This document shows, piece by piece, positions 1 through 64,000 of a stretch of 64,000 nt of DNA. The translations under genes and the position numbers were made by a program. Under the pieces are notes generated by a model. It was not told the origin of the DNA. It worked only from the letters and a program-made list of their open reading frames with translations, and made no database searches. Origin of the DNA: Clostridia bacterium. GTDB taxonomy: Bacteria > Bacillota > Clostridia > Christensenellales > CAG-138. Every line of letters begins with the position of its first letter. Position 1 is the first letter of the stretch. The stretch spans positions 16,640 to 80,639 of the forward strand of contig JAFSEB010000032.1 in assembly GCA_017435905.1 (NCBI GenBank), given 5' to 3'.

Positions 1-16
1 CTAATTGCTCATAGCA

Positions 17-72
17 CTCGAAATCAGTTTGCCTTCACGGGCACGTGGGTTCGAATCCCACCCTCTGCGCCA
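17..72 (+). tRNA. 3' fragment of a class II tRNA, Ser(CGA)-like, running from the anticodon loop to CCA. The 5' half is absent, so it is probably a pseudo-tRNA or att-site remnant.
   Basis: T arm GTGGG-TTCGAAT-CCCAC (45-61). Acceptor 3' strand CCTCTGC plus discriminator G plus CCA (62-72). Long variable arm TGCC..GGCA (30-43). CTCGAAA anticodon-type loop (17-23). Nt 1-16 cannot pair with 24-28 to close an anticodon stem and do not resemble a D arm. Confidence 0.45.
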
Positions 73-78
73 ATAAAA

Positions 79-112
79 GAAGCACTCCTTTTTTAGGGGT
101 GCTTCTTTTATT
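79..112 (+). terminator. Rho-independent terminator after the tRNA fragment
   Basis: Stem GAAGCACTCC (79-88) pairs with GGGGTGCTTC (96-105), with one G-U pair, and is followed by TTTTATTG. Confidence 0.6.
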
Positions 113-241
113 GTTTCACAGATGGGATTCGAAGGGCGGAAACGAAAAGGCTGCGGTGCTGCCTTTTCCCGCCCCGGGTTTTGCGGCACAGGCCGCCGCA
201 CGCCGTGCGGAGCACAAGTAAGGCGCTGCCAATGCGCAAAA

Positions 242-309
242 CGAATCCCACCCTCTGCCTTTTTTATTCACTTTGGTTGGGATTCGAAGGGCGGAAATGA
301 AAAGGCTGC
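242..309 (+). repeat. Second degenerate copy of the unit made of the tRNA 3' end plus its downstream flank
   Basis: 242-258 (CGAATCCCACCCTCTGC) is identical to 52-68 of the tRNA fragment. 278-309 (TGGGATTCGAAGGGCGGAAATGAAAAGGCTGC) matches 123-154 with one mismatch. Confidence 0.6.
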
Positions 310-472
310 TCGCCGCCGCAAACCGTGCATCCTTCGCAGTAACGCAAAGCGTTCCTTCTCTATCGCTTTACTGCTTCTCCCCTCCCACCTTGCTTTTTTA
401 TTGAACGCCGTGTACTGTTTCCTCACAAATCGGGCATACTACCAATAAAAACTGCAGGAGGAACAAACGATC

Positions 473-907
473 ATGGTAGAACAGGATACGGTCAAGCTGC
501 TGCGTGAATGCGATGCAGGCGTGAAAATGGGTGTTTCATCCATCGATGATGTGCTCGACTATGTGCATGCCGCTCCCCTGAAGGAGCGTCTTTCACGCTG
601 CAAGAGGGAGCACGAAGAACTGGCGGAGCAGATCGAAACGCTGCTTGAGCGCTATCACGATGATGGCAAGGATCCGAATCCTATGGCAAAAAGCATGTCT
701 TGGGTCAAAACGAATGTGAAACTTGCCGTCAACGAATCCGATGCCACCATTGCGGACCTGATGACGGATGGCTGCAACATGGGCGTGAAATCCTTGAACA
801 AGTATCTGAATCAATACGAAGCGGCGGATGAACGGACAAAGGACATCGCAAAGCGCCTTATCAACCTTGAAGAAAAGCTCGCGGTGGATATCCGTGCTTA
901 TCTTTGA
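473..907 (+). CDS. Hypothetical protein of 144 aa. It looks all-helical (four-helix-bundle-like), but I do not confidently recognise the family.
   Basis: AGGAGG lies 8 nt upstream of the ATG. The ORF is followed by a strong hairpin terminator. The translation is charged and helix-like. Confidence 0.7.
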   Translation: MVEQDTVKLLRECDAGVKMGVSSIDDVLDYVHAAPLKERLSRCKREHEELAEQIETLLERYHDDGKDPNPMAKSMSWVKTNVKLAVNESDATIADLMTDGCNMGVKSLNKYLNQYEAADERTKDIAKRLINLEEKLAVDIRAYL

Positions 908-914
908 TTGCAGC

Positions 915-946
915 AAAGAAGCACCCTTGAAAGGGTGCTTCTTTTG
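915..946. terminator. Bidirectional hairpin between convergent genes
   Basis: AGAAGCACCC..GGGTGCTTCT stem, followed by TTTT on the plus strand. Confidence 0.6.
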
Positions 947-959
947 ATCTGTATTCGTT

Positions 960-2258
960 TTATCTGCCCTGCTTTGCACGGGGATCCGCCAGCTTTGTCT
1001 GACGGCGGTTTTTAACGGTATCGGACATGGGCCTGATATCGCCTGCCTTGGTAAGCGCCATTTTCGTCAGCATCGGGCCAACAAGCTCATAGATCAGCAC
1101 GGAGAACAGGATGATGTTGCGGATCATATCGCCCTCTGCTCCAAGCTGTTTGGCAGTCAGGCACATACCAAGGGCAACGCCTGCCTGCGGCAGCAGCGTG
1201 ATGCCAAGGTATTTGCAAACCTGGGGAGGACACTTTGTCCACTTGGTGCTCCAGAAGGCACCAAGGATCTTGCCAAGGGAGCGGAACAGGATGTATACGC
1301 AGCCAATGATAATAATGGCCGCATCCGCAAATACACTCAGTTCAAGCTCCGCACCGCTGATGACGAAAAACACGGCGAAAAGCGGAGAAGTCCAGTTGTC
1401 TGCCGCATCCATCAGGTCGTAAGAAAGCGGACAGAGGTTGCAGAACACGGTACCGAGCATCATGCACACCAGCAGCGAGGAAAAGCTGACATGGATGGCG
1501 CCGATGTGGAAATCCACCATGGCAATGGAAGCCGTCAGAAACACGAAGGCAATGGTCATATTCCTGCGGTTGGTGTTGGAATGGAACAGCGTTTCGAGCT
1601 TCGTGAGCACCGCACCGAGCAGTGCGCCAAGCCCAAGGGAGCAGATAATCTCCACCAGCGGATTCACAAGGATGGAAACAAAATCCGCCGCACCTTCGTT
1701 AAGAGTACGGGCAATGCCGAAGGAAACGGCAAATACGATAAGGCCCACCGCATCATCGAGGGCAACGACGGGAAGAAGCAGGTTCGTCAGCGGGCCCTTT
1801 GCCTTATACTGCCTGACGACCATCAGCGTTGCGGCAGGTGCGGTCGCCGTGGCGATGGCCCCGAGGGTGATCGCCTGCGCTGCACTGAGCTTGTCCGGGA
1901 TCAAAAGGTGCAACCCAAGAAGCGCAAGATCCACAAACAGCGTTGCCGCCAGCGCCTGTACCACGCCCACAACAAAAGCCTGCTTGCCGGTGTGTTTCAG
2001 GTCATCAAGGCGGAACTCATTGCCGATGGCAAAGGCAATAAAACCAAGGGCGATCTCCGAGATCAGGGAAAGCCCCTGCACAGCCTCCATGGTGTTGAAG
2101 CCAAGGCCGGGAACGCCCAGCCTGCCAAGACAGTAAGGGCCGATCAATACGCCTGCGATGAGATATGCGGTGACATCGGGCAGCTTAAGCGGCTTGAGTA
2201 CACGGGTCATCATCAAGCCCGCAAGCAGCGCGATGGAAACAGATAAAAGAGTTGCCAT
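960..2258 (-). CDS. Cation:proton antiporter (CPA2/Kef-type Na+/H+ exchanger family)
   Basis: 432-aa polytopic membrane protein with the N-terminal pattern LP.V..YL..G.L.GP typical of sodium/hydrogen exchanger family proteins. An RBS-like AAAGGAAAA lies upstream. Confidence 0.85.
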   Translation of the reverse strand: MATLLSVSIALLAGLMMTRVLKPLKLPDVTAYLIAGVLIGPYCLGRLGVPGLGFNTMEAVQGLSLISEIALGFIAFAIGNEFRLDDLKHTGKQAFVVGVVQALAATLFVDLALLGLHLLIPDKLSAAQAITLGAIATATAPAATLMVVRQYKAKGPLTNLLLPVVALDDAVGLIVFAVSFGIARTLNEGAADFVSILVNPLVEIICSLGLGALLGAVLTKLETLFHSNTNRRNMTIAFVFLTASIAMVDFHIGAIHVSFSSLLVCMMLGTVFCNLCPLSYDLMDAADNWTSPLFAVFFVISGAELELSVFADAAIIIIGCVYILFRSLGKILGAFWSTKWTKCPPQVCKYLGITLLPQAGVALGMCLTAKQLGAEGDMIRNIILFSVLIYELVGPMLTKMALTKAGDIRPMSDTVKNRRQTKLADPRAKQGR

Positions 2259-2600
2259 AGCATTTTTCCTTTCAAAAAAACATCCGACATAGTATACTAC
2301 TTCAATTTTTCTTTTTCAAATGCAAAATTCGCCCCATTTTCCTCCTTTTTTGCTGTTTTTACTTTTTCCAAAGTCCAAAAATCGAAAAAACATCGAGAAT
2401 CTCAATGTTTTTACATTTATCCACAAGCACGTCTCATATTCAACAGACTATCATTATATTTTTCGATGATATTTTTCGTGTTTTACGCGCTAAAAAAAGT
2501 GCTGCACAGCACGGACAATGTCCCTGTTTTACGGGCTTTTTTCCTTTTTTAATGTATGAAATGACAATGCCTGCTTCCATTTTCTTCTTGTTTTCGCCGC

Positions 2601-2648
2601 AAAAAAACAGCCGCCCGTGGGGAGGCTCCACTCCCCATCGGGCAGCTG
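2601..2648 (-). terminator. Rho-independent terminator of the NhaC gene and the operon
   Basis: On the minus strand: CAGCTGCCCGATGGGG..CCCCACGGGCGGCTG followed by U7 (plus-strand A-run 2601-2607). Confidence 0.7.
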
Positions 2649-2665
2649 CGATCAGTTCGCTTCAT

Positions 2666-3994
2666 TTATTGCTGTGCAGCGGTTTTTCCCGGAAACCACC
2701 TTTTCTTCATGATCCCGTACCAAATGATCGTGAGGTAGGTAAACGCCACAAAGGGCATCACGGCGGTGCCGACGCCAAGCATCGCAAAGGGTACAGAGCA
2801 GGATACTGCCCAGGGTACGAGACAGCTGACCATCAGCACGCCGTTTTGAAGATCAAGAGCGATCTCCGTATCCGTTGCACCACGTTTTTTATAAACATCA
2901 TACCAAAGGGTATAATTGAGCGCCTGCGAGATCGTTACATTGCAGAACACAGCGCTGAGGATCCAGCCCATTGCCGTCATACCCCAGAAGGGGGAAATGC
3001 GCCGGGCGATCTTTTCAAGGTGGGGCTTCACGGAATCCAGCATACCGGTCTGCCGAATGACACCTGCAAAGGAGCAGGATACAAGGATGATCAGGCACAT
3101 ATTCAACATGGATACGATGCCGCCGCCTGCCATCAGCGTATTCACCGCCGCATCCTGAGAGGAATACCCCATCACAGCGCATTTGAGCAGCGCAGGCAGG
3201 GGCATTTTTTCCGCCGCGAGCGCCATCACCGCCGCCGCAAGGGAGCTTGCCATGACAGCATAGCGCACCTTGACCTTGAAAAGCGGCAGGAGCAGCAATA
3301 TCGCCGCCGGGATCAGCGCAAGGATATGCAGGGAAAAGCCGTTTTCAAGGGCGGAGGTGATGCTGCCATCCACCTCGGGAAGCGGATGGAAGAAGGAAAG
3401 CCCAAAGTACAGCGCACCGCAAATAAGCAGCGGCACAGCGGCCGTTTTCCACATCAGCTTTACGTTTTGGTAGAGGTCCGTTTTCGTAAGCCCCGTCACG
3501 AAGTTGATGCAAGGCGCAATGGGCGCCGTTCTGTCGCCAAAGTAGGCGCCGGAAATGATGGCACCGGCGACCACCAGTTCATTGACGCCGCCTGCCCGTG
3601 CAAGCATCATAAATACCGCACCGAGGGTGCCGGCGGTACCGAAGCAGGAGCCCATGAGGTACGCCATCACGCCTGCGCTCAGGAAGGCGATAAACACGAA
3701 AAACTGCGGCGAAACCAGCTTCACAACGCCCGTTACAAGCAGCGCCATGGTGCCGCCTGCACGCCAAACGCCCGTCAGTATGCCGATGAGAAGCAGGATC
3801 TCCACCACGGCAAAGGATTGCTTTGCGCCGCCCCACACCATTTTGAGAACGTCTTTGGGAGCAAAGCCACGCTTCAGGCTCACAAGCACATACAGCACAA
3901 GGCCGAGAAGAAATGCCGGCACGATGGAAATGCCTGCGATCAGGCTTGCCACCACCGCAGCGATCAGTATTGCCGATGCGATCAGAACATCCAT
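2666..3994 (-). CDS. nhaC: NhaC-family Na+/H+ antiporter-type membrane transporter
   Basis: 442-aa polytopic protein. The N-terminal half (..WGG..QS..V..IL.LIG.L.G.W...G..) reads like the NhaC family. Confidence 0.75.
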   Translation of the reverse strand: MDVLIASAILIAAVVASLIAGISIVPAFLLGLVLYVLVSLKRGFAPKDVLKMVWGGAKQSFAVVEILLLIGILTGVWRAGGTMALLVTGVVKLVSPQFFVFIAFLSAGVMAYLMGSCFGTAGTLGAVFMMLARAGGVNELVVAGAIISGAYFGDRTAPIAPCINFVTGLTKTDLYQNVKLMWKTAAVPLLICGALYFGLSFFHPLPEVDGSITSALENGFSLHILALIPAAILLLLPLFKVKVRYAVMASSLAAAVMALAAEKMPLPALLKCAVMGYSSQDAAVNTLMAGGGIVSMLNMCLIILVSCSFAGVIRQTGMLDSVKPHLEKIARRISPFWGMTAMGWILSAVFCNVTISQALNYTLWYDVYKKRGATDTEIALDLQNGVLMVSCLVPWAVSCSVPFAMLGVGTAVMPFVAFTYLTIIWYGIMKKRWFPGKTAAQQ

Positions 3995-4046
3995 ATTTTA
4001 TCGTTCCCCTATCGTGATATCCCCCATAGTGTACAGGAGAAAGGGC

Positions 4047-5267
4047 TTACTTTGCAAGGCGTTTGAGCGTATTTGCCAGCACCTTGGCGCCCTTTTCGAT
4101 GGCCTCTTCCGATGCAAACTCCTTCGGGTTATGGCTGCCGAAGGTGCTCGGGATGAAGATCATGCCGGTGGGGCAAACGGTCGCCATGTTCATGGCATCG
4201 TGCCCGGCGCCGGAAGGCATCCTCTTCGTGGAGAAGCCGAGCGCCCCGGCTTCCGTTTCGATCACGGACTGGATTTCTTCATCAAGATCCGTGGCAGGGG
4301 CTTCGCTGAGCATATGGAATTCCATGGAAATGCCCGGGAAGGGCGGATTATCCGCACTTTCCCGCACAAAATCGTGCATGCGCTTCACACGGGTCATATC
4401 CGTGCTGCGAAAATCCACGGTGAAGGCGACCTCTCCGGGTACCACGTTGGCGCTGCCGGGGTAAACATCCATTTTACCCACGGTGGCGGTGGTATTGCCA
4501 AGCGCCTCCGCCAAAGCGTAGAAGCGTTCCATAAACACAGCCGCACCGCGCAGCGCATCCACACGGGCATCCATGGGGGTAGTGCCTGCGTGATCCGCAC
4601 GGCCTTTGACCGTTACATGACCGTAGTTCATGGAGTTGATACAGGTGACGATGCCGATCTCCGTCCCCTCGTTTTCAAGCACGGGCCCCTGCTCGATGTG
4701 AAGTTCCACAAAGGCATGAAGGTCGCCCTTCCCGATGGCGTGGGAAGGAATGGCATCGGGATCGTGCCCCGCCGCCTTCATAGCATCGTAAGCGCAGATG
4801 CCGCCGTTATCCTTTGCGCTGAGCATGGCTTCCTTCGTAAGGTTGCCGATCAGCCCTTCGCTGCCAAGAAGACCGTGGTGGAAGCGTGACCCCTCCTCCT
4901 CCACAAAGGCGATGACCTCGATGGGGCGCTCCGGCACAAAGCCCTCCTCCTTGAAGGAATGAGCCGCTTCGATGGCGGTGACAACGCCTGCAACGCCGTC
5001 ATAGGCGCCGCCCGACAGCACGGTATCGTAATGGGAACCGGTCATCACAGGGGCAAGGGAATCATCCCTGCCCGCCATGCGGCCGATGATATTGCCGGTG
5101 GGGTGCTCACGCACCGTAAGGCCTGCCTCCTGCATGCGGTTTTTGATGTATTCCCGTGCAAGAGCTTCTTCTTTTGTATAGCTCAAACGGGTCACGCCGC
5201 TGCCGGGGGTAGCGGTAAAGGTGCGAAGGATCTCGATATCCCGGCTGAGACGTTCACGGCTGATCAT
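4047..5267 (-). CDS. M20-family amidase of the carbamoylase, allantoate amidohydrolase or beta-ureidopropionase type
   Basis: 406 aa. It carries ..GSGVTRLSYT.., GSHYDTV..GG.YDG..GV and other hallmarks of N-carbamoyl-L-amino-acid hydrolase type enzymes. Its start overlaps the upstream stop (ATGA). Confidence 0.85.
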   Translation of the reverse strand: MISRERLSRDIEILRTFTATPGSGVTRLSYTKEEALAREYIKNRMQEAGLTVREHPTGNIIGRMAGRDDSLAPVMTGSHYDTVLSGGAYDGVAGVVTAIEAAHSFKEEGFVPERPIEVIAFVEEEGSRFHHGLLGSEGLIGNLTKEAMLSAKDNGGICAYDAMKAAGHDPDAIPSHAIGKGDLHAFVELHIEQGPVLENEGTEIGIVTCINSMNYGHVTVKGRADHAGTTPMDARVDALRGAAVFMERFYALAEALGNTTATVGKMDVYPGSANVVPGEVAFTVDFRSTDMTRVKRMHDFVRESADNPPFPGISMEFHMLSEAPATDLDEEIQSVIETEAGALGFSTKRMPSGAGHDAMNMATVCPTGMIFIPSTFGSHNPKEFASEEAIEKGAKVLANTLKRLAK

Positions 5268-6439
5268 GCGTTCACCTTATTCACAACGAGCTTGCCGCCC
5301 TTGAAGACCTTCTTGACGGATGCCATGGCACGGATATCCGCAAGGGGATCACCTTCCACGGCGATGAAGTCCGCCCACTTGCCGTTTTCGATGGTGCCGA
5401 CTTCGTCTTCCATCATGAGCAGCTTTGCGGCGTTGCCGGTGACGGCCTTGATGGCTTCCATATTGGTGGCGCCGAAGCGGACGGCACATTCCATTTCAAA
5501 GGCGATAAGGCCGTGCATGCTGTCGGTACCGAGACCGTAGTTCATGCCTGCCTTGAAGATCTTGCCGAAGGTCTCGGCGGTCTTTTCACGGCCCTTCAAA
5601 ACCTTCGCCTTGATGGCAGGGTTGGAGAAGTCGGTCTGCTCGATGCCGGTGGGATGGAAGGTGATGGAGAAGGTGCCGACCACCCACATATCCTTTTCCA
5701 CCGCCCGGGCGATCTGCTCATCGGTCATCAGGGCGCCGTGCTCGATGCTCCTGACGCCTTCTTCAATGCACATATCCACGCCGGGGCCGCCGTGGGCATG
5801 GGCCGCCACATAAGTGCGCATGCGGTTTGCTTCCTCCACCGCCGCACGGACTTCCTCACGGGAGAAGCCGCAGAAATCCACGGGCGGACGGGTGGAGCTC
5901 ATGCCGCCGGTCATGAACATTTTGACGAAATCCGTACCTGCGGCGAAGTTGCTGCGGATGTTCTTCCTGACCTCCACTTCCCCATCGGATGTGGTGATGC
6001 CGACGCCGTGGCCGTTGCTGGCAACGATGCCGTGACCGGAGATATTGAGACGGGGACCCACGATGAGACCCTCTTCGATGCCCCGGCGGATATCCACATC
6101 GATATGGTGCTCTTCGCCCATGATACGCATGGTGGTAACGCCGCTTTCAAGCTCTTTCTGAATGTTGGGCAGGCTGCGAAGCACGTTGCGGCCTGCAGGC
6201 AGACGCATCTGCGCCAGCTGATTGCCTTCGGCAGGGACGATGGAAAGGTGGGTATGGCAGTCGATGAGACCGGGCATGACGGTATACTCGGAAAGGTCGA
6301 TGACCTCTGCGCCGTCGGTGGAAAGCTCCTTGCCGACCGCCACGATCTTCTCATCCTCCACACGGAACATGCCGCCCAGGATGGGCTCGCTGCCTGTGCC
6401 GTCGATCAATGCTTTGGTTTTCACTACGTATGCGCTCAT
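5264..6439 (-). CDS. Metal-dependent amidohydrolase (imidazolonepropionase-like, COG1228-type)
   Basis: 391 aa with an HxH metal motif in PGLIDCHTHL. The overall pattern is that of the amidohydrolase superfamily. Confidence 0.85.
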   Translation of the reverse strand: MSAYVVKTKALIDGTGSEPILGGMFRVEDEKIVAVGKELSTDGAEVIDLSEYTVMPGLIDCHTHLSIVPAEGNQLAQMRLPAGRNVLRSLPNIQKELESGVTTMRIMGEEHHIDVDIRRGIEEGLIVGPRLNISGHGIVASNGHGVGITTSDGEVEVRKNIRSNFAAGTDFVKMFMTGGMSSTRPPVDFCGFSREEVRAAVEEANRMRTYVAAHAHGGPGVDMCIEEGVRSIEHGALMTDEQIARAVEKDMWVVGTFSITFHPTGIEQTDFSNPAIKAKVLKGREKTAETFGKIFKAGMNYGLGTDSMHGLIAFEMECAVRFGATNMEAIKAVTGNAAKLLMMEDEVGTIENGKWADFIAVEGDPLADIRAMASVKKVFKGGKLVVNKVNA

Positions 6440-6441
6440 AA

Positions 6442-7152
6442 TTATGCCTCGTTTTCCTTCGTTTCGGTGTTTTCGGTGGTGTTCTCCGCCGCCTGCTGCG
6501 GTGCGTTGTTGTGTTCGTTCAGGGTGTAGGACTCCCCGTGTGCAGGGGAATACATTTTCTTATCGATCTTGTTATTCTCCATGTTCTTATCCATGAAGGT
6601 GAGATCACGGAATTTGATATCGAGCATGTAGTTGCGGTTCTGGATCTCCGCATCGATCACACGGAAAAAGCGCTTGTCGCCCTTTTGGCACAGGCAGGCA
6701 TAGTGGGGCTTGTAGATCACGTACATCTCTTTGAAATCGATGGCGGGAATGGAGCGGTACATCTTCTGTCCCTGCTTTGCCATATGCCTTGCAATGCGGA
6801 TCTCCGCATCGGCCTGATCGAACCTGCAGACCACGATCTGGTCAAGGGGCACTTCCTCATAGCCCATGGCAGGGCGTCCCTTCATGTTCTGCACGGTGCC
6901 AAAGCCGCCTTCCATGGCAGCCACCGCCGCCGCATGGCGCTCGCTGATCCTGCCGCCCGCACGCTTGAACTTCATCACGGCGCCGCCGATGTAGTAGGGA
7001 TAATAAAACTTCTTGGCTTTAAGGACTTCCGTCTTTTTCTCCTTGTGTCCAAGCTTGTTGATCAGATCGCCGATAAGGCCGTTGTTGTCCTTGCCCGCAA
7101 GTTCAATGGCCTGTTCGATGGTCATACGGGTGGTGGTGGTACGAATAAGCAT
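6442..7152 (-). CDS. Hypothetical protein of 236 aa; no family recognised
   Basis: AAAGGAG RBS lies 9 nt upstream of the ATG. The stop sits 2 nt before the amidohydrolase start. The C-terminal tail is N/E/T-rich and low-complexity. Confidence 0.65.
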   Translation of the reverse strand: MLIRTTTTRMTIEQAIELAGKDNNGLIGDLINKLGHKEKKTEVLKAKKFYYPYYIGGAVMKFKRAGGRISERHAAAVAAMEGGFGTVQNMKGRPAMGYEEVPLDQIVVCRFDQADAEIRIARHMAKQGQKMYRSIPAIDFKEMYVIYKPHYACLCQKGDKRFFRVIDAEIQNRNYMLDIKFRDLTFMDKNMENNKIDKKMYSPAHGESYTLNEHNNAPQQAAENTTENTETKENEA

Positions 7153-7192
7153 ATTCTGCTCGCTCCTTTCCGGGGTGGATTCGGGTCATAAA

Positions 7193-7271
7193 CATGATAC
7201 CATCCGCATACAAAAGCGAATAATCCTTTGTAAACGGATGGTATCATGGGCGCAAAGGCGCCCATGATACC
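7193..7271 (-). other. Intergenic RNA element in which three copies of CATGATACC form two mutually exclusive 14-bp hairpins
   Basis: 7240-7253 pairs perfectly with 7258-7271 around a 4-nt loop. Alternatively, 7235-7248 pairs perfectly with 7193-7206. The two helices share 7240-7248. Confidence 0.6.
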
Positions 7272-7302
7272 GTTTTGAAGCACTTTAAGGTTGTTTTGAA
7301 TA

Positions 7303-8769
7303 TCAGTCTTCGTTGAAGAAGAGCTCGAGGGTCTTCTCGTCGTCCTTGGGGGTAGCCTTGGAAACAACGATGCAGACGATGAGGGATACGATCGCACCGA
7401 TAACGGCGGGCCAGATGCCGCCGATCCACTGGCTGAGGGAACCGTACAGCACATAACCGAGCACGTACCAAACGATGGACATCACGGTACCGCTGATCAT
7501 ACCGGCCATGCCGCCGGCCTTGGTTGCGCCGGGCCACCAGAGACCGAGGAGAAGCGGGAAGGTGAAGGTAGCAGCCATGACGCTGAAACCGGTGGTGAGG
7601 ATCCAGAGGATAGCATCCGGGGGATCCATGGCAATAAGGAAGCCGAGAACGGCGATCACAGCGATGGTGATACGGCCGATGTTCAGGGTGGACTTCGCAG
7701 TGGGATCCTTGCCGAAGCGCTTGACCGCGATGTCATTGACAACGAGGGAGCTGGTCATCAGGAGCACGGAGTCAACGGTGGACATCATGGCGCCGAGAGC
7801 GGCGGCGAGGATGACACCGCCGATGATCGGGGGCAGATATTCGCCGATCATCATGGGGAGAGTCATGTCGGTGGAAGCAACTTCCGGGATCATGGTGATG
7901 GAAGCGAAACCGAGGATGCTGACGCCGAGGAAGATGATGCTCTCGAAGATGATGGAGTAAACAAGAGCGTTCTTCATGGTCTTGTCGTCAGAAGTGGTCA
8001 GGAAGCGGGTAGTGGCCGCAGGCTGACCGCCGATCTGGAAGAAGCCCCATACGATGAAGCCGGAGATGACCCACATGAGCGGCTGGCCGCTGGTGAGGGA
8101 GGCGCCGGCGGGGTTGAGGGCTGTGAAGGACTCGTTCATCGCGGTGAAGCCGCCGCAGGCGTTAAGAGCGACGGGAACCATGATGAAGACACCAAGCATC
8201 ATGATGACACCCTGGATCAGGTCGGTCCAGGCAACGGCGAACATACCGCCGAGGATGGTGTAAACAAGCACGATGCCGCCGAAGAGCAGGATGGCGCTGA
8301 TGTAGGGGATGCCGAGAAGAACTTCAAAGGCACCGCCCGCAGCCTTCAGCTGACCGGCGATGGTGGGGATGGAGCAGATGAGCATGACGATGGTGGCGTA
8401 GAGGCCGGCGGTCTTGCCGTAACGGGCTTCAAACACGTCGCCGAGGGTCACGCTGGAAAGACGGGCGCCGATCTTGCGCATACGGTCGCCGAGGAGGATG
8501 TAGCAGAACCAGGGCGCTGCAGCGGAAGAAAGAGCACCGGGCACGAAGGGATAACCCACGGTACGGAGGGTACCGACGGTGCCAAGGTAGGTAGAACCGC
8601 TCATCTGGGTAGCAGAGAACGAGAAACCGATAACGGGTGCATTCAGCTGGTCACGGGCGATGAAGTAATCGCTCTCGCTCTTGACCCTACGGCCAACGAG
8701 CACGCCGATTGCCAGCATTGCAACGAAGTACACCGCAATCACGATAATATACGTTACAACAGAGGACAT
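7303..8769 (-). CDS. Sodium:solute symporter (SSS family) permease
   Basis: 488-aa polytopic protein. Its N-terminus (..GR..KS..DYF.A...L....G.S..A...S....LG..G) is typical of the SSF family. Confidence 0.88.
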   Translation of the reverse strand: MSSVVTYIIVIAVYFVAMLAIGVLVGRRVKSESDYFIARDQLNAPVIGFSFSATQMSGSTYLGTVGTLRTVGYPFVPGALSSAAAPWFCYILLGDRMRKIGARLSSVTLGDVFEARYGKTAGLYATIVMLICSIPTIAGQLKAAGGAFEVLLGIPYISAILLFGGIVLVYTILGGMFAVAWTDLIQGVIMMLGVFIMVPVALNACGGFTAMNESFTALNPAGASLTSGQPLMWVISGFIVWGFFQIGGQPAATTRFLTTSDDKTMKNALVYSIIFESIIFLGVSILGFASITMIPEVASTDMTLPMMIGEYLPPIIGGVILAAALGAMMSTVDSVLLMTSSLVVNDIAVKRFGKDPTAKSTLNIGRITIAVIAVLGFLIAMDPPDAILWILTTGFSVMAATFTFPLLLGLWWPGATKAGGMAGMISGTVMSIVWYVLGYVLYGSLSQWIGGIWPAVIGAIVSLIVCIVVSKATPKDDEKTLELFFNED

Positions 8770-8815
8770 TGATTTGAATTCCTTTCTTTAATTTGGCAAC
8801 ACTGTGCCGTTTTTC

Positions 8816-9010
8816 TTATTTGTTGGTCTTTGCGTAGTAAATGCTGGCCGCAATGATAAAGATGTAGCCGAGATAACCTACGATGAAGGTAGGCAGATCA
8901 AGGCCGAAGACGTTCTGGGGGAGACCCTTAATCATCATGAGGATGGAACCGACCACCGTGAACGCGATCATGAGGATCAATGATACCTTAGGCAGTTTGG
9001 GCGCTTTCAT
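8816..9010 (-). CDS. Small two-TM membrane protein, positioned like the accessory subunit seen upstream of some SSS permeases
   Basis: 64 aa with two hydrophobic helices. AAAGGAGAAAAAG RBS. It lies 46 nt upstream of the SSS gene. Confidence 0.6.
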   Translation of the reverse strand: MKAPKLPKVSLILMIAFTVVGSILMMIKGLPQNVFGLDLPTFIVGYLGYIFIIAASIYYAKTNK

Positions 9011-9045
9011 GACTTTTTCTCCTTTCTTTGCTTATTTTTATAAAT

Positions 9046-10269
9046 TTACCAGACTTCCTTCAGCAGACGGATGGTGTTGCCGCCCATGACCTTGGCGATA
9101 TCGGTCTCGCTGTAGCCGTGCTTCACCAGCCAGCGAACGATATTGTAAGAGGCCTCGGTCGGGTTTTCGATACCGCTGACGTACTCCACTTCGGGGAAAT
9201 CATGGGAACCGTCGTCCTTCTTCTTGCCGAAGGCCTGCTTGATGGACAGGTTGGCAGCGAAGACGTGATGCAGTTCAACATGGTCGCCGTAAAGGGTGTC
9301 CGGGCCAAAGGAAACGTGGTCAATTCCGACGAGATCCTTCACATACTCGAAGTGCTCCATGTAGGATTCGATGTTGTGAACGGGGTTCTTTTCGGTGATG
9401 GTGGTATGGGGAGCCGCTTCGATGGCAATGATGCCGCCCTTCTTGGCGCAGGCCTTCATGACTTCGTCGGGCTTCAGGCGCTTGCTGTTCCAGAGGGCAC
9501 GGGCGCCGGTATGGGTGCAGAAGACGGGCTTCTTGGAGCACTCAATGATATCCATGGTGGTCCTGTCGCCGACGTGAGCGGTGTCGATCGCCATGCCGAC
9601 CTTGTTCATGCGCTCCACGACCTGTGCGCCGAAGTAGGTGAGGCCGCCGTCGTTGGGCTCTTTGAGGCCGCTGCCGAGGCCGTTGGATTCGCTGTAGGTG
9701 ATACCCATGACACGGACGCCGAGACCGTAGAGGATGTCAACACGGTCCACTTCGTTTTCGAGCATTGCAGCACCTTCGATGACCGGTACCCAAGCGATCT
9801 TGCCTTCCTTCTTGGCACGGAAGATGTCATCCACCTTTTCGCACTTGATGAGGAAATCCTGATGAGCGATATCCGCAAGGCGCATACCAAGGTCATACAC
9901 AACATCGTTCCACTTCCAGCCATGCTTGGAGGTGATCACGCAGCAGCCGTCCATCATGTTGTCGAACACGCAGTCCCAGTTGGACTCGGCCAGCGCCTTG
10001 TAAGCGGTGAAGCTGCGGCCTTCACGGGCATACTCGAAGGTCTCGCTGATGTTCTTGGGGAAGCAGAAGGGGTGCTCATGCAGGGAGATCATGAGGTTGT
10101 CCTTCACGACCTTCTCATAGAAGGCTTCCTGCTCATCGGTCAGGGGAATAATATACTCTTCAAACTCGTTGCCTTCAGCGGCCAGTTCAAATACCTTGTA
10201 ATCATCGCCCGGGGTCAGGTAGTCATAGGACTTATAGCCTTTGTAGCCGGGTTTGAGCGTCTTTTTCAT
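9046..10269 (-). CDS. M19 (renal/membrane dipeptidase) family protein, paralog A
   Basis: 407 aa. IEGAA, THTGAR, EAAPH and GGNTIRLL segments are typical of peptidase M19. GGAGG RBS. Confidence 0.85.
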   Translation of the reverse strand: MKKTLKPGYKGYKSYDYLTPGDDYKVFELAAEGNEFEEYIIPLTDEQEAFYEKVVKDNLMISLHEHPFCFPKNISETFEYAREGRSFTAYKALAESNWDCVFDNMMDGCCVITSKHGWKWNDVVYDLGMRLADIAHQDFLIKCEKVDDIFRAKKEGKIAWVPVIEGAAMLENEVDRVDILYGLGVRVMGITYSESNGLGSGLKEPNDGGLTYFGAQVVERMNKVGMAIDTAHVGDRTTMDIIECSKKPVFCTHTGARALWNSKRLKPDEVMKACAKKGGIIAIEAAPHTTITEKNPVHNIESYMEHFEYVKDLVGIDHVSFGPDTLYGDHVELHHVFAANLSIKQAFGKKKDDGSHDFPEVEYVSGIENPTEASYNIVRWLVKHGYSETDIAKVMGGNTIRLLKEVW

Positions 10270-10334
10270 AAAAAACCTCCTGTAAAAAATGCTTGTGTAT
10301 TGTGACGGGCATCCGCCCGTGGGGTACTGTTTTG

Positions 10335-11561
10335 TTACCAGGTCTCCTTCAGCACACGGATGGTGTTGCCGCCCATGACCTTGGCGATATCCTGCTCGCT
10401 GTAGCCATGCTTGACGAGCCAGCGCAGGATGTTGTAGGAAGCTTCGGTGGCGTTTTCAAGGCCGCGCACATACTGCACTTCCGGGAATTCCTGCTTGCCG
10501 TCGGGGCCGTTCTTGGTGAAGGCAGCCTTGATGGAAAGGTGGTGTGCAAAGGCATGGTGCAGACCGACGTGGTCGCCGTAAAGGGTATCGGGACCGAAGG
10601 TGACGTGGTCGATGCCGATGAGGTCCTTCACATACTCGAAGTGCTCCATGTAGGATTCAAGGCTGTGCTCCCTGTTCTTTTCGGTGATGGTGGTATGGGG
10701 AGCCGCTTCGATGCCGATGACGCCGCCCTTTGCAGCGCAGGCCTTCATGATCTCATCGCTCTTGAGGCGCTTGCTGTTCCAGAGGGCACGGGCGCCGGTG
10801 TGAGAGATGAAGATGGGCTTTTTGGAGCAATCGATGATATCAAGGGTGGTCTTATCGCCAACGTGCGCAGCGTCAATGGTCATGCCGATCTTGTTCATGC
10901 GCTCCACGACCTGTGCGCCGAAGTAGGTAAGGCCGCCGTCGCCGTTTTCTTTGAGGCCGCTGCCAAGGCCGTTGGATTCGCTGTAGATGAGGCCCATCAG
11001 GCGAACGCCGTAGCCGTAGAGGATATCCACACGGTCCACTTCGTTTTCAAGGATGGCGGCGCCTTCAATGGTGGTGACCCACGCTACCTTGCCTTCCTTC
11101 TTCGCACGGTAGATGTCCTCCACGGAGGTGCAGGGCACTACGAAATCCTGGTGTGCAAGGTCGCAGCGGCGCATACCGATATCGTAGATGATGTCGTCCC
11201 ACTTCCAGCCATGCTTGGAGGTGATGACGCTGCAGCCGTCAAACATGTTGTCGAACACGCAGTCCCAGGTGGATTCCGCAAGGGCGCGGAAGGCGGTAAA
11301 GCCGCGGGCTTCACGGGCGTAGTCGAAGGTCTCGTTGATCTCGTGGGGGTAAAGGATGGGATGATCGTGCAGCGAGATCATGGGATAGGTATCCACGATG
11401 TGCTGCGCAAAGGCTTCCTGTTCATCATTCAGGGGAACAATCTCTTCCTTGCCGAAGAAATGGTCTTCCGTGGCAAGATTAAACACCTTGTAATCATCGC
11501 CGGGGGTCAGGTAATCATAGGATTTGTAACCCTTGTAGCCGGCTTTCAGCTGTTTTTTCAT
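10335..11561 (-). CDS. M19 (renal/membrane dipeptidase) family protein, paralog B
   Basis: 408 aa. It is collinear with paralog A, at roughly 70% identity by eye. GGAGG RBS. Confidence 0.85.
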   Translation of the reverse strand: MKKQLKAGYKGYKSYDYLTPGDDYKVFNLATEDHFFGKEEIVPLNDEQEAFAQHIVDTYPMISLHDHPILYPHEINETFDYAREARGFTAFRALAESTWDCVFDNMFDGCSVITSKHGWKWDDIIYDIGMRRCDLAHQDFVVPCTSVEDIYRAKKEGKVAWVTTIEGAAILENEVDRVDILYGYGVRLMGLIYSESNGLGSGLKENGDGGLTYFGAQVVERMNKIGMTIDAAHVGDKTTLDIIDCSKKPIFISHTGARALWNSKRLKSDEIMKACAAKGGVIGIEAAPHTTITEKNREHSLESYMEHFEYVKDLIGIDHVTFGPDTLYGDHVGLHHAFAHHLSIKAAFTKNGPDGKQEFPEVQYVRGLENATEASYNILRWLVKHGYSEQDIAKVMGGNTIRVLKETW

Positions 11562-11600
11562 GCGATACCTCCTGATATGTTCTGTTTTTTGTTATTTTGA

Positions 11601-12323
11601 TCAGCCGCGCAGTTTGATGGGCAGCGGATAGGCTTTCTTGCTGTGGGATACGCCCATGAGCACCATGCTTTCAAGAAGATGCACGGCAGCGGTCAGGGGG
11701 TTCACCACGGGGATGCCGATCTCGGCGGAGATCTCCTTGTCGATCTGGGCAAAGGCAAGGGACATGCAGCCGAGGGTGATGCAGTCCGCCTTGTCGATGT
11801 CACGGGCCTTGATGGCTTCTTCAAGGGTACGTTCCTTGGCAATGTTGGGGTTGCGGTTGATGTCAAGCACCGTGATATCCGTGGAACGGAGAGATGCAAG
11901 CTTGTCCTTCAGGCCGCACTTGACCACAAGCTCTTCGGTGGTGCCGATCATTTCCTGCAGGGGAGTAATGATGCTGAACTTCCTGCCGAGCATGCTGCAC
12001 ACCACGTAGGATGCCTGTGCAGGGCCGATGACGGGGATCTTGACCATTTCACGGGCGCCATCCACACCGGGATCGCCTGCGCAGCCCACGATCACGCCGT
12101 CATAGCCGGCCTGTTCAGCTTCCGCCACAGCCTTGATGACGCCGGGGATAGCCTGATACTCATCACACATGGATTCGATGGAAGCAGGGCCGGTGGGAAC
12201 ATAGGAAATATCGATGGTAGTGCCCGGCTGGGCGATGGACTGCAAAATGGCGCCTCGGCGTTCCATTTCCTTCATACCAAGGCCGATCTCCACATTTCCC
12301 GGCAGCAGATAAAGCAGTTTCAT
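11601..12323 (-). CDS. Asp/Glu/hydantoin racemase family protein
   Basis: 240 aa with GCAGDPG and LGCMSL Cys-containing segments, as in hydantoin racemases. Confidence 0.85.
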   Translation of the reverse strand: MKLLYLLPGNVEIGLGMKEMERRGAILQSIAQPGTTIDISYVPTGPASIESMCDEYQAIPGVIKAVAEAEQAGYDGVIVGCAGDPGVDGAREMVKIPVIGPAQASYVVCSMLGRKFSIITPLQEMIGTTEELVVKCGLKDKLASLRSTDITVLDINRNPNIAKERTLEEAIKARDIDKADCITLGCMSLAFAQIDKEISAEIGIPVVNPLTAAVHLLESMVLMGVSHSKKAYPLPIKLRG

Positions 12324-12599
12324 CTTTCAAATACATCCTTTCTTGCAAAATGGTATTGTTTAGCTCGTTTATATTTTTTGGTCAAAAACAGATTCTTTCA
12401 GATATGCAGGGCAGATCAGGCAAAGTGCCTGTTTGATTCATTTGTTATTTCCTTCACAATTTGTTTTCCAACCATTCATATATTTTCTCTATAATTATAT
12501 ATAGTTTAATGGATAACCGCCCTTTGCTGATAATGCCAAATAGGCAAAGGGTTTTGCGGAAATTGCAATACCAACGGGTTTGAAGCTGCACCGGTACCC

Positions 12600-12629
12600 T
12601 TGAAAGAAAAACAGGCGATATATTATAAT
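12600..12629 (+). promoter_or_regulatory. Sigma-A-type promoter for the nitroreductase-LysR pair
   Basis: TTGAAA (12600-12605), an 18-nt spacer, then TATAAT (12624-12629). It lies about 30 nt upstream of the GGAGG/ATG at 12659. Confidence 0.55.
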
Positions 12630-12658
12630 GGATAAAACACATCGAACGGAGGCATATC

Positions 12659-13570
12659 ATGCAAAAAGAACCATCGGAATTCACCATGCAAAATGCATAC
12701 AGCGCCTATGCGAAACTGCGTACAAGGCGATCCTGCCGTTCGTTTACGGACAAGCCCATCGACGATGCGCTGCTGCAGGAGATCATCCTCACAGGTCTCA
12801 GCGCCCCCACCGGCGGCAATCTGCAGCCCTTTTCCCTCATCGTTGTGAAGGATGCCGCAAAAAAAGCCGTGCTTGCGGAGGTTTGCGGTCAGGGCTTTAT
12901 TGCAAAGGCAGCCGCAAACCTTGTATTTGTGATGGACTGGCATAAGCTGAGCGCCTACACCCGTGCAAAAAAAGCACCCTTTGTAGCCAACAGGGTGCTC
13001 AACCACAACATCATCGCCTATGCGGACATCATTTGCGCTGCGCAGCTGATCGAAGCCGCCGCCACGATGGCAGGCATCGGCGTATGCATGGTGGGCAACA
13101 TCATGGGCAGCGGCGAGCGTGTGGGGAACCTTCTGAAGCTCCCCGAAAACACCTACCCCATTCTGATGCTCTCCCTGGGCTATCCGGCCAACATCACGGA
13201 CAAGCGTGCGCCGAAGCTCCCTGCGGATGTGATCGTATTTGAAGAGGAATATCCCGTCTTTGATGAGGAAACACTTCTTGCAGCATACGATAAAAAGTAT
13301 TCCGGTATGATCGCCCCCCTGCCGCAGGATGACGCAAAGCGAGAGGAGATGCTTGCCGCCCTACGTGAATCCTACCTGACCACCTACACCGCAGAAGAAA
13401 CCGATATGATACTCAGCGAGATCGAAGCCGCCGGTGCCATGAATGAGATGCAGCGCCGCTTCGGCATCCACTACGGTGCTGCCGGCATGCTGAAAAAGCA
13501 GGAAGCCTTCTTCTCCGACATGGCCAGGCGAAACATCATTTTCGGCCCCACAGCGGAAAGAAAGGAGTAA
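12659..13570 (+). CDS. Nitroreductase-family protein with a C-terminal extension of about 100 aa
   Basis: RRS.R.F.D.P.......I...G..APTGGN.QP motif at the N-terminus. 303 aa. Confidence 0.85.
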   Translation: MQKEPSEFTMQNAYSAYAKLRTRRSCRSFTDKPIDDALLQEIILTGLSAPTGGNLQPFSLIVVKDAAKKAVLAEVCGQGFIAKAAANLVFVMDWHKLSAYTRAKKAPFVANRVLNHNIIAYADIICAAQLIEAAATMAGIGVCMVGNIMGSGERVGNLLKLPENTYPILMLSLGYPANITDKRAPKLPADVIVFEEEYPVFDEETLLAAYDKKYSGMIAPLPQDDAKREEMLAALRESYLTTYTAEETDMILSEIEAAGAMNEMQRRFGIHYGAAGMLKKQEAFFSDMARRNIIFGPTAERKE

Positions 13571-13572
13571 GT

Positions 13573-14499
13573 ATGAACATTCAGCAGCTGAAGCTTTTCA
13601 GCGATGTTGTGCAGTACGGTTCCGTCAACAAGGCGGCACAAGTGAATTACATCTCCCCCTCCACGCTGAGCCGCTCCATTCAGGAGCTGGAACGCAGCAC
13701 CAACACCGTGCTGTTCCAGCGCAGTTATTCCGGCATGAAACTGACGCAGCAGGGCGAAGAATTCTTTGTGGTGGTGCAGCCCATCCTTTACGACATTCAG
13801 CAGCTGGAGGATACTTACTTCAACGATGAGGGCAGCGACCTTCTGCGCCTGACGGTGTGCGTGCAGCAGAACAGCCTTGCCATGCAGTGCATCATTGAGT
13901 TCTACAACACTTACGCCGCCCGGAAGCAGCACATCGACATCGTGGTACCTGCCTACAGCTCCTTTAACGAGACTCTTGATGCGATGATCAAGAAGCATTT
14001 CATGCTGGGCGTGGTGCAGTACAACAGCATGGAGGAAGAGGATGTCATGGATATCTTCAACCGCAAGCGGCTGCAGGTGCTTTACCGTAAAAGCACGCCG
14101 GTGCATGTGGTGATCAATGCGGATCACCCTCTTGCATCCCACAGCTCCCTGACCCTTGAAGACCTTGATCCCTATCCCCGGCTATCCTATATAAATACCG
14201 CTGTACCGGATATCAACTACCATACGGATACCAACAACTATTCCTACATGAAGACCGCACGCCGCATCCTTATCAAGGAGCGTGCGCAGCTGACGGACCT
14301 TGTATCCTACACAGATGCCTACTTCCTCGGCACCAGCGCATCGCAGATCACCGCAGACAACAGCCGCATGCGCTACATCCCCCTTGAAGGGATGAACAAC
14401 GAGCCCGTCACGGTGCTGCTTGGCTACCAGAACCACGGTCTCAACCAGAACGCACAGCGCTTCCTTGATATTTTCAAGCGGGCTGCAGAAAGCATGTGA
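13573..14499 (+). CDS. LysR-family transcriptional regulator
   Basis: N-terminal wHTH (MNIQQLKLF..V...GS.NKAA....ISPSTLSR.I..LE) followed by a substrate-binding domain of about 200 aa. Confidence 0.92.
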   Translation: MNIQQLKLFSDVVQYGSVNKAAQVNYISPSTLSRSIQELERSTNTVLFQRSYSGMKLTQQGEEFFVVVQPILYDIQQLEDTYFNDEGSDLLRLTVCVQQNSLAMQCIIEFYNTYAARKQHIDIVVPAYSSFNETLDAMIKKHFMLGVVQYNSMEEEDVMDIFNRKRLQVLYRKSTPVHVVINADHPLASHSSLTLEDLDPYPRLSYINTAVPDINYHTDTNNYSYMKTARRILIKERAQLTDLVSYTDAYFLGTSASQITADNSRMRYIPLEGMNNEPVTVLLGYQNHGLNQNAQRFLDIFKRAAESM

Positions 14500-14511
14500 T
14501 CGCCAAATAAC

Positions 14512-14551
14512 AAAAAAACGCTGCCGCAGTCATACTGCGGCAGCGTTTTTT
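14512..14551. terminator. Bidirectional Rho-independent terminator
   Basis: A7-CGCTGCCGCAGT..ACTGCGGCAGCG-T6. Confidence 0.8.
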
Positions 14552-14559
14552 ATCGGGCT

Positions 14560-15726
14560 TTAGCCCATCTTCTTTTTGATATCCGCAAGGCGGTTGAGCG
14601 CCTCGTAAAGGGTATCGTCCTTCTTGGCAAAATGCACACGGACGATGTCGTTCACATCCTCCATAAAGAAAGAGGTGCCGGGAACGCAGGCTACGCCCAC
14701 CTTCTGTGCCATCTCTTCGCAGAACTGCACATCCGTCTGGCCGGGCTTGAGGAACTTGCCGATGTTGGCCAGCACGAAGTATGCACCCTGAGGATCGGTA
14801 TATTCGATGCCGATATCGTCAAGACCCTTGGTGAACAGCTGCTTCATGTGAGCATAATGTGCGCCGAACTCCTCGTAGTAGCTGTCGGGCATCTCAAGAC
14901 CCACAACGGCAGCTTCCATCAGCACGGAGGGTGCACCGACGGTGTTGAAGTCGTGATACTGCTTGATCTTGTCCATGATGGGCTTGGGGGCGATGGCATA
15001 GCCAAGGCGCCAGCCGGTGATGGAATAGGTCTTGGAGAGGGAGCTGCAGGAGATGGTCCGCTCCCACATGCCGGGCAGGCTGTTCATGTAAATGTGCTTA
15101 TGGGGCGCATATACGATGTGCTCGTACACCTCATCCATGATGACATAGGTATCATAACGGATGGCGAGATCCGCAATGAACTTGAGTTCTGCCTCGGTGA
15201 ACACCTTGCCGCTAGGGTTGGAGGGGTTGCAGATCAGGATCGCCTTTGCACCCTGCTTGAATGCATCCTCCAAAACGGCAGGATCGAAGTTAAACGTGGG
15301 CGGCACCAGCGGCACGAAGATGGGTTCGCAGTCCGCAAAGATGGCCTGTGCACGGTAGTTCTCAAAATAGGGGGAGAACATGATGATCTTATCGCCGGGG
15401 TTCGTGAGGGCGAAGATGGTATCCACCATAGCCTCGGTGGAACCGATGGTGACCACGACCTCCGTGTTGGGATCGATTGTACGGCCCATGCAGCGGCCGC
15501 ACTTCTTTGCAAGGGCGGCACGGAAGTTGGGGGCACCCATGGTGATGGGATACTGGTGGGGGCCAAGGTGGCTGATCTCCTCAAGCCTGTCCATCATGGC
15601 CTTGGGCGGATCAAAATCCGGAAAACCCTGTGCCAGGTTAATAGCGCCGCAATCAATGGCGATGCGCGTCATCCTGCGGATGACGGAATCGGTAAAGTGC
15701 CTGCATTTTCTGCTCATTTCCTGCAT
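14560..15726 (-). CDS. Class I/II pyridoxal-phosphate aminotransferase
   Basis: 388 aa from the internal ATG (MQEMSRK..). Motifs NLAQGFPDF, NP.NP.GKVF and SLSKTYSITGWR(L)GY. The track's longer ORF overlaps the ACT gene and lacks an RBS. Confidence 0.9.
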   Translation of the reverse strand: MQEMSRKCRHFTDSVIRRMTRIAIDCGAINLAQGFPDFDPPKAMMDRLEEISHLGPHQYPITMGAPNFRAALAKKCGRCMGRTIDPNTEVVVTIGSTEAMVDTIFALTNPGDKIIMFSPYFENYRAQAIFADCEPIFVPLVPPTFNFDPAVLEDAFKQGAKAILICNPSNPSGKVFTEAELKFIADLAIRYDTYVIMDEVYEHIVYAPHKHIYMNSLPGMWERTISCSSLSKTYSITGWRLGYAIAPKPIMDKIKQYHDFNTVGAPSVLMEAAVVGLEMPDSYYEEFGAHYAHMKQLFTKGLDDIGIEYTDPQGAYFVLANIGKFLKPGQTDVQFCEEMAQKVGVACVPGTSFFMEDVNDIVRVHFAKKDDTLYEALNRLADIKKKMG

Positions 15727-15757
15727 AGTGTGATACCTCGTTTTGCTGAATCGGGTT

Positions 15758-16189
15758 TTATTTGATGCCAAGGTCCTCTGCTTCCGCAGTTTTAAGACCG
15801 TGAGAAGCAAGCAGTGACTTGAACTTTTCTTCTTCGCCGATGCGGAACACCATATAAGCTTTGCCGTCCACATGGGTGAAAAGGGAGTACATGTATTCGA
15901 TATCGATATTGCCTTCCGCAAGGGTGGCAAGCACGGGCGCAAGGCCGCCGGGCACATCCGGCACGGCAACGGCCACAACGGGTGTCATGGAAAGGATGTA
16001 TTCCTTTTCAAGCAGGATGTTGGTTGCACGGGCGGCATCATCCACGATCATGCGCAGCACGCCGTAATCCGCCGTTTCCGCAATGGAGATGGCACGAAGG
16101 TCGATGTTGTGTTCCGCAAGCACGCCGGTGATCTCCGCCAGCTGGCCGGCACGGTTTTCAAGAAAAACGGAAATCTGATGAACGCTCAT
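15758..16189 (-). CDS. ACT-domain protein
   Basis: 143 aa starting MSVHQISVFLENRAGQLAEIT, with two ACT-like repeats. GGAGG RBS. It occupies the classical position next to paaK. Confidence 0.85.
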   Translation of the reverse strand: MSVHQISVFLENRAGQLAEITGVLAEHNIDLRAISIAETADYGVLRMIVDDAARATNILLEKEYILSMTPVVAVAVPDVPGGLAPVLATLAEGNIDIEYMYSLFTHVDGKAYMVFRIGEEEKFKSLLASHGLKTAEAEDLGIK

Positions 16190-16200
16190 AGTCTGCCTCC

Positions 16201-17499
16201 TTAGATCTTGCGCTTATCGATAATGCGTACCGCCTTGCCTTCGCTTCTTGCGATGGTTTTGGGGGCAACGAGCTTGACCTTTGCGTAAATGCCAAGCATG
16301 GTCTTCAGGGCTGCAACAAGCTGTTTTTCCATCTCGGTGATCTTGCCGAGGGTATCGGAGAAGTTCTCCGGCGTCATTTCCACCATGACCTCGAGGGTAT
16401 CGGAATGGTTCACACGGTCCACGATGATCTGGTAGTTGGCAGGATAGCCCTGCTCAAGGAGCACCGTCTCGATCTGGGAGGGGAACACGTTCACGCCCTT
16501 GACGATGAGCATATCGTCGCTGCGGCCCATGGGCTTGGACATCTTCACATGGGTACGTCCGCAGGAACAGGGCTTACGGCTCAGCACGCAGATATCACGG
16601 GTGCGGTAGCGAAGCAGCGGAAATGCTTCCTTGGTGATGGCAGTGAACACAAGCTCGCCCTTTTCGCCTTCGGGCAGCACCTCACCGGTCTTGGGATCGA
16701 TGATCTCCGCAATGAAGTGATCTTCATTGATGTGCATGCCGGTCTGCTCTTCGCACTCGAAGCTGACGCCGGGGCCGGAGGTCTCGGTAAGGCCGTAAAT
16801 GTCGTAGGCCTTGATGTTGAGCTTCTGCTCGATATCACGGCGCATCTCTTCGCTCCATGCTTCTGCGCCGAAAATGCCGGCCTTGAGCTTGATCTGATCC
16901 TGCAGACTGCGCTCGTGGATGGATTCTGCCAGATAAGCCGCATAGGAAGGCGTGCAGCAGATGATGGTCGCACCAAGGTCGGTCATAAACTGCAGCTGGC
17001 GATCGGTATTGCCGGAGGACATGGGCAGCGTCAGGCAGCCCACCTTATGGCTGCCGCCGTTGAGGCCGGGGCCGCCGGTGAAAAGGCCGTAGCCGTAGGA
17101 AACCTGGCACACATCCTCGTTGGTGCCGCCTGCCGCCACGATAGCACGGGCACAGCAGTCTTCCCAAAGGTCCACATCGTGCTGGGTGTAAAACGCCACA
17201 ACACGCTTACCGGTGGTGCCGGAAGTGGACTGGATGCGCACGCACTCGGAAAGAAGCTTGCCGAGAAGGCCGTAGGGATACGCTTCACGAAGGTCATCCT
17301 TCGTCAGGAAGGGGAGCTTGTGCAGATCCGCAACGCCCTTGATATCATCGGGGGTAACGCCCTTCTCTTCCATCTTCTTGCGGTAATACGGCACGTTTTC
17401 CCAAACATGCTTTACCTGTTTGACCAGGCGCTCGTTCTGCCAGGCAAGGATCTGTTCCCTTGAAGCAGTTTCGATCTCCGGCTGGTAATATTTCGCCAT
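16201..17499 (-). CDS. paaK: Phenylacetate-CoA ligase family (arylacetate-CoA ligase)
   Basis: 432 aa. The N-terminus (..E...RE.....Q..RL...V..........YY..K........P.DI....DL..LPF..K.DLR) and STSGTTGK are typical of PaaK. Confidence 0.9.
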   Translation of the reverse strand: MAKYYQPEIETASREQILAWQNERLVKQVKHVWENVPYYRKKMEEKGVTPDDIKGVADLHKLPFLTKDDLREAYPYGLLGKLLSECVRIQSTSGTTGKRVVAFYTQHDVDLWEDCCARAIVAAGGTNEDVCQVSYGYGLFTGGPGLNGGSHKVGCLTLPMSSGNTDRQLQFMTDLGATIICCTPSYAAYLAESIHERSLQDQIKLKAGIFGAEAWSEEMRRDIEQKLNIKAYDIYGLTETSGPGVSFECEEQTGMHINEDHFIAEIIDPKTGEVLPEGEKGELVFTAITKEAFPLLRYRTRDICVLSRKPCSCGRTHVKMSKPMGRSDDMLIVKGVNVFPSQIETVLLEQGYPANYQIIVDRVNHSDTLEVMVEMTPENFSDTLGKITEMEKQLVAALKTMLGIYAKVKLVAPKTIARSEGKAVRIIDKRKI

Positions 17500-17528
17500 T
17501 GAGTCAATCTCCTTTGGAATTTTTTTGT

Positions 17529-18101
17529 TCAGGCTCCCCTGCCGAGGGCAAAGGCTTTCCTGTTCAGTTCAAGGAATTTTGCGGGGACGCTCTTTTCGAT
17601 GGCTTCCTGCCACTCCGCTTCGGTGAAGTCGAAATAGTTGGAAAGCCTGCCCATGAGGACAAGGTTCACCGCTTTTGCGCTGCCTGCCTCCTCCGCAAGA
17701 GAAAGGGCATCAAAGGCATCCACCTGAAGACCTGCGGCAGCCATCTTCTCCACGAGGTTTTCGGGATATTCCGCTGCGCCGGTAATGACGGGCATGGGGG
17801 CGATCTGCTGGGTGTTGGTCACAATGCGGCCGTCCGTTTTGAGGTATTCCGTCCACCTTGCCGCTTCAAGCAGCTCGAAGGAAACGATGAAATCCGCCTC
17901 GCCCTTATCGATGATGGGCGAATACACCTTTTCGCCGTAGCGGACATAGGTGACAACGCTGCCGCCACGCTGGCTCATGCCGTGCACTTCGGAAACCTTC
18001 ACGTCAAAGCCCTTATCAAGAAGGAGCCTGCCGAGAAGCTTGGAAGCAAGCAGGCTGCCCTGCCCGCCGACGCCGACGATCATAATGTTCCTGGTCTGCA
18101 T
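17529..18101 (-). CDS. iorB: Indolepyruvate:ferredoxin oxidoreductase, beta subunit
   Basis: 190 aa from MQTRNIMIVGVGGQG. GGAGG RBS. Its start lies 2 nt after the iorA stop. Confidence 0.9.
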   Translation of the reverse strand: MQTRNIMIVGVGGQGSLLASKLLGRLLLDKGFDVKVSEVHGMSQRGGSVVTYVRYGEKVYSPIIDKGEADFIVSFELLEAARWTEYLKTDGRIVTNTQQIAPMPVITGAAEYPENLVEKMAAAGLQVDAFDALSLAEEAGSAKAVNLVLMGRLSNYFDFTEAEWQEAIEKSVPAKFLELNRKAFALGRGA

Positions 18102-18103
18102 AC

Positions 18104-19840
18104 TTATGCCTCCTCTCCCGTAAGGGCACCGAATTTGCAAAGCTGCATGCACACACCGCAGCCCGTGCAAAGGGTGTTGTCAATGCGTGCCTTGCCATCC
18201 TTCATGCTGATGGCAGGGCAGCCGATCTTCATGCACGCCTTACAGCTGCGGCACTTGTCCGCATCCACCGTCAGGGGCTTTTTGTGCTTCACATACTTGA
18301 GCAGCGCACAGGGGCGGCGGGAGATGATCACGGAGGGTTCATCTGCCTGAAGTTCTTCCTTCAGCGCCGCATCGCAGGCTGCAAGATCGTAGGGATCCAC
18401 CACACGCACCCTGCGGATGCCGATGGCACGGCAAAGGGCTTCAAGGTCGATCTTCGTGGCAGGGTCGCCCTTCAGGTTCATGCCGGTGGTAGGGTTCTGC
18501 TGGTGACCGGTCATGCCGGTGATGGAGTTATCAAGGATGATCACGGTGGAATTGGATTCATTGTAAGCGGTGTTCACAAGGCCCGTCATGCCGGAATGCA
18601 TGAAGGTGGAATCGCCGATCACCGCCACCGTCTTTGCGCTGGTCTCTCCCCCGTTGGCTTTGTTGAAGCCGTGCAGGTTCGGGATGGAGGCACCCATGCA
18701 GATGGTGGTATCGATAGCCGCAAGGGGCGGTACGGCACCGAGGGTATAACATCCAATGTCGCCCATGACGGTCACTTTATTCTTCGCAAGGGTATAGAAC
18801 AGACCCCTGTGGGGGCAGCCTGCACACATGACCGGCGGACGGTTGGGGATCGCTTCCGCAAGCTTGATGCCGCCTTCCGCCTTTTTGCCCAGCTTTTCCG
18901 CCACGGTATTCTGGGACAGCTCATCGATCAGGGGGAACACATCCTTGCCCACGGGATCAAGACCGAGCTGACGGCAGTGGTTTTCAATGAAGCCTTCAAG
19001 CTCCTCCACCACCACGAGCTTCCTGACGGAAGCAGCGAAGTCACGGATCTTCTTTTCGGGCATAGGCCACGCCATACCGAGCTTGAGCACGGGATATTTG
19101 CTGCCGAATGCTTCCTTTACATACTGGTAGCAGGTGCTGGCGGTAATGATACCGATCTCATCGCACTCGCCATCTTCCACCCTGTTCAGGGGAGAGGTCT
19201 CCGCATATTCCGTAAGAGCAGCGGTGCGTGCTTCCACGATGGGGTGACGCTTCTTGGCGTTGCCCGGCATCATGATATATTTCTGGGGCGTTTTTTCGTA
19301 TGCTTTTGCATGCTCCGTGCGCTCGCCCGGCTCCACCACGCTCTGGGAATGGGAAACACGGGTGCACATCTTCAAAAAGACGGGCGTATCGAACTGCTCG
19401 GAGATCTCATAGGCCGCTTTGGCGAATGCAAGGGCTTCCGCACTGTCCGCAGGCTCCAGCATGGGCACTTTCGCCGCACGGGCATAGTGACGGGAATCCT
19501 GTTCATTCTGCGAGCTGTGCATGCCTGCATCATCCGCAACGCCGATGATCATGCCTGCATTGATGCCGGTGTAAGCAATGGTGAAAAGCGGGTCCGCCGC
19601 CACGTTGAGACCAACGTGCTTCATGCCGCAAAAGCTGCGCTTGCCCGCAAGGGCTGCGCCGAAAGCGGATTCCATGGCCACCTTCTCATTGGGCGCCCAC
19701 TCCGCATAGATTTCCTGATATGCTGCCGCCGCTTCCGTGATCTCCGTGCTGGGAGTTCCCGGATAGCTGGAGACGAAGGAGCAGCCGGCTTCATAAAGGC
19801 CGCGTGCAACGGCTTCGTTGCCAAGCATCAATCGTTTCAT
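18104..19840 (-). CDS. iorA: Indolepyruvate:ferredoxin oxidoreductase, alpha subunit
   Basis: 578 aa with a TPP-enzyme pattern (GDIGCYT, GDSTF.HSG) and a C-terminal 2x[4Fe-4S] ferredoxin motif (CxxCxxCxxxCP, CxGCGxC). Confidence 0.92.
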   Translation of the reverse strand: MKRLMLGNEAVARGLYEAGCSFVSSYPGTPSTEITEAAAAYQEIYAEWAPNEKVAMESAFGAALAGKRSFCGMKHVGLNVAADPLFTIAYTGINAGMIIGVADDAGMHSSQNEQDSRHYARAAKVPMLEPADSAEALAFAKAAYEISEQFDTPVFLKMCTRVSHSQSVVEPGERTEHAKAYEKTPQKYIMMPGNAKKRHPIVEARTAALTEYAETSPLNRVEDGECDEIGIITASTCYQYVKEAFGSKYPVLKLGMAWPMPEKKIRDFAASVRKLVVVEELEGFIENHCRQLGLDPVGKDVFPLIDELSQNTVAEKLGKKAEGGIKLAEAIPNRPPVMCAGCPHRGLFYTLAKNKVTVMGDIGCYTLGAVPPLAAIDTTICMGASIPNLHGFNKANGGETSAKTVAVIGDSTFMHSGMTGLVNTAYNESNSTVIILDNSITGMTGHQQNPTTGMNLKGDPATKIDLEALCRAIGIRRVRVVDPYDLAACDAALKEELQADEPSVIISRRPCALLKYVKHKKPLTVDADKCRSCKACMKIGCPAISMKDGKARIDNTLCTGCGVCMQLCKFGALTGEEA

Positions 19841-19917
19841 TTATACTATTCTCCCTAAAAAAATTACAACTATTATAGCGCGGTTTTGTACTTCGAACAA
19901 CCGCTATTTTCCGTTTT

Positions 19918-21471
19918 TTATTTCATTTCCTCCGCAGGGCCTATGGAATCCGTTACGGCAACGGTAACGGTGCGGTCATAGCAGGCAAAAACCTTTTCCA
20001 CGTGGGAAGCATCCGGTTTTTTCGTGAAAACGCTCACCGCAGGAACGATCACAAGGCTCATGAGCATCACGAAGGCACCGCAATTGATGGGCGACTGCAG
20101 GAGCGCCGGAAACATGGGCTTTGCAAGCATATTGAGAAGCATGGTACCAACACCAAAAACAAAGCTTGCCCAAACGGAAGCGGTGCTGACCTTCTTCATG
20201 TAAAGGCCCCACAGGTATGGCCCGAGGAAAGCGCCTGCCATCGCACCCCAGGAAAGACCCATCAGCTGTGCGATGAAGGCGATGTTGAAGCGGTACTGAA
20301 TGATCGCCAGCACGCCGGAAAGTACGATGAAGATCAAAAGGAACACACGGATATTCGTGACCTTGAATTTTTCATCCGCATTGCTCTTCCTGTGCGGAAC
20401 AAGAAGGTCAAGGGTCAGCGTTGAGCTGGCGGTCAGCACAAGGGAGGAAAGCGTGGACATGGAAGCGGAAAGCACCAGCACCACCACAAGGCCCATCAGC
20501 ATCACGGGGAAAGTCTCGAACATTTTGGGGATAATGGCATCGTACCCCTCCACCGCCACGTTCACCTTGTCGGAAAGAAGCCTGCCGAAGCCGCCGAGGA
20601 AGTAGCAGCCGCCTGCCACCACCAGCGCAAAGAGGGTGGAGATCACCGTGCCCTTCACGATGGCGGATTCGTTTTTGATGGCGTAGAATTTCTGCGTCAT
20701 CTGGGGAAGGCTCCAGGTGCCGAGGGAAGTGAGGATCACCACGCCGAGAAGGTTGATGGGATCCGGTCCGAAGAAGGATGTGAAGGCGCCCGGTGCGGTG
20801 GAAACGGAAGTATCCATCACCTCCGCAAGGGACTGCATCGCTGCACCGAGACCGCCGAACTGGTCAAGTGCCGCCGCAAGGATCGCCACGATACCAAAGA
20901 GCATGATGACACCCTGAATGAAATCGTTGATCACGGTGGCCATGTAGCCGCCCGCCACCACATAAATGGCGGTGAGCACCGTCATCAGAATGATGCAGAC
21001 CGTGTAATCGATGTGGAATGCCATCGCAAACAGACGGGAAAGGCCGTTGTACAGCGATGCCGCATAGGGGATCAGGAACAGGAAGACGATAAGCGCCGCA
21101 CCGGTCCTGAGCGCCGGGCTGTTGTAGCGTTTTTCAAAGAAATCCGGCATGGTGGAGCTGCCGAGGTGCTGCGTCATGACACGGGTACGGCGCCCGAGGA
21201 TGGTCCAGGCAAGGTAGGAGCCGATGATGGCATTGCCAAGGCCGATCCACGTGGAGGAAATGCCGTATTTCCAGCCAAACTGTCCGGAATAGCCCACAAG
21301 GATGACCGCCGAGAAATAAGATGTGCCGTAGGCGAAAGCCGAAAGCCACGGGCCGACAGAGCGTCCGCCCAGCACAAAACCGTCAACGCTGTTTGAATGC
21401 TTGCGGCAATAGATGCCGACACCGATCATCAATCCAAAGAACACAACAAGCATCAGAATTTTAATTCCCAT
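19918..21471 (-). CDS. Sodium:solute symporter (SSS family) permease, second copy in the window
   Basis: 517-aa polytopic protein with the ..LGGRS.G.W.S.F....S..SA....G..G pattern. Confidence 0.85.
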   Translation of the reverse strand: MGIKILMLVVFFGLMIGVGIYCRKHSNSVDGFVLGGRSVGPWLSAFAYGTSYFSAVILVGYSGQFGWKYGISSTWIGLGNAIIGSYLAWTILGRRTRVMTQHLGSSTMPDFFEKRYNSPALRTGAALIVFLFLIPYAASLYNGLSRLFAMAFHIDYTVCIILMTVLTAIYVVAGGYMATVINDFIQGVIMLFGIVAILAAALDQFGGLGAAMQSLAEVMDTSVSTAPGAFTSFFGPDPINLLGVVILTSLGTWSLPQMTQKFYAIKNESAIVKGTVISTLFALVVAGGCYFLGGFGRLLSDKVNVAVEGYDAIIPKMFETFPVMLMGLVVVLVLSASMSTLSSLVLTASSTLTLDLLVPHRKSNADEKFKVTNIRVFLLIFIVLSGVLAIIQYRFNIAFIAQLMGLSWGAMAGAFLGPYLWGLYMKKVSTASVWASFVFGVGTMLLNMLAKPMFPALLQSPINCGAFVMLMSLVIVPAVSVFTKKPDASHVEKVFACYDRTVTVAVTDSIGPAEEMK

Positions 21472-21547
21472 TTTCTTTCAAAGGCAGCGCTTATGCCGCC
21501 TTTGAGGCACCTCCTTTTCTGCTATATTCCTGTATTTCTTTACCGCA

Positions 21548-23188
21548 TCATGCGGTGGTCTGCGCTTCCACGAGCCTTGCGCTCGAATACCGCTCTCTGA
21601 GCACCGGCTTTTCGATCTTGCCGGTGGGATTGCGGGGAACATCCGCAAAGATGACCTTGCGGGGCCGCTTGTAACGGGGCAGTTCCTCACAGAAAGCGTT
21701 GATCTCTTCTTCCGTGCAGGTCATGCCATCTTTGATCTCGATGATCGCCGCTGCGATCTCGCCAAGGCGGGCATGGGGCAGGCCGATGACCGCCACATCC
21801 TTGATCTTGTCATACCGCCTGAGGAAATCCTCGATCTGCACGGGGTACAGGTTTTCACCGCCGGAGATGATGACATCCTTCTTGCGGTCCACAAGGTAAA
21901 TGAAGCCTTCCTCATCCCTGCGTGCCATATCGCCGGTGAAGAGCCAGCCATCCCTGAGCACCTCTGCAGTGGCTTCGGGATTCTTGTAGTAGCAAAGCAT
22001 TACGCCCGGGCCCTGCACGATGAGCTCGCCCACTTCCCCCTCGGGTACATCCACGCCGTGTTCATCCACGATGCGTGCCGCCCAGTTATAGCCGGGAATG
22101 CCGATGGCGCCCACCTTTTCAATGTTGCCCACGCCAAGGTGTACACAGCCGGGGCCGGTGGATTCGCTGAGACCGTAGTTGGTATCGTACTGATGGTGGG
22201 GGAAGATCTTCTTCCAGCGGTGGATGAGGCTTGGGGGCACGGGCTGTGCGCCGATGTGCATGAGCCGCCACTGATCGAGCAGGTAGTGTTCAAGGTTGAT
22301 CCTGCCGTCATCGATGGCATCGAGAAGATCCTGCGCCCAGGGCACCAGCAGCCACACGATGGTGCAGCGCTCCTCCGTTACCGCACGGCAGATCCATTCC
22401 GGCTTCACGCCGCGAAGGAGCACCGCCTTGCTGCCGGCAAAAAGGCTGCCGAACCAGTGCATTTTGGCACCGGTGTGGTAAAGGGGCGGAATGCAGAGGA
22501 ACACATCCTCCCTCGTCTGCCCGTGGTGGTTCTGTTCCGCCTCCGCCGCACTCATGATGGCACGGTGGTTATGAAGAATGGCCTTGGGGAAGCCGGTGGT
22601 GCCGCTTGAAAAATAGATGGCGGCATGGTCCTCCGGAAGAAGCGGCACGGGCGGCGCTTCAAAGGAGCAGAAGGCTGCCCTTTCCCAGCAGGGCTCAGAA
22701 AAATCGGGGGCATTATGTCCCACAAAGAAGAAGGTGTGCACCCGTTTGCGAAGTTCATCCACAATGGGGGTAAGGCGGCTGATGAAGGCATCGCCGAACA
22801 CCAGCACCTCCACATCCGCAAGGTCAAGGCAGTATGCGATCTCATCGCCGGAATAGCGGAAATTAAGGGGAACAGCGATGCAGCCCGCTTTCATGATGCC
22901 GAAATATACCGGCAGCCACTCGATGCAGTTCATCATCAGGATGCCGACCTTTGCACCCTTTTTGAGACCTCGGCTCAAAAGCAGGTTTCCAAAGCGGTTT
23001 GCCCGCTTATCAAACTCGCCCCAGGTAAGCTCACGGCGGTAGGGTGCATCCGGCGTGCTGCTTTCCACAAGGCTGAATTCACGCCATGTGACAGCCTTAT
23101 CCCTCTCTTCGGAGGGATTGAGTTCCACAAGGCTCACTTCGCTGCCGTAAAGGCGAGCATTTCGTTCCAACAATTCGGTAATGACCAT
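21548..23188 (-). CDS. AMP-forming acyl-CoA ligase (adenylate-forming enzyme superfamily)
   Basis: 546 aa with YFSSGTTGFPKA (A3 motif), GYGLSE-like YGLSES, TGD and the GKI.K C-terminal Lys. GGAGG RBS. Confidence 0.9.
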   Translation of the reverse strand: MVITELLERNARLYGSEVSLVELNPSEERDKAVTWREFSLVESSTPDAPYRRELTWGEFDKRANRFGNLLLSRGLKKGAKVGILMMNCIEWLPVYFGIMKAGCIAVPLNFRYSGDEIAYCLDLADVEVLVFGDAFISRLTPIVDELRKRVHTFFFVGHNAPDFSEPCWERAAFCSFEAPPVPLLPEDHAAIYFSSGTTGFPKAILHNHRAIMSAAEAEQNHHGQTREDVFLCIPPLYHTGAKMHWFGSLFAGSKAVLLRGVKPEWICRAVTEERCTIVWLLVPWAQDLLDAIDDGRINLEHYLLDQWRLMHIGAQPVPPSLIHRWKKIFPHHQYDTNYGLSESTGPGCVHLGVGNIEKVGAIGIPGYNWAARIVDEHGVDVPEGEVGELIVQGPGVMLCYYKNPEATAEVLRDGWLFTGDMARRDEEGFIYLVDRKKDVIISGGENLYPVQIEDFLRRYDKIKDVAVIGLPHARLGEIAAAIIEIKDGMTCTEEEINAFCEELPRYKRPRKVIFADVPRNPTGKIEKPVLRERYSSARLVEAQTTA

Positions 23189-23231
23189 ATATTGACCTCC
23201 ATGGCAGCTTTGGCTGCCTTATTGACTGAAT

Positions 23232-23494
23232 AAAAAACCCTCCGCACAAACGTGCAGAGGGCGAAAGACCGCGGTACCACCTCAGTTTTGCTGCAAATGC
23301 AGCCTCAACGGGATACAAGCATATCCCCTGCGCTGTAACGGGCGCAACCCGTCATTGCCTACTTTGCAGTACGTGTTCGGCAAGCCGCTCGGAAAGGTAT
23401 TCGGCGAAAGCTTCCCCGCTGCCTCGCACCGACCGGCAGCTCTCTTGCAGGAACATCCAACGCTTACTTGGTTTCTTCAACGCATTTTGGTGTT
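23232..23494 (-). promoter_or_regulatory. T-box riboswitch leader with candidate specifier UAC (Tyr)
   Basis: On the minus strand: AGUA..GAA S-turn halves; AGAGAG plus GGUGCGA distal loop; AGUAGG; T-box core GGUGGUACCGCGG (23269-23281); terminator CCCUCUGCA-N6-UGCGGAGGG-U6 (23232-23261). Confidence 0.85.
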
Positions 23495-23500
23495 TTGAGT

Positions 23501-23529
23501 AATGTACCAAGTTTTTTGGCAGATGTCAA
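23501..23529 (-). promoter_or_regulatory. Sigma-A-type promoter of the T-box leader
   Basis: On the minus strand: TTGACA (23524-23529), a 17-nt spacer, then TACATT (23501-23506). Confidence 0.65.
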
Positions 23530-23568
23530 GAGCCGAAATGAAACAATATATAATTTTATATATTTTCC

Positions 23569-24099
23569 TCACTTTTCATTTCGAATGTGCATTCGCAGTT
23601 TTTGGAAAAGTTCTTCCCTGTTTTCTGTTGTGATGGTAAAAAGATCCGCCTTGGGATGGCTGCGCACTTCGTTAAGAAAGGCGATATCCTGCCTTGCTTT
23701 TACCGCTGCGATCACAGGGATATCCCCTTCAAGGGCAAAAAACACCGCCCGTTTGAATTGCTCCGCTTCCGTTTCCATGAATCCAAGCTCATCCATGACG
23801 ATCACGCCGCCCTGCTGCGCCTCTTCGATATACTGTGCCCCGAGGGTATTGAACACAGTTTTGTTTACAGCGTGCGTTCTTCCGTTGCAGATGCCGATTC
23901 GGTTTTCTTCTTCGCAGCGGTACTCCTCTTGCACACAGGCCGCCTTTTGAATGTAAATAGGATGGAAGCCCGTTTCATCCGCTGCCTGCCGCACCGTGCG
24001 AAAGCCGTATACGGGGCAGCCCCATTCCTGCTGCAGCCGGCGGATCAGTGTGCTTTTTCCTGCACCCCGCTCCCCGGTGATCAAAATATGCCGTTTCAA
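23569..24099 (-). CDS. P-loop NTPase (THEP1/NTPase_1-like small nucleoside-triphosphatase)
   Basis: 176 aa with Walker A GERGAGKST and Walker B-like VIVMDELG. Its start overlaps the XdhC stop by 4 nt. Confidence 0.7.
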   Translation of the reverse strand: MKRHILITGERGAGKSTLIRRLQQEWGCPVYGFRTVRQAADETGFHPIYIQKAACVQEEYRCEEENRIGICNGRTHAVNKTVFNTLGAQYIEEAQQGGVIVMDELGFMETEAEQFKRAVFFALEGDIPVIAAVKARQDIAFLNEVRSHPKADLFTITTENREELFQKLRMHIRNEK

Positions 24100-25109
24100 A
24101 GGTGCTTCCCCCCTGTTCTTTTGGCGCGCTCAAGGATCAGCTCCGCTGCGATGCTCACGGCGATCTCCGCCGGCGTTTCCGCACCGATGGGAAGACCGAT
24201 GGGCGAATGGATGCGGCGAAGGTCGGCTTCCGAAAAGCCCTCCTGCAGCAGCTTTTCGTTGGTGACAGCCACCTTCCTCCTGCTGCCGATGACGCCGATA
24301 TAGCAGGCATTCGTGCGGAGCATCTGCCGCAGCACGGTATAGTCATCCTGATGTCCACGGGTCATGATGACGGCATAGTCCCCTTCCGTAACGCCGATGT
24401 GGGCAAGCGCATCTTTGTAAGCGGCACAGATGATCTCCTTTGCATGGGGAAAGAGCGCTCTTTGCGCAAAATCCGCCCTGTCCTCATACACAGCAACGGA
24501 AAAGCCCGTGCGGTGCAGCACCGCCGCCAGCTGCTGCGATACGTGACCGCCGCCAAAGATAAGCACACGTTCGCCCCTTGAAAGGGGCTCTGCATAATAT
24601 GCCCCATCCCGTTTCGGGCGGCTGCCGAAAAGGTGCATGATGTGCGCTGCATCCGGCCCTGTGCCAAAGAGAAGTGCATCCCTGCCGTAAATGCCGACGG
24701 GGGCAGCTTCGCCCTCCACCTTTGTCACGAGCCATGTTTCATCCTGCTCCTCCACAAGGGAAGAAGCCTTCCCGAACAGAGCTGCATGTTCATTTCCTGC
24801 GCCAATAAAGCCGATATGCACCAGCACATTGCCGCCGCACACCATGCCGATATCCGCCGCCTCGTTGGGGGCAAGGTGAAAGGCTTCCACGGCGGAACGC
24901 TCTTTTATGAGGGCATCCTTTGCAAGGCGGATGCAGGCATATTCAAGGGCACCGCCGCCCACCGTACCAAGCGTGCTTCCGTCCCGAAAGACGGCCATTT
25001 TGGCGCCGCTTCCACGGGGTGCGGAGCCGTGGTCTTCGATGATGCTGCAAAGGGCTGCATCCTTTCCCTCCGAAAGGGCAGCTGCAAGCATCGCATAAAG
25101 CTGTTTCAA
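24096..25109 (-). CDS. XdhC/CoxI-family molybdenum-hydroxylase maturation protein
   Basis: 337 aa. The N-terminal XdhC_CoxI pattern (..GS.PR..GAKM.V...G...G..GGG..E) is followed by the Rossmann-like part (IFGGGHV...LA......G..V.V.D.R). Confidence 0.85.
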   Translation of the reverse strand: MKQLYAMLAAALSEGKDAALCSIIEDHGSAPRGSGAKMAVFRDGSTLGTVGGGALEYACIRLAKDALIKERSAVEAFHLAPNEAADIGMVCGGNVLVHIGFIGAGNEHAALFGKASSLVEEQDETWLVTKVEGEAAPVGIYGRDALLFGTGPDAAHIMHLFGSRPKRDGAYYAEPLSRGERVLIFGGGHVSQQLAAVLHRTGFSVAVYEDRADFAQRALFPHAKEIICAAYKDALAHIGVTEGDYAVIMTRGHQDDYTVLRQMLRTNACYIGVIGSRRKVAVTNEKLLQEGFSEADLRRIHSPIGLPIGAETPAEIAVSIAAELILERAKRTGGKHL

Positions 25110-25122
25110 AGGCGCACCTCCT

Positions 25123-26193
25123 TTACGGCTGTAGTTTGCCGAGCGAATTGGCTGTCATAGCATCAAACTGTTCCCGGCTGAGCGTGCTGTGATAGAAAAG
25201 GCGGAAAAACTCCGAAGCGGCATCATAGAAATCGCCCCCGTATTCCGCAGGATACAGCAGCGCCGCCAGCCATTGCATGCCAAGATACCGCTGCACGGAG
25301 GGCGGAAAGCTGAGCCAGTTGTGGGGGCCGACGGGCACTTCATAATACGTTCCCTGCCTGATGGCGGTCATCTGCTGCCAAAGGGGATCCTGCCCCACAT
25401 CCGCAAACACGCTGTCCTGCCCGAACACGATCACTTCAGGGTCCCAGAGAAGCAGCTGTTCCATATCTGCCTCGTTGCCGGTACCGCGGCTTGAGGGGGC
25501 ATCCACCACCGCCCTGTTGTCGGAAAGAAGGTCGATGACCTCCGAATGGTAGCTGTTCGCTGCGATCACATTGAGCCCTGCATCCCCAAGGCAGTAAAGA
25601 AGGCTTTTCTTTTCCACACGCTGTGCAAGGGCTTTTGTTTCCGCATACACACGCTCGCAGTAAGAGGCAAGCTCTTCCGCTTCCGCTTCCATGCCGAGCA
25701 GCTTGCCCAGCATGCGGTAGCCTTCCCCTGCGGTTTCCACGGTGACGCCAACGTGCACGAAGGGAATACCCGTCTGCCCGCTGAGGGCATCAAGCTCCTC
25801 CCCCATGCCATCCTTCGTTTCGCCCACATCAATGACGATATCCGCTCCGCTTGCAAGCAGCGCTTCCGGGTCAAGGTCGCCCTTGCCGCCGTAAAGCTGT
25901 CCAAGTTCCGGCAGGTCATGATATTTTGCATCAAGATACGCAAGCTCCGTTTCATTCCATGCGGAGGAAATGCCGACAAGAAGATCCGGGCAAAGGGCAA
26001 ACACATATATCTGCGCCAAGGGGCCGGATACCGCCACTTTTTCGATCTTCTTCGGCACGTTCACATCCCTGCCGGTGGAATCCGTAAAGATCCCGGTATT
26101 CTTTTCGCTTTTTTCGCCTGCACTGCAGCCGAAAAGGGAAAAGCAAAGCGCTGCCGCAAGGACAAGTGCGGCGATCCGTTTGCTGATTCGCAT
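25123..26193 (-). CDS. ABC substrate-binding lipoprotein (iron-chelate/cobalamin class, Peripla_BP_2-like)
   Basis: Lipobox LFGC. The overall pattern is that of a class III binding protein. I prefer the second ATG (MRISKR, 26193) because AAGGAAGG lies 9 nt upstream of it; the track start is 26202. Confidence 0.8.
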   Translation of the reverse strand: MRISKRIAALVLAAALCFSLFGCSAGEKSEKNTGIFTDSTGRDVNVPKKIEKVAVSGPLAQIYVFALCPDLLVGISSAWNETELAYLDAKYHDLPELGQLYGGKGDLDPEALLASGADIVIDVGETKDGMGEELDALSGQTGIPFVHVGVTVETAGEGYRMLGKLLGMEAEAEELASYCERVYAETKALAQRVEKKSLLYCLGDAGLNVIAANSYHSEVIDLLSDNRAVVDAPSSRGTGNEADMEQLLLWDPEVIVFGQDSVFADVGQDPLWQQMTAIRQGTYYEVPVGPHNWLSFPPSVQRYLGMQWLAALLYPAEYGGDFYDAASEFFRLFYHSTLSREQFDAMTANSLGKLQP

Positions 26194-26231
26194 ACTGCCC
26201 ATCCTTCCTTTTAAAAGATATCGGTTTTGTT

Positions 26232-26966
26232 TTATGAAGAAAAGGAATCCGGAATATCCTTTACATCAAGCACGATCATGCCAAGGGGCCTTTGGGAAGG
26301 CAGATAATACGGGAAGCGTCCGGAACCGGTTTTTATCAGCCGGTTCAGCACCTCCTGCCTCGTATAATGCAGACCGTTCTTTTCATACATGCGGAAGAAA
26401 TGCTCCGCATCCTGCAGCGTGGAAAAAGGCTGCCCCATATCCACGGTAAATGTTTCCGCCTCAAAGGGGATGCCAAGGCATTCCAGCTGTGCTGCCGTCT
26501 CCCGAAAGGAAAGGCGGGTATGGGGGCTTTCCACCACGCTGAAGCGGCGCCCTTCGTGTGCCCGTTTGATGAGGATCGCCTTTTTGCGGCATTGCTGTTT
26601 TACGGCACGAAGGGTCTCCTCCACCTTTCCGAAAAAGCAGAATACCATGGCATCATAGGGCGTTTCCGGCTGCATGGCAAAAAGGTCACCCTGCACGGGG
26701 ATCACATTTTCGCAGCCGTTATGCATGGCAAGGTAACAAAGCACATCATAGGCTTCCCGGTCCCGTTCCACCGCCGTGACACGGGCGCAGTGCTGTGACA
26801 GGGCAAAGCTCAAAAAGCCAAGACCTGCCCCTGCATCGCACACATGATCCTCCCTGCCGATATGGGGCAGGATACGGTCTGCGATCTGCCTGTCGAACCC
26901 CACTTCCTCCCCGGCATCGATGCGGTAGCGGATGGTCTCCCTGTTCCATTCAAACACGCTCTTCAC
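26232..26966 (-). CDS. Class I SAM-dependent methyltransferase
   Basis: 244 aa with motif I VCDAGAGLGFLS. Its start overlaps the ATPase gene by 17 nt. Confidence 0.8.
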   Translation of the reverse strand: MKSVFEWNRETIRYRIDAGEEVGFDRQIADRILPHIGREDHVCDAGAGLGFLSFALSQHCARVTAVERDREAYDVLCYLAMHNGCENVIPVQGDLFAMQPETPYDAMVFCFFGKVEETLRAVKQQCRKKAILIKRAHEGRRFSVVESPHTRLSFRETAAQLECLGIPFEAETFTVDMGQPFSTLQDAEHFFRMYEKNGLHYTRQEVLNRLIKTGSGRFPYYLPSQRPLGMIVLDVKDIPDSFSS

Positions 26967-27735
26967 CGCCTTTCTCTTTGGGTGCGATAAACAGCCCCGT
27001 TTCCGTCTCGATCAGCGATGCTTTGACGCCGTAAAGCGTTTCAAGCAGCATGGGGGTGATCACTTCCCCCGGTGCGCCGCAGGCACACACTTCGCCGCCG
27101 TTCAGCGCAAGCACCCTGTCCGCATAAAACAGCGCATGCTGCGGATTGTGGGTGGAGATCATGATGCTGTAGCCGCTGTCCGCAAGGGTGCGCACACGCT
27201 GCAGCACCCGTGCCTGATTGCCGTAATCAAGGCTTGAAGTAGGTTCATCCATCAAAAGGATCTCTGCCCGCTGTGCCAGCGCACGGGCAATGAGCACCAG
27301 CTGCTGCTCGCCCCCCGAAAGCTTCGACACCGTTTTCTCCTTCAGGTGTGCGATGCCCACCGCCTCCATGGCTTCCTGCGCCCACATGTGCTGGGTCTTT
27401 CCCGGGCTTGAAAAGGGGGAAAGGGCATGTGCCGTTCCCATCAGCACGGTCTCTTCCACCGAATAGGGAAAGGCGTGAGCGTGCACCTGCGGAATGTAGG
27501 CAATGCGTGATGCAAGAGCACGGGGCGAGAGCTTCGCCGCATCCTGCCCATCCACCGTGACGGTCCCGCTGTACTTTCTTTCCATGCCGAGCATACAGCG
27601 AAACAGCGTGCTTTTGCCTGCCCCGTTGGGGCCAAGCACCGCCAGCAGTTCGCCCTTTTCAAGGCAAAAGCTCACATCCCTGAGCACGGGCACACTGCCG
27701 TATGCAAAATGCAGTTTTGATACCGCAATGCTCAC
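26950..27735 (-). CDS. ABC transporter ATP-binding protein (FecE/BtuD-like)
   Basis: 261 aa from a GTG that overlaps the permease TGA (GTGA). Walker A GPNGAGKST, signature LSGGEQQ and Walker B LLMDEP. The longer track ORF (to 28188) runs antisense-out-of-frame through the permease gene. Confidence 0.88.
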   Translation of the reverse strand: MSIAVSKLHFAYGSVPVLRDVSFCLEKGELLAVLGPNGAGKSTLFRCMLGMERKYSGTVTVDGQDAAKLSPRALASRIAYIPQVHAHAFPYSVEETVLMGTAHALSPFSSPGKTQHMWAQEAMEAVGIAHLKEKTVSKLSGGEQQLVLIARALAQRAEILLMDEPTSSLDYGNQARVLQRVRTLADSGYSIMISTHNPQHALFYADRVLALNGGEVCACGAPGEVITPMLLETLYGVKASLIETETGLFIAPKEKGGEERV

Positions 27736-28811
27736 AGCGTTTTCTCCTTTCTGAAAAGAAGATAGATAAAGAAGGGGGCGCCCACAAAGGCGGTCAGAAT
27801 GCCGATGGGGATCTCCACCGCAAGAAGATTGCGTGAAATGTTGTCCGTAATCAGCAGAAATACTGCCCCGAGCAGCATGGATGCCGGCAGAAGCTGCCTG
27901 TAGTTGCTGCCCACAAGTTTTCTTGCAAAGTGCGGGATCACAAGCCCCACCCAGCCGATCATGCCGGCAAGGGAAATGCTTGCGGCGGTAATAAGCGTTG
28001 CGCTGCCGATCACCGCCAGGCGGAGAAGGTTCGTATTGATGCCGAGGGAACGGGCTTCCTCCTCCCCGAAGGTGAGGATGTTGATGCGCCAGCGAAGAAG
28101 CAGCAGTATCAGCGCACCGATGCACATGGGCACGGCGGCGGAGGCGATATCCTGCAGCCGCATGCCGGAAAGGCTGCCCATCAGCCAATAGGTGATGGCA
28201 GGCAGCTGGTTGTTGGGGTCGGCAACGAGTTTAATATAGGAAGTGCCTGCGGAAAACAGGGAGCTGAGCATGATGCCCCCGAGAATGAGGTTCATCACCC
28301 GGCTGCCCGGCGCACGCAGGGAGATCAGGTACACAAGTAACACCGTCAAAAGGCTCATCCCAAACGCAAGCGCCGTGATGCCCCTTGAAGAAAATGCCAG
28401 CAGGATGGCGAGCGCCGCACCGAAGGATGCGCCGGAGGAAGCGCCCAGCACATCGGGAGATGCCATGGGATTCTGAAACACACCCTGATAGGCAGCCCCT
28501 GCCGCACTCAGGCAGGCGCCTACCATGGCGGCTGCAAGGATCCTCGGCAGGCGGATATTGATGACCACTGCCTCCGCCTGTTCCGTCCACGGCCTCGTTT
28601 CGGGCAGGAACGCCGCCCCTTCTCCAAAGATGGCAATGAGCGCTTTTTCCGCAGGTTCCGCTGTGCGCAGCGCAAGGATGCCTGCCACTTCGCCTGCGGA
28701 AGCGCCATAGCGCCCGAAAAGAAAGGATGATGCAAGCACGGCAAAAAGCAGCAGCGAAAGCAGCAGAAGCGTGCGCTTTGTATGATGTTGTAATGCCGAT
28801 TTTTCTTTCAT
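27732..28811 (-). CDS. FecCD/BtuC-family ABC permease (type II importer)
   Basis: 359-aa polytopic protein with RLPR.L.A..VGA.L..AG...Q and other FecCD hallmarks. Confidence 0.88.
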   Translation of the reverse strand: MKEKSALQHHTKRTLLLLSLLLFAVLASSFLFGRYGASAGEVAGILALRTAEPAEKALIAIFGEGAAFLPETRPWTEQAEAVVINIRLPRILAAAMVGACLSAAGAAYQGVFQNPMASPDVLGASSGASFGAALAILLAFSSRGITALAFGMSLLTVLLVYLISLRAPGSRVMNLILGGIMLSSLFSAGTSYIKLVADPNNQLPAITYWLMGSLSGMRLQDIASAAVPMCIGALILLLLRWRINILTFGEEEARSLGINTNLLRLAVIGSATLITAASISLAGMIGWVGLVIPHFARKLVGSNYRQLLPASMLLGAVFLLITDNISRNLLAVEIPIGILTAFVGAPFFIYLLFRKEKTL

Positions 28812-28822
28812 GATGTGTACCG

Positions 28823-28883
28823 TTGTTTTTTCAAAAGGATAACGTTATAATGCAATTATAGCAAATCGCATTTTTGATGTAAA
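28823..28883. promoter_or_regulatory. Back-to-back divergent promoters for yqeC-yqeB and the ABC/XdhC operon
   Basis: Plus strand: TTGTTT (28823-28828), 17-nt spacer, TATAAT (28846-28851). Minus strand: TTTACA (28878-28883), 17-nt spacer, TATAAT (28855-28860). Flanking inverted repeat GGATAACG (28837-28844) / CGTTATCC (28885-28892). Confidence 0.45.
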
Positions 28884-28912
28884 GCGTTATCCATAGAAAA
28901 GAATAACGACAT

Positions 28913-29647
28913 ATGTACATGGAGGTGTCTTCCGTGTCTTTTTCCTTACCATTTCACCTGCCAAAGGTTGTCTCACTCATCGGCGGCGGCGGCAAAACAA
29001 CGCTGTTATACCTTTTGGGGCGTTCCCTTGCGCAAAGCGGCGCTGCTGTGCTGTTGACCACTACCACCCACCTCGGCTTTCCGCCGCCCGATGGCGTTCC
29101 CTTCTTTTCGCCTGCATCGCAGGAAGAGCTTTGCGAAGCTGCAGAAAAGGGAAAAGCCATCCTTGCCGCCTTCCCTGCCCTTCGGGGCAAGGTGCAGGGC
29201 ATTCCCAACGAATGGTTCCGCCCTGCCATGGCGGCATATGACTATATTCTGATCGAAGCGGACGGTTCACGGAACCTGCCCCTCAAGTGGCACCACAGCC
29301 ACGAGCCCTGCATTCCGCCCGAAACAGAGCTGCTCATTCAGCTTTCGGGGCTTTCCGCCCTCGGCAAACGGGCTGAGGATGTGCTGCACAGGCAGCCTTC
29401 CTCCTTCCTTGCAAAAGACCGCATCATCACCGCAGAGGATATTGCGGCGCTGCAGATGCGTGCCTATGCCCACACCGGTTTTCCGGGAAGGAAGATCAGC
29501 CTTCTCAACCAGGCGGACACGGCGGCGCTTGAGGCGAAAGGCAGGCACATCGCCGCACTTTTGGCAGAAGAAAAAACAGATGCTTACACCTGTGCGCTCC
29601 AAAGGCACGGTCTTCAATTTAACGGAAAGGATGTGTTCCCATGCTGA
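28913..29647 (+). CDS. yqeC: YqeC-family selenium-dependent molybdenum hydroxylase accessory protein
   Basis: GGGGKTT P-loop-like motif near the N-terminus, about 240 aa, ..IEADGS.. segment. The start is ambiguous: ATG 28913, ATG 28919, or GTG 28934 with GGAGG 8 nt upstream. Confidence 0.75.
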   Translation: MYMEVSSVSFSLPFHLPKVVSLIGGGGKTTLLYLLGRSLAQSGAAVLLTTTTHLGFPPPDGVPFFSPASQEELCEAAEKGKAILAAFPALRGKVQGIPNEWFRPAMAAYDYILIEADGSRNLPLKWHHSHEPCIPPETELLIQLSGLSALGKRAEDVLHRQPSSFLAKDRIITAEDIAALQMRAYAHTGFPGRKISLLNQADTAALEAKGRHIAALLAEEKTDAYTCALQRHGLQFNGKDVFPC

Positions 29648-30435
29648 TCCTGATTCGGGGCGCAGGCGATCTTGCAACGGGCGTTGCGCTGCGCCTGCAC
29701 CGCTGCGGCTTTTCCATTATCATGACAGAGCTTCCTGCCCCCACCGCCGTGCGCCGCACGGTCGCTTTTTCAGAGGCCATGTACACGGGCTGCACCACCG
29801 TGGAGGATGTAACGGTATGCCGTGCGGAGGACGACCTTGCCGTGCGTGCCGCGCTTCAAAAGGGCGTTCCTGCGCTGATCGCCGATCCCGACGGCACTGC
29901 CATTTGCCGGTTCCGCCCGGATGTGGTGGTGGATGCCCGCATTGCCAAGCGCAATATCGATACCCGCATCGACGATGCGCCCCTTGTGATCGCCCTCGGC
30001 CCGGGCTTCACCGCAGGCGTCGACTGCCATGCGGTGGTGGAGACCATGCGCGGGCATACCCTCGGCCGCTGCATTTATGAAGGCAGCGCCCTGCCCAACA
30101 CCGGCATCCCCGGCAACGTGGGCGGCTTCACGAAGGAACGGGTGCTGTATACCCCTGCAGAGGGCATCTTCCATCCCCACCGAAAGATCGGCGACACCGT
30201 TGCCGCCGGCGACACGGTGGCAGATGTGGACGGTGTGCCCCTCCCTGCAACCATTGGCGGCTGCCTGCGGGGTCTGCTGCCGGAAGGGATATCCGTACCC
30301 AAGGGCATGAAAGCCGGCGATATCGATGCACGCTGCGATGTTTCCCACTGCTTCACCGTTTCCGACAAGGCGCTTTCCATCGGCGGCGGCGTGCTTGAGG
30401 CCATCCTGCACCGCCGGGCCTTCGGGAATCCTTGA
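29641..30435 (+). CDS. yqeB: YqeB-family selenium-dependent molybdenum cofactor/hydroxylase system protein
   Basis: 264 aa starting MLILIRGAGDLATGVA.RL...GF. It overlaps yqeC by 7 nt. The length and N-terminal Rossmann-like GxGDxxxG match the YqeB family as I remember it. Confidence 0.7.
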   Translation: MLILIRGAGDLATGVALRLHRCGFSIIMTELPAPTAVRRTVAFSEAMYTGCTTVEDVTVCRAEDDLAVRAALQKGVPALIADPDGTAICRFRPDVVVDARIAKRNIDTRIDDAPLVIALGPGFTAGVDCHAVVETMRGHTLGRCIYEGSALPNTGIPGNVGGFTKERVLYTPAEGIFHPHRKIGDTVAAGDTVADVDGVPLPATIGGCLRGLLPEGISVPKGMKAGDIDARCDVSHCFTVSDKALSIGGGVLEAILHRRAFGNP

Positions 30436-30460
30436 AAAATCGCTGAAACTGTGGTATAAT
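30432..30460 (+). promoter_or_regulatory. Strong sigma-A promoter with an extended -10
   Basis: TTGAAA (30432-30437), a 17-nt spacer, then TGgTATAAT (30452-30460). Confidence 0.7.
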
Positions 30461-30495
30461 CAAAGCAAATCAAAAGAAAGGAAGGTGGATAGTAC

Positions 30496-30549
30496 ATGAA
30501 GATGACGCACATTGCACACAGCCGGAAGCACTGTCCGCCTGCAGCCTGA
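30496..30549 (+). CDS. Candidate 17-codon leader peptide MKMTHIAHSRKHCPPAA
   Basis: AAAGGAAGGTGG RBS lies 7 nt upstream. The ORF sits between the promoter and a terminator, and its codons 9-12 form one arm of an alternative helix. Confidence 0.35.
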   Translation: MKMTHIAHSRKHCPPAA

Positions 30550-30573
30550 TTTGCTCAGGTATTTTGGTGAACC

Positions 30574-30605
30574 ACGCTTCCGGCACACACCGGAAGCGTT
30601 TTTTG
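30574..30605 (+). terminator. Rho-independent terminator or attenuator
   Basis: ACGCTTCCGG (30574-30583) pairs with CCGGAAGCGT (30590-30599) around the loop CACACA, followed by T6. Confidence 0.8.
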
Positions 30606-30633
30606 TATATGCATGTTTTGAAAGGAGAAAAAA

Positions 30634-30825
30634 ATGAAACAGCAGTTTATCCCGAGAGAGAAGCTCAGCAAGAAAGCCCGTAAGGAGCTGGACCGTGAAC
30701 AGCGGCAGACCTGGGGCATCAACCCCGTAAGCCGCAAGAGTGAAAACAAAAAGCACTACAACAGAAAAAGATCCCGCTTCACGCCGGATGACGGCGAAAG
30801 CGGGATCTTTTCTTTTGCTGCATAA
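30634..30825 (+). CDS. Small, highly basic hypothetical protein (63 aa)
   Basis: GAAAGGAGAAAAAA RBS directly upstream. K/R-rich translation (MKQQFIPREKLSKKARKELDREQRQTWG..). Confidence 0.6.
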   Translation: MKQQFIPREKLSKKARKELDREQRQTWGINPVSRKSENKKHYNRKRSRFTPDDGESGIFSFAA

Positions 30826-30849
30826 AAGGAAACGGTGCGATCGGTCAGC

Positions 30850-32781
30850 CTATCGCCGCTTTCCGCTGCGCTTTTCGGTTTTCCCCTTTGTGTTCTGCGC
30901 CTTTTTGGCACCCTGCTGTGTGCGCTTTGCGCCCTCCGGCTTTTTCGCCTGCGGCGGCGGCACCGTCTTGGGCGGCACCAGCGCATTCTTGCCAAAGCCC
31001 ACAAGGTCTTCCCTGCCGGCCTTCAGCAGCGCAGCCCTTGCAAGGTCACGGTACTGGGGCAGGAAATACTGCATCAGCGCACGCTGCATGGCCTTTTCGC
31101 CGGGGCTTTTTGGCACATACACCTTTTCGCCGGTGCGTGGGTCAAAGCCCACATGGTACATGCAGGTGGAAAGCGTACCGGGGGTAGGATAGAAGTCCTG
31201 CACCTGCTCGGGTCTGTGCCCCGTGCGCTTCAGGTATTCCGCCAGTTCAATGGCGGCTTCAAGGTCGCTGCCCGGGTGGGAGGACATCAGATAAGGCACG
31301 ATGTACTGCTCCTTACCCATGTTGCGGTTGAGCTGCATATACTTCGCCACAAACCGCTCGTAAAGGGCGTTGGAAGGCTTGCCCATCAGCCGCAGTACCC
31401 TGTCGCTGACATGCTCCGGCGCCACCTTCAGCTGTCCGGACACATGGTTTTTGATGAGCGCACGCAGGAATGCATCGCTCTTATCGTACATCACATAATC
31501 GTAGCGAATGCCGGAGCGGACGAACACTTTCTTCACACCGGGCACGGCGGAAAGCTTTTCAAGCAGCGCAATATAATCCCGGTGGTCTACCTCAAGGTTC
31601 TTGCAATGCTCAAAGCCGAGGCACTGCCTGTCCGCACAGACGCCGCTTTTGAGCTGCTTTTTACAGGCAGGCTGCCTGAAATTCGCCGTGGGGCCGCCCA
31701 CATCGTGGATATTGCCCTTGAAATCCGGCTGTTCCGTGAGCAGCTTTGCCTCCCTGATAAGCGAAGCATGGCTTCTGGCGCTGATGACCCTGCCCTGATG
31801 GAAGGTGAGGGCGCAGAAGGAGCATGCGCCGAAACAGCCGCGGCAGGATGTCAAAGAGAACTTGATCTCAAACAGCGCCGGGATCTCTTTTTGATAGGAA
31901 GGATGGGGCTGCCTTGTATAGGGAAGCTCATATACCGCATCAAGCTCCTCCGTGGTCAGAGGCGCTGCCGGCGGATTCACCACAAGGAAGCTGTCCCCGT
32001 GGGGCTGCACGAGCCGCTTGCCCCGAATGGAATCCTGCTCCCTGTACTGTGCCATAAAGGCGGAGGCGTAGGCTTTTTTATCCTTCGCCACGGTCTCGTA
32101 GCTTTCAATAAGCTTGTATTCGTAGACCCGTTCAAGGGAGTGGGTCATGTAGGCGGTGCCGGGAATGTAGGTGATATCGGAAGCCGCAAGACCGCCTGCA
32201 AGTGCATCCGCCACCTCCACGATCTGCTTTTCGCCCATGCCGTAAAGGAGCAGATCCGCTCCGGCATCGGAAAGGATGCTGCGGCGCACCTTATCATCCC
32301 AATAATCGTAATGGGCAAAGCGGCGAAGGCTCGCTTCGATACCGCCGATGATGACAGGCACGCCCCTGTACGCTTCCCTGGCCCGGTTTGCATAGACGAT
32401 CGTCGCCCTGTCGGGGCGCTTTCCTGCTTCGCCGCCCGGTGTATACGCATCGCTTGAGCGGCGTTTTTTTGCGGCGGTATAGTGGTTCACCATGGAATCG
32501 ATATTGCCGGCGCTGATGAGGAATGCAAGGCGTGGCTTGCCGAGGCGTTTGAAATCTTCCGCACTGTGCCAATCCGGCTGGGAAATGATGCCCACCGTGT
32601 AGCCGTGGCTTTCAAGTACCCGGCTGATGATGGCAGGGCCAAAGCTCGGGTGATCCACATACGCATCCCCTATGATATACACAAAATCAAGCTGTTCAAT
32701 GTCCCTTTCACGCAGTTCCGCTGCGCTCATGGGCACGAAGCGTGATGTGTCGATGTGCTTTTCCCTTGCTTTGTATGCCAT
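30850..32781 (-). CDS. ygiQ: YgiQ-family radical SAM protein (UPF0313)
   Basis: 643 aa. The N-terminal D.V...[24 protein letters not shown] pattern, the [12 protein letters not shown] cluster motif and the Lys/Pro-rich tail match the family. Confidence 0.88.
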
Positions 32782-32799
32782 AAATCTTCTTCCCGATTC

Positions 32800-33132
32800 T
32801 TATTTGTGCTGCGGTACCACCGCAAAGAAGCAAAGATCCTCTTCCCCGTCGTTGATGAAGCTGTGCCTGTGACCTTTTTCGCAGTAATGGCAAAGACCGG
32901 GTACAAGCCGCTCTTCCCCATCATCGTAAAGCATTTTGCCGCTGCCTTCAAGCACGTAGATGATCTCACTGGAGGTCTCATGGGTATGCATGCCGATGGA
33001 GGCGCCGGGAATGAGCCGGCCGAAAAGGATGCGGTTGTTTTTATCGGTGATCATTTTGGCACGGAATTCCTTCTCGCCGCCGTTGAAGTTTTTAAGGACG
33101 GTAACATCCGTTTGGTTGAAATCGATGAGCAT
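32800..33132 (-). CDS. Cupin-domain protein
   Basis: 110 aa with G..IGMHTHE....IYVLEG.G and H.....G cupin motifs. Confidence 0.8.
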   Translation of the reverse strand: MLIDFNQTDVTVLKNFNGGEKEFRAKMITDKNNRILFGRLIPGASIGMHTHETSSEIIYVLEGSGKMLYDDGEERLVPGLCHYCEKGHRHSFINDGEEDLCFFAVVPQHK

Positions 33133-33156
33133 GGTATTGTTTCCTTTCTGAAACGG

Positions 33157-34059
33157 TCATGAAAGTTTCGTTTTTCGCTCCGCACGGCGGTCAAAAAGCG
33201 CATTGAGGGAAAGGCCCAGCACCGCAAAGGCGCCGCCGATCCACTCCTGGAAAGAGCCGCCGCTGCCTGCAAGCATATCGAGCACGAGCCCTGTAAAGAT
33301 CTGCCCGATGAACAGGATGAGCGTGAGCCTGAAAGCGGACATCCGGGGCGAAATATAGTTCTGTGCACTGACGGTCACAACGCCCATCAGGCCGCCGGTA
33401 AACGCCCACAGAGGAAGCCCCTGCCAGTTCGGCACAGGCGAAGCCCCAAGGGGAACGGAAACGAGCAGCACAACGGCAGAGACCAAAAGCCCCACAGAAT
33501 AATTATACCACGTGCTGACAAAAAGCGTTGTTCTTTTTGCAAGCAGCGCATTGAATATCCTCGAAAACACGATGGCAACGCCTGTCAGCAAAGATAACAG
33601 AACCGCCAATACATCCGCCTTTGCGCCGTAAAGCATGGCAGCGATACCGAGGGATGTGCACACAAGGCCGATGAGCTTTGCCTTGTCAAAGCGCTTCACC
33701 GGCATGTGAAGAAGGCCGAACTGATCCACAAGAAGGCTTGTGACGGTTTGCCCGAAAAGGCTCAGCGCCACCATGGCGCTGACGCTGATGCCCCTTGCAA
33801 AGGCAAGGTTGTTGGTGACAACGGTGATGACGCCGATGGCGCCGCCAAGAAACACCGCAGGATGGATGCCTTTTACCGCAAACAGCTTTTCCTTACGGGA
33901 AAGCGCAATGGCAGTTGTGGGGATGATGCCCACGATGTGGATGAGCACCGTGGAAAGATACGGCCCGATGGCATTGGAAAGGGTGCCGTTCACCGGTGCC
34001 ATGGCGGTAAAGAGCACCGATGAAAGGAAGGACAGAATGTATTTCAGCATATGATCCAA
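33157..34059 (-). CDS. DMT-superfamily transporter with two DUF606/YdcZ-like halves
   Basis: 300 aa with about 10 hydrophobic segments and a VDQFGLL segment reminiscent of DUF606. The track start is TTG (34059). ATG at 34050 is an alternative, and neither has a good RBS. Confidence 0.7.
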   Translation of the reverse strand: MDHMLKYILSFLSSVLFTAMAPVNGTLSNAIGPYLSTVLIHIVGIIPTTAIALSRKEKLFAVKGIHPAVFLGGAIGVITVVTNNLAFARGISVSAMVALSLFGQTVTSLLVDQFGLLHMPVKRFDKAKLIGLVCTSLGIAAMLYGAKADVLAVLLSLLTGVAIVFSRIFNALLAKRTTLFVSTWYNYSVGLLVSAVVLLVSVPLGASPVPNWQGLPLWAFTGGLMGVVTVSAQNYISPRMSAFRLTLILFIGQIFTGLVLDMLAGSGGSFQEWIGGAFAVLGLSLNALFDRRAERKTKLS

Positions 34060-34113
34060 GCGAAGGGGAGCCTTCCGCCCAAAGTGACGGAAGGCTTCCC
34101 GATCAGTTTATGT

Positions 34114-36825
34114 TCAGTTCTGAAGCTGGGCAAGGCGGGCTTCCTGCTTGGCAAGAAGTGCCTTTGCGTTTTCAAGCTTCTGCCGCTCCTCGGCAATGAC
34201 ACGCTCCGGCGCCTTTGCCACGAAGCCGGCGTTGTTGAGCTTGCCTTCCGCACGGGCGATGTCGCCCTTGGTCTTGGCGATCTCCTTGTTCATGCGCTCG
34301 ATCTCTTTTTCAAGATCCACAAGGTCGGTAAGCGGAATGAAGGCTTCCGCCAGCTGTGCCACGACGGAAACGGCGTTTTCCGGGATGCCGGTCTTATCAA
34401 GCTGCACCAGCACCTCGTTGGCACCGCCAAGCTTCATGACATAGGGAGAGGCTTCCTTCATGGCGGCGGCATCGTTCTCGTGGGTCACGAGGGTGATGGA
34501 AACACGCTTTGCCGGAGGCACATTCATCTCCGCACGCACGTTGCGGATCGCACGGATGAGCTCCATCACGCACTCCATGGTGGCGGCTTCCTGCGGGAAC
34601 TCGAAGGTTTCCTCATACTTGGGCCACGCCGCACGCATGATGGTCTCCTCTGCGCCGGGCAGGTTCAGGTAAAGCTCTTCCGTGATGAAGGGCATGAAGG
34701 GATGCAGCAGCTTCATGGCATCGCCGAGCACCTTCACAAGGATGGCACGCACGTTGGCTTTGGCAGCGGCGTCATCCGCATAAAGGCGGGGCTTCGCCAT
34801 TTCGATGTACCAATCGCAGAACTCGGTCCAGATGAAATCGTAGATCTTCTGGGCGGCAAGGTTCAGGTCGTAGGAATCGAGGTTGCCGGTGACTTCCCTG
34901 GTGACGGTGTTCAGACGGTGGAGGATCCACTTGTCCGCCATATCAAGGGCGGCCATATCGATCTCACCCACTTCGCCGTCAAGGTTCATCATCACGAAAC
35001 GGGCTGCGTTGTAGACCTTGTTGCAGAAGTTGCGGGCAGCTTCCACCTTTTTGGTGTAGAAGCGCATATCGTTGCCGGCGCTGTTGCCCGTCACAAGGCT
35101 GAAGCGCAGAGAGTCGGCGCCGTATTCCTCGATGACCTCGAGGGGATCGATGCCGTTGCCGAGGGACTTGGACATCTTCCTGCCAAGCTCATCTCGCACG
35201 ATGCCGTGGATGTATACGGTATCAAAGGGCACCTTGCCGGTATACTCCAGAGCGGAGAAGATCATGCGGCTTACCCAGAAGCCGATGATGTCGTAGCCGG
35301 TAACAAGGGTGTTGGTGGGATAGAAGTACTTGAGGTCCTCCGCATTTTCGTCGGGCCAGCCGAGGGTGCTGAAGGGCCAAAGGGCGGAAGAGAACCAGGT
35401 ATCGAGGGTATCGGGATCCTGCGCAAGGTTCTTGCTGCCGCACTTGGGGCAGGCAGAGGGCGCTTCCTTGGCAACGACGGTCTCGCCGCAATCCGCACAG
35501 TACCACGCCGGGATCTGGTGACCCCACCAAAGCTGGCGGCTGATGCACCAGTCACGGGTGTTCTTCATCCAGTTCATGTAGGTCTTGGTGAAGCGCTCCG
35601 GCACGAACTTGATCTCGCCCTTTTCCACGCACTCGATGGCAGGACCTGCAAGGGGCTCCATCTTCACGAACCACTGCTTGGAGATCATGGGCTCGATGGT
35701 GGTATGACAGCGGTAGCAGGTGCCGACCTCGTGCTTGAGGGGTTCCACCTTCTTGAGGTAACCGCCTGCTTCAAGGTCTGCCACGATAGCTTTCCTTGCT
35801 TCCTTGGCGCTCATGCCGGCATACTTGCCGCAATCGAGCACTTCGGGCTCGCCCACGGTGGCACGGCCGCTGCGGAACAGCTCATCCGCCGCTTCCTTAT
35901 CGGCAGCGCCGGTCATGAAGCCGTCATAAGTGAACACACGCACAAGGGGCAGATCGTGACGCTGACCGACCTCGAAGTCGTTGGGGTCGTGGGCAGGGGT
36001 GATCTTCACAACGCCGGTGCCCTTTTCCATATCCGCATGGGGGTCACAGACGATGGGGATCTCCTTATTGATGAGCGGGATCACCGCATGGCAGCCGTGG
36101 AGGTGCGCATAGCGGGGGTCTTCCGCATTGATGGCAACGGCGGTATCGCCCAGCATGGTCTCGGGGCGAGTGGTGGCAAGCTGCAGCATCTCGCCGGTCT
36201 CCTTCACAGGGTAAAGGATGTGCCAGAAGTTGCCGTCCTGCTCTTCGTGCTCCACTTCCGCATCGGAGATGGAGGTGTTGCAGTAGGGACACCAGTTTAC
36301 AAGGCGGTTGCCGCGGTAGATCTTGCCTTCGTTATAAAGGCGCACGAACACTTCCTTGACGGCATCGGAGCAGCCTTCATCCAGGGTGAAGCGTTCACGC
36401 TCCCAGTCGCAGCTGGAGCCAAGCTTGCGCAGCTGGCGCACGATGCGGCTGCCGTAGGTGTTCTTCCAATCCCACGCACGCGCAAGGAAGCCGTCACGGC
36501 CGAGCATTTCCTTGGTAAGACCGTCCTTTGCCATGGCTTCCACCACCTTCGCTTCCGTGGCGATGGAGGCATGGTCGGTGCCGGGGAGCCACAGGGCTTC
36601 AAAGCCCGCCATGCGCTTATAGCGGATGAGGGCATCCTGCAGCGTTTCATCAAGGGCATGACCCATATGGAGCTGACCGGTGATGTTCGGCGGGGGGATC
36701 ACGATGGTATACGGCGTTTTGCCGGAATTGGCGGTTGCATGGAAATAGCCTTTGCTTTCCCAGTTTTCATAGTGCTTCGTTTCCACTGTGCTGTGGTCGT
36801 AAGCCTTGGGCATTTCCCTTGTCAT
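34114..36825 (-). CDS. valS: Valine-tRNA ligase
   Basis: 903 aa with PPPNITGQLHMGHA (HIGH), KMSKS and a C-terminal coiled coil. It is preceded by a T-box leader with a GUC specifier. Confidence 0.97.
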   Translation of the reverse strand: MTREMPKAYDHSTVETKHYENWESKGYFHATANSGKTPYTIVIPPPNITGQLHMGHALDETLQDALIRYKRMAGFEALWLPGTDHASIATEAKVVEAMAKDGLTKEMLGRDGFLARAWDWKNTYGSRIVRQLRKLGSSCDWERERFTLDEGCSDAVKEVFVRLYNEGKIYRGNRLVNWCPYCNTSISDAEVEHEEQDGNFWHILYPVKETGEMLQLATTRPETMLGDTAVAINAEDPRYAHLHGCHAVIPLINKEIPIVCDPHADMEKGTGVVKITPAHDPNDFEVGQRHDLPLVRVFTYDGFMTGAADKEAADELFRSGRATVGEPEVLDCGKYAGMSAKEARKAIVADLEAGGYLKKVEPLKHEVGTCYRCHTTIEPMISKQWFVKMEPLAGPAIECVEKGEIKFVPERFTKTYMNWMKNTRDWCISRQLWWGHQIPAWYCADCGETVVAKEAPSACPKCGSKNLAQDPDTLDTWFSSALWPFSTLGWPDENAEDLKYFYPTNTLVTGYDIIGFWVSRMIFSALEYTGKVPFDTVYIHGIVRDELGRKMSKSLGNGIDPLEVIEEYGADSLRFSLVTGNSAGNDMRFYTKKVEAARNFCNKVYNAARFVMMNLDGEVGEIDMAALDMADKWILHRLNTVTREVTGNLDSYDLNLAAQKIYDFIWTEFCDWYIEMAKPRLYADDAAAKANVRAILVKVLGDAMKLLHPFMPFITEELYLNLPGAEETIMRAAWPKYEETFEFPQEAATMECVMELIRAIRNVRAEMNVPPAKRVSITLVTHENDAAAMKEASPYVMKLGGANEVLVQLDKTGIPENAVSVVAQLAEAFIPLTDLVDLEKEIERMNKEIAKTKGDIARAEGKLNNAGFVAKAPERVIAEERQKLENAKALLAKQEARLAQLQN

Positions 36826-36880
36826 GGGTGTTTCCTCCTTGTTCGATTCTATCGTTTCATTAAAATTGGTTCACGGGAAT

Positions 36881-37137
36881 AAAAAAGAGCACATCATCCT
36901 CAAAGGACGAAATGCTCGCGGTACCACCTTTGTTGAGAAAAGCGGATGCTTTTCCCCACCTCAAGCGCCTTAACGCAGCGCATACGTTTCCGCTTACCAC
37001 CCCGAAAAGGGCTTCTGCGAAAATGCTCCGAAGCGACCTTCCGCAGCCTTCCGCCAGGCGCCCTTGCAGCCGATGGGGCACCCTCTCTGTTGCGGAGGAG
37101 ATGCGTACTCCTCTTCTTCAACGCAGATTTCCAGTTA
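36881..37137 (-). promoter_or_regulatory. T-box riboswitch leader of valS with specifier GUC (Val)
   Basis: On the minus strand: GCGUUGAAGAAGAGGAGUA start; AGAGAGGG..GGCUGCAAG distal region; GAA-G-GUC-G specifier loop (GUC at 37035-37037); T-box core GGUGGUACCGCG; terminator GAGCA..UGCUC-U6. Confidence 0.9.
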
Positions 37138-37143
37138 TAGTTT

Positions 37144-37172
37144 AGTTTACGTGGTTTTTGCGGCTTTGTCAA
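37144..37172 (-). promoter_or_regulatory. Sigma-A-type promoter of the valS leader
   Basis: On the minus strand: TTGACA (37167-37172), a 17-nt spacer, then TAAACT (37144-37149). Confidence 0.6.
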
Positions 37173-37219
37173 GAGGGGGCATATCCCGTTCCTTCCTCCG
37201 GACGCTCCCCCGAACCCTC

Positions 37220-37248
37220 TTGACGGTCATTTGACCGTATGTTATACT
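37220..37248 (+). promoter_or_regulatory. Sigma-A-type promoter of the DUF1836-NfeD-flotillin operon
   Basis: TTGACG (37220-37225), a 17-nt spacer, then TATACT (37243-37248). Confidence 0.6.
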
Positions 37249-37275
37249 ATAGACAAAGAAACGAAGGAGGTCCGC

Positions 37276-37824
37276 ATGATCGCTTTCCTTCCGGGTTCCA
37301 CCGTGGAGGCGGAACTTTCCCGAAAAAATGCGGCGGAAAACCTGCTGGCACCCATGTTCATACCGGGCGGTCTGGTGCTTTCGCAGGTGTCCGAGATCAC
37401 AGGCCTTGCACCCCACACCGTGCAGAACTGGGTGAAACGGGGCTTTGTCTCGCCGCCGAAAAACAAGCGCTATTCCCGTGAACAGCTTTCAAGGCTGCTC
37501 ATCATCAATGCGCTGAAGGATTCTTTGCAGATCGAACACATCATTGCCTTGTGCGCCCACGCCGGTGCGCACCTTGGCACGGCAGGCGTCAGCGATGCGG
37601 AGCTTTACTGCCGCTTTGTAGATGTGCTCGGCGCCCTTGGCACGGGAGTTCCTGCGCAGGGGGCGATGCGCACAGCCATAGAACAGGCGCTCGGCGATTT
37701 CAAAGAGCCCTATACCGGTGCGAAAGCCCGGCTGACCAACGTGCTTGAGATCATGCTGCTTGCCTACAGCGCATCACGTCTTCATCAAAACGCACAGCGC
37801 ATGCTCAAAGCGCTGGATCTTTAA
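37276..37824 (+). CDS. DUF1836-like HTH protein
   Basis: 182 aa from the internal ATG, with AAGGAGG 7 nt upstream. The segment ..SQVSEITG....TVQNWVKRGF..PP..KRYSREQL..LL.I..LK is as in DUF1836 proteins. Confidence 0.7.
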   Translation: MIAFLPGSTVEAELSRKNAAENLLAPMFIPGGLVLSQVSEITGLAPHTVQNWVKRGFVSPPKNKRYSREQLSRLLIINALKDSLQIEHIIALCAHAGAHLGTAGVSDAELYCRFVDVLGALGTGVPAQGAMRTAIEQALGDFKEPYTGAKARLTNVLEIMLLAYSASRLHQNAQRMLKALDL

Positions 37825-37853
37825 TTGCAGGTTTATAAAGGGGGAAACATAAT

Positions 37854-38522
37854 ATGCTTGCATGGTGGGAATCACTCGATGCCCTTGCCCGTGGATTTGC
37901 GTTCGTGGCCATTCCGGCAACGGCGCTGCTCATCATTCAGACCGTACTGACGCTGCTTGGTCTTGGCCACGGTGCGGATGGAGATGTGGACGTAGATGTG
38001 GACGTGGATGCCGATGCGTCATTTGACCTTGACGGCGGCGACCTGCCGGATGTTCCCGATCTTGATGCGGATGCCGACCTGCCCGATGCCCACGGCGATA
38101 CCGGCTTTGGCGACGGGCTGCAGCTCTTTTCTTTGCGGGGCATCATCGCCCTGTTTGCGGTGGGCGGCTGGGCAGGCATCGCCTTCCTTGAAAACGGAAT
38201 GGCGCCCGTGCCTGCGGTAATCCTTGCGGTGCTTTCCGGCGCAGCGGCCATGCTGGCAACGGCGCTGATCCTCAAAAGCTTCTTAAAGCTGCAGTATAAC
38301 GGCACCCTTGATATCAAAAACGCCGTGGGGCTTTCCGGTACCGTGTACCTTACCGTTCCGGCAAAAAGAGCATCCGCCGGTAAGGTAACGCTGCTGCTGC
38401 AGGAACAGCTGGCGGAATTTGAAGCGGTGACCGATGCGGAGGAACCCATCAGGACCGGGGCGGAAGTCACGGTGGTGGGCATTTCCGGAAAAACGGTGCT
38501 GATCGTGCAGCCCAAGTGCTGA
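37854..38522 (+). CDS. NfeD-like membrane protein
   Basis: 222 aa with N-terminal TM helices, an acidic DVDVDVDVD linker and a C-terminal OB-like segment (G..G.V...........G.V.......). It lies directly upstream of the flotillin gene. Confidence 0.75.
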   Translation: MLAWWESLDALARGFAFVAIPATALLIIQTVLTLLGLGHGADGDVDVDVDVDADASFDLDGGDLPDVPDLDADADLPDAHGDTGFGDGLQLFSLRGIIALFAVGGWAGIAFLENGMAPVPAVILAVLSGAAAMLATALILKSFLKLQYNGTLDIKNAVGLSGTVYLTVPAKRASAGKVTLLLQEQLAEFEAVTDAEEPIRTGAEVTVVGISGKTVLIVQPKC

Positions 38523-38574
38523 GCGGTCGTTCACATAAACCCCATATATCGATTTTAAGGAGGTAATCAAACAA

Positions 38575-39948
38575 ATGGGAGAGATCATTGCTGTTGTTGT
38601 CGTTGTGGTGCTGCTTTTTTCGCTGCTGCTGGTGCTGCTGACACGCTACAAGAAGTGCCCTTCGGATAAGATCATGGTCATTTACGGTCAGGTTGGCCGC
38701 AACAAGGATGGCACGAGCAAATCCTCCATCTGTATCCACGGCGGCGCCGCCTTCGTTTGGCCCCTTGTACAGGCTTACCAGTTCCTTGACCTGACCCCCA
38801 TGTCCATTCAGGTGGACCTTGTGAACGCCCTGTCCCGTCAGAACATCCGCATCGATGTACCGTCCCGTTTCACGGTGGGTATCTCCACGGAGCTTGGCGT
38901 GATGCAGAATGCGGCAGAGCGCCTTCTTGGGCTGAACCTCACCTCCATTCAGGAGCTTGCGAAGGATATCATCTTCGGTCAGCTGCGCCTCATCGTTGCA
39001 ACGATGGACATCGAGGAGATCAACACCGACCGTGACAAGTTCCTTGAGGCCGTTTCCCGCAACGTGGAGACCGAACTCAAGAAGATCGGTCTTCGCCTGA
39101 TCAACGTGAACGTGACGGACATCAGCGATGAATCCGGCTACATCACCGCCCTCGGCCGTGAAGCCGCCGCAAAAGCCATCAACGATGCGAAGAAGTCCGT
39201 TGCGGAAAAGGAACGTGACGGTTCCATCGGCGAAGCCAACGCCAACATGGATCAGCGCATCAAGGTGGCGCAGGCCAACTCCACCGCCATTCAGGGCGAA
39301 AACGATGCCCGTATCGAAGTGACCCGTTCCAACGCCAAGCTGCGTGAGCAGGAGGCGGAAGCACAGCGTATTGCCATTGCAGCGGAAAAGGTGCAGGCAG
39401 CAAAGGCGCTTGAGGAATCCTACGCCGCCGAGCGTGCTGCGGAAGAAGCCCGTGCCGCCCGTGAAAAGGCCACCCTTGAAGCGGATATCATCGTGAAAAC
39501 GGAAGTGGAAAAGCGCCGCATGGAACTGGAAGCGGAAGCCATTGCAGAGCAGATCCGCCGCAAGGCACGCGGTGAAGCGGACGCCATCTACATGCGTATG
39601 GAAGCGGAAGCCCGGGGTGCGCAGGAAATGCTCATCAAGCAGGCGGAAGGCTTCACGCAGGTGGTCGCCGCCGCAGCCGGCAGCCCCACGGACGCCCTGC
39701 GCCTGATGCTTGCAGACAAGATGGAAGAGCTGATGAAGATCCAGGTGGAAGCCATCAAGAACATCAAGATCGACAAGGTCACCGTTTGGGACGGCAACGG
39801 CAGCGGCGAAAAGACCGCCACCGCCAACTTCATCTCCGGCATTGCCAAGAGCGTGCCGCCCATGCAGGAGCTTTTCGATATGGCAGGCATGCAGCTGCCC
39901 AACTACCTTGGCACCCCCAAGGCGGAAGAGGAAGCACCCGAAGCATAA
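38575..39948 (+). CDS. Flotillin-like SPFH/Band-7 protein
   Basis: 457 aa with an N-terminal hairpin TM, an SPFH domain and a long EA-rich coiled coil. AAGGAGG RBS. Confidence 0.9.
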   Translation: MGEIIAVVVVVVLLFSLLLVLLTRYKKCPSDKIMVIYGQVGRNKDGTSKSSICIHGGAAFVWPLVQAYQFLDLTPMSIQVDLVNALSRQNIRIDVPSRFTVGISTELGVMQNAAERLLGLNLTSIQELAKDIIFGQLRLIVATMDIEEINTDRDKFLEAVSRNVETELKKIGLRLINVNVTDISDESGYITALGREAAAKAINDAKKSVAEKERDGSIGEANANMDQRIKVAQANSTAIQGENDARIEVTRSNAKLREQEAEAQRIAIAAEKVQAAKALEESYAAERAAEEARAAREKATLEADIIVKTEVEKRRMELEAEAIAEQIRRKARGEADAIYMRMEAEARGAQEMLIKQAEGFTQVVAAAAGSPTDALRLMLADKMEELMKIQVEAIKNIKIDKVTVWDGNGSGEKTATANFISGIAKSVPPMQELFDMAGMQLPNYLGTPKAEEEAPEA

Positions 39949-40016
39949 AACAAAAAGTTGCAAAAACAGGCAGCCTAATTCTTATAATTGTCTAACTTTT
40001 GGGGTTCCCTTCAAAT

Positions 40017-40045
40017 AAAAAAGCACCCATTTGGGTGCTTTTTTA
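40017..40045. terminator. Bidirectional hairpin terminator
   Basis: A6-GCACCCA..TGGGTGC-T6. Confidence 0.75.
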
Positions 40046-40047
40046 TT

Positions 40048-40124
40048 TGGTGGGGATGGAGGGGCTCGAACCCCCGACCTCTTCGATGTGAGCGAAGCGC
40101 TCTAACCAGCTGGGCTACATCCCC
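40048..40124 (-). tRNA. tRNA-Val (anticodon CAC)
   Basis: The minus strand reads GGGGATG-TA-GCCC..GAGC-G-CTTCG-CTCACAT-CGAAG-AGGTC-GGGGG-TTCGAGC-CCCTC-CATCCCC-A-CCA, a 77-nt cloverleaf with all four stems pairing. Confidence 0.92.
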
Positions 40125-40179
40125 GTAGCGACGAGAAGTATTATACTACACCCCGCCGGAATTTGCAATATGGAATTTT

Positions 40180-41031
40180 TTAATCCTTCGGATGGGCGTT
40201 GCGGTAATAGTGTGCCGCCTCAAGGGGATAGCCCTTTGCCGCAAACAGTTCCGTGACCGTCACAAGCTGGTAGCCCTCTGCGATCAGCTCCGGAACGATC
40301 ACCTCCACCGCCGCAGCGGTAGCATCGTAAAGGTCATGCATAAGGATGATGCTGCCGTCCTGCACATCCTTGCGGATGGCTTTCAGGGTCTTATCCGTGT
40401 CACGGTGATCCCAGTCAAGGGTATCGATGGACCACATGATCATCGGGTATTCCATGTATTTCTTCACATGTTCATCCTTGATGCCGGCGCCGTAGGGGTT
40501 GCGCACAAGGGTGACCTTTTTGCCGGTGGCGTTCAAAACAAGTTCGTTGACGCTGTTGATCTGATACCGGATCTCATCGCCTGATATTTTGGTGAGGTTG
40601 GCATGATCGTAGGTATGGTTGCCGATCTCACAGCCAAGGTCGCTCGCTCTCTTTGTGATCTCCGGGAACTTTTCAAGCTGCGTTCCCACCACAAAGAACG
40701 TTGCCCTTCCCCCGTTCGCTTCAAGGCAATCGAGGATGCGCTCCGTCTTCCTGCTGGGGCCGTCGTCAAAGGTGAGCGCCACCATGGGCTTTGTGGGGTC
40801 AAGATCCGCCGGCAGTTCGGGGATGCCGCCGGGAAGGGCGGTCGTCGCAGGTGCAGGCGTGGGCGTGATCTCCGGCGTTGGGGTGGGCGTAAGCCGGGGT
40901 GTCGGCATGGGCGTAGGCGTGCATTCGATGTCGATGAGCGGCGCATCTGCCGTGTTTGCGGGCATGCAGCCGGGTAACAGCATCAAGCAGGCGGCGAGCA
41001 CAGCTGCCGCAGCGGAACGGATTCGCAGCAT
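40180..41031 (-). CDS. Polysaccharide deacetylase (NodB-type) lipoprotein
   Basis: 283 aa from MLRIRS. Lipobox LLPGC, a TP-rich linker, LTFDDGP and H.Y.H motifs. The track's longer ORF lacks an RBS. Confidence 0.88.
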
Positions 41032-41207
41032 ATATAAAACCTCGCGGATGAAAAAACAAATAATGGAAGCGGTTCTGCCAAACGCACAAAACCGACAGAT
41101 TTCTCTACTGATATTTATAATGCTATCCGTTTCCGTTCCGATAGTCAAGGGCGTTTTCGGCTGTTTACAAATAATTCTTCAGCCCTGTTTCAGAGATTCC
41201 GTTCGCC

Positions 41208-41236
41208 TTGCAATGCGCCGCCTTTTCCCCTATAAT
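41208..41236 (+). promoter_or_regulatory. Sigma-A-type promoter of queA-tgt
   Basis: TTGCAA (41208-41213), a 17-nt spacer, then TATAAT (41231-41236). Confidence 0.6.
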
Positions 41237-41305
41237 ATGGTTGAGATATTGTGGGGATTTATGCGCAGGATGACCGCCATGACCTTCCCCGAAAAGGAGC
41301 ATCCT

Positions 41306-43463
<2,158 letters not shown>

Positions 43464-43467
43464 GCCT

Positions 43468-43935
43468 ATGGAAACGCTGACACTTTACGGCCTTTCGGAA
43501 GCCTCCATGGAAGCGCTCGGTCATGCGCTGGGGCAGCGGCTTTTCCCCGGTGCGTTCCTTGCCTTCTTCGGCGACCTCGGCGCCGGCAAGACCACGCTGA
43601 CCCGTGCCCTTGCCGCTTCCCTCGGTATTGACGGCATTGCAAGCCCCACCTTTACCATCGTCCGTGAGCACGAAGGCACGCTTCCCCTTTTCCATTTTGA
43701 TGCGTACCGCCTCAGCGATGAGGATGAGCTTTTCGCCATCGGCTTTGACGATTATTTCACCCGCGGCGGCGTCATTGCCATGGAATGGTGTGAAAACGTG
43801 CCCGGTGCGCTGCCCAATGAGCGGCTTGAGCTGCACCTTAAGGGCAGCGGTGCAGAACATAGAACCCTTCGCCTTGAAGCAAAGGGCGCAGCCTATGAGA
43901 CCATTCTTGATGCTTTGGAGGGCTTTTCCAAATGA
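43468..43935 (+). CDS. tsaE: tRNA t6A biosynthesis ATPase TsaE
   Basis: 155 aa from METLTL with G.LGAGKTT, SPTF and H.D.YR motifs. Confidence 0.9.
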   Translation: METLTLYGLSEASMEALGHALGQRLFPGAFLAFFGDLGAGKTTLTRALAASLGIDGIASPTFTIVREHEGTLPLFHFDAYRLSDEDELFAIGFDDYFTRGGVIAMEWCENVPGALPNERLELHLKGSGAEHRTLRLEAKGAAYETILDALEGFSK

Positions 43936-44600
43936 TCCTTCTTGCACTTTCCACCTCCGGCAAAGCGGCTTGTGCCGCACTGATAAAGGACGGCGTCCTG
44001 ATCTCGCAGGCATTGCGTGATGAGGGGCGCACCCATTCGGAGACGGTCATGCCCCTTGCCGCTGCACTTTTGGCGGAGCAGGGCCTTTCTCCCATGGATG
44101 TGGATGTTTTTGCCGCAGATGTGGGACCCGGTTCCTTTACGGGCGTCCGCATCGGCGTATGTGCCGCCAACGCCATGGCAGCTGTGAAGGGCGTGCCCGT
44201 CATCGGCGTCAGTTCCCTTGCCGCCCTTGCTGAGCCCTTCATGGGTGAAGAACAGGCGGTCTGCGCCGTTCTTGACGCAAGAAACGGCAACGGCTATGCA
44301 GCCCTTTATGAAAACGGCAGCTGCACCGCAGCGCCTTCCGCCGTGGTTTTTGCGGAGTTTCTTCCCACCCTGCCCGAAAACACGCTGTTTGTGGGCGATG
44401 CCGCCATCATACAGCGAAAGCGGATCGAAGAAACGGTGCCCGGCGCACGCTTTGCCCCGGATGAAGCGCACCTTTTGACCGCCGCCCCCGTTGCAAGGGA
44501 AGCATGGCGGCTGCTTCAAAGGGGCGAGACCGCTTCGGAAGTGATGCCCCTTTACCTTCGCCCCACACATGCAGAACGGCTTTACAAGGAAAAGAAATGA
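43932..44600 (+). CDS. tsaB: tRNA t6A biosynthesis protein TsaB
   Basis: 222 aa with a YeaZ-like pattern (GPGSFTG.RIG). It overlaps tsaE by 4 nt. Confidence 0.88.
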   Translation: MILLALSTSGKAACAALIKDGVLISQALRDEGRTHSETVMPLAAALLAEQGLSPMDVDVFAADVGPGSFTGVRIGVCAANAMAAVKGVPVIGVSSLAALAEPFMGEEQAVCAVLDARNGNGYAALYENGSCTAAPSAVVFAEFLPTLPENTLFVGDAAIIQRKRIEETVPGARFAPDEAHLLTAAPVAREAWRLLQRGETASEVMPLYLRPTHAERLYKEKK

Positions 44601-45094
44601 TGGAAACGGAAATGAAGATCCTGTTTCGTCCCATGCAGCGGGGCGACCTTGACCGCATTGCAGAGCTTGAGCGCATCTGCTTTCGCACCCCATGGTCAAA
44701 GGCAGCCCTTGCAGGGGAACTGAAAAACGACATTGCCCACTACCTTGTGGGGGAGTGTGACGGCCGTGTGATCGCCTATGCAGGCATGTGGGTGATGTTT
44801 GATGAAGCCCACATCACCAACGTGGCCGTTGACCCTGCCTTCCGCCGCCACGGCATCGGAAGAAGGCTGATGCTTGCCATGATGCGCACTGCAAAGCTGT
44901 TCGGCGCAAGCCTGATGACCCTTGAGGTACGGGAAACGAACCACGGTGCGCAGGCCCTTTACTTTGGCCTTGATTTTGAGAATGCAGGGCGCCGCAAGCG
45001 CTATTATACCGATACCGGCGAAGATGCCTTCATCCTTTGGAATCATGATATCGGCTTGACACTTCAAAAACACGATGGTAGCATAACACTGTAA
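44597..45094 (+). CDS. rimI: Ribosomal-protein-alanine N-acetyltransferase (GNAT)
   Basis: ATGA overlap with tsaB. GNAT motif A (V.P..RR.GIG..L). It occupies the canonical tsaE-tsaB-rimI position. Confidence 0.85.
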   Translation: MMETEMKILFRPMQRGDLDRIAELERICFRTPWSKAALAGELKNDIAHYLVGECDGRVIAYAGMWVMFDEAHITNVAVDPAFRRHGIGRRLMLAMMRTAKLFGASLMTLEVRETNHGAQALYFGLDFENAGRRKRYYTDTGEDAFILWNHDIGLTLQKHDGSITL

Positions 45095-45156
45095 AAAGCA
45101 TACCCGCAGCGGAGCTGCTGCAAACAATAACCTTTAACCTGAAAGGAGTTTACACA

Positions 45157-45540
45157 ATGAAAGAGATCATCAACGCAACCAATGCGCCTGCCGCACTCGG
45201 CCCCTACAGCCACGCCGTTGCCATGGAAGGCATCGTATTCACCTCCGGTCAGCTGGGTGTTGACCCTTCTACCGGCAAGCTCGCCGAGGGTGTTGCCGCT
45301 CAGGCTGAGCAGGCACTCACCAACCTTGAAAACGTGCTTGAAGCTGCCGGCTCCTGCATGGCATGCGTTGTAAAGACCACCGTTTTCGTACAGGACCTTG
45401 CGGATTTCGGCACCGTGAACGCCATCTACGGCAAGCGCTTCGGTCAGGATTTCCCTGCCCGTTCCTGCGTACAGGTCGCTGCGCTTCCCGCCGGCGGTCT
45501 TGTTGAGATCGAAGCCATCGCCCTTCGCTGCAAGAAATAA
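45157..45540 (+). CDS. RidA/YjgF-family reactive-intermediate deaminase
   Basis: 127 aa with APAA.GPYS.A........SGQ and P.R..V.V..LP.G..VEI motifs. Confidence 0.92.
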   Translation: MKEIINATNAPAALGPYSHAVAMEGIVFTSGQLGVDPSTGKLAEGVAAQAEQALTNLENVLEAAGSCMACVVKTTVFVQDLADFGTVNAIYGKRFGQDFPARSCVQVAALPAGGLVEIEAIALRCKK

Positions 45541-45577
45541 GTATTTTCCGTTCCCAATACACCGATAAAGGAGTACC

Positions 45578-47104
45578 ATGCCAGTTCCAACCGACCCAGC
45601 ATCCCTTTCGCATCATCGGTTCCATTTTCGTCCGTTGGTGCTTGCCGCTGCCGGTTTTGCATGCGGCGTATTCCTTGCATATCAAGTTTCAGGCATGCCT
45701 GCAGTTTTTGCGGCATGCCTGTTTCTTTTCTTCGGCGCTCTGTTTTTCCTCTCCCGCAATGCCGTTTATGCGATCCTTTTTCTCTCCCTTGCGGCAGGCA
45801 TGCTGCGCATGGCGGCTGCTTTGCCCACCCTGCCGCAGGAAGGGGAATATGAAATAACGGGCACCCTAGCTTCGGAAGTCGAAGCAAAGCAAGACCATGC
45901 GCTGGCGGTGCTTTACGGCGTGACCCTTGACGGGAAACCGCTTTCCGGCAGGGTGCAGATCCGCCTTCCCAAAGATGCGGCAAAGAAGCTGCAAACGGGC
46001 GATACCGTTTGTGTTTTCGCATCGCTCCGCATCCCCGAAAAGACGCCGGGCAGCAGCTTTGACCCACGTGCCTATTACCTTTCCGAGGGCATCACGGCCC
46101 TTGCTTATACAAAAGCAATACCGAAGGCGCTTTCCCACCGCATCGGTCCCAACTACCGCCTTGCCGCTTTCCGCATGCAGATGCACAACGCCCTTTCCCT
46201 TGCCTACGGCGAGGAAGCGCCCCTTGCCGCCGCCCTTTTGATGAACGATAAGTCTTTCCTGTCGGATGATGTGCAGGATGCCTTCCGCAGTGCAGGCGTT
46301 GCCCACATCCTTGCGTTGTCGGGGCTTCATGTGTCCGTGTTCGTATCCATGCTTGCGGCGGTGCTTCCAAAGCGGCTGCCGCTTCTCAGATTCCTTTTGG
46401 CCGCACTTTTCCTTTCCGCATACTGCCTGATCGCAAATTTTCCGCCCTCGCTGATCCGTGCTTCTGTCATGGCGCTGCTGACACTTGCGGCACCCCTTGC
46501 CGACAGGCGGTACGATAGCCCCTCCGCCCTTGCGGCGGCGCTGCTGCTGATCCTGCTGTTTTCCCCTGCAAGCCTGTTTTCCGTGGGGCTGCAGCTTTCC
46601 TTTGCCGCCACAGGCGCCATATTGCTGCTGCAGCGTCCGCTTGCATCGCTGTTTCGCCGCTTGCCAAAGGCGCTTTCGGGCAGCCTTTCCGTCACCCTTG
46701 CAGGCACCTTTGGCACGCTGCCGCCGACGGTACTGTACTTCGGGCAGCTGCCCCTTTATACCGTCTTTGCGAACATGATCATCGTGCCGCTGATGGGTAT
46801 TCTGCTGCCCCTTGTTCTCTTTGGCACGGCGGCGGTCGCCCTTTCGCCGGATGCGCTGTGGTGTGCTATGCTCCCCAAACAGCTTTTGATCATCCTGCGG
46901 CTGCTGACGGAGGAATTTGCTTCGCTGCCCTTTGCGGTGCTGCGCCTCAGCGTACCGAAGGCGCTGCCGCTTCTGCCGCTTTACGGCGCCATGCTGATGC
47001 TTTCCCCCTATCATTTACGGCCGAAGCGTGAAAAGCTGCAAACGGCAGCGCTGTTCCTGCTGCTGTCAGCGGCAATGCTTTTCATTCTGCGCTGTATGGC
47101 ATGA
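45578..47104 (+). CDS. comEC: ComEC/Rec2-family membrane protein (competence domain only)
   Basis: 508-aa polytopic protein with the GVAHILA(L)SGLHV motif. I see no HxHxDH metallo-beta-lactamase motif. Confidence 0.85.
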   Translation: MPVPTDPASLSHHRFHFRPLVLAAAGFACGVFLAYQVSGMPAVFAACLFLFFGALFFLSRNAVYAILFLSLAAGMLRMAAALPTLPQEGEYEITGTLASEVEAKQDHALAVLYGVTLDGKPLSGRVQIRLPKDAAKKLQTGDTVCVFASLRIPEKTPGSSFDPRAYYLSEGITALAYTKAIPKALSHRIGPNYRLAAFRMQMHNALSLAYGEEAPLAAALLMNDKSFLSDDVQDAFRSAGVAHILALSGLHVSVFVSMLAAVLPKRLPLLRFLLAALFLSAYCLIANFPPSLIRASVMALLTLAAPLADRRYDSPSALAAALLLILLFSPASLFSVGLQLSFAATGAILLLQRPLASLFRRLPKALSGSLSVTLAGTFGTLPPTVLYFGQLPLYTVFANMIIVPLMGILLPLVLFGTAAVALSPDALWCAMLPKQLLIILRLLTEEFASLPFAVLRLSVPKALPLLPLYGAMLMLSPYHLRPKREKLQTAALFLLLSAAMLFILRCMA

Positions 47105-47118
47105 TGCTTCCATCACAT

Positions 47119-47160
47119 AAAAAAGACGGATCGCACGCTGTGATCCGTCTTTTCTTTTTT
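47119..47160. terminator. Bidirectional hairpin terminator
   Basis: AAAAGACGGATC..GATCCGTCTTTT flanked by A and T runs. Confidence 0.75.
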
Positions 47161-47935
47161 ATTTGGTTGCAATGACGATGGGCTGATAAAAGCCCGTCTC
47201 CTCGGGAAATCTCCATTCTGCTTTGCCATAGCCCCTTGCAAGCAGCAGCTCTGTCAGTTCCTGCCTGCGCAAAGCCCTGTATTCGCAGTCAAATTTGTGC
47301 ACCTGCAGCGCTTCCCCATCGTCGATGATGTACTGCGTCAGCCTGTAGCGGATATCCTCCCATGTCCAGGTCTGGAAGGATACACGCTGTCCGTTTGCGG
47401 TCTTATGGATATAGGGCGGCGAATAAGGCGGTTTGCTTGCAAGCAGCACATCATAATCCCGGATGCTGGCAACGAATATGCCGCCCGGTACGATTTGATC
47501 CGCAATGCTTTTGACCGCTGCGGAAAGGTCGCTTTCCGTCAGCATATGCGGCAGCGCATTGTCCATGCAGATCACGATATCGAACCGTTCTGAAAAAGCA
47601 TCCTCCAAGGCACGGAAATCCGCATGGGCAAAACGAATACCGACGCCCTTCCTTTCCGCACGCACTTTCGCCTCTTCGAGTTCCCCGTCGCTGATATCGG
47701 AAGCGGCGACGGAATACCCAAGTGCTGCAAGACCGATGGCCTGTGTACCGATACCCGAAGCGCAATCAAGTACCGCTGCGGTTTTATCAAAGCCGTATTC
47801 CTTAAAAAGCCGGTCGAGGAGCAGCGCCTGTTCTGCCGTTGCGGCTTCCCAATCAAGAAACAGCTTATCGTACTGCGAAGCCATATCATCATAAAAACGC
47901 TGGATGATATTCATGTTGTATCCGTCCTTTTTCAT
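47159..47935 (-). CDS. Class I SAM-dependent methyltransferase
   Basis: 258 aa with motif I VLDCASGIGTQA and a post-I acidic residue (SD). Confidence 0.85.
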   Translation of the reverse strand: MKKDGYNMNIIQRFYDDMASQYDKLFLDWEAATAEQALLLDRLFKEYGFDKTAAVLDCASGIGTQAIGLAALGYSVAASDISDGELEEAKVRAERKGVGIRFAHADFRALEDAFSERFDIVICMDNALPHMLTESDLSAAVKSIADQIVPGGIFVASIRDYDVLLASKPPYSPPYIHKTANGQRVSFQTWTWEDIRYRLTQYIIDDGEALQVHKFDCEYRALRRQELTELLLARGYGKAEWRFPEETGFYQPIVIATK

Positions 47936-47978
47936 CGTTTCTTTCCCTGCATCATCTTACCACAGGCGGTACCCTGAT

Positions 47979-48013
47979 ACAACAACAGGCACAGCAAGTA
48001 AATGCTGTGCCTG
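47979..48013 (-). terminator. Hairpin terminator downstream of the giant ORF
   Basis: On the minus strand: CAGGCACAGCA-TTTACT-TGCTGTGCCTG followed by a U-rich stretch (TGTTGTT). The U tract is imperfect. Confidence 0.5.
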
Positions 48014-48030
48014 CTGCGGTTTTGTGTTTG

Positions 48031-51000
48031 TTATGCGCCCTGCTTTCTGCGGCGCCTTGCAAGTGCAAGGCACATTGCCGCAGCAAGGAACATCATGGCG
48101 ATGGGCAGGAGAGCCTCTTCGCCGCCGGTGGTGGGCGTACCGGGCGTGCCGGTGCCGGTCTCCGGTTCGTAGTAGTTCTGATAGTGGACATCGCCGTAAA
48201 CGGACTCGATCTTCACCTTGCCGGGCACGAGGATGCGAAGCGGTTCTTCTTCCGTACCGATATCGCCCTTTGCGGTCAGTTCAAGGGAGTCGCCGATGAT
48301 GTGGTAATCCTGTTTCGGCAGATCGGGATCGCCGTAAACATCGCCCTCTGCATTGATGACGATATCATCGCCCTTGATCTGATGGATGGTGGTATCGCCC
48401 TTGATATCAAGTGCGATATCCTCGCCCTCTGCGGTGATCTTATCCGCATTGACACGGATGGGATCTTCCCTGGTGCCGATGTTGCCTTGCGCATCAAGCT
48501 CGGCTTCACCGGCGCTGATGTTGGGCGTTTCGCCGGGCGCTGCGGTGATGTCGCCGCCCGCTGTGATATCGGCCTTGCCGCCTGCATCGATGCTGCCGAT
48601 CTCAAGATCGTCCTTATCCTGCACCGCAAAGTCATCCTTTGCGCTGCCGGAGAGGGAATCCGTATCGAGCCTGATGGGCTCTTTCTCCGTACCGACGCTG
48701 CCGGTGAGGGAATCGAGTTCCACATGCGGTGCATCGATGTGGGTGTTCTTTCCGCTGCCGGTAATGTCGCCGTCAGCGGAGACGGTCACATCGCTGTCCG
48801 AGGTGATGTCCTTGATGTTCACATCCCCATAGCCTGCAATATGCACGCCATCGGGCGCTTCTGCGGTAATGCCGCCGCCCACAGCAGCGCTGAGGGGTGC
48901 ATCCTCGCTGCCGATGCTGCCGCCTGCGGTGATATCGAGATCACCGGGAAGCTGCACGGTGGGTTCCTGCTTCAGCGCTTCTTCAAGCGCCTTGTCGGCC
49001 GCTTCACGCTTTGCTTCCGCATCCTGCCTTGCGGCTTCCGCTTCCGCCCTTGCGCTGTCCGCTTCGCTGCGTGCCGCTTCGGCTTCCGCCGTTGCCGCCG
49101 CTTCCGCTTCTTCCGCCTTCTTCAGCGCTTCTTCCAGCTGCGGCAGAGTACCCTTGAGCGTTTCAAGTTCCCTCTTCAGGTCAGCTTCCCTGCTCTCGCC
49201 GAGGACTGCATCCATGGCGGCCTTCTTTTCTTCCTCGCTCAGGCTTTCATCGGCACGGATCTTATCGAGTTCCTTCAGGATGTTCTCGATCTCGCCGATG
49301 CGGTCCTTTGCGCTGTTCAGAGCGTCTTCTGCCTTTGCGGTCTCTTCCTTTGCGGCGGCCTCTTTTTCTTCAAGACCCGCTGCGTGATCCTCGAGCACAT
49401 CCGCTGCATCTTCCTTGGCATCCGCCTCGGATTCCGCACGGTCGGCTTCCCGATCCGCCTCTGCCGCACCGTCCATGGCTGCGCCGGCATTGCCTGCCTC
49501 TTCGATGCTGCCGGGTGCGGTGATGGTCACATCGCCCTCGGTGGCGGTGATCTTCTCAAGGGTCAGATCACCGGTGGTCTCGCTGATCACGAGCTCGGTG
49601 CCCTCTGCGCTGAGAGTGCCTTCATCGCCGGTATCCACATCGAAGGGATCCTCTTCGGTGCCGATGGCGCCATCCGCCTTGAGGCTGATGTTTTCGCCCT
49701 GCACCTGCGTTTCCTTCTCATAGCGATCGCCTTCCACAAGGTCGCCGTCCGCATCGATGGAAACATCGCCGGTCTCGGAGACCACGGGGCCGACCACAAG
49801 ATCCTGCCCGTTGTTGTTGGAAAGGTCGATATCGCCCTTCGCTTCCGCATTGACCTGCCCGTTCTCGCTGTTGGCGATCAGATCGAGGTCACCGGGGTCG
49901 CTGATGCTGATGTCATCCTTCGCATTGACGGTGACGGTTCCGTCCACATCCGTCACAAAGGGATCTTCATAGGTGCCGACTTCGCCGTCATTCACGGTGA
50001 GTCCCGCATCGCCGCCGGCGGTGACGGAGCCTGCAACGCTGCCGGTAAGCTCTTCCACGAAGGCATTTTTGCCGGCATTGACGGTGAGTACCATACGGGG
50101 TTCGGGATCGGGCTGGTCCGCACGGATCCAGTCATAGCGGACTTCCACATCAAGGATCCACTGCATGACGGGGTTGCCGTTTCCGTCGAGGACTGCATTG
50201 CCGTTTTCATCAAGCACCGCTACCTGACGGAGCACGTACTTCTTTTCCGCCTCGGTGGGAACGAATTCCGTTACGCCCTCGGCACGCTTGTCGGCATATT
50301 CGCCGTCATAGTACATGTCTTCTTCGACACCCACCACGATCTCGGGGGCATTGTCACGCTGTTCAAGCTTGAGCGGCGCTTCTTCGGTACCCACATCGGC
50401 TGCTGCGGTCAGGGTAATATCCCTGCCGAGGATGTGGTGACCGTCTTCCGCCACGGCTTCACCTGCAAGGAGGCTGCCCTCTTCCACGGTAACGGTGACA
50501 TTGCCGCGCTCGGAGGTGATCTCGCCTGCGGTGAGGTCGCCCTCAGCCTGCGTTACGGTGATGCTGCCATCGTTGTAAAGGTAAGTGGTGCCGGTGGATT
50601 CGCCGATGGATACCGTGAGCTCCTTCGGTTCGGGATCGTCAATGGTGTCTTCACCTTCGGGGAAGGTGCTGCCATCAATCGCCGCACGGTAGAGCGCTTC
50701 GATATCCTCTTCGGTGAGGAGGCTGCCGAGGTATTCGCCGAGGTTCGGGATCGATTCGGGACCGTCTGCGGTGAGCTGCAGTTCAAGCAGCTTGGTAAGA
50801 ACAGCCTTGGCATCACGGTAGCCGGTTTCGTAGCCGCTGCCGGAATCGGGAGCCTTTTCATCGGGATGGAGTGTCGCTTCGGCATCCTCCGCATTGATGG
50901 CGCCGTCCGGGATGCCGAAGATGGCATCGTAGACAATGCTGCTGTCATCGGCAAGCATCTTTTCTACTTCCTTGGCTCCCGTATCATCCTTCCTGAGCGC

Positions 51001-54000
51001 AAGCGCTGCAAGGAAGTTATCATCAAGGTAGCGGAGAGCGCCGTGCAGACCCGGGAACGAACCGAGCTGCAGGAGGCGTTCGACCTGCGTACGGCTGATG
51101 GCTGTGGCGGTATCGGGATCAAGACCTGCCTGCCGCTTCTGTGCATCGGTAAGGTTTGCAAAGAAGGCTGCAAGGGCTTCATCCGACATGGCAGAGGCCA
51201 CTTCCTTCGCATCGGTGATCCGCTCGAGCTCATAGGTCTGCATCTTTCTGACCTCATCGGCAAGTTCCGCCTTGCGGTCATCGCCGAGGATCTCAAAGAT
51301 GCGCTCTGCGCCCATCAGCTCTGCGATCCACTTGGGATCAAGTCCCTCTTCCCTTGCAAGGCCGAGGAGGCTTTCCACAACGGCTGCGCTGAGCTGTGAA
51401 GTCCAGTTCTCACGGTCCGCACGCTCCATGATCCAGGCGGCAAGTTCTGCCGGGCTCTGGCTTGCAAGCGCCATTTCGAGGAACTGCTTTTCGATTTCCT
51501 TCAGGTGATCACCTTCAAGCTCGGTAACACGGTCGCTGCCAAGGTAGCCGGTAAATTCGTTCACCTTCGGGTTATCCGGGTGGGTGACAATATCCACGCC
51601 GAGGATCGGCGTATCGCCGACTTCCACTTCGTCATACTTGGTGGGATCTTCCGCATTCCTGTTGCCAAGGATGAGGTCGAGGGAATCGATATGGATGTTG
51701 CCCGCCACGGGGATGTTGAGGGTCACTGCCGCCGGGATATCCACGATCAGGCGGCTGTCTTCGGAGGCGATGGCGCCCTTTGCGGTAAGGCTGAGTCTGG
51801 AATCCGCATCGGTATCGGTATCGGCGAATTTGATGAAGGCACGCTCGCCGTATTCGCCGCACTCGATGCCGCTGTTCTTTCCGATATTGCCTTCCGCCGC
51901 AAGGATGACTTCGCTCTTCTTGGCGATGATGCTGTCAAAGAGGATATCCTCGCCTGCCGTCCAGTTGAGCTTGCTGTTCACGCTGCCGGTCTTATCGGCG
52001 GTGATGCTGCCGTCAAGCGCATCAAGGGTGATGCTGCTGCCGGAAGCCTTCATGTTGCCGGTGAGGGTAATGTCTTCGCCTGCCGTTACGGTTACATCGG
52101 AAGAGGTGCTGTCTGCGGCATTTTCGGAGGCGCCCTTATCGAGCGTGAAGGAGCCGGTCTTTGCGGTAACGCTGACGGTGGAATCCGCCGCCTTCACCAT
52201 ACCGGTGACTTCGGCATCCACGCCTGCCGCCACGGTAACGGTGCTGTCTTCCGCTTCGATGGCGTTGCCGGAGGTGCCCTGTTCAAGGCTGAAGCTGCCG
52301 TTTTCGGCGGTGACGCTGAGTTCGGATGCCGCCGCTTCGACGCCGCCCACGATGGAAGCATCTTCCGCTGCGGTCACATTCACGATGCTGCCGTTTACCG
52401 CAACGGCGCTTTCGGTGGTACCCTGATCCGCCCTGAAGGAGCGATCCGCTGTCATGTTCAGCTCGCTGTCATCGGCATAGATGCCGCCCACAACGGTGAT
52501 GTCGCCCGCTGCGGTCCAGGTGTAGGTGCTGTCCTCTGCCTTGATGCCTTCCGGCGTTACTTCGTTGGCACTGCCCGTGGCGGTATACCAATCAAGGTCT
52601 TCTTCCACGGTGATGCTGCCTGCCGCATCAAAGAGGAGATCGCTGCTGACGGTCCTGATGTTGTGGAAGGAGATATTGCCTTCGGAAGTGGCTGCGGTAT
52701 TCCCGGTGAAGCCGACTACCTTGCCGTCCTCCCTCACTTCGACCTGATTCGTCAGGATGGTGACGCTGCCCCGCTTTTCCCCTTCGTTTTCCACAATGAG
52801 GTCATAGCCGATCAGGCTGCCGTTGGCAAGTACGATCACAAGCTCGCTGCCCACGACCTTGGTGAGCGGATCAAGCTCCAGATCGCCTTCGGGAACGTAG
52901 ATATAGGCGTTCATGTTGACCACAGGATCGCCGTTCGCATCGAGGATGATCAGCTTGCCGTCTTCGGCTTTGGTCACCACATCAATGGGGTTGGATTCCT
53001 CGCCGAGGGTGCCGCTGCTGCTCATCTCAACGGTCACATCGCCTTCGGTGGCGGTGATGTCCGCATCATCGGTGCCTTCATCGCCGTCAAGGAGGCTTGC
53101 GCCGTTATCCTGCACGGTCAGCTTCACGCTGCTGCCTTCGAGTTCCTTCACGGAATAATCCGTGCCGGAGATCTCTTTCTGCTTGATGGATTCTTCCACC
53201 GTTTCATCAAACCAGTATACGCTGCCGTCGCTGCCCACACGGACGTAGGGATTGCCGCTGCGGTACTCGGTGTGATAGGTGACGCCGTTTTCGCTGTGAA
53301 CGGTCATTACAACGGTGTTTTCGTTGTTGTAAACGGTGATCTCCGCTTCCGCCGCAAAGCTGCTGACAGCAGTAGCTGCGACCCATGCGGAACCGTTGTA
53401 GAAGTAGTACTTGCCGTCCGTACCCTTGGCAACAGACTCGCTCATCCTGAGCAGGTGCTGCTGGCCGTGCAGGGTCACATTGCCTTCTGCCGCATCGTAA
53501 GCAACGCCGTTTTCCGCCGTGATGCCGTCTTCCTTGTAGCGGTTGACGGTCACATCGCCGGAATTGAGATCGTAACGAAGCTGGGTATGGGCGCCCTTAT
53601 CAAGGAAGGTGCCGTCTTCAGCGCGATCCCAGACGTTCTTGATAATCCGGCCGTCGGTGGAGACGAGAAGATCCTTGGAAACACGGTATACATCAAGGCC
53701 TTCATACCGGAAGTCCGCAAGGGTGATGGACTGACCGGCTTCAAGCTTGATGGTGGCTTCCGTGGCGATCTTGATGCGCGGGAACCTGAAGGTCACAAAG
53801 CCGATCTTCTTTTCGACCCATTCGATGCTCCTTGCACTCTCTGCAGACTGCAATACATACTTCTTCGGGTTGCCGAACTCATCGGTGCCCTTGTAGCCGT
53901 TCACGTCGGTGAACTCGTACACGGTGTTCAAAAGGATGTTCCAGGTCTTGTCGCCGTCTTCGATGACGTAACCGTTGGCGGTGATGTCGTCATCGGTACC

Positions 54001-57000
54001 CTTCTCGCCGTCTTCGCCATTATCAAGGACGATATCCTGCTGGGACAAGGCGGTAAGATCGATGTAGTTGTAAAGGACGGTGACCTGTGCCCTTGAAACG
54101 CTGTCGCCGATGTTGGCTGCGGTGGGCGTCCACACACGGTAGCCTGCAAGGTACTTGTTCTCTGCGCTGCCGTAGTAGTAGTTCTTGCCCGGTTCAAAGC
54201 CGCTCCAGCCTGCGAGGGTAGCAGAAACGGTGATATCGCCCTTGACGGTGTCAAGGAGCTTGCCATCCTTATCGTACTTCTCGGTGACGGTCTGGCTGAG
54301 GGTCGCAGAGAAGTCGTAGGAGGTGGTGCCAAAAGCACTGTCGAAGCAGGAACCGGTGTAGATGAGCGTCTTGGTGTAGCTGCCGTCCGCCTCCGGTGCA
54401 GAGGTGGTGGTGGAAGAGAGGCTCATGTTAACATTGTACTTCTCTTCCCCTGCCTTGCGGACGCCTTCATACACGCCAAGGAGATAGTTGGTACCGGTTT
54501 CGATGGCAAGTACGAAATACTTGTCATGATCGGGATTGGTACGGTTGTTGTAATCATCCTCGGTGATGAAGTAGTAGGTGACGCCGTCATGGGACTTCCA
54601 GAGGTACAGAGAGGAGGAATCCTCCTGCTCGTAGCCGCTTTCCGTGACAAGGTAGAGAAGCATCTCATCCTTGGCCTCTACGGTGCCGTTGAGCGTGTAC
54701 CAGCCCTTGCTGTCCTTGACCACATACAGTTCATAGCCTTCATCGCCTGCGGTCAGAACGCCGGTGGCAAGATCCAATGTCATGCCGCCGTATTCGTGGA
54801 AGGTGACGACGCTGCCGTTGATGCTGTAAAGCGAAGTATCAAGGGAGTGACCTTCCGCAGAGATGATCCTGCGGACGTTGCCGTCGGCATCAAGCTGCAG
54901 CTGCGTGCCGTTGGGCAGCGTATAGAGCTTGTACTCGCCGTTCTGGGCGCCGATCAGGAACTTCTGCAGGTCTTCTGCAGAAACCGTCACATTGCCAAGA
55001 TCGAGGGTCTCGGTGGTGAACTGGATCGCACCGGGGATGACCACCGTTGCCACACGGGAATCCGCAAGGTATTCCATGCGCAGTGCGGTGGGAAGCAGGA
55101 TATCAAGATCGCCCTTCGCCACGATGCTGTTAAGATCCAGCGTGCCGTTGATGGCAGCACCGGAAAGCGGCGCATCGGAAAGTCGGTCCACACAGGTGAT
55201 CTCGGTGAGGGTGAGCGCCATGTAAACATCGCCGGTGGCGGTGGTATTAATGACGGCATCCTCTCCGCCAAACACGGCAAGGTATGCAAGGAAGCGATCC
55301 GCTTCGCTGCTGCCGATGTTGTGGGCGTTCACGATGTTGAGTTCATGTACCCAGATGGGTGCAACGCCGGAGAAGCTGCCGAGCACCTGGGGCACGGTGT
55401 AGAGGCTGCCGTTGTATGGCCCTTCCTCATCATCGTCATCCTCGCCCTTGTTCTCCTCCGTCCAAACCACAGTAAGGGAACCGCGCTCGTTGGATACAAG
55501 ACCTGCAAAGGTCACATCGCCCCTGCCGCGGCTTTCCACGGTGATCTTCGGCACGGTGTTTTCGCTGACGCCAAGCTTGGACTTGTTGTAGCTGTTGGAC
55601 TGGCGCAGGTTCAGCGCATTGACCGTTGCGTGGGTGAAGGTCTCATTGAAGAGATCGATGTTCTGGAGAACGAGATCGTAATCGGTGCGGTTGGTCACGG
55701 TCAGGGTGTGGATGTACTGCTGGCCGTAGATGGTGTTGTCCGCAAGGCCGTTTGCATTGCCGATGACGGTGAGCTTGCCGGGCATCACGTTGGCGATGTT
55801 GCTGAAGCGGATGCTGCTGCCCACAAAGGTGTGCTTGAAGGAGGAGGTGGTGCCCACGCTCCTGACCTTGACGTTTCCGTCCTCTTCGTAAACATCGATG
55901 GCAATACCTGCCGCCGCATCGCCGATGTCGAAAATGACGCCGGAACCGATGCTGGTAGTTGCGGTCTTGTTAAGGTTGTTGACTTCCGATTCCTTTTCGC
56001 TGGCAATGGCTTTGCGTGTGCCCACCGCATCGATGAACACGTTGCCGTTGAAGGCGTTGCGGTCGATGCGGACATCGGCACCGGTCAGGCGGGCGCCGTC
56101 GAGCACGGTCACCTTCACATCTGCGCTGCCATAGAGCCTTGCGTAGGATTCCACACGGCCCGCAAAGGCGGTGATCTTGGTATCCGCCTTAACGGAGATG
56201 TGGTTGCCGCCGTTATCGGGCGTGCCGTCCGCAAGGATGGAGAGGGAATCGTAAGCGTTCAGATGGGCATTGCCGACGGTGGCTGCCGCATCAAGGTAGA
56301 AGTGGACATCGCTGTAGGCGTGTGCGAAGTTCAGGAAGCCCTTGGTGCTGGCGTAGCTGTAGTTATCGATGGAAAGGGTCACGATATCCGCCTTCACGTC
56401 GATGTTCTTCGCAGTGACCTTGCTCCTGTCAGAGGAGCCGTTTGCAATGTTCACACGGGAAGCAAGGGTAAATTCCGTGCTGTAGTCACGGTCGGGCAGG
56501 TTGGCTTCCGCATCGGTATCGCCGCCAAGCGCAACGGAGCCGATATCGCCCTCGGTCTTCACCTTTGCCGCACTGTTATGGGACTGGATATTCACGTTGC
56601 CGAAGGTGTTGGTGATGTTCACACCGCCGCCCACGGTCACATCGCTGCTGCTGACATAGCGGGTATTGGACTTCACGTTGCCGATGGTCACGATGCCTGC
56701 GCTGTTGCCGGAAGCGATAGTTTCGATATCATCCTTCTCGCCTGCACGGGAGAGGATATCGATGCTGCCGAAGTCCGCAAAGAGCGTTGCACCGTCAAGC
56801 ACCTTAGTATCCACATCACGCTTAAGGCTGTTGTGCGCCTGCAGCGTACCGCCGTCAAAGATGCCGCCGCTGTTGGCGTTGGTGCTGGCGTGCATCTTCG
56901 CATTGGAATCGGCTTCCACACGGATGTCCTTGTGTGCCCAAAGGTTTGCATTGCTTCCGACGGAAGCGGAAGTGGTCTGCTCAACGGTGTTTTCCGCATA

Positions 57001-60000
57001 CTTGGCGCTGGCGCTGACGATGATGCCTGCGCTGTTGCCGTCCACAAGGGTATCCGCATCGGCCTGATCGATGGCCTTCACGGCAATGCTGCCGCCGGTA
57101 CTCTTGAGGCTGCTGTTGCTGCCCGCATAGGCTTCGGTCCTGTAGTAGCTCACCGTGGGCACGACCGCTGCGTTGATGCCGATGGCGCTGACATCAAAGC
57201 CGGAGGTCATCCTTGCCTTGGCGCTGCCGCGGTTTTCGGCCTTTACGGTGATATCCCTGACAGCGGTTACATCCGCATTGCTGCCGATGTAAGCCCTGAC
57301 GGTTTGGGGAGCATCCTTGGTGCCGACGGTCGCCTCGGTGTTGCCGCCTGCGCCGCTCACAAGGCTGGCGCCGCCGCCGGATGCGCTGGTGGAATCGGCG
57401 GTGGCATTGCCCTTTGCCAGCACATCCACCTTGCCGCCTGCATTCAGGGCAACGCCGGAAACATAGGCTTCAAGGGTATCCGCTGCCGCTGCGCTTGCAA
57501 GAAGCACGGTGACCTTTGCAAGGGCTGCGCTGAAGGGCTTATTGACGGTGGCCTTCGCCGCGGTATCGGCATTGGAGCGGACGGAAGCATCCTTGCCCAC
57601 GCTGATGGTGCCGCTGCCGGTGATGTAGGCCTTGCCTGTCAGGTTGGAACTGGCTTTTGCGGTGGTACCGCTGCCGGATACGAGGGAGATCTCTGCGCCG
57701 CTGGTGCCGGGCGTGCCGGACTTCGCATAAGCGCCGGAATCCTTTGCGGTGGCTTCGCTTCTTACATCAAGGCTGCCCTTGACGGTCACGTCGCCATTTA
57801 CGTTCATGTAAGCGCTCTGCTTCATGGCAACGTTGGCGAAGGTCTCGCTTGCTGCAACGTTGAGAAGATTGAAGCTGAACACATCGGTGATGGCTTCCGC
57901 ATTGGCGAGGATCCTGCCGCAGCTGTGCACGGTCAGATCGCCCTTAGTGGCAGCAATGCTGCCCTTGCCGGTCATATAGGCGTTTGCCTTTGCATCCGCA
58001 TTGGCGGTCGCCCTGTTGGTGTTGACGGTAATGCCGCCGACGCTGCCGCCCTTACCGCCGAGAGGACCGGTGGTGGCCTGTGCATCCGTATTGTGGCCGA
58101 CGCCGATGCGGATGCTGCCTGCCTCGAGGCCTTCGCTGCGGGGAGAAACGGTGTTGATATAGGCTTCGTAGGTGCCGCCTGCGTTGGAGGTCAGCACGCC
58201 CACGCCAACATTGGCAAGGGATACGGATGCGGTGGGCTTATCGATGTTGGTTTCCGCATAGGTGGTGGCGAGGGTATGCACATCAAGCGCATTGGCGATC
58301 CTGGAACCTGCGCCGTCAACATAAGCCTTGACGGTGGATTCGCTCTTCGCATCCGCCACGTTCACCTTTACGTTGATGCCGGAAATATCCGCATAGCTGG
58401 CGCCAACAGCGGCAACAGCGCCGGTGTTTTCCGCCTTCCCGGGGATATTGATGAGCCCGGTGGTGCTGTTATAGGAAGGTTCAAGGTCGGTGTCCACGTT
58501 GTAGCGGGAAAGCACCCTTGCGCTGTCCGCCTCAACGAACACGCCCTTAATGTAGGCTTCCTGTGCTGCTGCAAGGCGGGATACCACGGTGTTGCTGGTC
58601 ATGCCCGCAGCAGCGAAGGTCAGGTAGCCGCCCTTGACGGAGGCATCGGAGAGGGCGGTGCCGGTGTTGACAACGCTCACATCCTGCGCCTTCAGCGTGC
58701 CGCTGCCGCTGATACCGGCCTTGGAACCGGTCTCAACTTCCGCATAGCCCACGTTGACCTTGCCCGCATAGTAGTTCACGTCCACGCCGCCGTTGGCAGG
58801 AGTGATCTCCGTCTTGGCGGTGGATTCGTACTTGTTGTCGGCGGTCACATCGCCGTTTGCGGTGATGCTGCCCTTGCTTTCAAGCAGCGCCTCAAAGGTG
58901 CCGTTTGCGTAGGCATAGCCCACCATGACGCCGATGGAAGCAAGACCGCTGCTGAGGTTGTCGATATCTGCAACAGCCTTGGAAAGGCCTCGGCTCAGAA
59001 CGGTGATGCCCTTGCCGACGGTCAGGTTCCTGCCTGCCACCTTCGCACGGCCGGTGGCGTCCGCATTGGCGATGGCGGTGTTGACCGCTGCCGTTGCTGC
59101 GCCCAGCGATGCGGAGAAGATGTAGGCTTCCGCCAGCGCACTCTTGGCGATGTTCTTGTCGTAGGTGTTGTTCTTATAGTCAAGGATCAGATTGCCGCTG
59201 ACCTTGTCCTGATTCTGGTTGGATACCGCCTCAAGGCTGCCGTTGATGACGCAGTCCGCATCGGTCGCAAAGATCGCTTCCTGCACGGCGCTGATGTCCG
59301 CATAGGAAAGGGATACGTTTGCCGCAACGCCGCCTGCAGCGGCATTGCCCACAACGGCGTATGCGTGTGCATTGCCCCTTGCGTTGACGGATACGTCATC
59401 CGCATTGAAGATGCCGTCTGTGCCCTGTACCACCGCACGGTTGCCGCTTTCATTGAGGGCAACAGCGAAGTTGAGGGCTGCCGTAACGTTGCCTGCGGTG
59501 CCGGTGATCATGTTCACCTGTGCATCGGAGTTATAGGGTTTTTCGGCGGTGCCTGCGTTGAGGCTGAGATCGCCGTCGAGCTTCACGGTGCTGCCCGTGG
59601 TGTCAAGGAGCGCCCGGTTGTCGGTCTTCTGCTCTGCTACCGCCACGGTAGCGCCGACGGCAACGGCGCCTGCGGTGGCCGCCACGGTGTTGACCATCAC
59701 GTCGCCATCCATGGTGGCGTTAACGGTAAGGTCTTCTGCGGTGATGTTGGCCTTGTTTACCGCTGCGATGCCCTTTGCCCGGTTGAAGCCGAGGGCGACC
59801 GCACCGTTCACGGCGACTGCGCCGCCGCCAATGCCGAGCACGTTGACCATGGTCTCGCCGGAAACATCGCTCTTAACGGCAATATCCTTTGCGGTCACAC
59901 CGCCGGATGCGGAGGCGTTGTCGCCTGCAACCGCATGGCCGCTGTTGACAGCCGTGCCGATGTAGGTTTCCGCATGGAGCCTGTTGATGGCGATCGCCAC

Positions 60001-63000
60001 GGAGGCACCCACCGCCACACCGCCAAAGGAGGCGGAGATGATGTTGGTGACCGTTTCGGAGGAGAATGCGGTATCAACGTTTACATTGTGGCCGGCTGCG
60101 CTCAGGGTAACGCCCCTGCCGATGTAGGTGTTGACCTTGGTATCGTTGATGGCGAGAGAGACGCCTGCGTTCACCGCCGCAACGCCGCCCGCAAGGTTCG
60201 CAACGGAGCTGTTCACATTGGTGCTGCCGTTGGTCTTCACGGAAACGGGACCGGTGATGTTTTGGAGCTTCGCATTGCCTGCGATGCCGGTCTCCACCTT
60301 GCCGCCGAAGTAGGCAACGCCTGCGGAAACGTTCACGCCCGCAACGCCGCCTGCAATGCCGGTATGCACGGTGAGCACTTCACCGAATACCATGTCGCCC
60401 GCAACTTCCACGCCGGCTGCCTTTTCGACATCGCCTGCGAGGATCGCCTTCACATCGCTGAACACGAGGAGGATGGCACCGCCGACGCCGACGCCTGCGA
60501 TACCGCCGCCGCCCATGATGCCGATAAGGCGGATCTTATTGGCGGACTTCACTTCGATGTCCTGCTCATTGAGCAGTTCCATCACGCTGCTCTGGTCAAG
60601 AGAAGCGTTTTCCACTCTGCTTTCGCTGAGCACCTTGTCGGAAGCGCCGGTGGCGGCGTGTACCGTCACCTTCTTGCCGGCGGAAAGGACTGCGCCGTCT
60701 TCCACAAGGGCTGCCACGTTGGAGAACACGGCCGCTGCGCTGAGGCCTACGCCCACGCCTGCCGCACCGGCGCCGCCCACGGTACCGCTGACCATGTTGG
60801 CGCTGATGGCATCGGTGGCAAGAACGTTGATGTTTTCGGTGGCGATCACATTGGCGTTCTTGTTCACCTTGGCGGTGGTGGAATCGGAAAGGCCTGCAAC
60901 AGGGGAAGCGGTGACCTTGTGGCCATCCGCTGCAGCGGTCTGCTGATTGGTGCTGTTTACGGTCACGCTGCCGTCCGCATTCTCGGTGTAAGGCGTGCTG
61001 CCGGTATCCTGACCGTATTCGGAGTAATCGTTCTGCGCCTGCTTCTGGCCGTCGCCTGCAAGAAGCACCGCAAGGGCCTCATCATCGCTGGGTTTGTAGC
61101 CCTGCGCAGCGCTGTGGCCGGCATCGAAGCTGCCCTTTACCTGCGCATCGGGATCCATGCCGCTGTAGAGGGTATCGTGTGCATCCTGCGGCAGCTTGTT
61201 GCCGAATACGACAACGCTCAGCGATACGCCAACGGCTGCAACGCCGCTGCCGGTGACCGTTGCCACGGTGGTAACGGCATCACGGTTGGAGATGGCTTCC
61301 ACGTTGACGTTCCTGCCGGAAACCACGGCATTTTCGCCGATGACGGCGGAAACGGTGTTGAAGCTGACGCTGACGAGGGCGGTGACCGCCACGGCAGCGG
61401 TACCGCTGCCGGAGACGGTAACGACTACCGCCACAAGCTCATAAGTATCGATGGCACGAACGTTCACATCGCCCTTGGCATATACCTTTGCATTGCTGCC
61501 GATATACGCTTCGGTCTTCACGATGTTCACGATCACATCCAGAGTGCCGCCGACGCCTGCCACGCCTGCGCCGCTGAAGCCGCCTGCATCTGCAGTGACG
61601 AATTCGTTGGAAACGGCGGTGACATCCACGCTGCCGGTAACGGGGGCAGCTGCGGTGCCGATCTTCGCACCATCCTGAATGTATGCCTTAGTGATGTTCT
61701 TGAAGTAGGTGACCACCGCAACGGCAGTTACGCCTGCGGTACCTGCACCTGCGCCGCCGATGCCGATGTTGTAGAGGTTGGAATCCGCTTCTGCGTTCAC
61801 ACGCACGTTGCGAGCCTTCTCCACGCTGCCAAGGGAGGCGGTCACTTCATTTTCAAATACGAGGGTATTCACATCGCCCGCAACGCCGGCGGTGCCGCCT
61901 GCGCCAAAGGCAATGGCAAGAAGCCAAAGGTCATCGTCCGCCTTTGCATCGACGGTCACATCGCCTGCATCGGAGGAAGCGGTGCCGGAAAGGATGGCTT
62001 CCACGGTCTTGTCAAATACCAGCACGACCACCGTCGCACCGACGCCTGCGGTACCGCCTGCGCCGAGACCGCCTGCAAGGTCGAGGATAAAGGTCTCATC
62101 GGAGGCTTCCACCGCCACATCGGAGGAGGAGGTGTACTTTTCGCTCTCGCCGCCGTTTTCGGTGACGGTCATCTCCGCTTCGCTGCCGGAAGCGTTGAGC
62201 GTTGCGCCGTCCACCTTCGCACGGTAGGTATTGCCTGCCACGAGGGTGTTGATGACGCCTGCCGCACCTGCAGTGCCGCCGCCTGCGCCGGAAACGGAGA
62301 TCATGAGCATGTTCTCCGCACCGGTTGCGCTGACCGCAACGCCGCGCCTGCGCTCTTTCCTATTGGGGAGCTTCACGCCGCTGTCGTTGATGTTGGCCTG
62401 CAGTTTGCCGTTTGCGGTGAGGACCGCATCCTTCCCAACGAGGGCTTCCACGGTATTCTGAAGGATCGCCGTGGAGACCGCTGCGCCCACGCCGGCGGTG
62501 CTTGCGGCACCGATCGCGCCGGATACGATGTAAACGCCGGAATCAAGGTTTGCGATCACGCCGATGGAATCGCCGGCGGTCAGTTTCGCACCGCTGCCGA
62601 CCTCAGCCTTCACTTCGTTGAGGCTGACGGTCACGGGGATCACGCCTGCGATGCCTGCCGTGCCTGCGGATGCGCCGAGGGCGAAGCCGATGATCAGCTC
62701 CATATCCTCCGCAAGGGCTTCCACGAGCACATTGCCATCGGCAGAGGTAAGTTCTGCGCCGCTGCCCACGAGCACGTTAAGGTCACGCTCGAAGACGTTG
62801 ACGATCACGGTGGCACCTACGCCTACGGTGCTGGCGCCGGCAGCTGCCATGCCGACTACGACCATGGTGCTGTCGGAAACGCCCCTCACGGTCACATTGC
62901 GCAGGGCGTTGATCTTCACGTTGTCGCCGACCTGTGCGGTGGTGGTGCCAAGGGAAACGAGTGCGCTCACGGTACCCGCAGCGCCCACGGTGCCGGCAGG

Positions 63001-64000
63001 CGCCGCAGAAACGGATGCGAGAACGCTGATGAGCTTTTCAAGGGTGACCGCCTCAACGGTGACGGCACCTGCGCTGTTGATGGTGGTGTTGCTGCCGATC
63101 TTTGCGGCGGTATCGGTCTCGGAGACGATCACCGCAATGGTGCCGCCTGCTGCGACCTTACCCATGCTGACGGAAACGGAGAAGCTCGGGAGCAGCAGAT
63201 AGCTGTCGCTCTTCGCCTTCACGCTCACATCGCCGCCGGTAGCGGTGATGCTGCTGTTTTCGCCCACGCTTGCGGCCGCCTCGTTGTTCATGGCGATCAC
63301 ATTCAGCGTGCCGCCCACGGTGGCGGTGCCCGATGCGCTGTCGGAAAGCGCCGCCGCCACGGTGATCACCATGAAGTCGTTGGTGCTTTCCGCCGTTTCT
63401 GCAAAGCTCTTTGCGGTGATGACGGCGCCATCGCCCACAGTTGCCTTTACGGTGGAATCGTTCGCAAGGGCTGCAACGGTCACGCCCACGCCCACGGTGG
63501 CCGGGGATGCGGACAGGGAACCGGAAATGATGCGTGCGGTGGCTTCATCCTCCGCTTCCACGATGGCGTCGCCCGTCATTTCGAGGGTGATGCCGTTGCC
63601 GAGGATGACCTCGGTCAGCGCTTCATAGTAGATCATCGCCATGGAGCCCGCAACCGCTGCGGTGGAAGAGGCGCCGCCCACGATGGTGCCGGCGATGGCT
63701 TCCGCATAGTAGTTGTTGGAGCTCAGGAAGTTCAGAAGGTCAACGGCCGAAAGGATCTTATCGGTGGTGATGTTGATGGTCACCGTGTAGCCCTTGTTGG
63801 CAGCGGTAACGTCCTTCTTGATGTCGATGATGCCGCGTTCGGAAGTATCGGTGGATTCAAGCCCGGTGGAATCGGTAAAGAGGTAGGAAAGATCGACAGT
63901 GGGAACGAAATCCTCGATGGTGACCTTATCCTTGACGGCGGAAACGGTGAGGTTCCTGCCCTTGACGGTCACGTTGTTGCCGATGACGGTCTCAACAATA
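48031..64000 (-). CDS. Giant modular repeat protein of more than 5,320 aa, 5'-partial (the N-terminus lies beyond the window). It is a candidate cell-surface fibre or adhesin with a C-terminal membrane/cell-wall anchor signal.
   Basis: The frame is unbroken from 64000 to the TAA at 48031-48033. The codons 63973-63999 upstream of the track's GTG are open and continue the repeat pattern. The translation shows ordered modules rather than random composition, and a hydrophobic helix plus RRRRK tail at the C-terminus. Confidence 0.85.
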   Translation of the reverse strand, partial: IVETVIGNNVTVKGRNLTVSAVKDKVTIEDFVPTVDLSYLFTDSTGLESTDTSERGIIDIKKDVTAANKGYTVTINITTDKILSAVDLLNFLSSNNYYAEAIAGTIVGGASSTAAVAGSMAMIYYEALTEVILGNGITLEMTGDAIVEAEDEATARIISGSLSASPATVGVGVTVAALANDSTVKATVGDGAVITAKSFAETAESTNDFMVITVAAALSDSASGTATVGGTLNVIAMNNEAAASVGENSSITATGGDVSVKAKSDSYLLLPSFSVSVSMGKVAAGGTIAVIVSETDTAAKIGSNTTINSAGAVTVEAVTLEKLISVLASVSAAPAGTVGAAGTVSALVSLGTTTAQVGDNVKINALRNVTVRGVSDSTMVVVGMAAAGASTVGVGATVIVNVFERDLNVLVGSGAELTSADGNVLVEALAEDMELIIGFALGASAGTAGIAGVIPVTVSLNEVKAEVGSGAKLTAGDSIGVIANLDSGVYIVSGAIGAASTAGVGAAVSTAILQNTVEALVGKDAVLTANGKLQANINDSGVKLPNRKERRRGVAVSATGAENMLMISVSGAGGGTAGAAGVINTLVAGNTYRAKVDGATLNASGSEAEMTVTENGGESEKYTSSSDVAVEASDETFILDLAGGLGAGGTAGVGATVVVLVFDKTVEAILSGTASSDAGDVTVDAKADDDLWLLAIAFGAGGTAGVAGDVNTLVFENEVTASLGSVEKARNVRVNAEADSNLYNIGIGGAGAGTAGVTAVAVVTYFKNITKAYIQDGAKIGTAAAPVTGSVDVTAVSNEFVTADAGGFSGAGVAGVGGTLDVIVNIVKTEAYIGSNAKVYAKGDVNVRAIDTYELVAVVVTVSGSGTAAVAVTALVSVSFNTVSAVIGENAVVSGRNVNVEAISNRDAVTTVATVTGSGVAAVGVSLSVVVFGNKLPQDAHDTLYSGMDPDAQVKGSFDAGHSAAQGYKPSDDEALAVLLAGDGQKQAQNDYSEYGQDTGSTPYTENADGSVTVNSTNQQTAAADGHKVTASPVAGLSDSTTAKVNKNANVIATENINVLATDAISANMVSGTVGGAGAAGVGVGLSAAAVFSNVAALVEDGAVLSAGKKVTVHAATGASDKVLSESRVENASLDQSSVMELLNEQDIEVKSANKIRLIGIMGGGGIAGVGVGGAILLVFSDVKAILAGDVEKAAGVEVAGDMVFGEVLTVHTGIAGGVAGVNVSAGVAYFGGKVETGIAGNAKLQNITGPVSVKTNGSTNVNSSVANLAGGVAAVNAGVSLAINDTKVNTYIGRGVTLSAAGHNVNVDTAFSSETVTNIISASFGGVAVGASVAIAINRLHAETYIGTAVNSGHAVAGDNASASGGVTAKDIAVKSDVSGETMVNVLGIGGGAVAVNGAVALGFNRAKGIAAVNKANITAEDLTVNATMDGDVMVNTVAATAGAVAVGATVAVAEQKTDNRALLDTTGSTVKLDGDLSLNAGTAEKPYNSDAQVNMITGTAGNVTAALNFAVALNESGNRAVVQGTDGIFNADDVSVNARGNAHAYAVVGNAAAGGVAANVSLSYADISAVQEAIFATDADCVINGSLEAVSNQNQDKVSGNLILDYKNNTYDKNIAKSALAEAYIFSASLGAATAAVNTAIANADATGRAKVAGRNLTVGKGITVLSRGLSKAVADIDNLSSGLASIGVMVGYAYANGTFEALLESKGSITANGDVTADNKYESTAKTEITPANGGVDVNYYAGKVNVGYAEVETGSKAGISGSGTLKAQDVSVVNTGTALSDASVKGGYLTFAAAGMTSNTVVSRLAAAQEAYIKGVFVEADSARVLSRYNVDTDLEPSYNSTTGLINIPGKAENTGAVAAVGASYADISGINVKVNVADAKSESTVKAYVDGAGSRIANALDVHTLATTYAETNIDKPTASVSLANVGVGVLTSNAGGTYEAYINTVSPRSEGLEAGSIRIGVGHNTDAQATTGPLGGKGGSVGGITVNTNRATANADAKANAYMTGKGSIAATKGDLTVHSCGRILANAEAITDVFSFNLLNVAASETFANVAMKQSAYMNVNGDVTVKGSLDVRSEATAKDSGAYAKSGTPGTSGAEISLVSGSGTTAKASSNLTGKAYITGSGTISVGKDASVRSNADTAAKATVNKPFSAALAKVTVLLASAAAADTLEAYVSGVALNAGGKVDVLAKGNATADSTSASGGGASLVSGAGGNTEATVGTKDAPQTVRAYIGSNADVTAVRDITVKAENRGSAKARMTSGFDVSAIGINAAVVPTVSYYRTEAYAGSNSSLKSTGGSIAVKAIDQADADTLVDGNSAGIIVSASAKYAENTVEQTTSASVGSNANLWAHKDIRVEADSNAKMHASTNANSGGIFDGGTLQAHNSLKRDVDTKVLDGATLFADFGSIDILSRAGEKDDIETIASGNSAGIVTIGNVKSNTRYVSSSDVTVGGGVNITNTFGNVNIQSHNSAAKVKTEGDIGSVALGGDTDAEANLPDRDYSTEFTLASRVNIANGSSDRSKVTAKNIDVKADIVTLSIDNYSYASTKGFLNFAHAYSDVHFYLDAAATVGNAHLNAYDSLSILADGTPDNGGNHISVKADTKITAFAGRVESYARLYGSADVKVTVLDGARLTGADVRIDRNAFNGNVFIDAVGTRKAIASEKESEVNNLNKTATTSIGSGVIFDIGDAAAGIAIDVYEEDGNVKVRSVGTTSSFKHTFVGSSIRFSNIANVMPGKLTVIGNANGLADNTIYGQQYIHTLTVTNRTDYDLVLQNIDLFNETFTHATVNALNLRQSNSYNKSKLGVSENTVPKITVESRGRGDVTFAGLVSNERGSLTVVWTEENKGEDDDDEEGPYNGSLYTVPQVLGSFSGVAPIWVHELNIVNAHNIGSSEADRFLAYLAVFGGEDAVINTTATGDVYMALTLTEITCVDRLSDAPLSGAAINGTLDLNSIVAKGDLDILLPTALRMEYLADSRVATVVIPGAIQFTTETLDLGNVTVSAEDLQKFLIGAQNGEYKLYTLPNGTQLQLDADGNVRRIISAEGHSLDTSLYSINGSVVTFHEYGGMTLDLATGVLTAGDEGYELYVVKDSKGWYTLNGTVEAKDEMLLYLVTESGYEQEDSSSLYLWKSHDGVTYYFITEDDYNNRTNPDHDKYFVLAIETGTNYLLGVYEGVRKAGEEKYNVNMSLSSTTTSAPEADGSYTKTLIYTGSCFDSAFGTTSYDFSATLSQTVTEKYDKDGKLLDTVKGDITVSATLAGWSGFEPGKNYYYGSAENKYLAGYRVWTPTAANIGDSVSRAQVTVLYNYIDLTALSQQDIVLDNGEDGEKGTDDDITANGYVIEDGDKTWNILLNTVYEFTDVNGYKGTDEFGNPKKYVLQSAESARSIEWVEKKIGFVTFRFPRIKIATEATIKLEAGQSITLADFRYEGLDVYRVSKDLLVSTDGRIIKNVWDRAEDGTFLDKGAHTQLRYDLNSGDVTVNRYKEDGITAENGVAYDAAEGNVTLHGQQHLLRMSESVAKGTDGKYYFYNGSAWVAATAVSSFAAEAEITVYNNENTVVMTVHSENGVTYHTEYRSGNPYVRVGSDGSVYWFDETVEESIKQKEISGTDYSVKELEGSSVKLTVQDNGASLLDGDEGTDDADITATEGDVTVEMSSSGTLGEESNPIDVVTKAEDGKLIILDANGDPVVNMNAYIYVPEGDLELDPLTKVVGSELVIVLANGSLIGYDLIVENEGEKRGSVTILTNQVEVREDGKVVGFTGNTAATSEGNISFHNIRTVSSDLLFDAAGSITVEEDLDWYTATGSANEVTPEGIKAEDSTYTWTAAGDITVVGGIYADDSELNMTADRSFRADQGTTESAVAVNGSIVNVTAAEDASIVGGVEAAASELSVTAENGSFSLEQGTSGNAIEAEDSTVTVAAGVDAEVTGMVKAADSTVSVTAKTGSFTLDKGASENAADSTSSDVTVTAGEDITLTGNMKASGSSITLDALDGSITADKTGSVNSKLNWTAGEDILFDSIIAKKSEVILAAEGNIGKNSGIECGEYGERAFIKFADTDTDADSRLSLTAKGAIASEDSRLIVDIPAAVTLNIPVAGNIHIDSLDLILGNRNAEDPTKYDEVEVGDTPILGVDIVTHPDNPKVNEFTGYLGSDRVTELEGDHLKEIEKQFLEMALASQSPAELAAWIMERADRENWTSQLSAAVVESLLGLAREEGLDPKWIAELMGAERIFEILGDDRKAELADEVRKMQTYELERITDAKEVASAMSDEALAAFFANLTDAQKRQAGLDPDTATAISRTQVERLLQLGSFPGLHGALRYLDDNFLAALALRKDDTGAKEVEKMLADDSSIVYDAIFGIPDGAINAEDAEATLHPDEKAPDSGSGYETGYRDAKAVLTKLLELQLTADGPESIPNLGEYLGSLLTEEDIEALYRAAIDGSTFPEGEDTIDDPEPKELTVSIGESTGTTYLYNDGSITVTQAEGDLTAGEITSERGNVTVTVEEGSLLAGEAVAEDGHHILGRDITLTAAADVGTEEAPLKLEQRDNAPEIVVGVEEDMYYDGEYADKRAEGVTEFVPTEAEKKYVLRQVAVLDENGNAVLDGNGNPVMQWILDVEVRYDWIRADQPDPEPRMVLTVNAGKNAFVEELTGSVAGSVTAGGDAGLTVNDGEVGTYEDPFVTDVDGTVTVNAKDDISISDPGDLDLIANSENGQVNAEAKGDIDLSNNNGQDLVVGPVVSETGDVSIDADGDLVEGDRYEKETQVQGENISLKADGAIGTEEDPFDVDTGDEGTLSAEGTELVISETTGDLTLEKITATEGDVTITAPGSIEEAGNAGAAMDGAAEADREADRAESEADAKEDAADVLEDHAAGLEEKEAAAKEETAKAEDALNSAKDRIGEIENILKELDKIRADESLSEEEKKAAMDAVLGESREADLKRELETLKGTLPQLEEALKKAEEAEAAATAEAEAARSEADSARAEAEAARQDAEAKREAADKALEEALKQEPTVQLPGDLDITAGGSIGSEDAPLSAAVGGGITAEAPDGVHIAGYGDVNIKDITSDSDVTVSADGDITGSGKNTHIDAPHVELDSLTGSVGTEKEPIRLDTDSLSGSAKDDFAVQDKDDLEIGSIDAGGKADITAGGDITAAPGETPNISAGEAELDAQGNIGTREDPIRVNADKITAEGEDIALDIKGDTTIHQIKGDDIVINAEGDVYGDPDLPKQDYHIIGDSLELTAKGDIGTEEEPLRILVPGKVKIESVYGDVHYQNYYEPETGTGTPGTPTTGGEEALLPIAMMFLAAAMCLALARRRRKQGA

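Follow-up and report, generated by a model that had tools for sequence, protein, structure and literature searches.

A tRNA-Tyr T-box leader upstream of a putative arylacetate-salvage operon in uncultured gut Clostridia

Synthesis of aromatic amino acids from aryl acids through indolepyruvate (arylpyruvate):ferredoxin oxidoreductase (IOR) has been described in the archaeon Methanococcus maripaludis (IOR MMP0713/0714; Porat et al., as cited in PMC4162585), and rumen anaerobes reportedly make phenylalanine from phenylacetate (Allison 1965, as cited in PMC7356843). A 2026 paper reported that catabolic arylpyruvate oxidoreductase clusters go with Pta and Ack or with ADP-forming ligases, suggested that the pairing of IOR with an AMP-forming arylacetate-CoA ligase is biosynthetic, and argued from the latter enzyme that a Bacteroides cluster is possibly biosynthetic (PMC13285125). 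T-box leaders, for their part, turn on the supply of the cognate amino acid in response to uncharged tRNA in biosynthesis and transporter operons such as the trp operon, the aro genes, and those of amino-acid permeases (PMC2494555). That survey makes no mention of IOR or arylacetate ligases, nor does the TBDB paper, and our literature search found no description of a T-box before iorAB or paaK, in agreement with an earlier sequence-only reading of this DNA that had called the arrangement non-textbook. The locus described here lies on the minus strand of a 64,000-nucleotide stretch of DNA from a Clostridia bacterium, the whole of which we refer to as the window (Table 1); its switch as such is ordinary, and its regulon is apparently undescribed.

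By its sequence and predicted fold, the leader is a canonical transcriptional T-box specific for tRNA-Tyr (UAC). The Rfam model RF00230 matched positions 23254-23489 of the minus strand over its full length (1-219) with a score of 110.2 bits (gathering score 93; E 1.8e-23), and the Rfam alignment and the sequence together placed all of the T-box hallmarks in the correct order: a K-turn (UGA...GAGC), a specifier loop with AGUA/GAA, an AGAGA bulge, a GGUGCGA distal loop, Stems II, IIA/B, and III, and the T-box sequence GAGGUGGUACCGCGG, whose UGGU lies at 23279-23276. The leader terminator forms in the predicted minimum-free-energy structure, and its 5' arm shares sequence with the antiterminator's 3' strand. 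The covariance scan and the fold thereby uphold the earlier claim of a complete T-box behind a TTGACA-17-TACATT promoter, and the tRNA-Tyr specificity that had been thought probable agrees with the UAC at the Rfam specifier position. A second T-box in the window, with the specifier GUC, lies upstream of valS, and the element is thus conventional in this genome.

Table 1. Features of the leader and the genes that follow it, in minus-strand order.
Feature	Positions	Strand	Evidence
Sigma-70-type promoter, TTGACA (23529-23524), 17-nt spacer, TACATT (23506-23501), TG extension	23501..23529	-	10/12 positions match
T-box leader RNA, including its own terminator and U tract	23232..23494	-	Rfam match and fold
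Specifier codon UAC (Tyr) in the Stem I specifier loop, GAA-UAC-C	23397..23399	-	Rfam alignment; orthologous leaders have UAC/UUC at the aligned position
Conserved T-box sequence CAAAACUGAGGUGGUACCGCGG; UGGU bulge (23276-23279) pairs with the tRNA 3' NCCA end	23269..23290	-	Rfam alignment, sequence
Leader intrinsic terminator, 11-bp stem, GUUU loop, U6 (hairpin itself 23262-23237)	23231..23262	-	Terminator scan and fold
acs, FadD-like AMP-forming acyl-CoA ligase, 546 aa	21548..23188	-	Pfam AMP-binding and AMP-binding_C
Stable 11-bp hairpin without U tract, acs-sss gap	21478..21505	-	z = -3.4
sss, sodium:solute symporter family (SSS) permease, 517 aa (511 aa from the next ATG)	19918..21471	-	Pfam SSF, 183 bits
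Promoter-like TTGTTC-17-TATAAT, 77-nt sss-iorA gap, candidate internal promoter	19872..19900	-	Pattern search
iorA, IOR alpha subunit, 578 aa	18104..19840	-	TIGR03336, 707 bits vs cutoff 651
iorB, IOR beta subunit, 190 aa	17529..18101	-	NF005325, 278 bits vs cutoff 230
paaK-like, AMP-forming phenylacetate/arylacetate-CoA ligase, 432 aa	16201..17499	-	TIGR02155, 498 bits, under the equivalog cutoff of 646
ACT-domain-pair protein, 143 aa	15758..16189	-	Pfam ACT_8, 89 bits
Class-I PLP aminotransferase, 388 aa	14560..15726	-	Pfam Aminotran_1_2
End terminator, 18-bp stem between an A run and a T run	14513..14551	-	Terminator scan; z = -6.5

Seven same-strand genes follow the leader, and their identities as first proposed (ligase, SSS permease, iorA, iorB, paaK, ACT-domain protein, and aminotransferase) were borne out by Pfam and NCBIfam. 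IorA carries the domains POR_N, TPP_enzyme_C, and Fer4; the start of iorB was re-set to the ATG at 18101, 2 nt past the iorA stop, and that of the aminotransferase gene to the ATG at 15726. The closest solved structures to the PaaK-like ligase are the phenylacetate-CoA ligases 2Y27, 2Y4O, and 4R1L (E about 1e-119), and those closest to the FadD-like ligase are FadD13, FadD5, and feruloyl-CoA synthetase. All NCBIfam matches of the FadD-like ligase fell under their equivalog cutoffs, as did those of the permease (PutP, PanF, ActP), and neither protein received a substrate-level annotation; we propose that the former is an arylacetate (4-hydroxyphenylacetate)-CoA ligase, a substrate assignment drawn from its context, and that the latter may be an arylacetate importer. 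The ACT-pair protein, whose nearest solved structure is 2F06 and whose gene follows paaK in nearly all relatives, is a probable sensor of a small molecule (an amino acid). The aminotransferase is nearest to Rv0858c (annotated as an N-succinyldiaminopimelate aminotransferase), kynurenine aminotransferases, YbdL, and the Pyrococcus horikoshii aromatic aminotransferase 1DJU.

The intergenic gaps measure 76, 77, 2, 29, 11, and 31 nt in gene order, and between 23237 and 14551 on the minus strand none of them holds a terminator-like site that has a U tract, as the sequence-only reading had also stated; the strong terminator that it had placed at 14512-14551 corresponds to the end terminator of Table 1, which is likely bidirectional and common to a convergent LysR-family gene (13573-14499). 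The sequence of the acs-sss hairpin is not conserved among relatives. Both this hairpin and the candidate internal promoter had escaped the earlier reading.

The pairing of T-box and operon is conserved, recurring across many Oscillospiraceae-type gut genomes. We compared 114 loci that carry an orthologue of the first ligase. Of these, 42 have a T-box at most 200 nt upstream, a same-strand iorA lies downstream in 31 of the 42, and 18 such T-boxes reached the Rfam gathering score among the loci tested; T-box control is lineage-variable, since the remaining 72 loci are without one. The leaders resolved into 37 distinct lineages (mutual difference at least 10%), in which the specifiers are only UAC (Tyr) or UUC (Phe): 28 lineages have Tyr before the ligase, 4 have Phe before the ligase, and 5 have Phe before iorA. 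Two leaders that are 87.5% identical nevertheless carry UUC and UAC, respectively. The arrangement behind the leader varies as well, with T-box(Tyr) upstream of the ligase alone in five loci and T-box(Phe) followed by a Trp-repressor-family gene (PF01371, 71 bits) and iorAB in three, and with the permease present in some orthologous operons and missing from others. In two loci (L016 and L018), a unit of promoter, T-box(Tyr), and ligase, with or without sss, is followed by a second unit of promoter, T-box(Phe), and iorAB-paaK-ACT-aminotransferase; the Tyr unit there has no IOR of its own, so that tyrosine salvage would need the Phe-gated unit to be expressed. The clusters adjoin T-box(Tyr)-tyrS in two further loci and T-box(Trp)-trpEG in another.

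We consider it likely that the tRNA-Tyr T-box controls whether RNA polymerase enters an arylacetate-salvage operon, which is the best explanation of the locus as a whole. When tyrosine is low, uncharged tRNA-Tyr (anticodon GUA) would pair with the UAC specifier of Stem I, and its free 3' end would engage the UGGU bulge and stabilise the antiterminator, so that the terminator would not form. RNA polymerase would then transcribe the genes of the FadD-like ligase and the permease and, as no terminator intervenes, would read on through iorA, iorB, paaK, and the ACT and aminotransferase genes up to the end terminator, with a probable internal promoter before iorA giving these last five genes a basal level independent of the T-box. 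The permease would bring in 4-hydroxyphenylacetate and/or phenylacetate, the two AMP-forming ligases would convert these to CoA thioesters (the FadD-like ligase for the tyrosine branch, PaaK for the phenylalanine branch), IorAB would carboxylate the arylacetyl-CoA to arylpyruvates with reduced ferredoxin and CO2, and the aminotransferase would yield tyrosine and phenylalanine, with the ACT protein presumably sensing amino acids. The substrates, the direction of flux, co-transcription, and internal promoter activity are our inferences from sequence and context. The occurrence of the pairing in many gut bacteria suggests a recycling of fermentation waste into tyrosine and phenylalanine.

The Tyr T-box could instead effectively regulate the first two genes only, with iorAB-paaK-ACT-aminotransferase essentially constitutive from the sss-iorA promoter and receiving little readthrough, which we hold to be possible but doubtful. 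The window contains the pattern TTG-N20-TATAAT 5 times, where 0.21 occurrences would be expected by chance, and among the other copies are ones that precede real genes, such as the gene at 28913 and that for tRNA-Val; three relatives carry TTGACG-17-TACAAT at the matching location, L016 and L018 have a complete second promoter and T-box before iorA, T-box(Tyr)-ligase stands alone in some genomes, and sss has been gained or lost between relatives. However, the internal -35 element matches at only 3/6 positions, the gap before iorA is at most 20 nt in several T-box relatives, which leaves no space for a promoter, and the window has no terminator between sss and iorA, so that readthrough must add to the output of any internal promoter. 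Because the promoter is credible and the same modularity is seen in relatives, the last five genes are probably not under the exclusive control of the Tyr T-box: the leader would certainly gate the ligase and the permease, whose co-transcription we infer, would probably boost the five downstream genes rather than solely control them, and may be only weakly coupled to them, given the internal promoter and the acs-sss hairpin. Of the seven-gene regulated unit first put forward, the gaps free of terminators thus stand, and the candidate promoter before iorA speaks against control by the leader alone. That the leader senses another tRNA (AUA, Ile, or ACC, Thr) we hold to be exceedingly improbable: neighbouring frames are formally possible because a C and not the usual purine follows the codon, but the Rfam alignment puts UAC at the specifier position, the canonical frame in relatives gives only UAC and UUC whereas the -1 frame gives an incoherent set (AUA, AUU, UUU, and UUA) and the +1 frame ACC and UCC, and one relative and one group of relatives have the canonical purine after UAC/UUC.

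It is also conceivable, although unlikely, that the T-box logic holds and the first two genes supply tyrosine otherwise, for example with the permease importing tyrosine and the ligase activating 4-hydroxyphenyl-propionate, -lactate, or a coumarate-type acid. Cognate amino-acid transporters are commonly T-box-controlled (PMC2494555), the permease is closer to PutP and PanF than to ActP, and the solved structures nearest to the ligase include feruloyl- and 4-coumarate-CoA ligases; yet the ligase gene usually lies directly upstream of iorA, often translationally close, IOR uses arylacetyl-CoA, and it is the permease that is optional in the operon, not the ligase. Fermentation from amino acid through arylpyruvate and arylacetyl-CoA to arylacetate, with the T-box incidental or serving another purpose, appears very improbable. 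IOR is reversible and has been tied to phenylacetate production in Bacteroides (as cited in PMC13285125), and contigs of a gut metatranscriptome run cover homologues of these genes, a result uninformative on operon structure. A switch turned on by uncharged tRNA-Tyr or tRNA-Phe would, however, induce the destruction of the scarce amino acid, and specifiers confined to Tyr and Phe over 37 lineages argue that the T-box is not incidental. Logic and context give good support to the putative biosynthetic (salvage) direction: it is strengthened by both ligases being AMP-forming and neither Pta/Ack nor an ADP-forming ligase (enzymes that catabolic clusters have) lying near the operon, by the co-located ACT and aminotransferase genes, by the ties in relatives to a TrpR-family gene, tyrS, and trpEG, and by the contrast that PMC13285125 draws between catabolic clusters and those of IOR with an AMP-forming ligase.

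The leader resembles other members of the RF00230 family, such as the Bacillus subtilis tyrS leader, in its UAC specifier, UGGU bulge, mutually exclusive antiterminator and terminator, and transcription attenuation, but the genes that it controls do not encode an aminoacyl-tRNA synthetase, and a C replaces the purine after the specifier. With T-box biosynthesis and transporter operons it shares the logic of switching on cognate supply, and one relative even has T-box(Trp)-trpEG beside iorAB; the supply proposed for this operon would come from the reductive carboxylation of arylacetates instead of the shikimate/prephenate route or direct uptake. The proposed sequence of arylacetate, arylacetyl-CoA, arylpyruvate (IOR), and transamination is that of the M. 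maripaludis and rumen pathways as cited above, for which there are physiological or genetic demonstrations from an archaeon and from undefined or rumen isolates, whereas here genomic and regulatory evidence points to it in uncultured gut Clostridia under tRNA-based control. An iorAB-paaK-ACT core is held in common with the Bacteroides cluster, and the PaaK structure 4R1L and the ACT protein 2F06 both come from B. thetaiotaomicron. To our knowledge, Bacteroidota have no T-boxes. The window operon differs from that cluster in adding the FadD-like second ligase, the permease, the aminotransferase, and the tRNA-Tyr switch. Catabolic clusters (HpdDEFG-HpdJ-HpdK of C. scatologenes; the C. difficile IOR with an acyl kinase) share the reversible 2-oxoacid:ferredoxin oxidoreductase chemistry on arylpyruvates, but they are tyrosine-induced and gain ATP through a phosphate acyltransferase and kinase or through an ADP-forming ligase, whereas the window operon combines AMP-forming ligases with a putatively starvation-induced switch.

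The sequence-only reading had placed a T-box, probably responsive to tRNA-Tyr, on the minus strand behind a TTGACA-17-TACATT promoter, with all of its hallmarks in the right order, and had proposed that it be checked with a covariance model and by folding the leader. A whole-window scan returned three Rfam matches at gathering level, consisting of two T-boxes and one tRNA, and the leader in question (RF00230, 23254-23489, minus strand) scored 110.2 bits at E 1.8e-23 (gathering score 93) across the full model (positions 1-219), downstream of the promoter that had been described. When the leader was aligned to the RF00230 consensus, all of the conserved elements were present and in order: a Stem I with a K-turn (UGAAG/GAGC), a specifier loop (CAAGUA + GAA-UAC-C), an AGAGA bulge, and a GGUGCGA distal loop, and beyond it a Stem II with its own S-turn, the IIA/B hairpin, Stem III, and the conserved T-box sequence. 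The leader terminator appears in the minimum-free-energy fold. Bases 23262-23257 belong both to the 5′ arm of this terminator and to the antiterminator 3′ strand (23264-23257), the arrangement of a classical two-state transcription attenuator.

The specifier columns of the model hold a Tyr codon, and the leader has a UGGU bulge for pairing with A73, the base that bacterial tRNA-Tyr carries; no tRNA-Tyr gene was found within the window. The leader has all parts required for the predicted tRNA-Tyr-dependent antitermination. A frame-shifted specifier (Ile or Thr) is effectively excluded by consistency across species: one base earlier, the aligned leaders of relatives read AUA, AUU, UUU, or UUA, and one base later ACC or UCC, and since only the canonical frame, in which nothing other than UAC or UUC occurs, is coherent across leaders, the Tyr assignment that had been called probable is settled. 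The second T-box, which has a Val specifier and stands before a valyl-tRNA synthetase, serves as an internal control indicating that the T-boxes of this genome are conventional.

Profile searches against Pfam and NCBIfam support the seven minus-strand genes under the names originally given to them, with the correction that two start codons had been misplaced (iorB and the aminotransferase; corrected ends in the table below). Both subunits of IorAB, the indolepyruvate (arylpyruvate):ferredoxin oxidoreductase (IOR), scored above their equivalog cutoffs and have POR_N, TPP_enzyme_C, Fer4, and POR domains in the fused layout, and they are predicted to act between arylpyruvate and arylacetyl-CoA. 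The PaaK-like ligase is nearest to solved phenylacetate-CoA ligase (PaaK) structures (E about 1e-119) and falls below the PaaK equivalog cutoff, and we file it as a putative PaaK-like arylacetate-CoA ligase rather than as the aerobic-pathway PaaK equivalog. The first gene, acs, belongs only to the generic AMP-binding family, all of its NCBIfam matches being under their cutoffs; its position behind the Tyr T-box and its adjacency to iorA make it a candidate arylacetate (4-hydroxyphenylacetate)-CoA ligase. No aromatic biosynthesis genes were found within the window.

Features of the T-box operon, of the second T-box, and of the two-unit loci L016 and L018 from relatives (positions are those of the window unless a locus is named)
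Feature	Coordinates	Strand	Details
Promoter	23529-23501	-	TTGACA-17-TACATT with TG extension, ahead of the first T-box leader
Specifier codon UAC (Tyr)	23399-23397	-	model specifier columns; loop reads GAA-UAC-C
Conserved T-box sequence GAGGUGGUACCGCGG	23283-23269	-	RF00230 alignment
Leader terminator	23262-23237	-	11-bp hairpin then U6; in minimum-free-energy fold
acs, FadD-like AMP-forming acyl-CoA ligase	21548-23188	-	Pfam AMP-binding domains
sss, sodium:solute symporter	19918-21471	-	Pfam SSF
Promoter-like site	19900-19872	-	TTGTTC-17-TATAAT in the 77-nt sss-iorA gap
iorA	18104-19840	-	TIGR03336, 707 bits vs cutoff 651
iorB	17529-18101	-	NF005325, 278 bits vs cutoff 230
PaaK-like ligase	16201-17499	-	TIGR02155, 498 bits, below cutoff 646
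ACT-pair protein	15758-16189	-	Pfam ACT_8
Class-I aminotransferase	14560-15726	-	solved relatives: Rv0858c on top; kynurenine aminotransferases, YbdL, and archaeal aromatic aminotransferase close
End terminator	14551-14513	-	18-bp hairpin
Second T-box	36900-37130	-	RF00230, 109.6 bits; specifier GUC (Val) by Rfam alignment
Valyl-tRNA synthetase	34114-36825	-	903 aa; behind the second T-box, canonical arrangement
tRNA-Val(CAC)	40048-40124	-	3 kb upstream of the second T-box; own promoter TTGCAA-17-TATAAT at 40140-40168
Tandem promoter and T-box modules, L016	5918-6172; 9669-9932		promoters near-identical across L016 and L018 (TTGACTTTAGC..AAAAGTGGTAGAGT)
Tandem promoter and T-box modules, L018	7620-7884; 9643-9906		as for L016

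The seven genes had been taken for one regulated unit, with gaps of at most 77 nt and no terminator ahead of 14512-14551, and an internal terminator or promoter had been named as what would uncouple iorAB-paaK from the leader. The gap and hairpin analysis agrees on the spacing (76, 77, 2, 29, 11, and 31 nt) and, on the minus strand from the leader down to the end terminator, detected no U-tract terminator in any gap; as regards intrinsic termination a single unit is possible, and the promoter-like site that precedes iorA qualifies it. Five copies of TTG-N20-TATAAT were counted in the window, where shuffled sequence gives an expectation of 0.21, and two of the four other sites stand just ahead of a gene, one before the ORF at 28913 and one before tRNA-Val, so a predicted internal promoter before iorA is credible. 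The window operon is the fused form and probably retains a residual internal promoter. A stable hairpin also lies in the 76-nt acs-sss gap, and it was rejected as a terminator since a U tract is missing and relatives do not share the hairpin.

Related sequence was found only in gut metagenomes and in three RNA-type runs in contig form. The RNA-type contigs cover the region patchily, derive from mixed relatives, and carry no information on operon structure; their only clear signal consists of joints that skip sss, as in contigs from two of the runs (X25 and X27) in which the ligase is joined straight to iorA with ~1,770 nt skipped, the source being permease-less relatives. The permease gene is variably present among otherwise collinear operons (window 19828-21606; L002, L004, L013, and others, the L-numbers denoting loci of relatives that were compared with the window operon).

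Conservation was assessed in 80 genome loci around IorA relatives of 72-82% identity, mostly MAGs of Oscillospiraceae, Acutalibacteraceae, and Lachnospiraceae, and in 80 metagenome loci around relatives of acs; the closest named relatives by IorA are Avoscillospira, Pseudoflavonifractor, and Faecousia MAGs (~80% identity). The commonest gene orders follow ligase-(sss)-iorA-iorB-paaK-ACT-aminotransferase, and the loci with the T-box arrangement all come from MAGs related to Pseudoflavonifractor, Lawsonibacter, and Faecousia. Gathering-level T-boxes were detected in 18 of the loci tested, and the first-unit leader of L016 scored 77 bits, under the Rfam cutoff, yet has all motifs present. The frequency count covered the 114 ligase-orthologue loci whose upstream sequence spans 330 nt or more. 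A T-box stands no more than 200 nt ahead of the ligase start in 42 of these, 31 of which have iorA downstream on the same strand, and is absent from the other 72. Collapsing leaders that were at least 90% identical left 37 lineages, with Tyr specifiers before the ligase in 28, Phe specifiers before the ligase in four, and Phe specifiers before iorA in five. The association of the operon with aromatic-amino-acid sensing is conserved, and specificity flips by a single base, given that the leaders of L005 (UUC) and L017 (UAC) are 87.5% identical. Upstream of the ligase in T-box-less relatives no Rfam family was found, and some of these loci keep the same promoter followed by just a terminator-like hairpin. 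In L004 (~8190-8290), L033 (~5090-5180), L002, and L009, where the promoter is kept ahead of a short leader, the hairpin is similar to the 3′ half of the T-box terminator (GTCCTCTGC...GCAGAGG and a T run), and such leaders give the impression of having lost the sensing domain by deletion.

Among the relatives the system is modular, with the FadD-like ligase, and the permease if present, as the part most consistently tied to tRNA-Tyr, and with an iorAB-paaK core that is sometimes fused to the ligase unit, sometimes has its own promoter, and sometimes has its own Phe T-box. The gap before iorA is at most 20 nt in L005, L006, L013, L017, L022, and L024; a clear TTGACG-17-TACAAT promoter separates ligase and iorA in L094, L099, and L101; and on several metagenome contigs T-box(Tyr)-ligase stands by itself, with unrelated genes such as folP and cdaA behind it. 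Two complete units, T-box(Tyr)-ligase(-sss) and then T-box(Phe)-iorAB-paaK-ACT-aminotransferase, occur in L016 and L018, the Tyr copies of which have CAA, not GAA, ahead of the codon. At L050 (5041-5308), L057 (9266-9536), and L078 (9261-9536), a Phe T-box (UUC-A) precedes a ~100-aa gene of the Trp-repressor family (PF01371, 71 bits) and then iorAB, an order that places a tRNA-sensing switch over a TrpR-like regulator adjoining IOR. The ior-paaK cluster also adjoins T-box(Tyr)-tyrS in L043 (14280-14593) and L092 (17976-18257) and T-box(Trp, UGG)-trpE-trpG in L069 (14065-14221), and these neighbors are further genomic links of IOR clusters to aromatic amino-acid supply. In L011, a T-box at 6938-7174 with a specifier aligned as AUC (Ile) precedes a 755-aa ORF (7217-9484), judged by eye to be an apparent fusion of an acyl-CoA synthetase with an HTH and a cupin-like region, and iorA-iorB-paaK-ACT follow after 78 nt; this single locus hints that tRNA-gated acid activation beside IOR reaches past aromatic amino acids.

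Several other features of the window were recorded. A second SSS-family permease (7303-8769) heads a minus-strand run (4047-8769) with an amidohydrolase (5264-6439) and an M20 peptidase (4047-5267), which may be an uptake and hydrolysis unit for an N-acyl or peptide-like compound and is unrelated to the T-box finding. A plus-strand ORF (40619-42328), followed by tgt and tsaE, carries a QueA domain (PF02547) at residues 232-568; its ~230 extra N-terminal residues have no family match and reflect either a mis-called start or an unusual extension. A giant minus-strand ORF (48031-63972, open at the window end; >5,313 aa), rich in Ala, Gly, Val, Thr, Ser, and Asp, has a terminal hydrophobic segment with RRRRK and no Pfam match in its first or last 1,500 residues, and looks like a very large cell-surface protein to which no family is assigned.

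In the pathway that we propose, the permease would import arylacetates, both AMP-forming ligases would activate them, IorAB would carboxylate the CoA thioesters with reduced ferredoxin, and the aminotransferase would finish Tyr and Phe, with the ACT protein sensing an amino acid. Given the T-box that each follows in the two-unit genomes, our guess is that the FadD-like enzyme takes 4-hydroxyphenylacetate and PaaK phenylacetate. The salvage direction, from arylacetate to aromatic amino acid, is inferred from three independent legs: the logic of the T-box, the type of ligase, and precedent for the chemistry, which has been placed in Methanococcus maripaludis (as cited in PMC4162585) and in rumen anaerobes (Allison 1965, as cited in PMC7356843).

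The first two legs bear directly on a fermentative direction of the cluster, which we consider very improbable. Ahead of a pathway that breaks down an amino acid in short supply, a switch triggered by uncharged tRNA would make no sense. In catabolic arylpyruvate oxidoreductase clusters, a phosphotransacylase/kinase pair or an ADP-forming ligase is present (PMC13285125, a 2026 study of tyrosine fermentation), whereas both ligases here are AMP-forming and neither of these ATP-conserving arrangements was found near the unit; the same study voiced, for Bacteroides, the view that a cluster pairing IOR and an AMP-forming arylacetate-CoA ligase may serve biosynthesis. Different substrates, with the permease importing tyrosine itself or the ligase acting on another 4-hydroxyphenyl acid, would leave the T-box in place, and we regard them as unlikely. 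Split control is somewhat doubtful as the dominant mode and has the promoter-like site before iorA in its favor; under it, the T-box would matter mainly for the ligase and permease, and iorAB onward would be expressed from their own promoter, which does not contradict salvage.

The fullest form of the salvage reading, for which we see the case as evenly balanced, is that gut and rumen Clostridia of the Oscillospiraceae type have a family of tRNA-gated "reverse Stickland" salvage operons, built from modular parts, that turn 4-hydroxyphenylacetate and phenylacetate, which fermentation yields abundantly as end-products, back into Tyr and Phe. The FadD-like enzyme, hitherto unassigned and usually behind a Tyr T-box, would be the arylacetate-CoA ligase of the tyrosine branch and PaaK that of the phenylalanine branch; IorAB would be the carboxylase common to both; and the one-base UAC/UUC flip would retune which amino-acid shortage activates the operon.

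The IOR-paaK clusters of gut anaerobes are usually taken as producers of phenylacetate, indoleacetate, and 4-hydroxyphenylacetate, from which host-relevant metabolites such as phenylacetylglutamine and p-cresol derive. A conserved tRNA switch that is induced by starvation and has only Tyr or Phe specifiers provides independent, sequence-level evidence that the cluster consumes arylacetates for amino-acid synthesis in this lineage, and so brings regulatory evidence to a live question of pathway direction in the gut microbiome. Microbiome metabolic models would rescore these genes from source to sink, and arylacetate cross-feeding would be indicated. Two widespread, unannotated proteins, the FadD-like ligase and the SSS permease, would gain a likely function, and the T-box specifier could serve as a simple genomic marker for predicting pathway direction and branch.

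Nowhere in the searchable literature was a restriction of the specifiers to Tyr and Phe, an architecture with two T-boxes, or the connection to TrpR described. That T-boxes control biosynthesis and transport genes is textbook knowledge, as an RNA element the leader is an ordinary RF00230 member, and arylacetate reductive carboxylation is already known physiology; because no T-box before iorAB, paaK, or this ligase was found in the searchable literature, including two T-box surveys, we regard the operon as a new regulon under a known kind of element.

Follow-up and report, generated by a model that had tools for sequence, protein, structure and literature searches.

A giant minus-strand gene of a ruminant-gut Clostridia bacterium, probably for an exported, C-terminally anchored fibrillar adhesin-like protein

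The giant gene and its neighbourhood

A giant gene occupies, with its C-terminal 5,322 codons and its TAA stop, positions 48031..63999, on the minus strand, of the 64,000-nucleotide stretch of DNA that was analysed here (hereafter the window), as evidenced by the open frame, full-length gene calls, assembly identity and codon usage. The frame runs from 63999 to 48034 with zero stops, and its TAA is located at 48031-48033. The first-pass annotation had described a minus-strand frame of more than 5,320 codons, open at the window edge, with a GTG as its first listed residue and the true N-terminus beyond the window. The stop-free frame bears out the first point and the ORF listing the second (48031..63972; 5,313 aa, GTG as first codon). 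As to the third, the gene was called complete at 8,449 aa, and internal to the contig, on both ENA ERZ28668719 scaffold_129 and Logan SRR12529390_31784; the window therefore lacks ~3,127 N-terminal residues. What it holds are residues 3128-8449, or the distal 63% of the gene, and at ~870 kDa the full product is probably larger than any other protein encoded in the genome. The 5,322-residue part has a mass of 547 kDa, a pI of 4.3, a net charge of -385 and only 6 Cys.

No Pfam match is on record for the 8,449-aa product in the gene calls on public contigs, and the protein itself was not present in either protein library searched. The first 400 aa of the window part gave no match among GTDB representative genomes or in JGI metagenomes, and their sole match in a set of 5.8 billion proteins was a fragment with 46% identity. 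The partial products on three assemblies (L002, L004 and L005) had no exact-sequence cluster entry.

The minus-strand frame is a genuine, conserved coding sequence. It recurs with 99.8-100% identity, over up to 20.7 kb, in six public assemblies that come from different samples, and the codon log-likelihood is 0.62 bits/codon on the minus strand versus 0.27 in the antisense frame. The GC3 of the gene is 0.73, and that of the neighbouring genes spans 0.58-0.75. A strain variant differs from the window by five synonymous and three non-synonymous SNPs and by an in-frame 24-nt deletion (indel site 50197-50220). DNA self-comparison found no long identical repeats within the gene, as had been noted at first reading, only repeats of 20-50 nt that are 60-90% alike; this disfavors repeat collapse during assembly, which was rejected also because the six assemblies agree. 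The earlier view of a maintained gene rather than an assembly artefact is thus upheld by the assemblies, the codon usage and the in-frame, synonymous-biased strain differences. On the plus strand, the in-register frame 47908-63999 contains 2 stops in 5,364 codons and is a by-product of codon bias: it stays open because the codons TTA, CTA and TCA are nearly absent from the giant gene (2 observed versus ~20 expected from neighboring genes). Plus-strand coding was rejected on this scarcity together with the codon statistics; its translation would contain 4.3% Cys and 5.3% His, whereas the minus-strand translation has hundreds of homologs.

Downstream of the stop codon lies a terminator-like hairpin (47979..48020, minus strand), followed by UUGUUGUAU. 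Its folding energy of -29.9 kcal/mol (z = -5.3) was equalled by 0 of 200 shuffled sequences, in line with the 3' hairpin of its own that had been ascribed to the gene. A gene call for a SAM methyltransferase follows at 47159-47914, co-oriented (minus strand) and 117 nt downstream. The statement that no co-oriented secretion or chaperone gene lies downstream thus holds as far as secretion is concerned, but a co-oriented gene is present. The neighbors of the giant gene in the window are housekeeping genes, and the called genes nearby included none for TpsB, a sortase or type I secretion.

Modules of the window part

All of the features described below are on the minus strand, and residue numbers are those of the window ORF. 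From the N- to the C-terminal side, the window part displays (i) an all-beta shaft of ~54-aa LktA-type repeats, (ii) a conserved junction domain, (iii) a lineage-specific variable region, (iv) a DUF5649-like acidic stalk broken by a 168-aa charged helix and (v) a hydrophobic helix with an Arg-rich tail. The first-pass annotation had divided the same stretch into consecutive modules, and residue counts agree with the compositions that it gave for modules 1-6 (Gly/Ala/Val/Thr-rich, aromatic, acidic and helical), with 48% G/A/V/T in module 1.

Since the shaft repeats are hardly visible in a BLAST self-comparison, profile iteration was needed to delineate them. A first block (61195..63678; residues 108-935) contains 15 clear copies of an LktA_tand_53-like repeat of ~54 aa each, with the core GGxAGVGxxVxVxxFxNxV, as found with NF012206 and iteration of our own HMM. 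A polar insert of 135 aa (60790-61194; residues 936-1070) separates it from another block of this repeat type, here in a more degenerate form (59311..60789; residues 1071-1563), which was recognized by HMM iteration and in collinear homologs. The remainder of the shaft (55933..59310; residues 1564-2689; HMM iteration, homolog coverage) is rich in beta-strands and has mostly lost the repeat register; each 100-residue bin of it is nevertheless conserved and collinear in 21-47 homolog representatives. Profile iteration placed cores at residues 642, 695, 746, 805, 860 and 914, in agreement with the positions counted earlier by eye (636, 689, 739, 797, 855 and 908) once the 9-residue offset between the two tracks is applied.

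Membership of LktA_tand_53 is defined by a whole-protein score that reaches 50 bits on the model of the 53-residue repeat. The 2,789-aa shaft scored 48.5 bits against this model (NCBIfam NF012206; E = 7.4e-13, 12 stretches), i.e. 1.5 bits under the curated cut-off, and the N-terminal 3,127 aa beyond the window could raise this value. Two relatives pass, P0007 with 139 bits and P0005 with 63 bits; a third, P0012, remains below 50 with 28.7 bits. Together with the resemblance of the C-proximal repeats to DUF5649 and the collinear giants in the databases, these scores speak against the earlier statement that the protein could not be assigned to a named family.

AlphaFold2 confidently modeled residues 636-945 as all-beta (pLDDT 77, pTM 0.75), with two strands of 18-23 residues per 54-aa repeat. 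In Foldseek searches the best match of this model in PDB had E = 0.04 and a TM score below 0.16, with no solved beta-helix matched, and the best match in BFVD had E = 2e-3 and TM 0.21. A canonical right-handed parallel beta-helix is expected to show coils of ~18-25 residues with three short strands each and fold similarity to solved beta-helices; the model departs from it in strand length, in strand count and in the PDB and BFVD comparisons. The beta-solenoid shaft proposed at first reading is therefore sustained in part, in its all-beta character but not in a likeness to solved beta-helices.

The shaft is followed by a family-conserved, non-repetitive junction domain (54670..55932; residues 2690-3110), which was defined by alignment, homologs and AlphaFold2. 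It starts ~100 residues earlier than the border of 55632/55633 drawn previously between modules 1 and 2; the change to non-repetitive sequence stands, and its position moves to residue 2690 (window 55932). The alignment revealed a YxLPNG motif as well as Gly, Asn and Pro positions that do not vary, and the domain occurs in 22 retrieved proteins at 24-58% identity (excluding P0001, a near-self fragment at 99%). AlphaFold2 predicted an all-beta domain of short strands (pLDDT 67), for which Foldseek returned no fold match in PDB or BFVD. Next is a lineage-specific, aromatic-rich module (53131..54669; residues 3111-3623), delimited by homolog coverage: only 0-6 homolog representatives cover it, and P0001 and P0002 were its only matches among 5.8 billion sequences. 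It had no Pfam, NCBIfam or PDB match. Module 2 as originally bounded (53131-55632) contains 10.3% Y/W/F versus ~4% elsewhere.

The stalk begins with acidic beta repeats (51586..53130; residues 3624-4138; own HMM and composition) that include DUF5649-like units at 3657-3728 and 4068-4095. These are followed by a unique domain of helix-favoring composition (50620..51585; residues 4139-4460), which was delimited by composition (49% A/E/L/K/R/Q) and had no family match in Pfam or NCBIfam, as was the case for modules 2-5 as a whole. A second acidic stretch (49465..50619; residues 4461-4845; own HMM) has DUF5649-like units at 4525, 4662 and 4768 and contains the site of the 24-nt indel; the acidic modules, 3 and 5, consist of 18-22% D/E. 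A charged, Ala/Glu/Lys-rich helix of 168 aa comes next (48961..49464; residues 4846-5013; composition), with 75% A/E/L/K/R/Q and zero aromatics. NCBIfam returned only weak matches of coiled-coil type to SMC and DIP1281, and the composition suggests that this segment is likely a coiled coil or a single alpha-helix spacer.

Four repeats of ~73 aa with the motif GxIG[ST]xExP[LI] complete the stalk (48172..48960; residues 5018, 5090, 5163 and 5236). Our own HMM detected each with E = 1e-13 to 1e-20 at a spacing of 72-73 aa, as the first reading had it, and they are likely the cell-proximal part of the stalk. Pfam DUF5649 scored 22.6 bits on them (cut-off 25); this domain is a catalogued stalk domain of fibrillar adhesins (PMC8286594). 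Nine DUF5649-like units were recognized by our own profile, which showed that modules 3, 5 and 7 share one repeat type, and the distinction once made between the acidic modules and the ~73-aa repeats does not hold.

The polypeptide ends in an anchor-like sequence (48034..48138), comprising TPTTG (48124-48138), the helix ALLPIAMMFLAAAMCLALA (48058-48114) and the basic tail RRRRKQGA (48034-48057). This helix is the sole strongly hydrophobic 19-mer of the window part (hydropathy 2.39), and a C-terminal anchor signal had been rightly read here. GlyGly-CTERM, PEP-CTERM and similar sorting tags were rejected, having given sub-threshold matches only.

Relatives and comparison with known systems

A family search against 1.84 billion representatives retrieved 648 proteins at E<1e-3, of which 153 reached E<1e-30. 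Lengths of 6-8 thousand aa and collinearity with the window ORF over residues 1-3100 and 4400-5280 are seen in many of the relatives; those with a name are 'hypothetical' proteins of Clostridia/Bacillota. This sequence collinearity places the giant protein in a large Bacillota family of collinear giants. Gut Firmicutes contain several hundred comparable giant proteins that have not been studied; the size of the protein is striking and its kind is not new. A query alignment that included giant homologs failed to return those same homologs. Of the 85 relatives with 3,000 aa or more, 50 begin with a signal-peptide-like sequence and 12 terminate in a membrane helix followed by a K/R tail. The N-termini of three full-length relatives (first 2,500-3,400 aa) had no Pfam match, and three homolog loci likewise stand alone, with no partner secretion system adjoining. 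In two of these three loci a TPR gene immediately precedes the homolog.

The giant protein resembles LktA of Fusobacterium necrophorum, which is also a very long filamentous protein with Gly/Ala/Val-rich, all-beta tandem repeats of ~53-54 aa. LktA is encoded in the lktBAC operon with a transporter-like LktB. It has 3,241 aa (336 kDa) and is released or vesicle-borne from a Gram-negative cell (PMC10458137). Unlike LktA, the giant protein has 8,449 aa, comes from a Clostridia lineage, lacks a partner gene nearby and a TPS domain on record, and carries extra modules as well as a terminal membrane or wall anchor.

Staphylococcus aureus Ebh and Giant1-5 of Apilactobacillus kunkeei are similarly exported, elongated and repeat-built proteins of thousands of residues. 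Ebh consists mainly of helical FIVAR/GA modules and ends in a membrane helix and a basic tail with no LPXTG. Giant1-4 have predicted beta-solenoid parts (PMC12863079). In contrast to this general likeness, no relationship at the sequence level was detected: neither Ebh nor Giant1-5 has a Pfam or NCBIfam domain in common with the giant protein, and the repeat types differ. The giants described from Omnitrophota and gut Clostridia (West-Roberts et al., 2023, bioRxiv 10.1101/2023.11.21.568195) are metagenome-derived, mostly unannotated and extracellular, with novel long beta structures and C-terminal membrane anchors, features in which the present protein is similar. Those proteins, however, have 10,000-85,000 aa and many membrane helices, SecA-like and peptidase domains or Listeria-Bacteroides/YG repeats; the giant protein showed no such features.

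The protein is comparable to the Gram-positive fibrillar adhesins (Monzon et al., 2021, PMC8286594) in being one very long chain with stalk domains in several copies and an anchor to the cell at the C-terminus; in Firmicutes, binding is expected at the N-terminal, distal end (PMC8286594). Measured by the criteria of that study, the stalk match is below the Pfam cut-off and an adhesive domain was not found in any window module; the stalk, furthermore, is made up mostly of LktA-type repeats and not of Ig-like domains. Pfam, NCBIfam and PDB-sequence searches of all window modules returned no adhesive or ligand-binding domain, nor was one found in the N-termini of the three relatives.

Export, anchoring and significance

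We consider it probable that the gene encodes a Sec-exported, C-terminally anchored, fibrillar adhesin-like surface protein of an uncultured ruminant-gut Clostridia bacterium. By analogy with most full-length relatives, the precursor would be exported via Sec through an N-terminal signal peptide, and a dedicated transporter would be unnecessary. The protein would stay attached by its C-terminus, which may serve as a type-I membrane anchor or be cleaved by a sortase at TPTTG. The chain may cross the wall by means of the C-proximal helix and the stalk repeats, and the acidic beta shaft and the N-terminal third may reach far from the cell, where the distal part would bind a putative partner such as plant fiber, other cells or a host surface.

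That a sortase recognizes TPTTG and links the fiber covalently to peptidoglycan, instead of the membrane helix holding it, is the less favored of the two modes of attachment, though a plausible one. The tail is tripartite (PxTG, 19 hydrophobic residues, RRRRK), and its alignment to TIGR01167 LPXTG_anchor covers profile positions 3-33, the T-G of the motif included, with 17.9 bits versus a cut-off of 15.9; one relative, P0132, has a canonical-type SPQTG and scores 24.3 bits. PxTG is, however, missing in 11 of the 12 relatives with a membrane helix and K/R tail, and three of these 11 pass TIGR01167 on helix and tail alone. The match is therefore non-discriminating, and we rejected it as proof of sortase anchoring. 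TPTTG could also have arisen by chance since it is located in a T/G/P-rich linker; Thr at motif position 1 is absent from the variants listed in PMC8286594, and no sortase gene was found among the called genes at ~8-48 kb of the window.

It is improbable that the protein is a released toxin or adhesin of the F. necrophorum LktA/FhaB type, exported by two-partner secretion with its repeats forming the shaft of a cytotoxin. The shaft repeats do match the LktA_tand_53 model, LktA itself is annotated as a 'leukotoxin LktA family filamentous adhesin' of 336 kDa (PMC10458137), and the weakest matches of the family search include N-termini of the ESPR type typical of type V substrates (P0105, P0138). 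Against this stand the Clostridia/Bacillota host lineage, a C-terminal membrane anchor that a released toxin would not need, and the fact that neither hallmark of the pathway was found. Since the full-length product has no Pfam match in its gene-call annotation, no haemagglutination-activity TPS domain (PF05860) is on record for it, and none was seen in the N-termini of the three relatives. No TpsB (POTRA/ShlB) gene, which two-partner secretion calls for next to the exoprotein in addition to an outer membrane, was found within ~40 kb downstream (window 8,104-48,030) or within the 8-kb flanks of three homologs (two on both sides; P0006 upstream only, owing to a contig end). A two-partner-secretion substrate was rejected on these grounds. 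Hardly any weight is left for an artefact, be it sequence that is non-coding or decayed, a repeat array assembled wrongly or a plus-strand gene, which the repetitive sequence and the G+C content of 60% might suggest but which conflicts with the agreement among independent assemblies, with codon statistics preferring the minus strand and with strain differences that are synonymous-biased and in frame on that strand.

Within the anchored-fiber reading, a more far-reaching and tentative proposal is that the 54-aa LktA-type repeat may have a fold with no solved counterpart, possibly stacked long beta-hairpins or arches with two ~20-residue strands per repeat, and that the hyper-variable middle module may set partner specificity in Sec-exported, tail-anchored fibers. 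If this were true, the protein and its several hundred relatives would represent an unrecognized class of ~8,000-aa fibers in gut and rumen Bacillota. No structure has been solved and no ligand is known for any module of the giant protein, nor has a structure been solved for the repeat that it has in common with the Fusobacterium leukotoxin. Its relatives occur commonly among Bacillota of the gut and rumen, the named ones all being 'hypothetical', and the value of the finding lies in the family as a whole rather than in the single gene. Such fibers probably shape the attachment of uncultured, fiber-associated Clostridia, be it to plant particles, among themselves or to the host.

Reading frame and conservation of the giant gene

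The giant gene occupies a minus-strand frame that is open from position 63999 to 48034 (5,322 codons) and is closed by a TAA stop at 48031–48033. The ORF listing agreed with the first-pass annotation that the GTG at 63972 is the earliest start-type codon within the window. The G+C content of the region is slightly higher (58–62%) than that of the rest of the window (52–59%), and the GC1/2/3 values of the minus frame (0.61/0.45/0.73) are similar to those of the neighbours. The in-register frame on the plus strand (47908–63999) is nearly open, with two stops in 5,364 codons. Coding on the plus strand was rejected on three grounds: with the usage of twelve neighbouring genes as reference, the codon score was 0.62 bits/codon for the minus frame versus 0.27 for the plus frame; the openness of the antisense frame is a by-product of codon avoidance, since TTA, CTA and TCA are nearly unused in the giant gene (2 observed versus ~20 expected from neighbour usage); and homologs and profile matches were obtained for the minus translation only. 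A naive ORF caller would call plus-strand ORFs of 1,130–3,301 aa at 47908–63999.

The giant gene is a real, conserved gene. The methyltransferase gene downstream of it (47159–47914) is present on ten public contigs, and six fetched loci, taken from Logan assemblies of SRA runs and from ENA re-assemblies of XIEF21-labelled ruminant-gut samples, are 99.8–100% identical to the window across 3.3–20.7 kb, of which up to 9.9 kb falls within the giant gene. One of the public loci is a strain variant (L002; ENA ERZ28655125 scaffold_1515) that differs from the window inside the giant gene by five synonymous and three non-synonymous changes and by an in-frame 24-nt (8-codon) deletion at 50197–50220, within the acidic repeats of module 5; this pattern is as expected of a translated, selected frame. 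Six SNPs of this variant are clustered at 53826–53905, in the lineage-specific aromatic-rich module. Repeat collapse is unlikely, because the DNA repeats are just 20–50 nt long and 60–90% alike, and Tandem Repeats Finder returned four tiny arrays and no more. The product was called as 8,449 aa from a fully internal gene on two contigs, the 137.9-kb ENA scaffold_129 (computed gene start ~45,048) and the 33.1-kb Logan contig SRR12529390_31784 (~2,346). The window therefore holds residues 3128–8449, whereas the promoter and the first ~3,127 residues with their start codon lie outside it. Residue numbers below are those of the window ORF.

Modular architecture of the protein

The architecture is modular, all-beta, acidic and repeat-built; the in-window part amounts to 547 kDa, with a pI of 4.3, a net charge of −385 and six Cys residues. 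All modules are encoded on the minus strand. A profile grown from a single copy delineated tandem repeats of ~54 aa at residues 108–935 and 1071–1563. The first block contains 15 clear copies, and others decay up to approximately residue 2340; a degenerate beta-rich continuation spans residues 1564–2689. NCBIfam NF012206 (LktA_tand_53, “tandem repeat-containing filamentous protein”) matched 12 stretches with E = 7.4e-13 and a score of 48.5 bits (cut-off 50). Six repeats (residues 636–945) were modelled with AlphaFold2 from a pseudo-alignment of the protein’s own internal repeats (pLDDT 77, pTM 0.75; four of the five models agree), and the predicted structure is all-beta, with two strands of 18–23 residues per repeat. 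Foldseek found no significant match to this model in PDB (top E = 0.04, curli CsgA, TM < 0.16) or in BFVD (top E = 2e-3, TM 0.21). Of the beta-solenoid shaft proposed earlier, a beta-rich shaft is thus supported, and a canonical beta-solenoid is not supported by this model.

The shaft is followed by a non-repetitive junction domain (residues 2690–3110) that carries invariant Gly, Asn and Pro residues and a YxLPNG motif, and is kept in at least 20 relatives at 24–35% identity. A model built with 11 homolog segments contained short strands (pLDDT 67) and found no match in PDB (top E = 0.2, BamB propeller-blade fragments). Residues 3111–4460, in which acidic repeats occur together with an aromatic-rich and a helix-favouring part, are lineage-specific: they are covered by 0–6 of 150 relatives, and a search of 5.8 billion proteins yielded just two matches, a 99%-identical MAG fragment named “[Clostridia bacterium]” and a second fragment of 51% identity. 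Searches of PDB sequences with each half of the protein returned nothing. Composition suggests that the helix-favouring part (module 4) and the Ala/Glu/Lys-rich stretch of 168 aa at residues 4846–5013 (module 6) may be helical.

Nine units of a single repeat type, ~62–73 aa long with the motif GxIG[ST]xExP[LI], are located at residues 3657, 4068, 4525, 4662, 4768, 5018, 5090, 5163 and 5236. Modules 3, 5 and 7 of the first-pass annotation are therefore made of one and the same building block. Pfam DUF5649 scored 22.6 bits on these repeats, just under its threshold of 25.

Relatives and genomic neighbourhood

The protein is one of several hundred database relatives: when its first 1,200 residues were run in a full HMMER scan against 1.84 billion cluster representatives, 648 matched at E<1e-3, of which 342 reached E<1e-10 and 153 reached E<1e-30. 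The closest is a 7,893-aa protein of 39% identity, and dozens of matches are 6,000–8,000 aa long. BLAST showed the relationship to be collinear, beyond repeats held in common, with relatives aligned to residues 2–3053 (P0011), 6–3143 (P0006) and 5–3281 plus 3992–4875 (P0016), or reaching residue 5280 (P0004). The named relatives, from Clostridia or Bacillota MAGs, Hespellia sp. and Breznakia sp., are all annotated “hypothetical protein” or “beta strand repeat-containing protein”; two close ones exceed the LktA_tand_53 cut-off (P0007, 139 bits; P0005, 63 bits). P0007, a protein of only 1,059 aa encoded on an ENA contig of 40.7 kb, covers residues 2–1012 at 47% identity and represents either a shaft that exists on its own in short form or a giant gene that has been split or frameshifted. 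The weakest HMMER matches include proteins with ESPR-type N-termini, which are typical of type V substrates in proteobacteria; the repeat is therefore common to both sides of a deep divide.

The called genes downstream (~8–48 kb of the window) are housekeeping genes, including those for the methyltransferase, ComEC, RidA, RimI, TsaB, TsaE, Tgt, QueA and ValRS, together with an ABC iron-type transporter and an aromatic-amino-acid-type catabolic cluster. The homologs of the giant gene also stand alone in three loci (Hespellia GCA_028694105.1, GCA_964496795.1 and ENA ERZ27257348). Directly upstream of the giant homolog, two of the three have a gene for a TPR-repeat protein (L009, 6700–7752, divergent; L011, 6400–7971, co-oriented and 30 nt away), and the third (L010) has a GerE/LuxR-type regulator gene. 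Within the window, two minus-strand T-box leaders scored 110 bits each: one (36900–37130) precedes the valyl-tRNA synthetase gene (34114–36825), ~3 kb from which lies a tRNA-Val (CAC) gene (40048–40124, minus strand), and the other (23254–23489) precedes an operon-like run encoding an AMP-binding ligase, an SSF transporter, a POR/IOR-type oxidoreductase, a second ligase, an ACT protein and an aminotransferase, for which T-box control is unusual. A compact tRNA-modification cluster on the plus strand (41279–45094) encodes QueA, Tgt, TsaE, a TsaB-like protein and a RimI-type acetyltransferase, followed by RidA and ComEC. QueA was called as 530 aa in L002 versus 349 aa in the window, and the adjoining deacetylase is shorter, which points either to rearrangement at this locus or to differing gene calls.

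Anchoring and proposed mode of action

The in-window part ends in a single hydrophobic helix and a basic tail, TPTTG-GEE-ALLPIAMMFLAAAMCLALA-RRRRKQGA, which holds the sole strongly hydrophobic 19-mer among the 5,322 residues; 3' of the stop, a hairpin (−29.9 kcal/mol, z = −5.3) is followed by a U-rich tail. We consider that the protein is probably held by a plain membrane anchor. Covalent linkage by sortase at the tail is less likely: the isolated tail does pass TIGR01167, the LPXTG_anchor profile (17.9 bits, cut-off 15.9), in an alignment that begins at profile position 3 and therefore includes the T-G of TPTTG, and the sole relative with SPQTG scored 24.3 bits; of the nine tails of relatives scanned as a control, however, three that lack PxTG also pass through the helix and tail alone. 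No gene for a sortase, TpsB, a type I secretion system or a chaperone was found among the called genes in ~8–48 kb of the window.

A TpsA/LktA-type secreted protein was rejected, since TpsB is absent among the called genes and a TPS domain is not expected: the full-length 8,449-aa product has no recorded Pfam match, and the N-terminal 2,500–3,400 aa of three relatives gave none above threshold. By a simple hydropathy heuristic, 50 of the 85 representatives that are 3,000 aa or longer have a signal-peptide-like N-terminus (P0006, for example, starts MQSYFCGRKYRLVTLLLAVLLACVLLIAFPRMALA) and 12 end in a hydrophobic helix and a K/R tail. [quoted passage not shown] Under the formal, domain-based definition the protein does not count as a fibrillar adhesin, since searches identified no adhesive domain and its stalk domain scored below threshold. 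The novelty that remains lies in the fold of the 54-aa repeat, which has no solved or matching structure, in the function of the family and in the N-terminus.

From the relatives and the logic of Gram-positive fibrillar adhesins (PMC8286594), we propose that the protein would be exported by Sec via an N-terminal signal peptide and retained at the cell by its C-terminus. A wall-spanning stalk would be formed by the charged helix together with the DUF5649-like repeats, and the LktA-type shaft and the N-terminal third outside the window would project from it and bind the partner; a candidate for determining specificity is the middle region, which is poorly conserved. By analogy, the giant protein may work in the manner of fibrillar adhesins of Gram-positive bacteria or of giant anchored fibres of the Ebh type.
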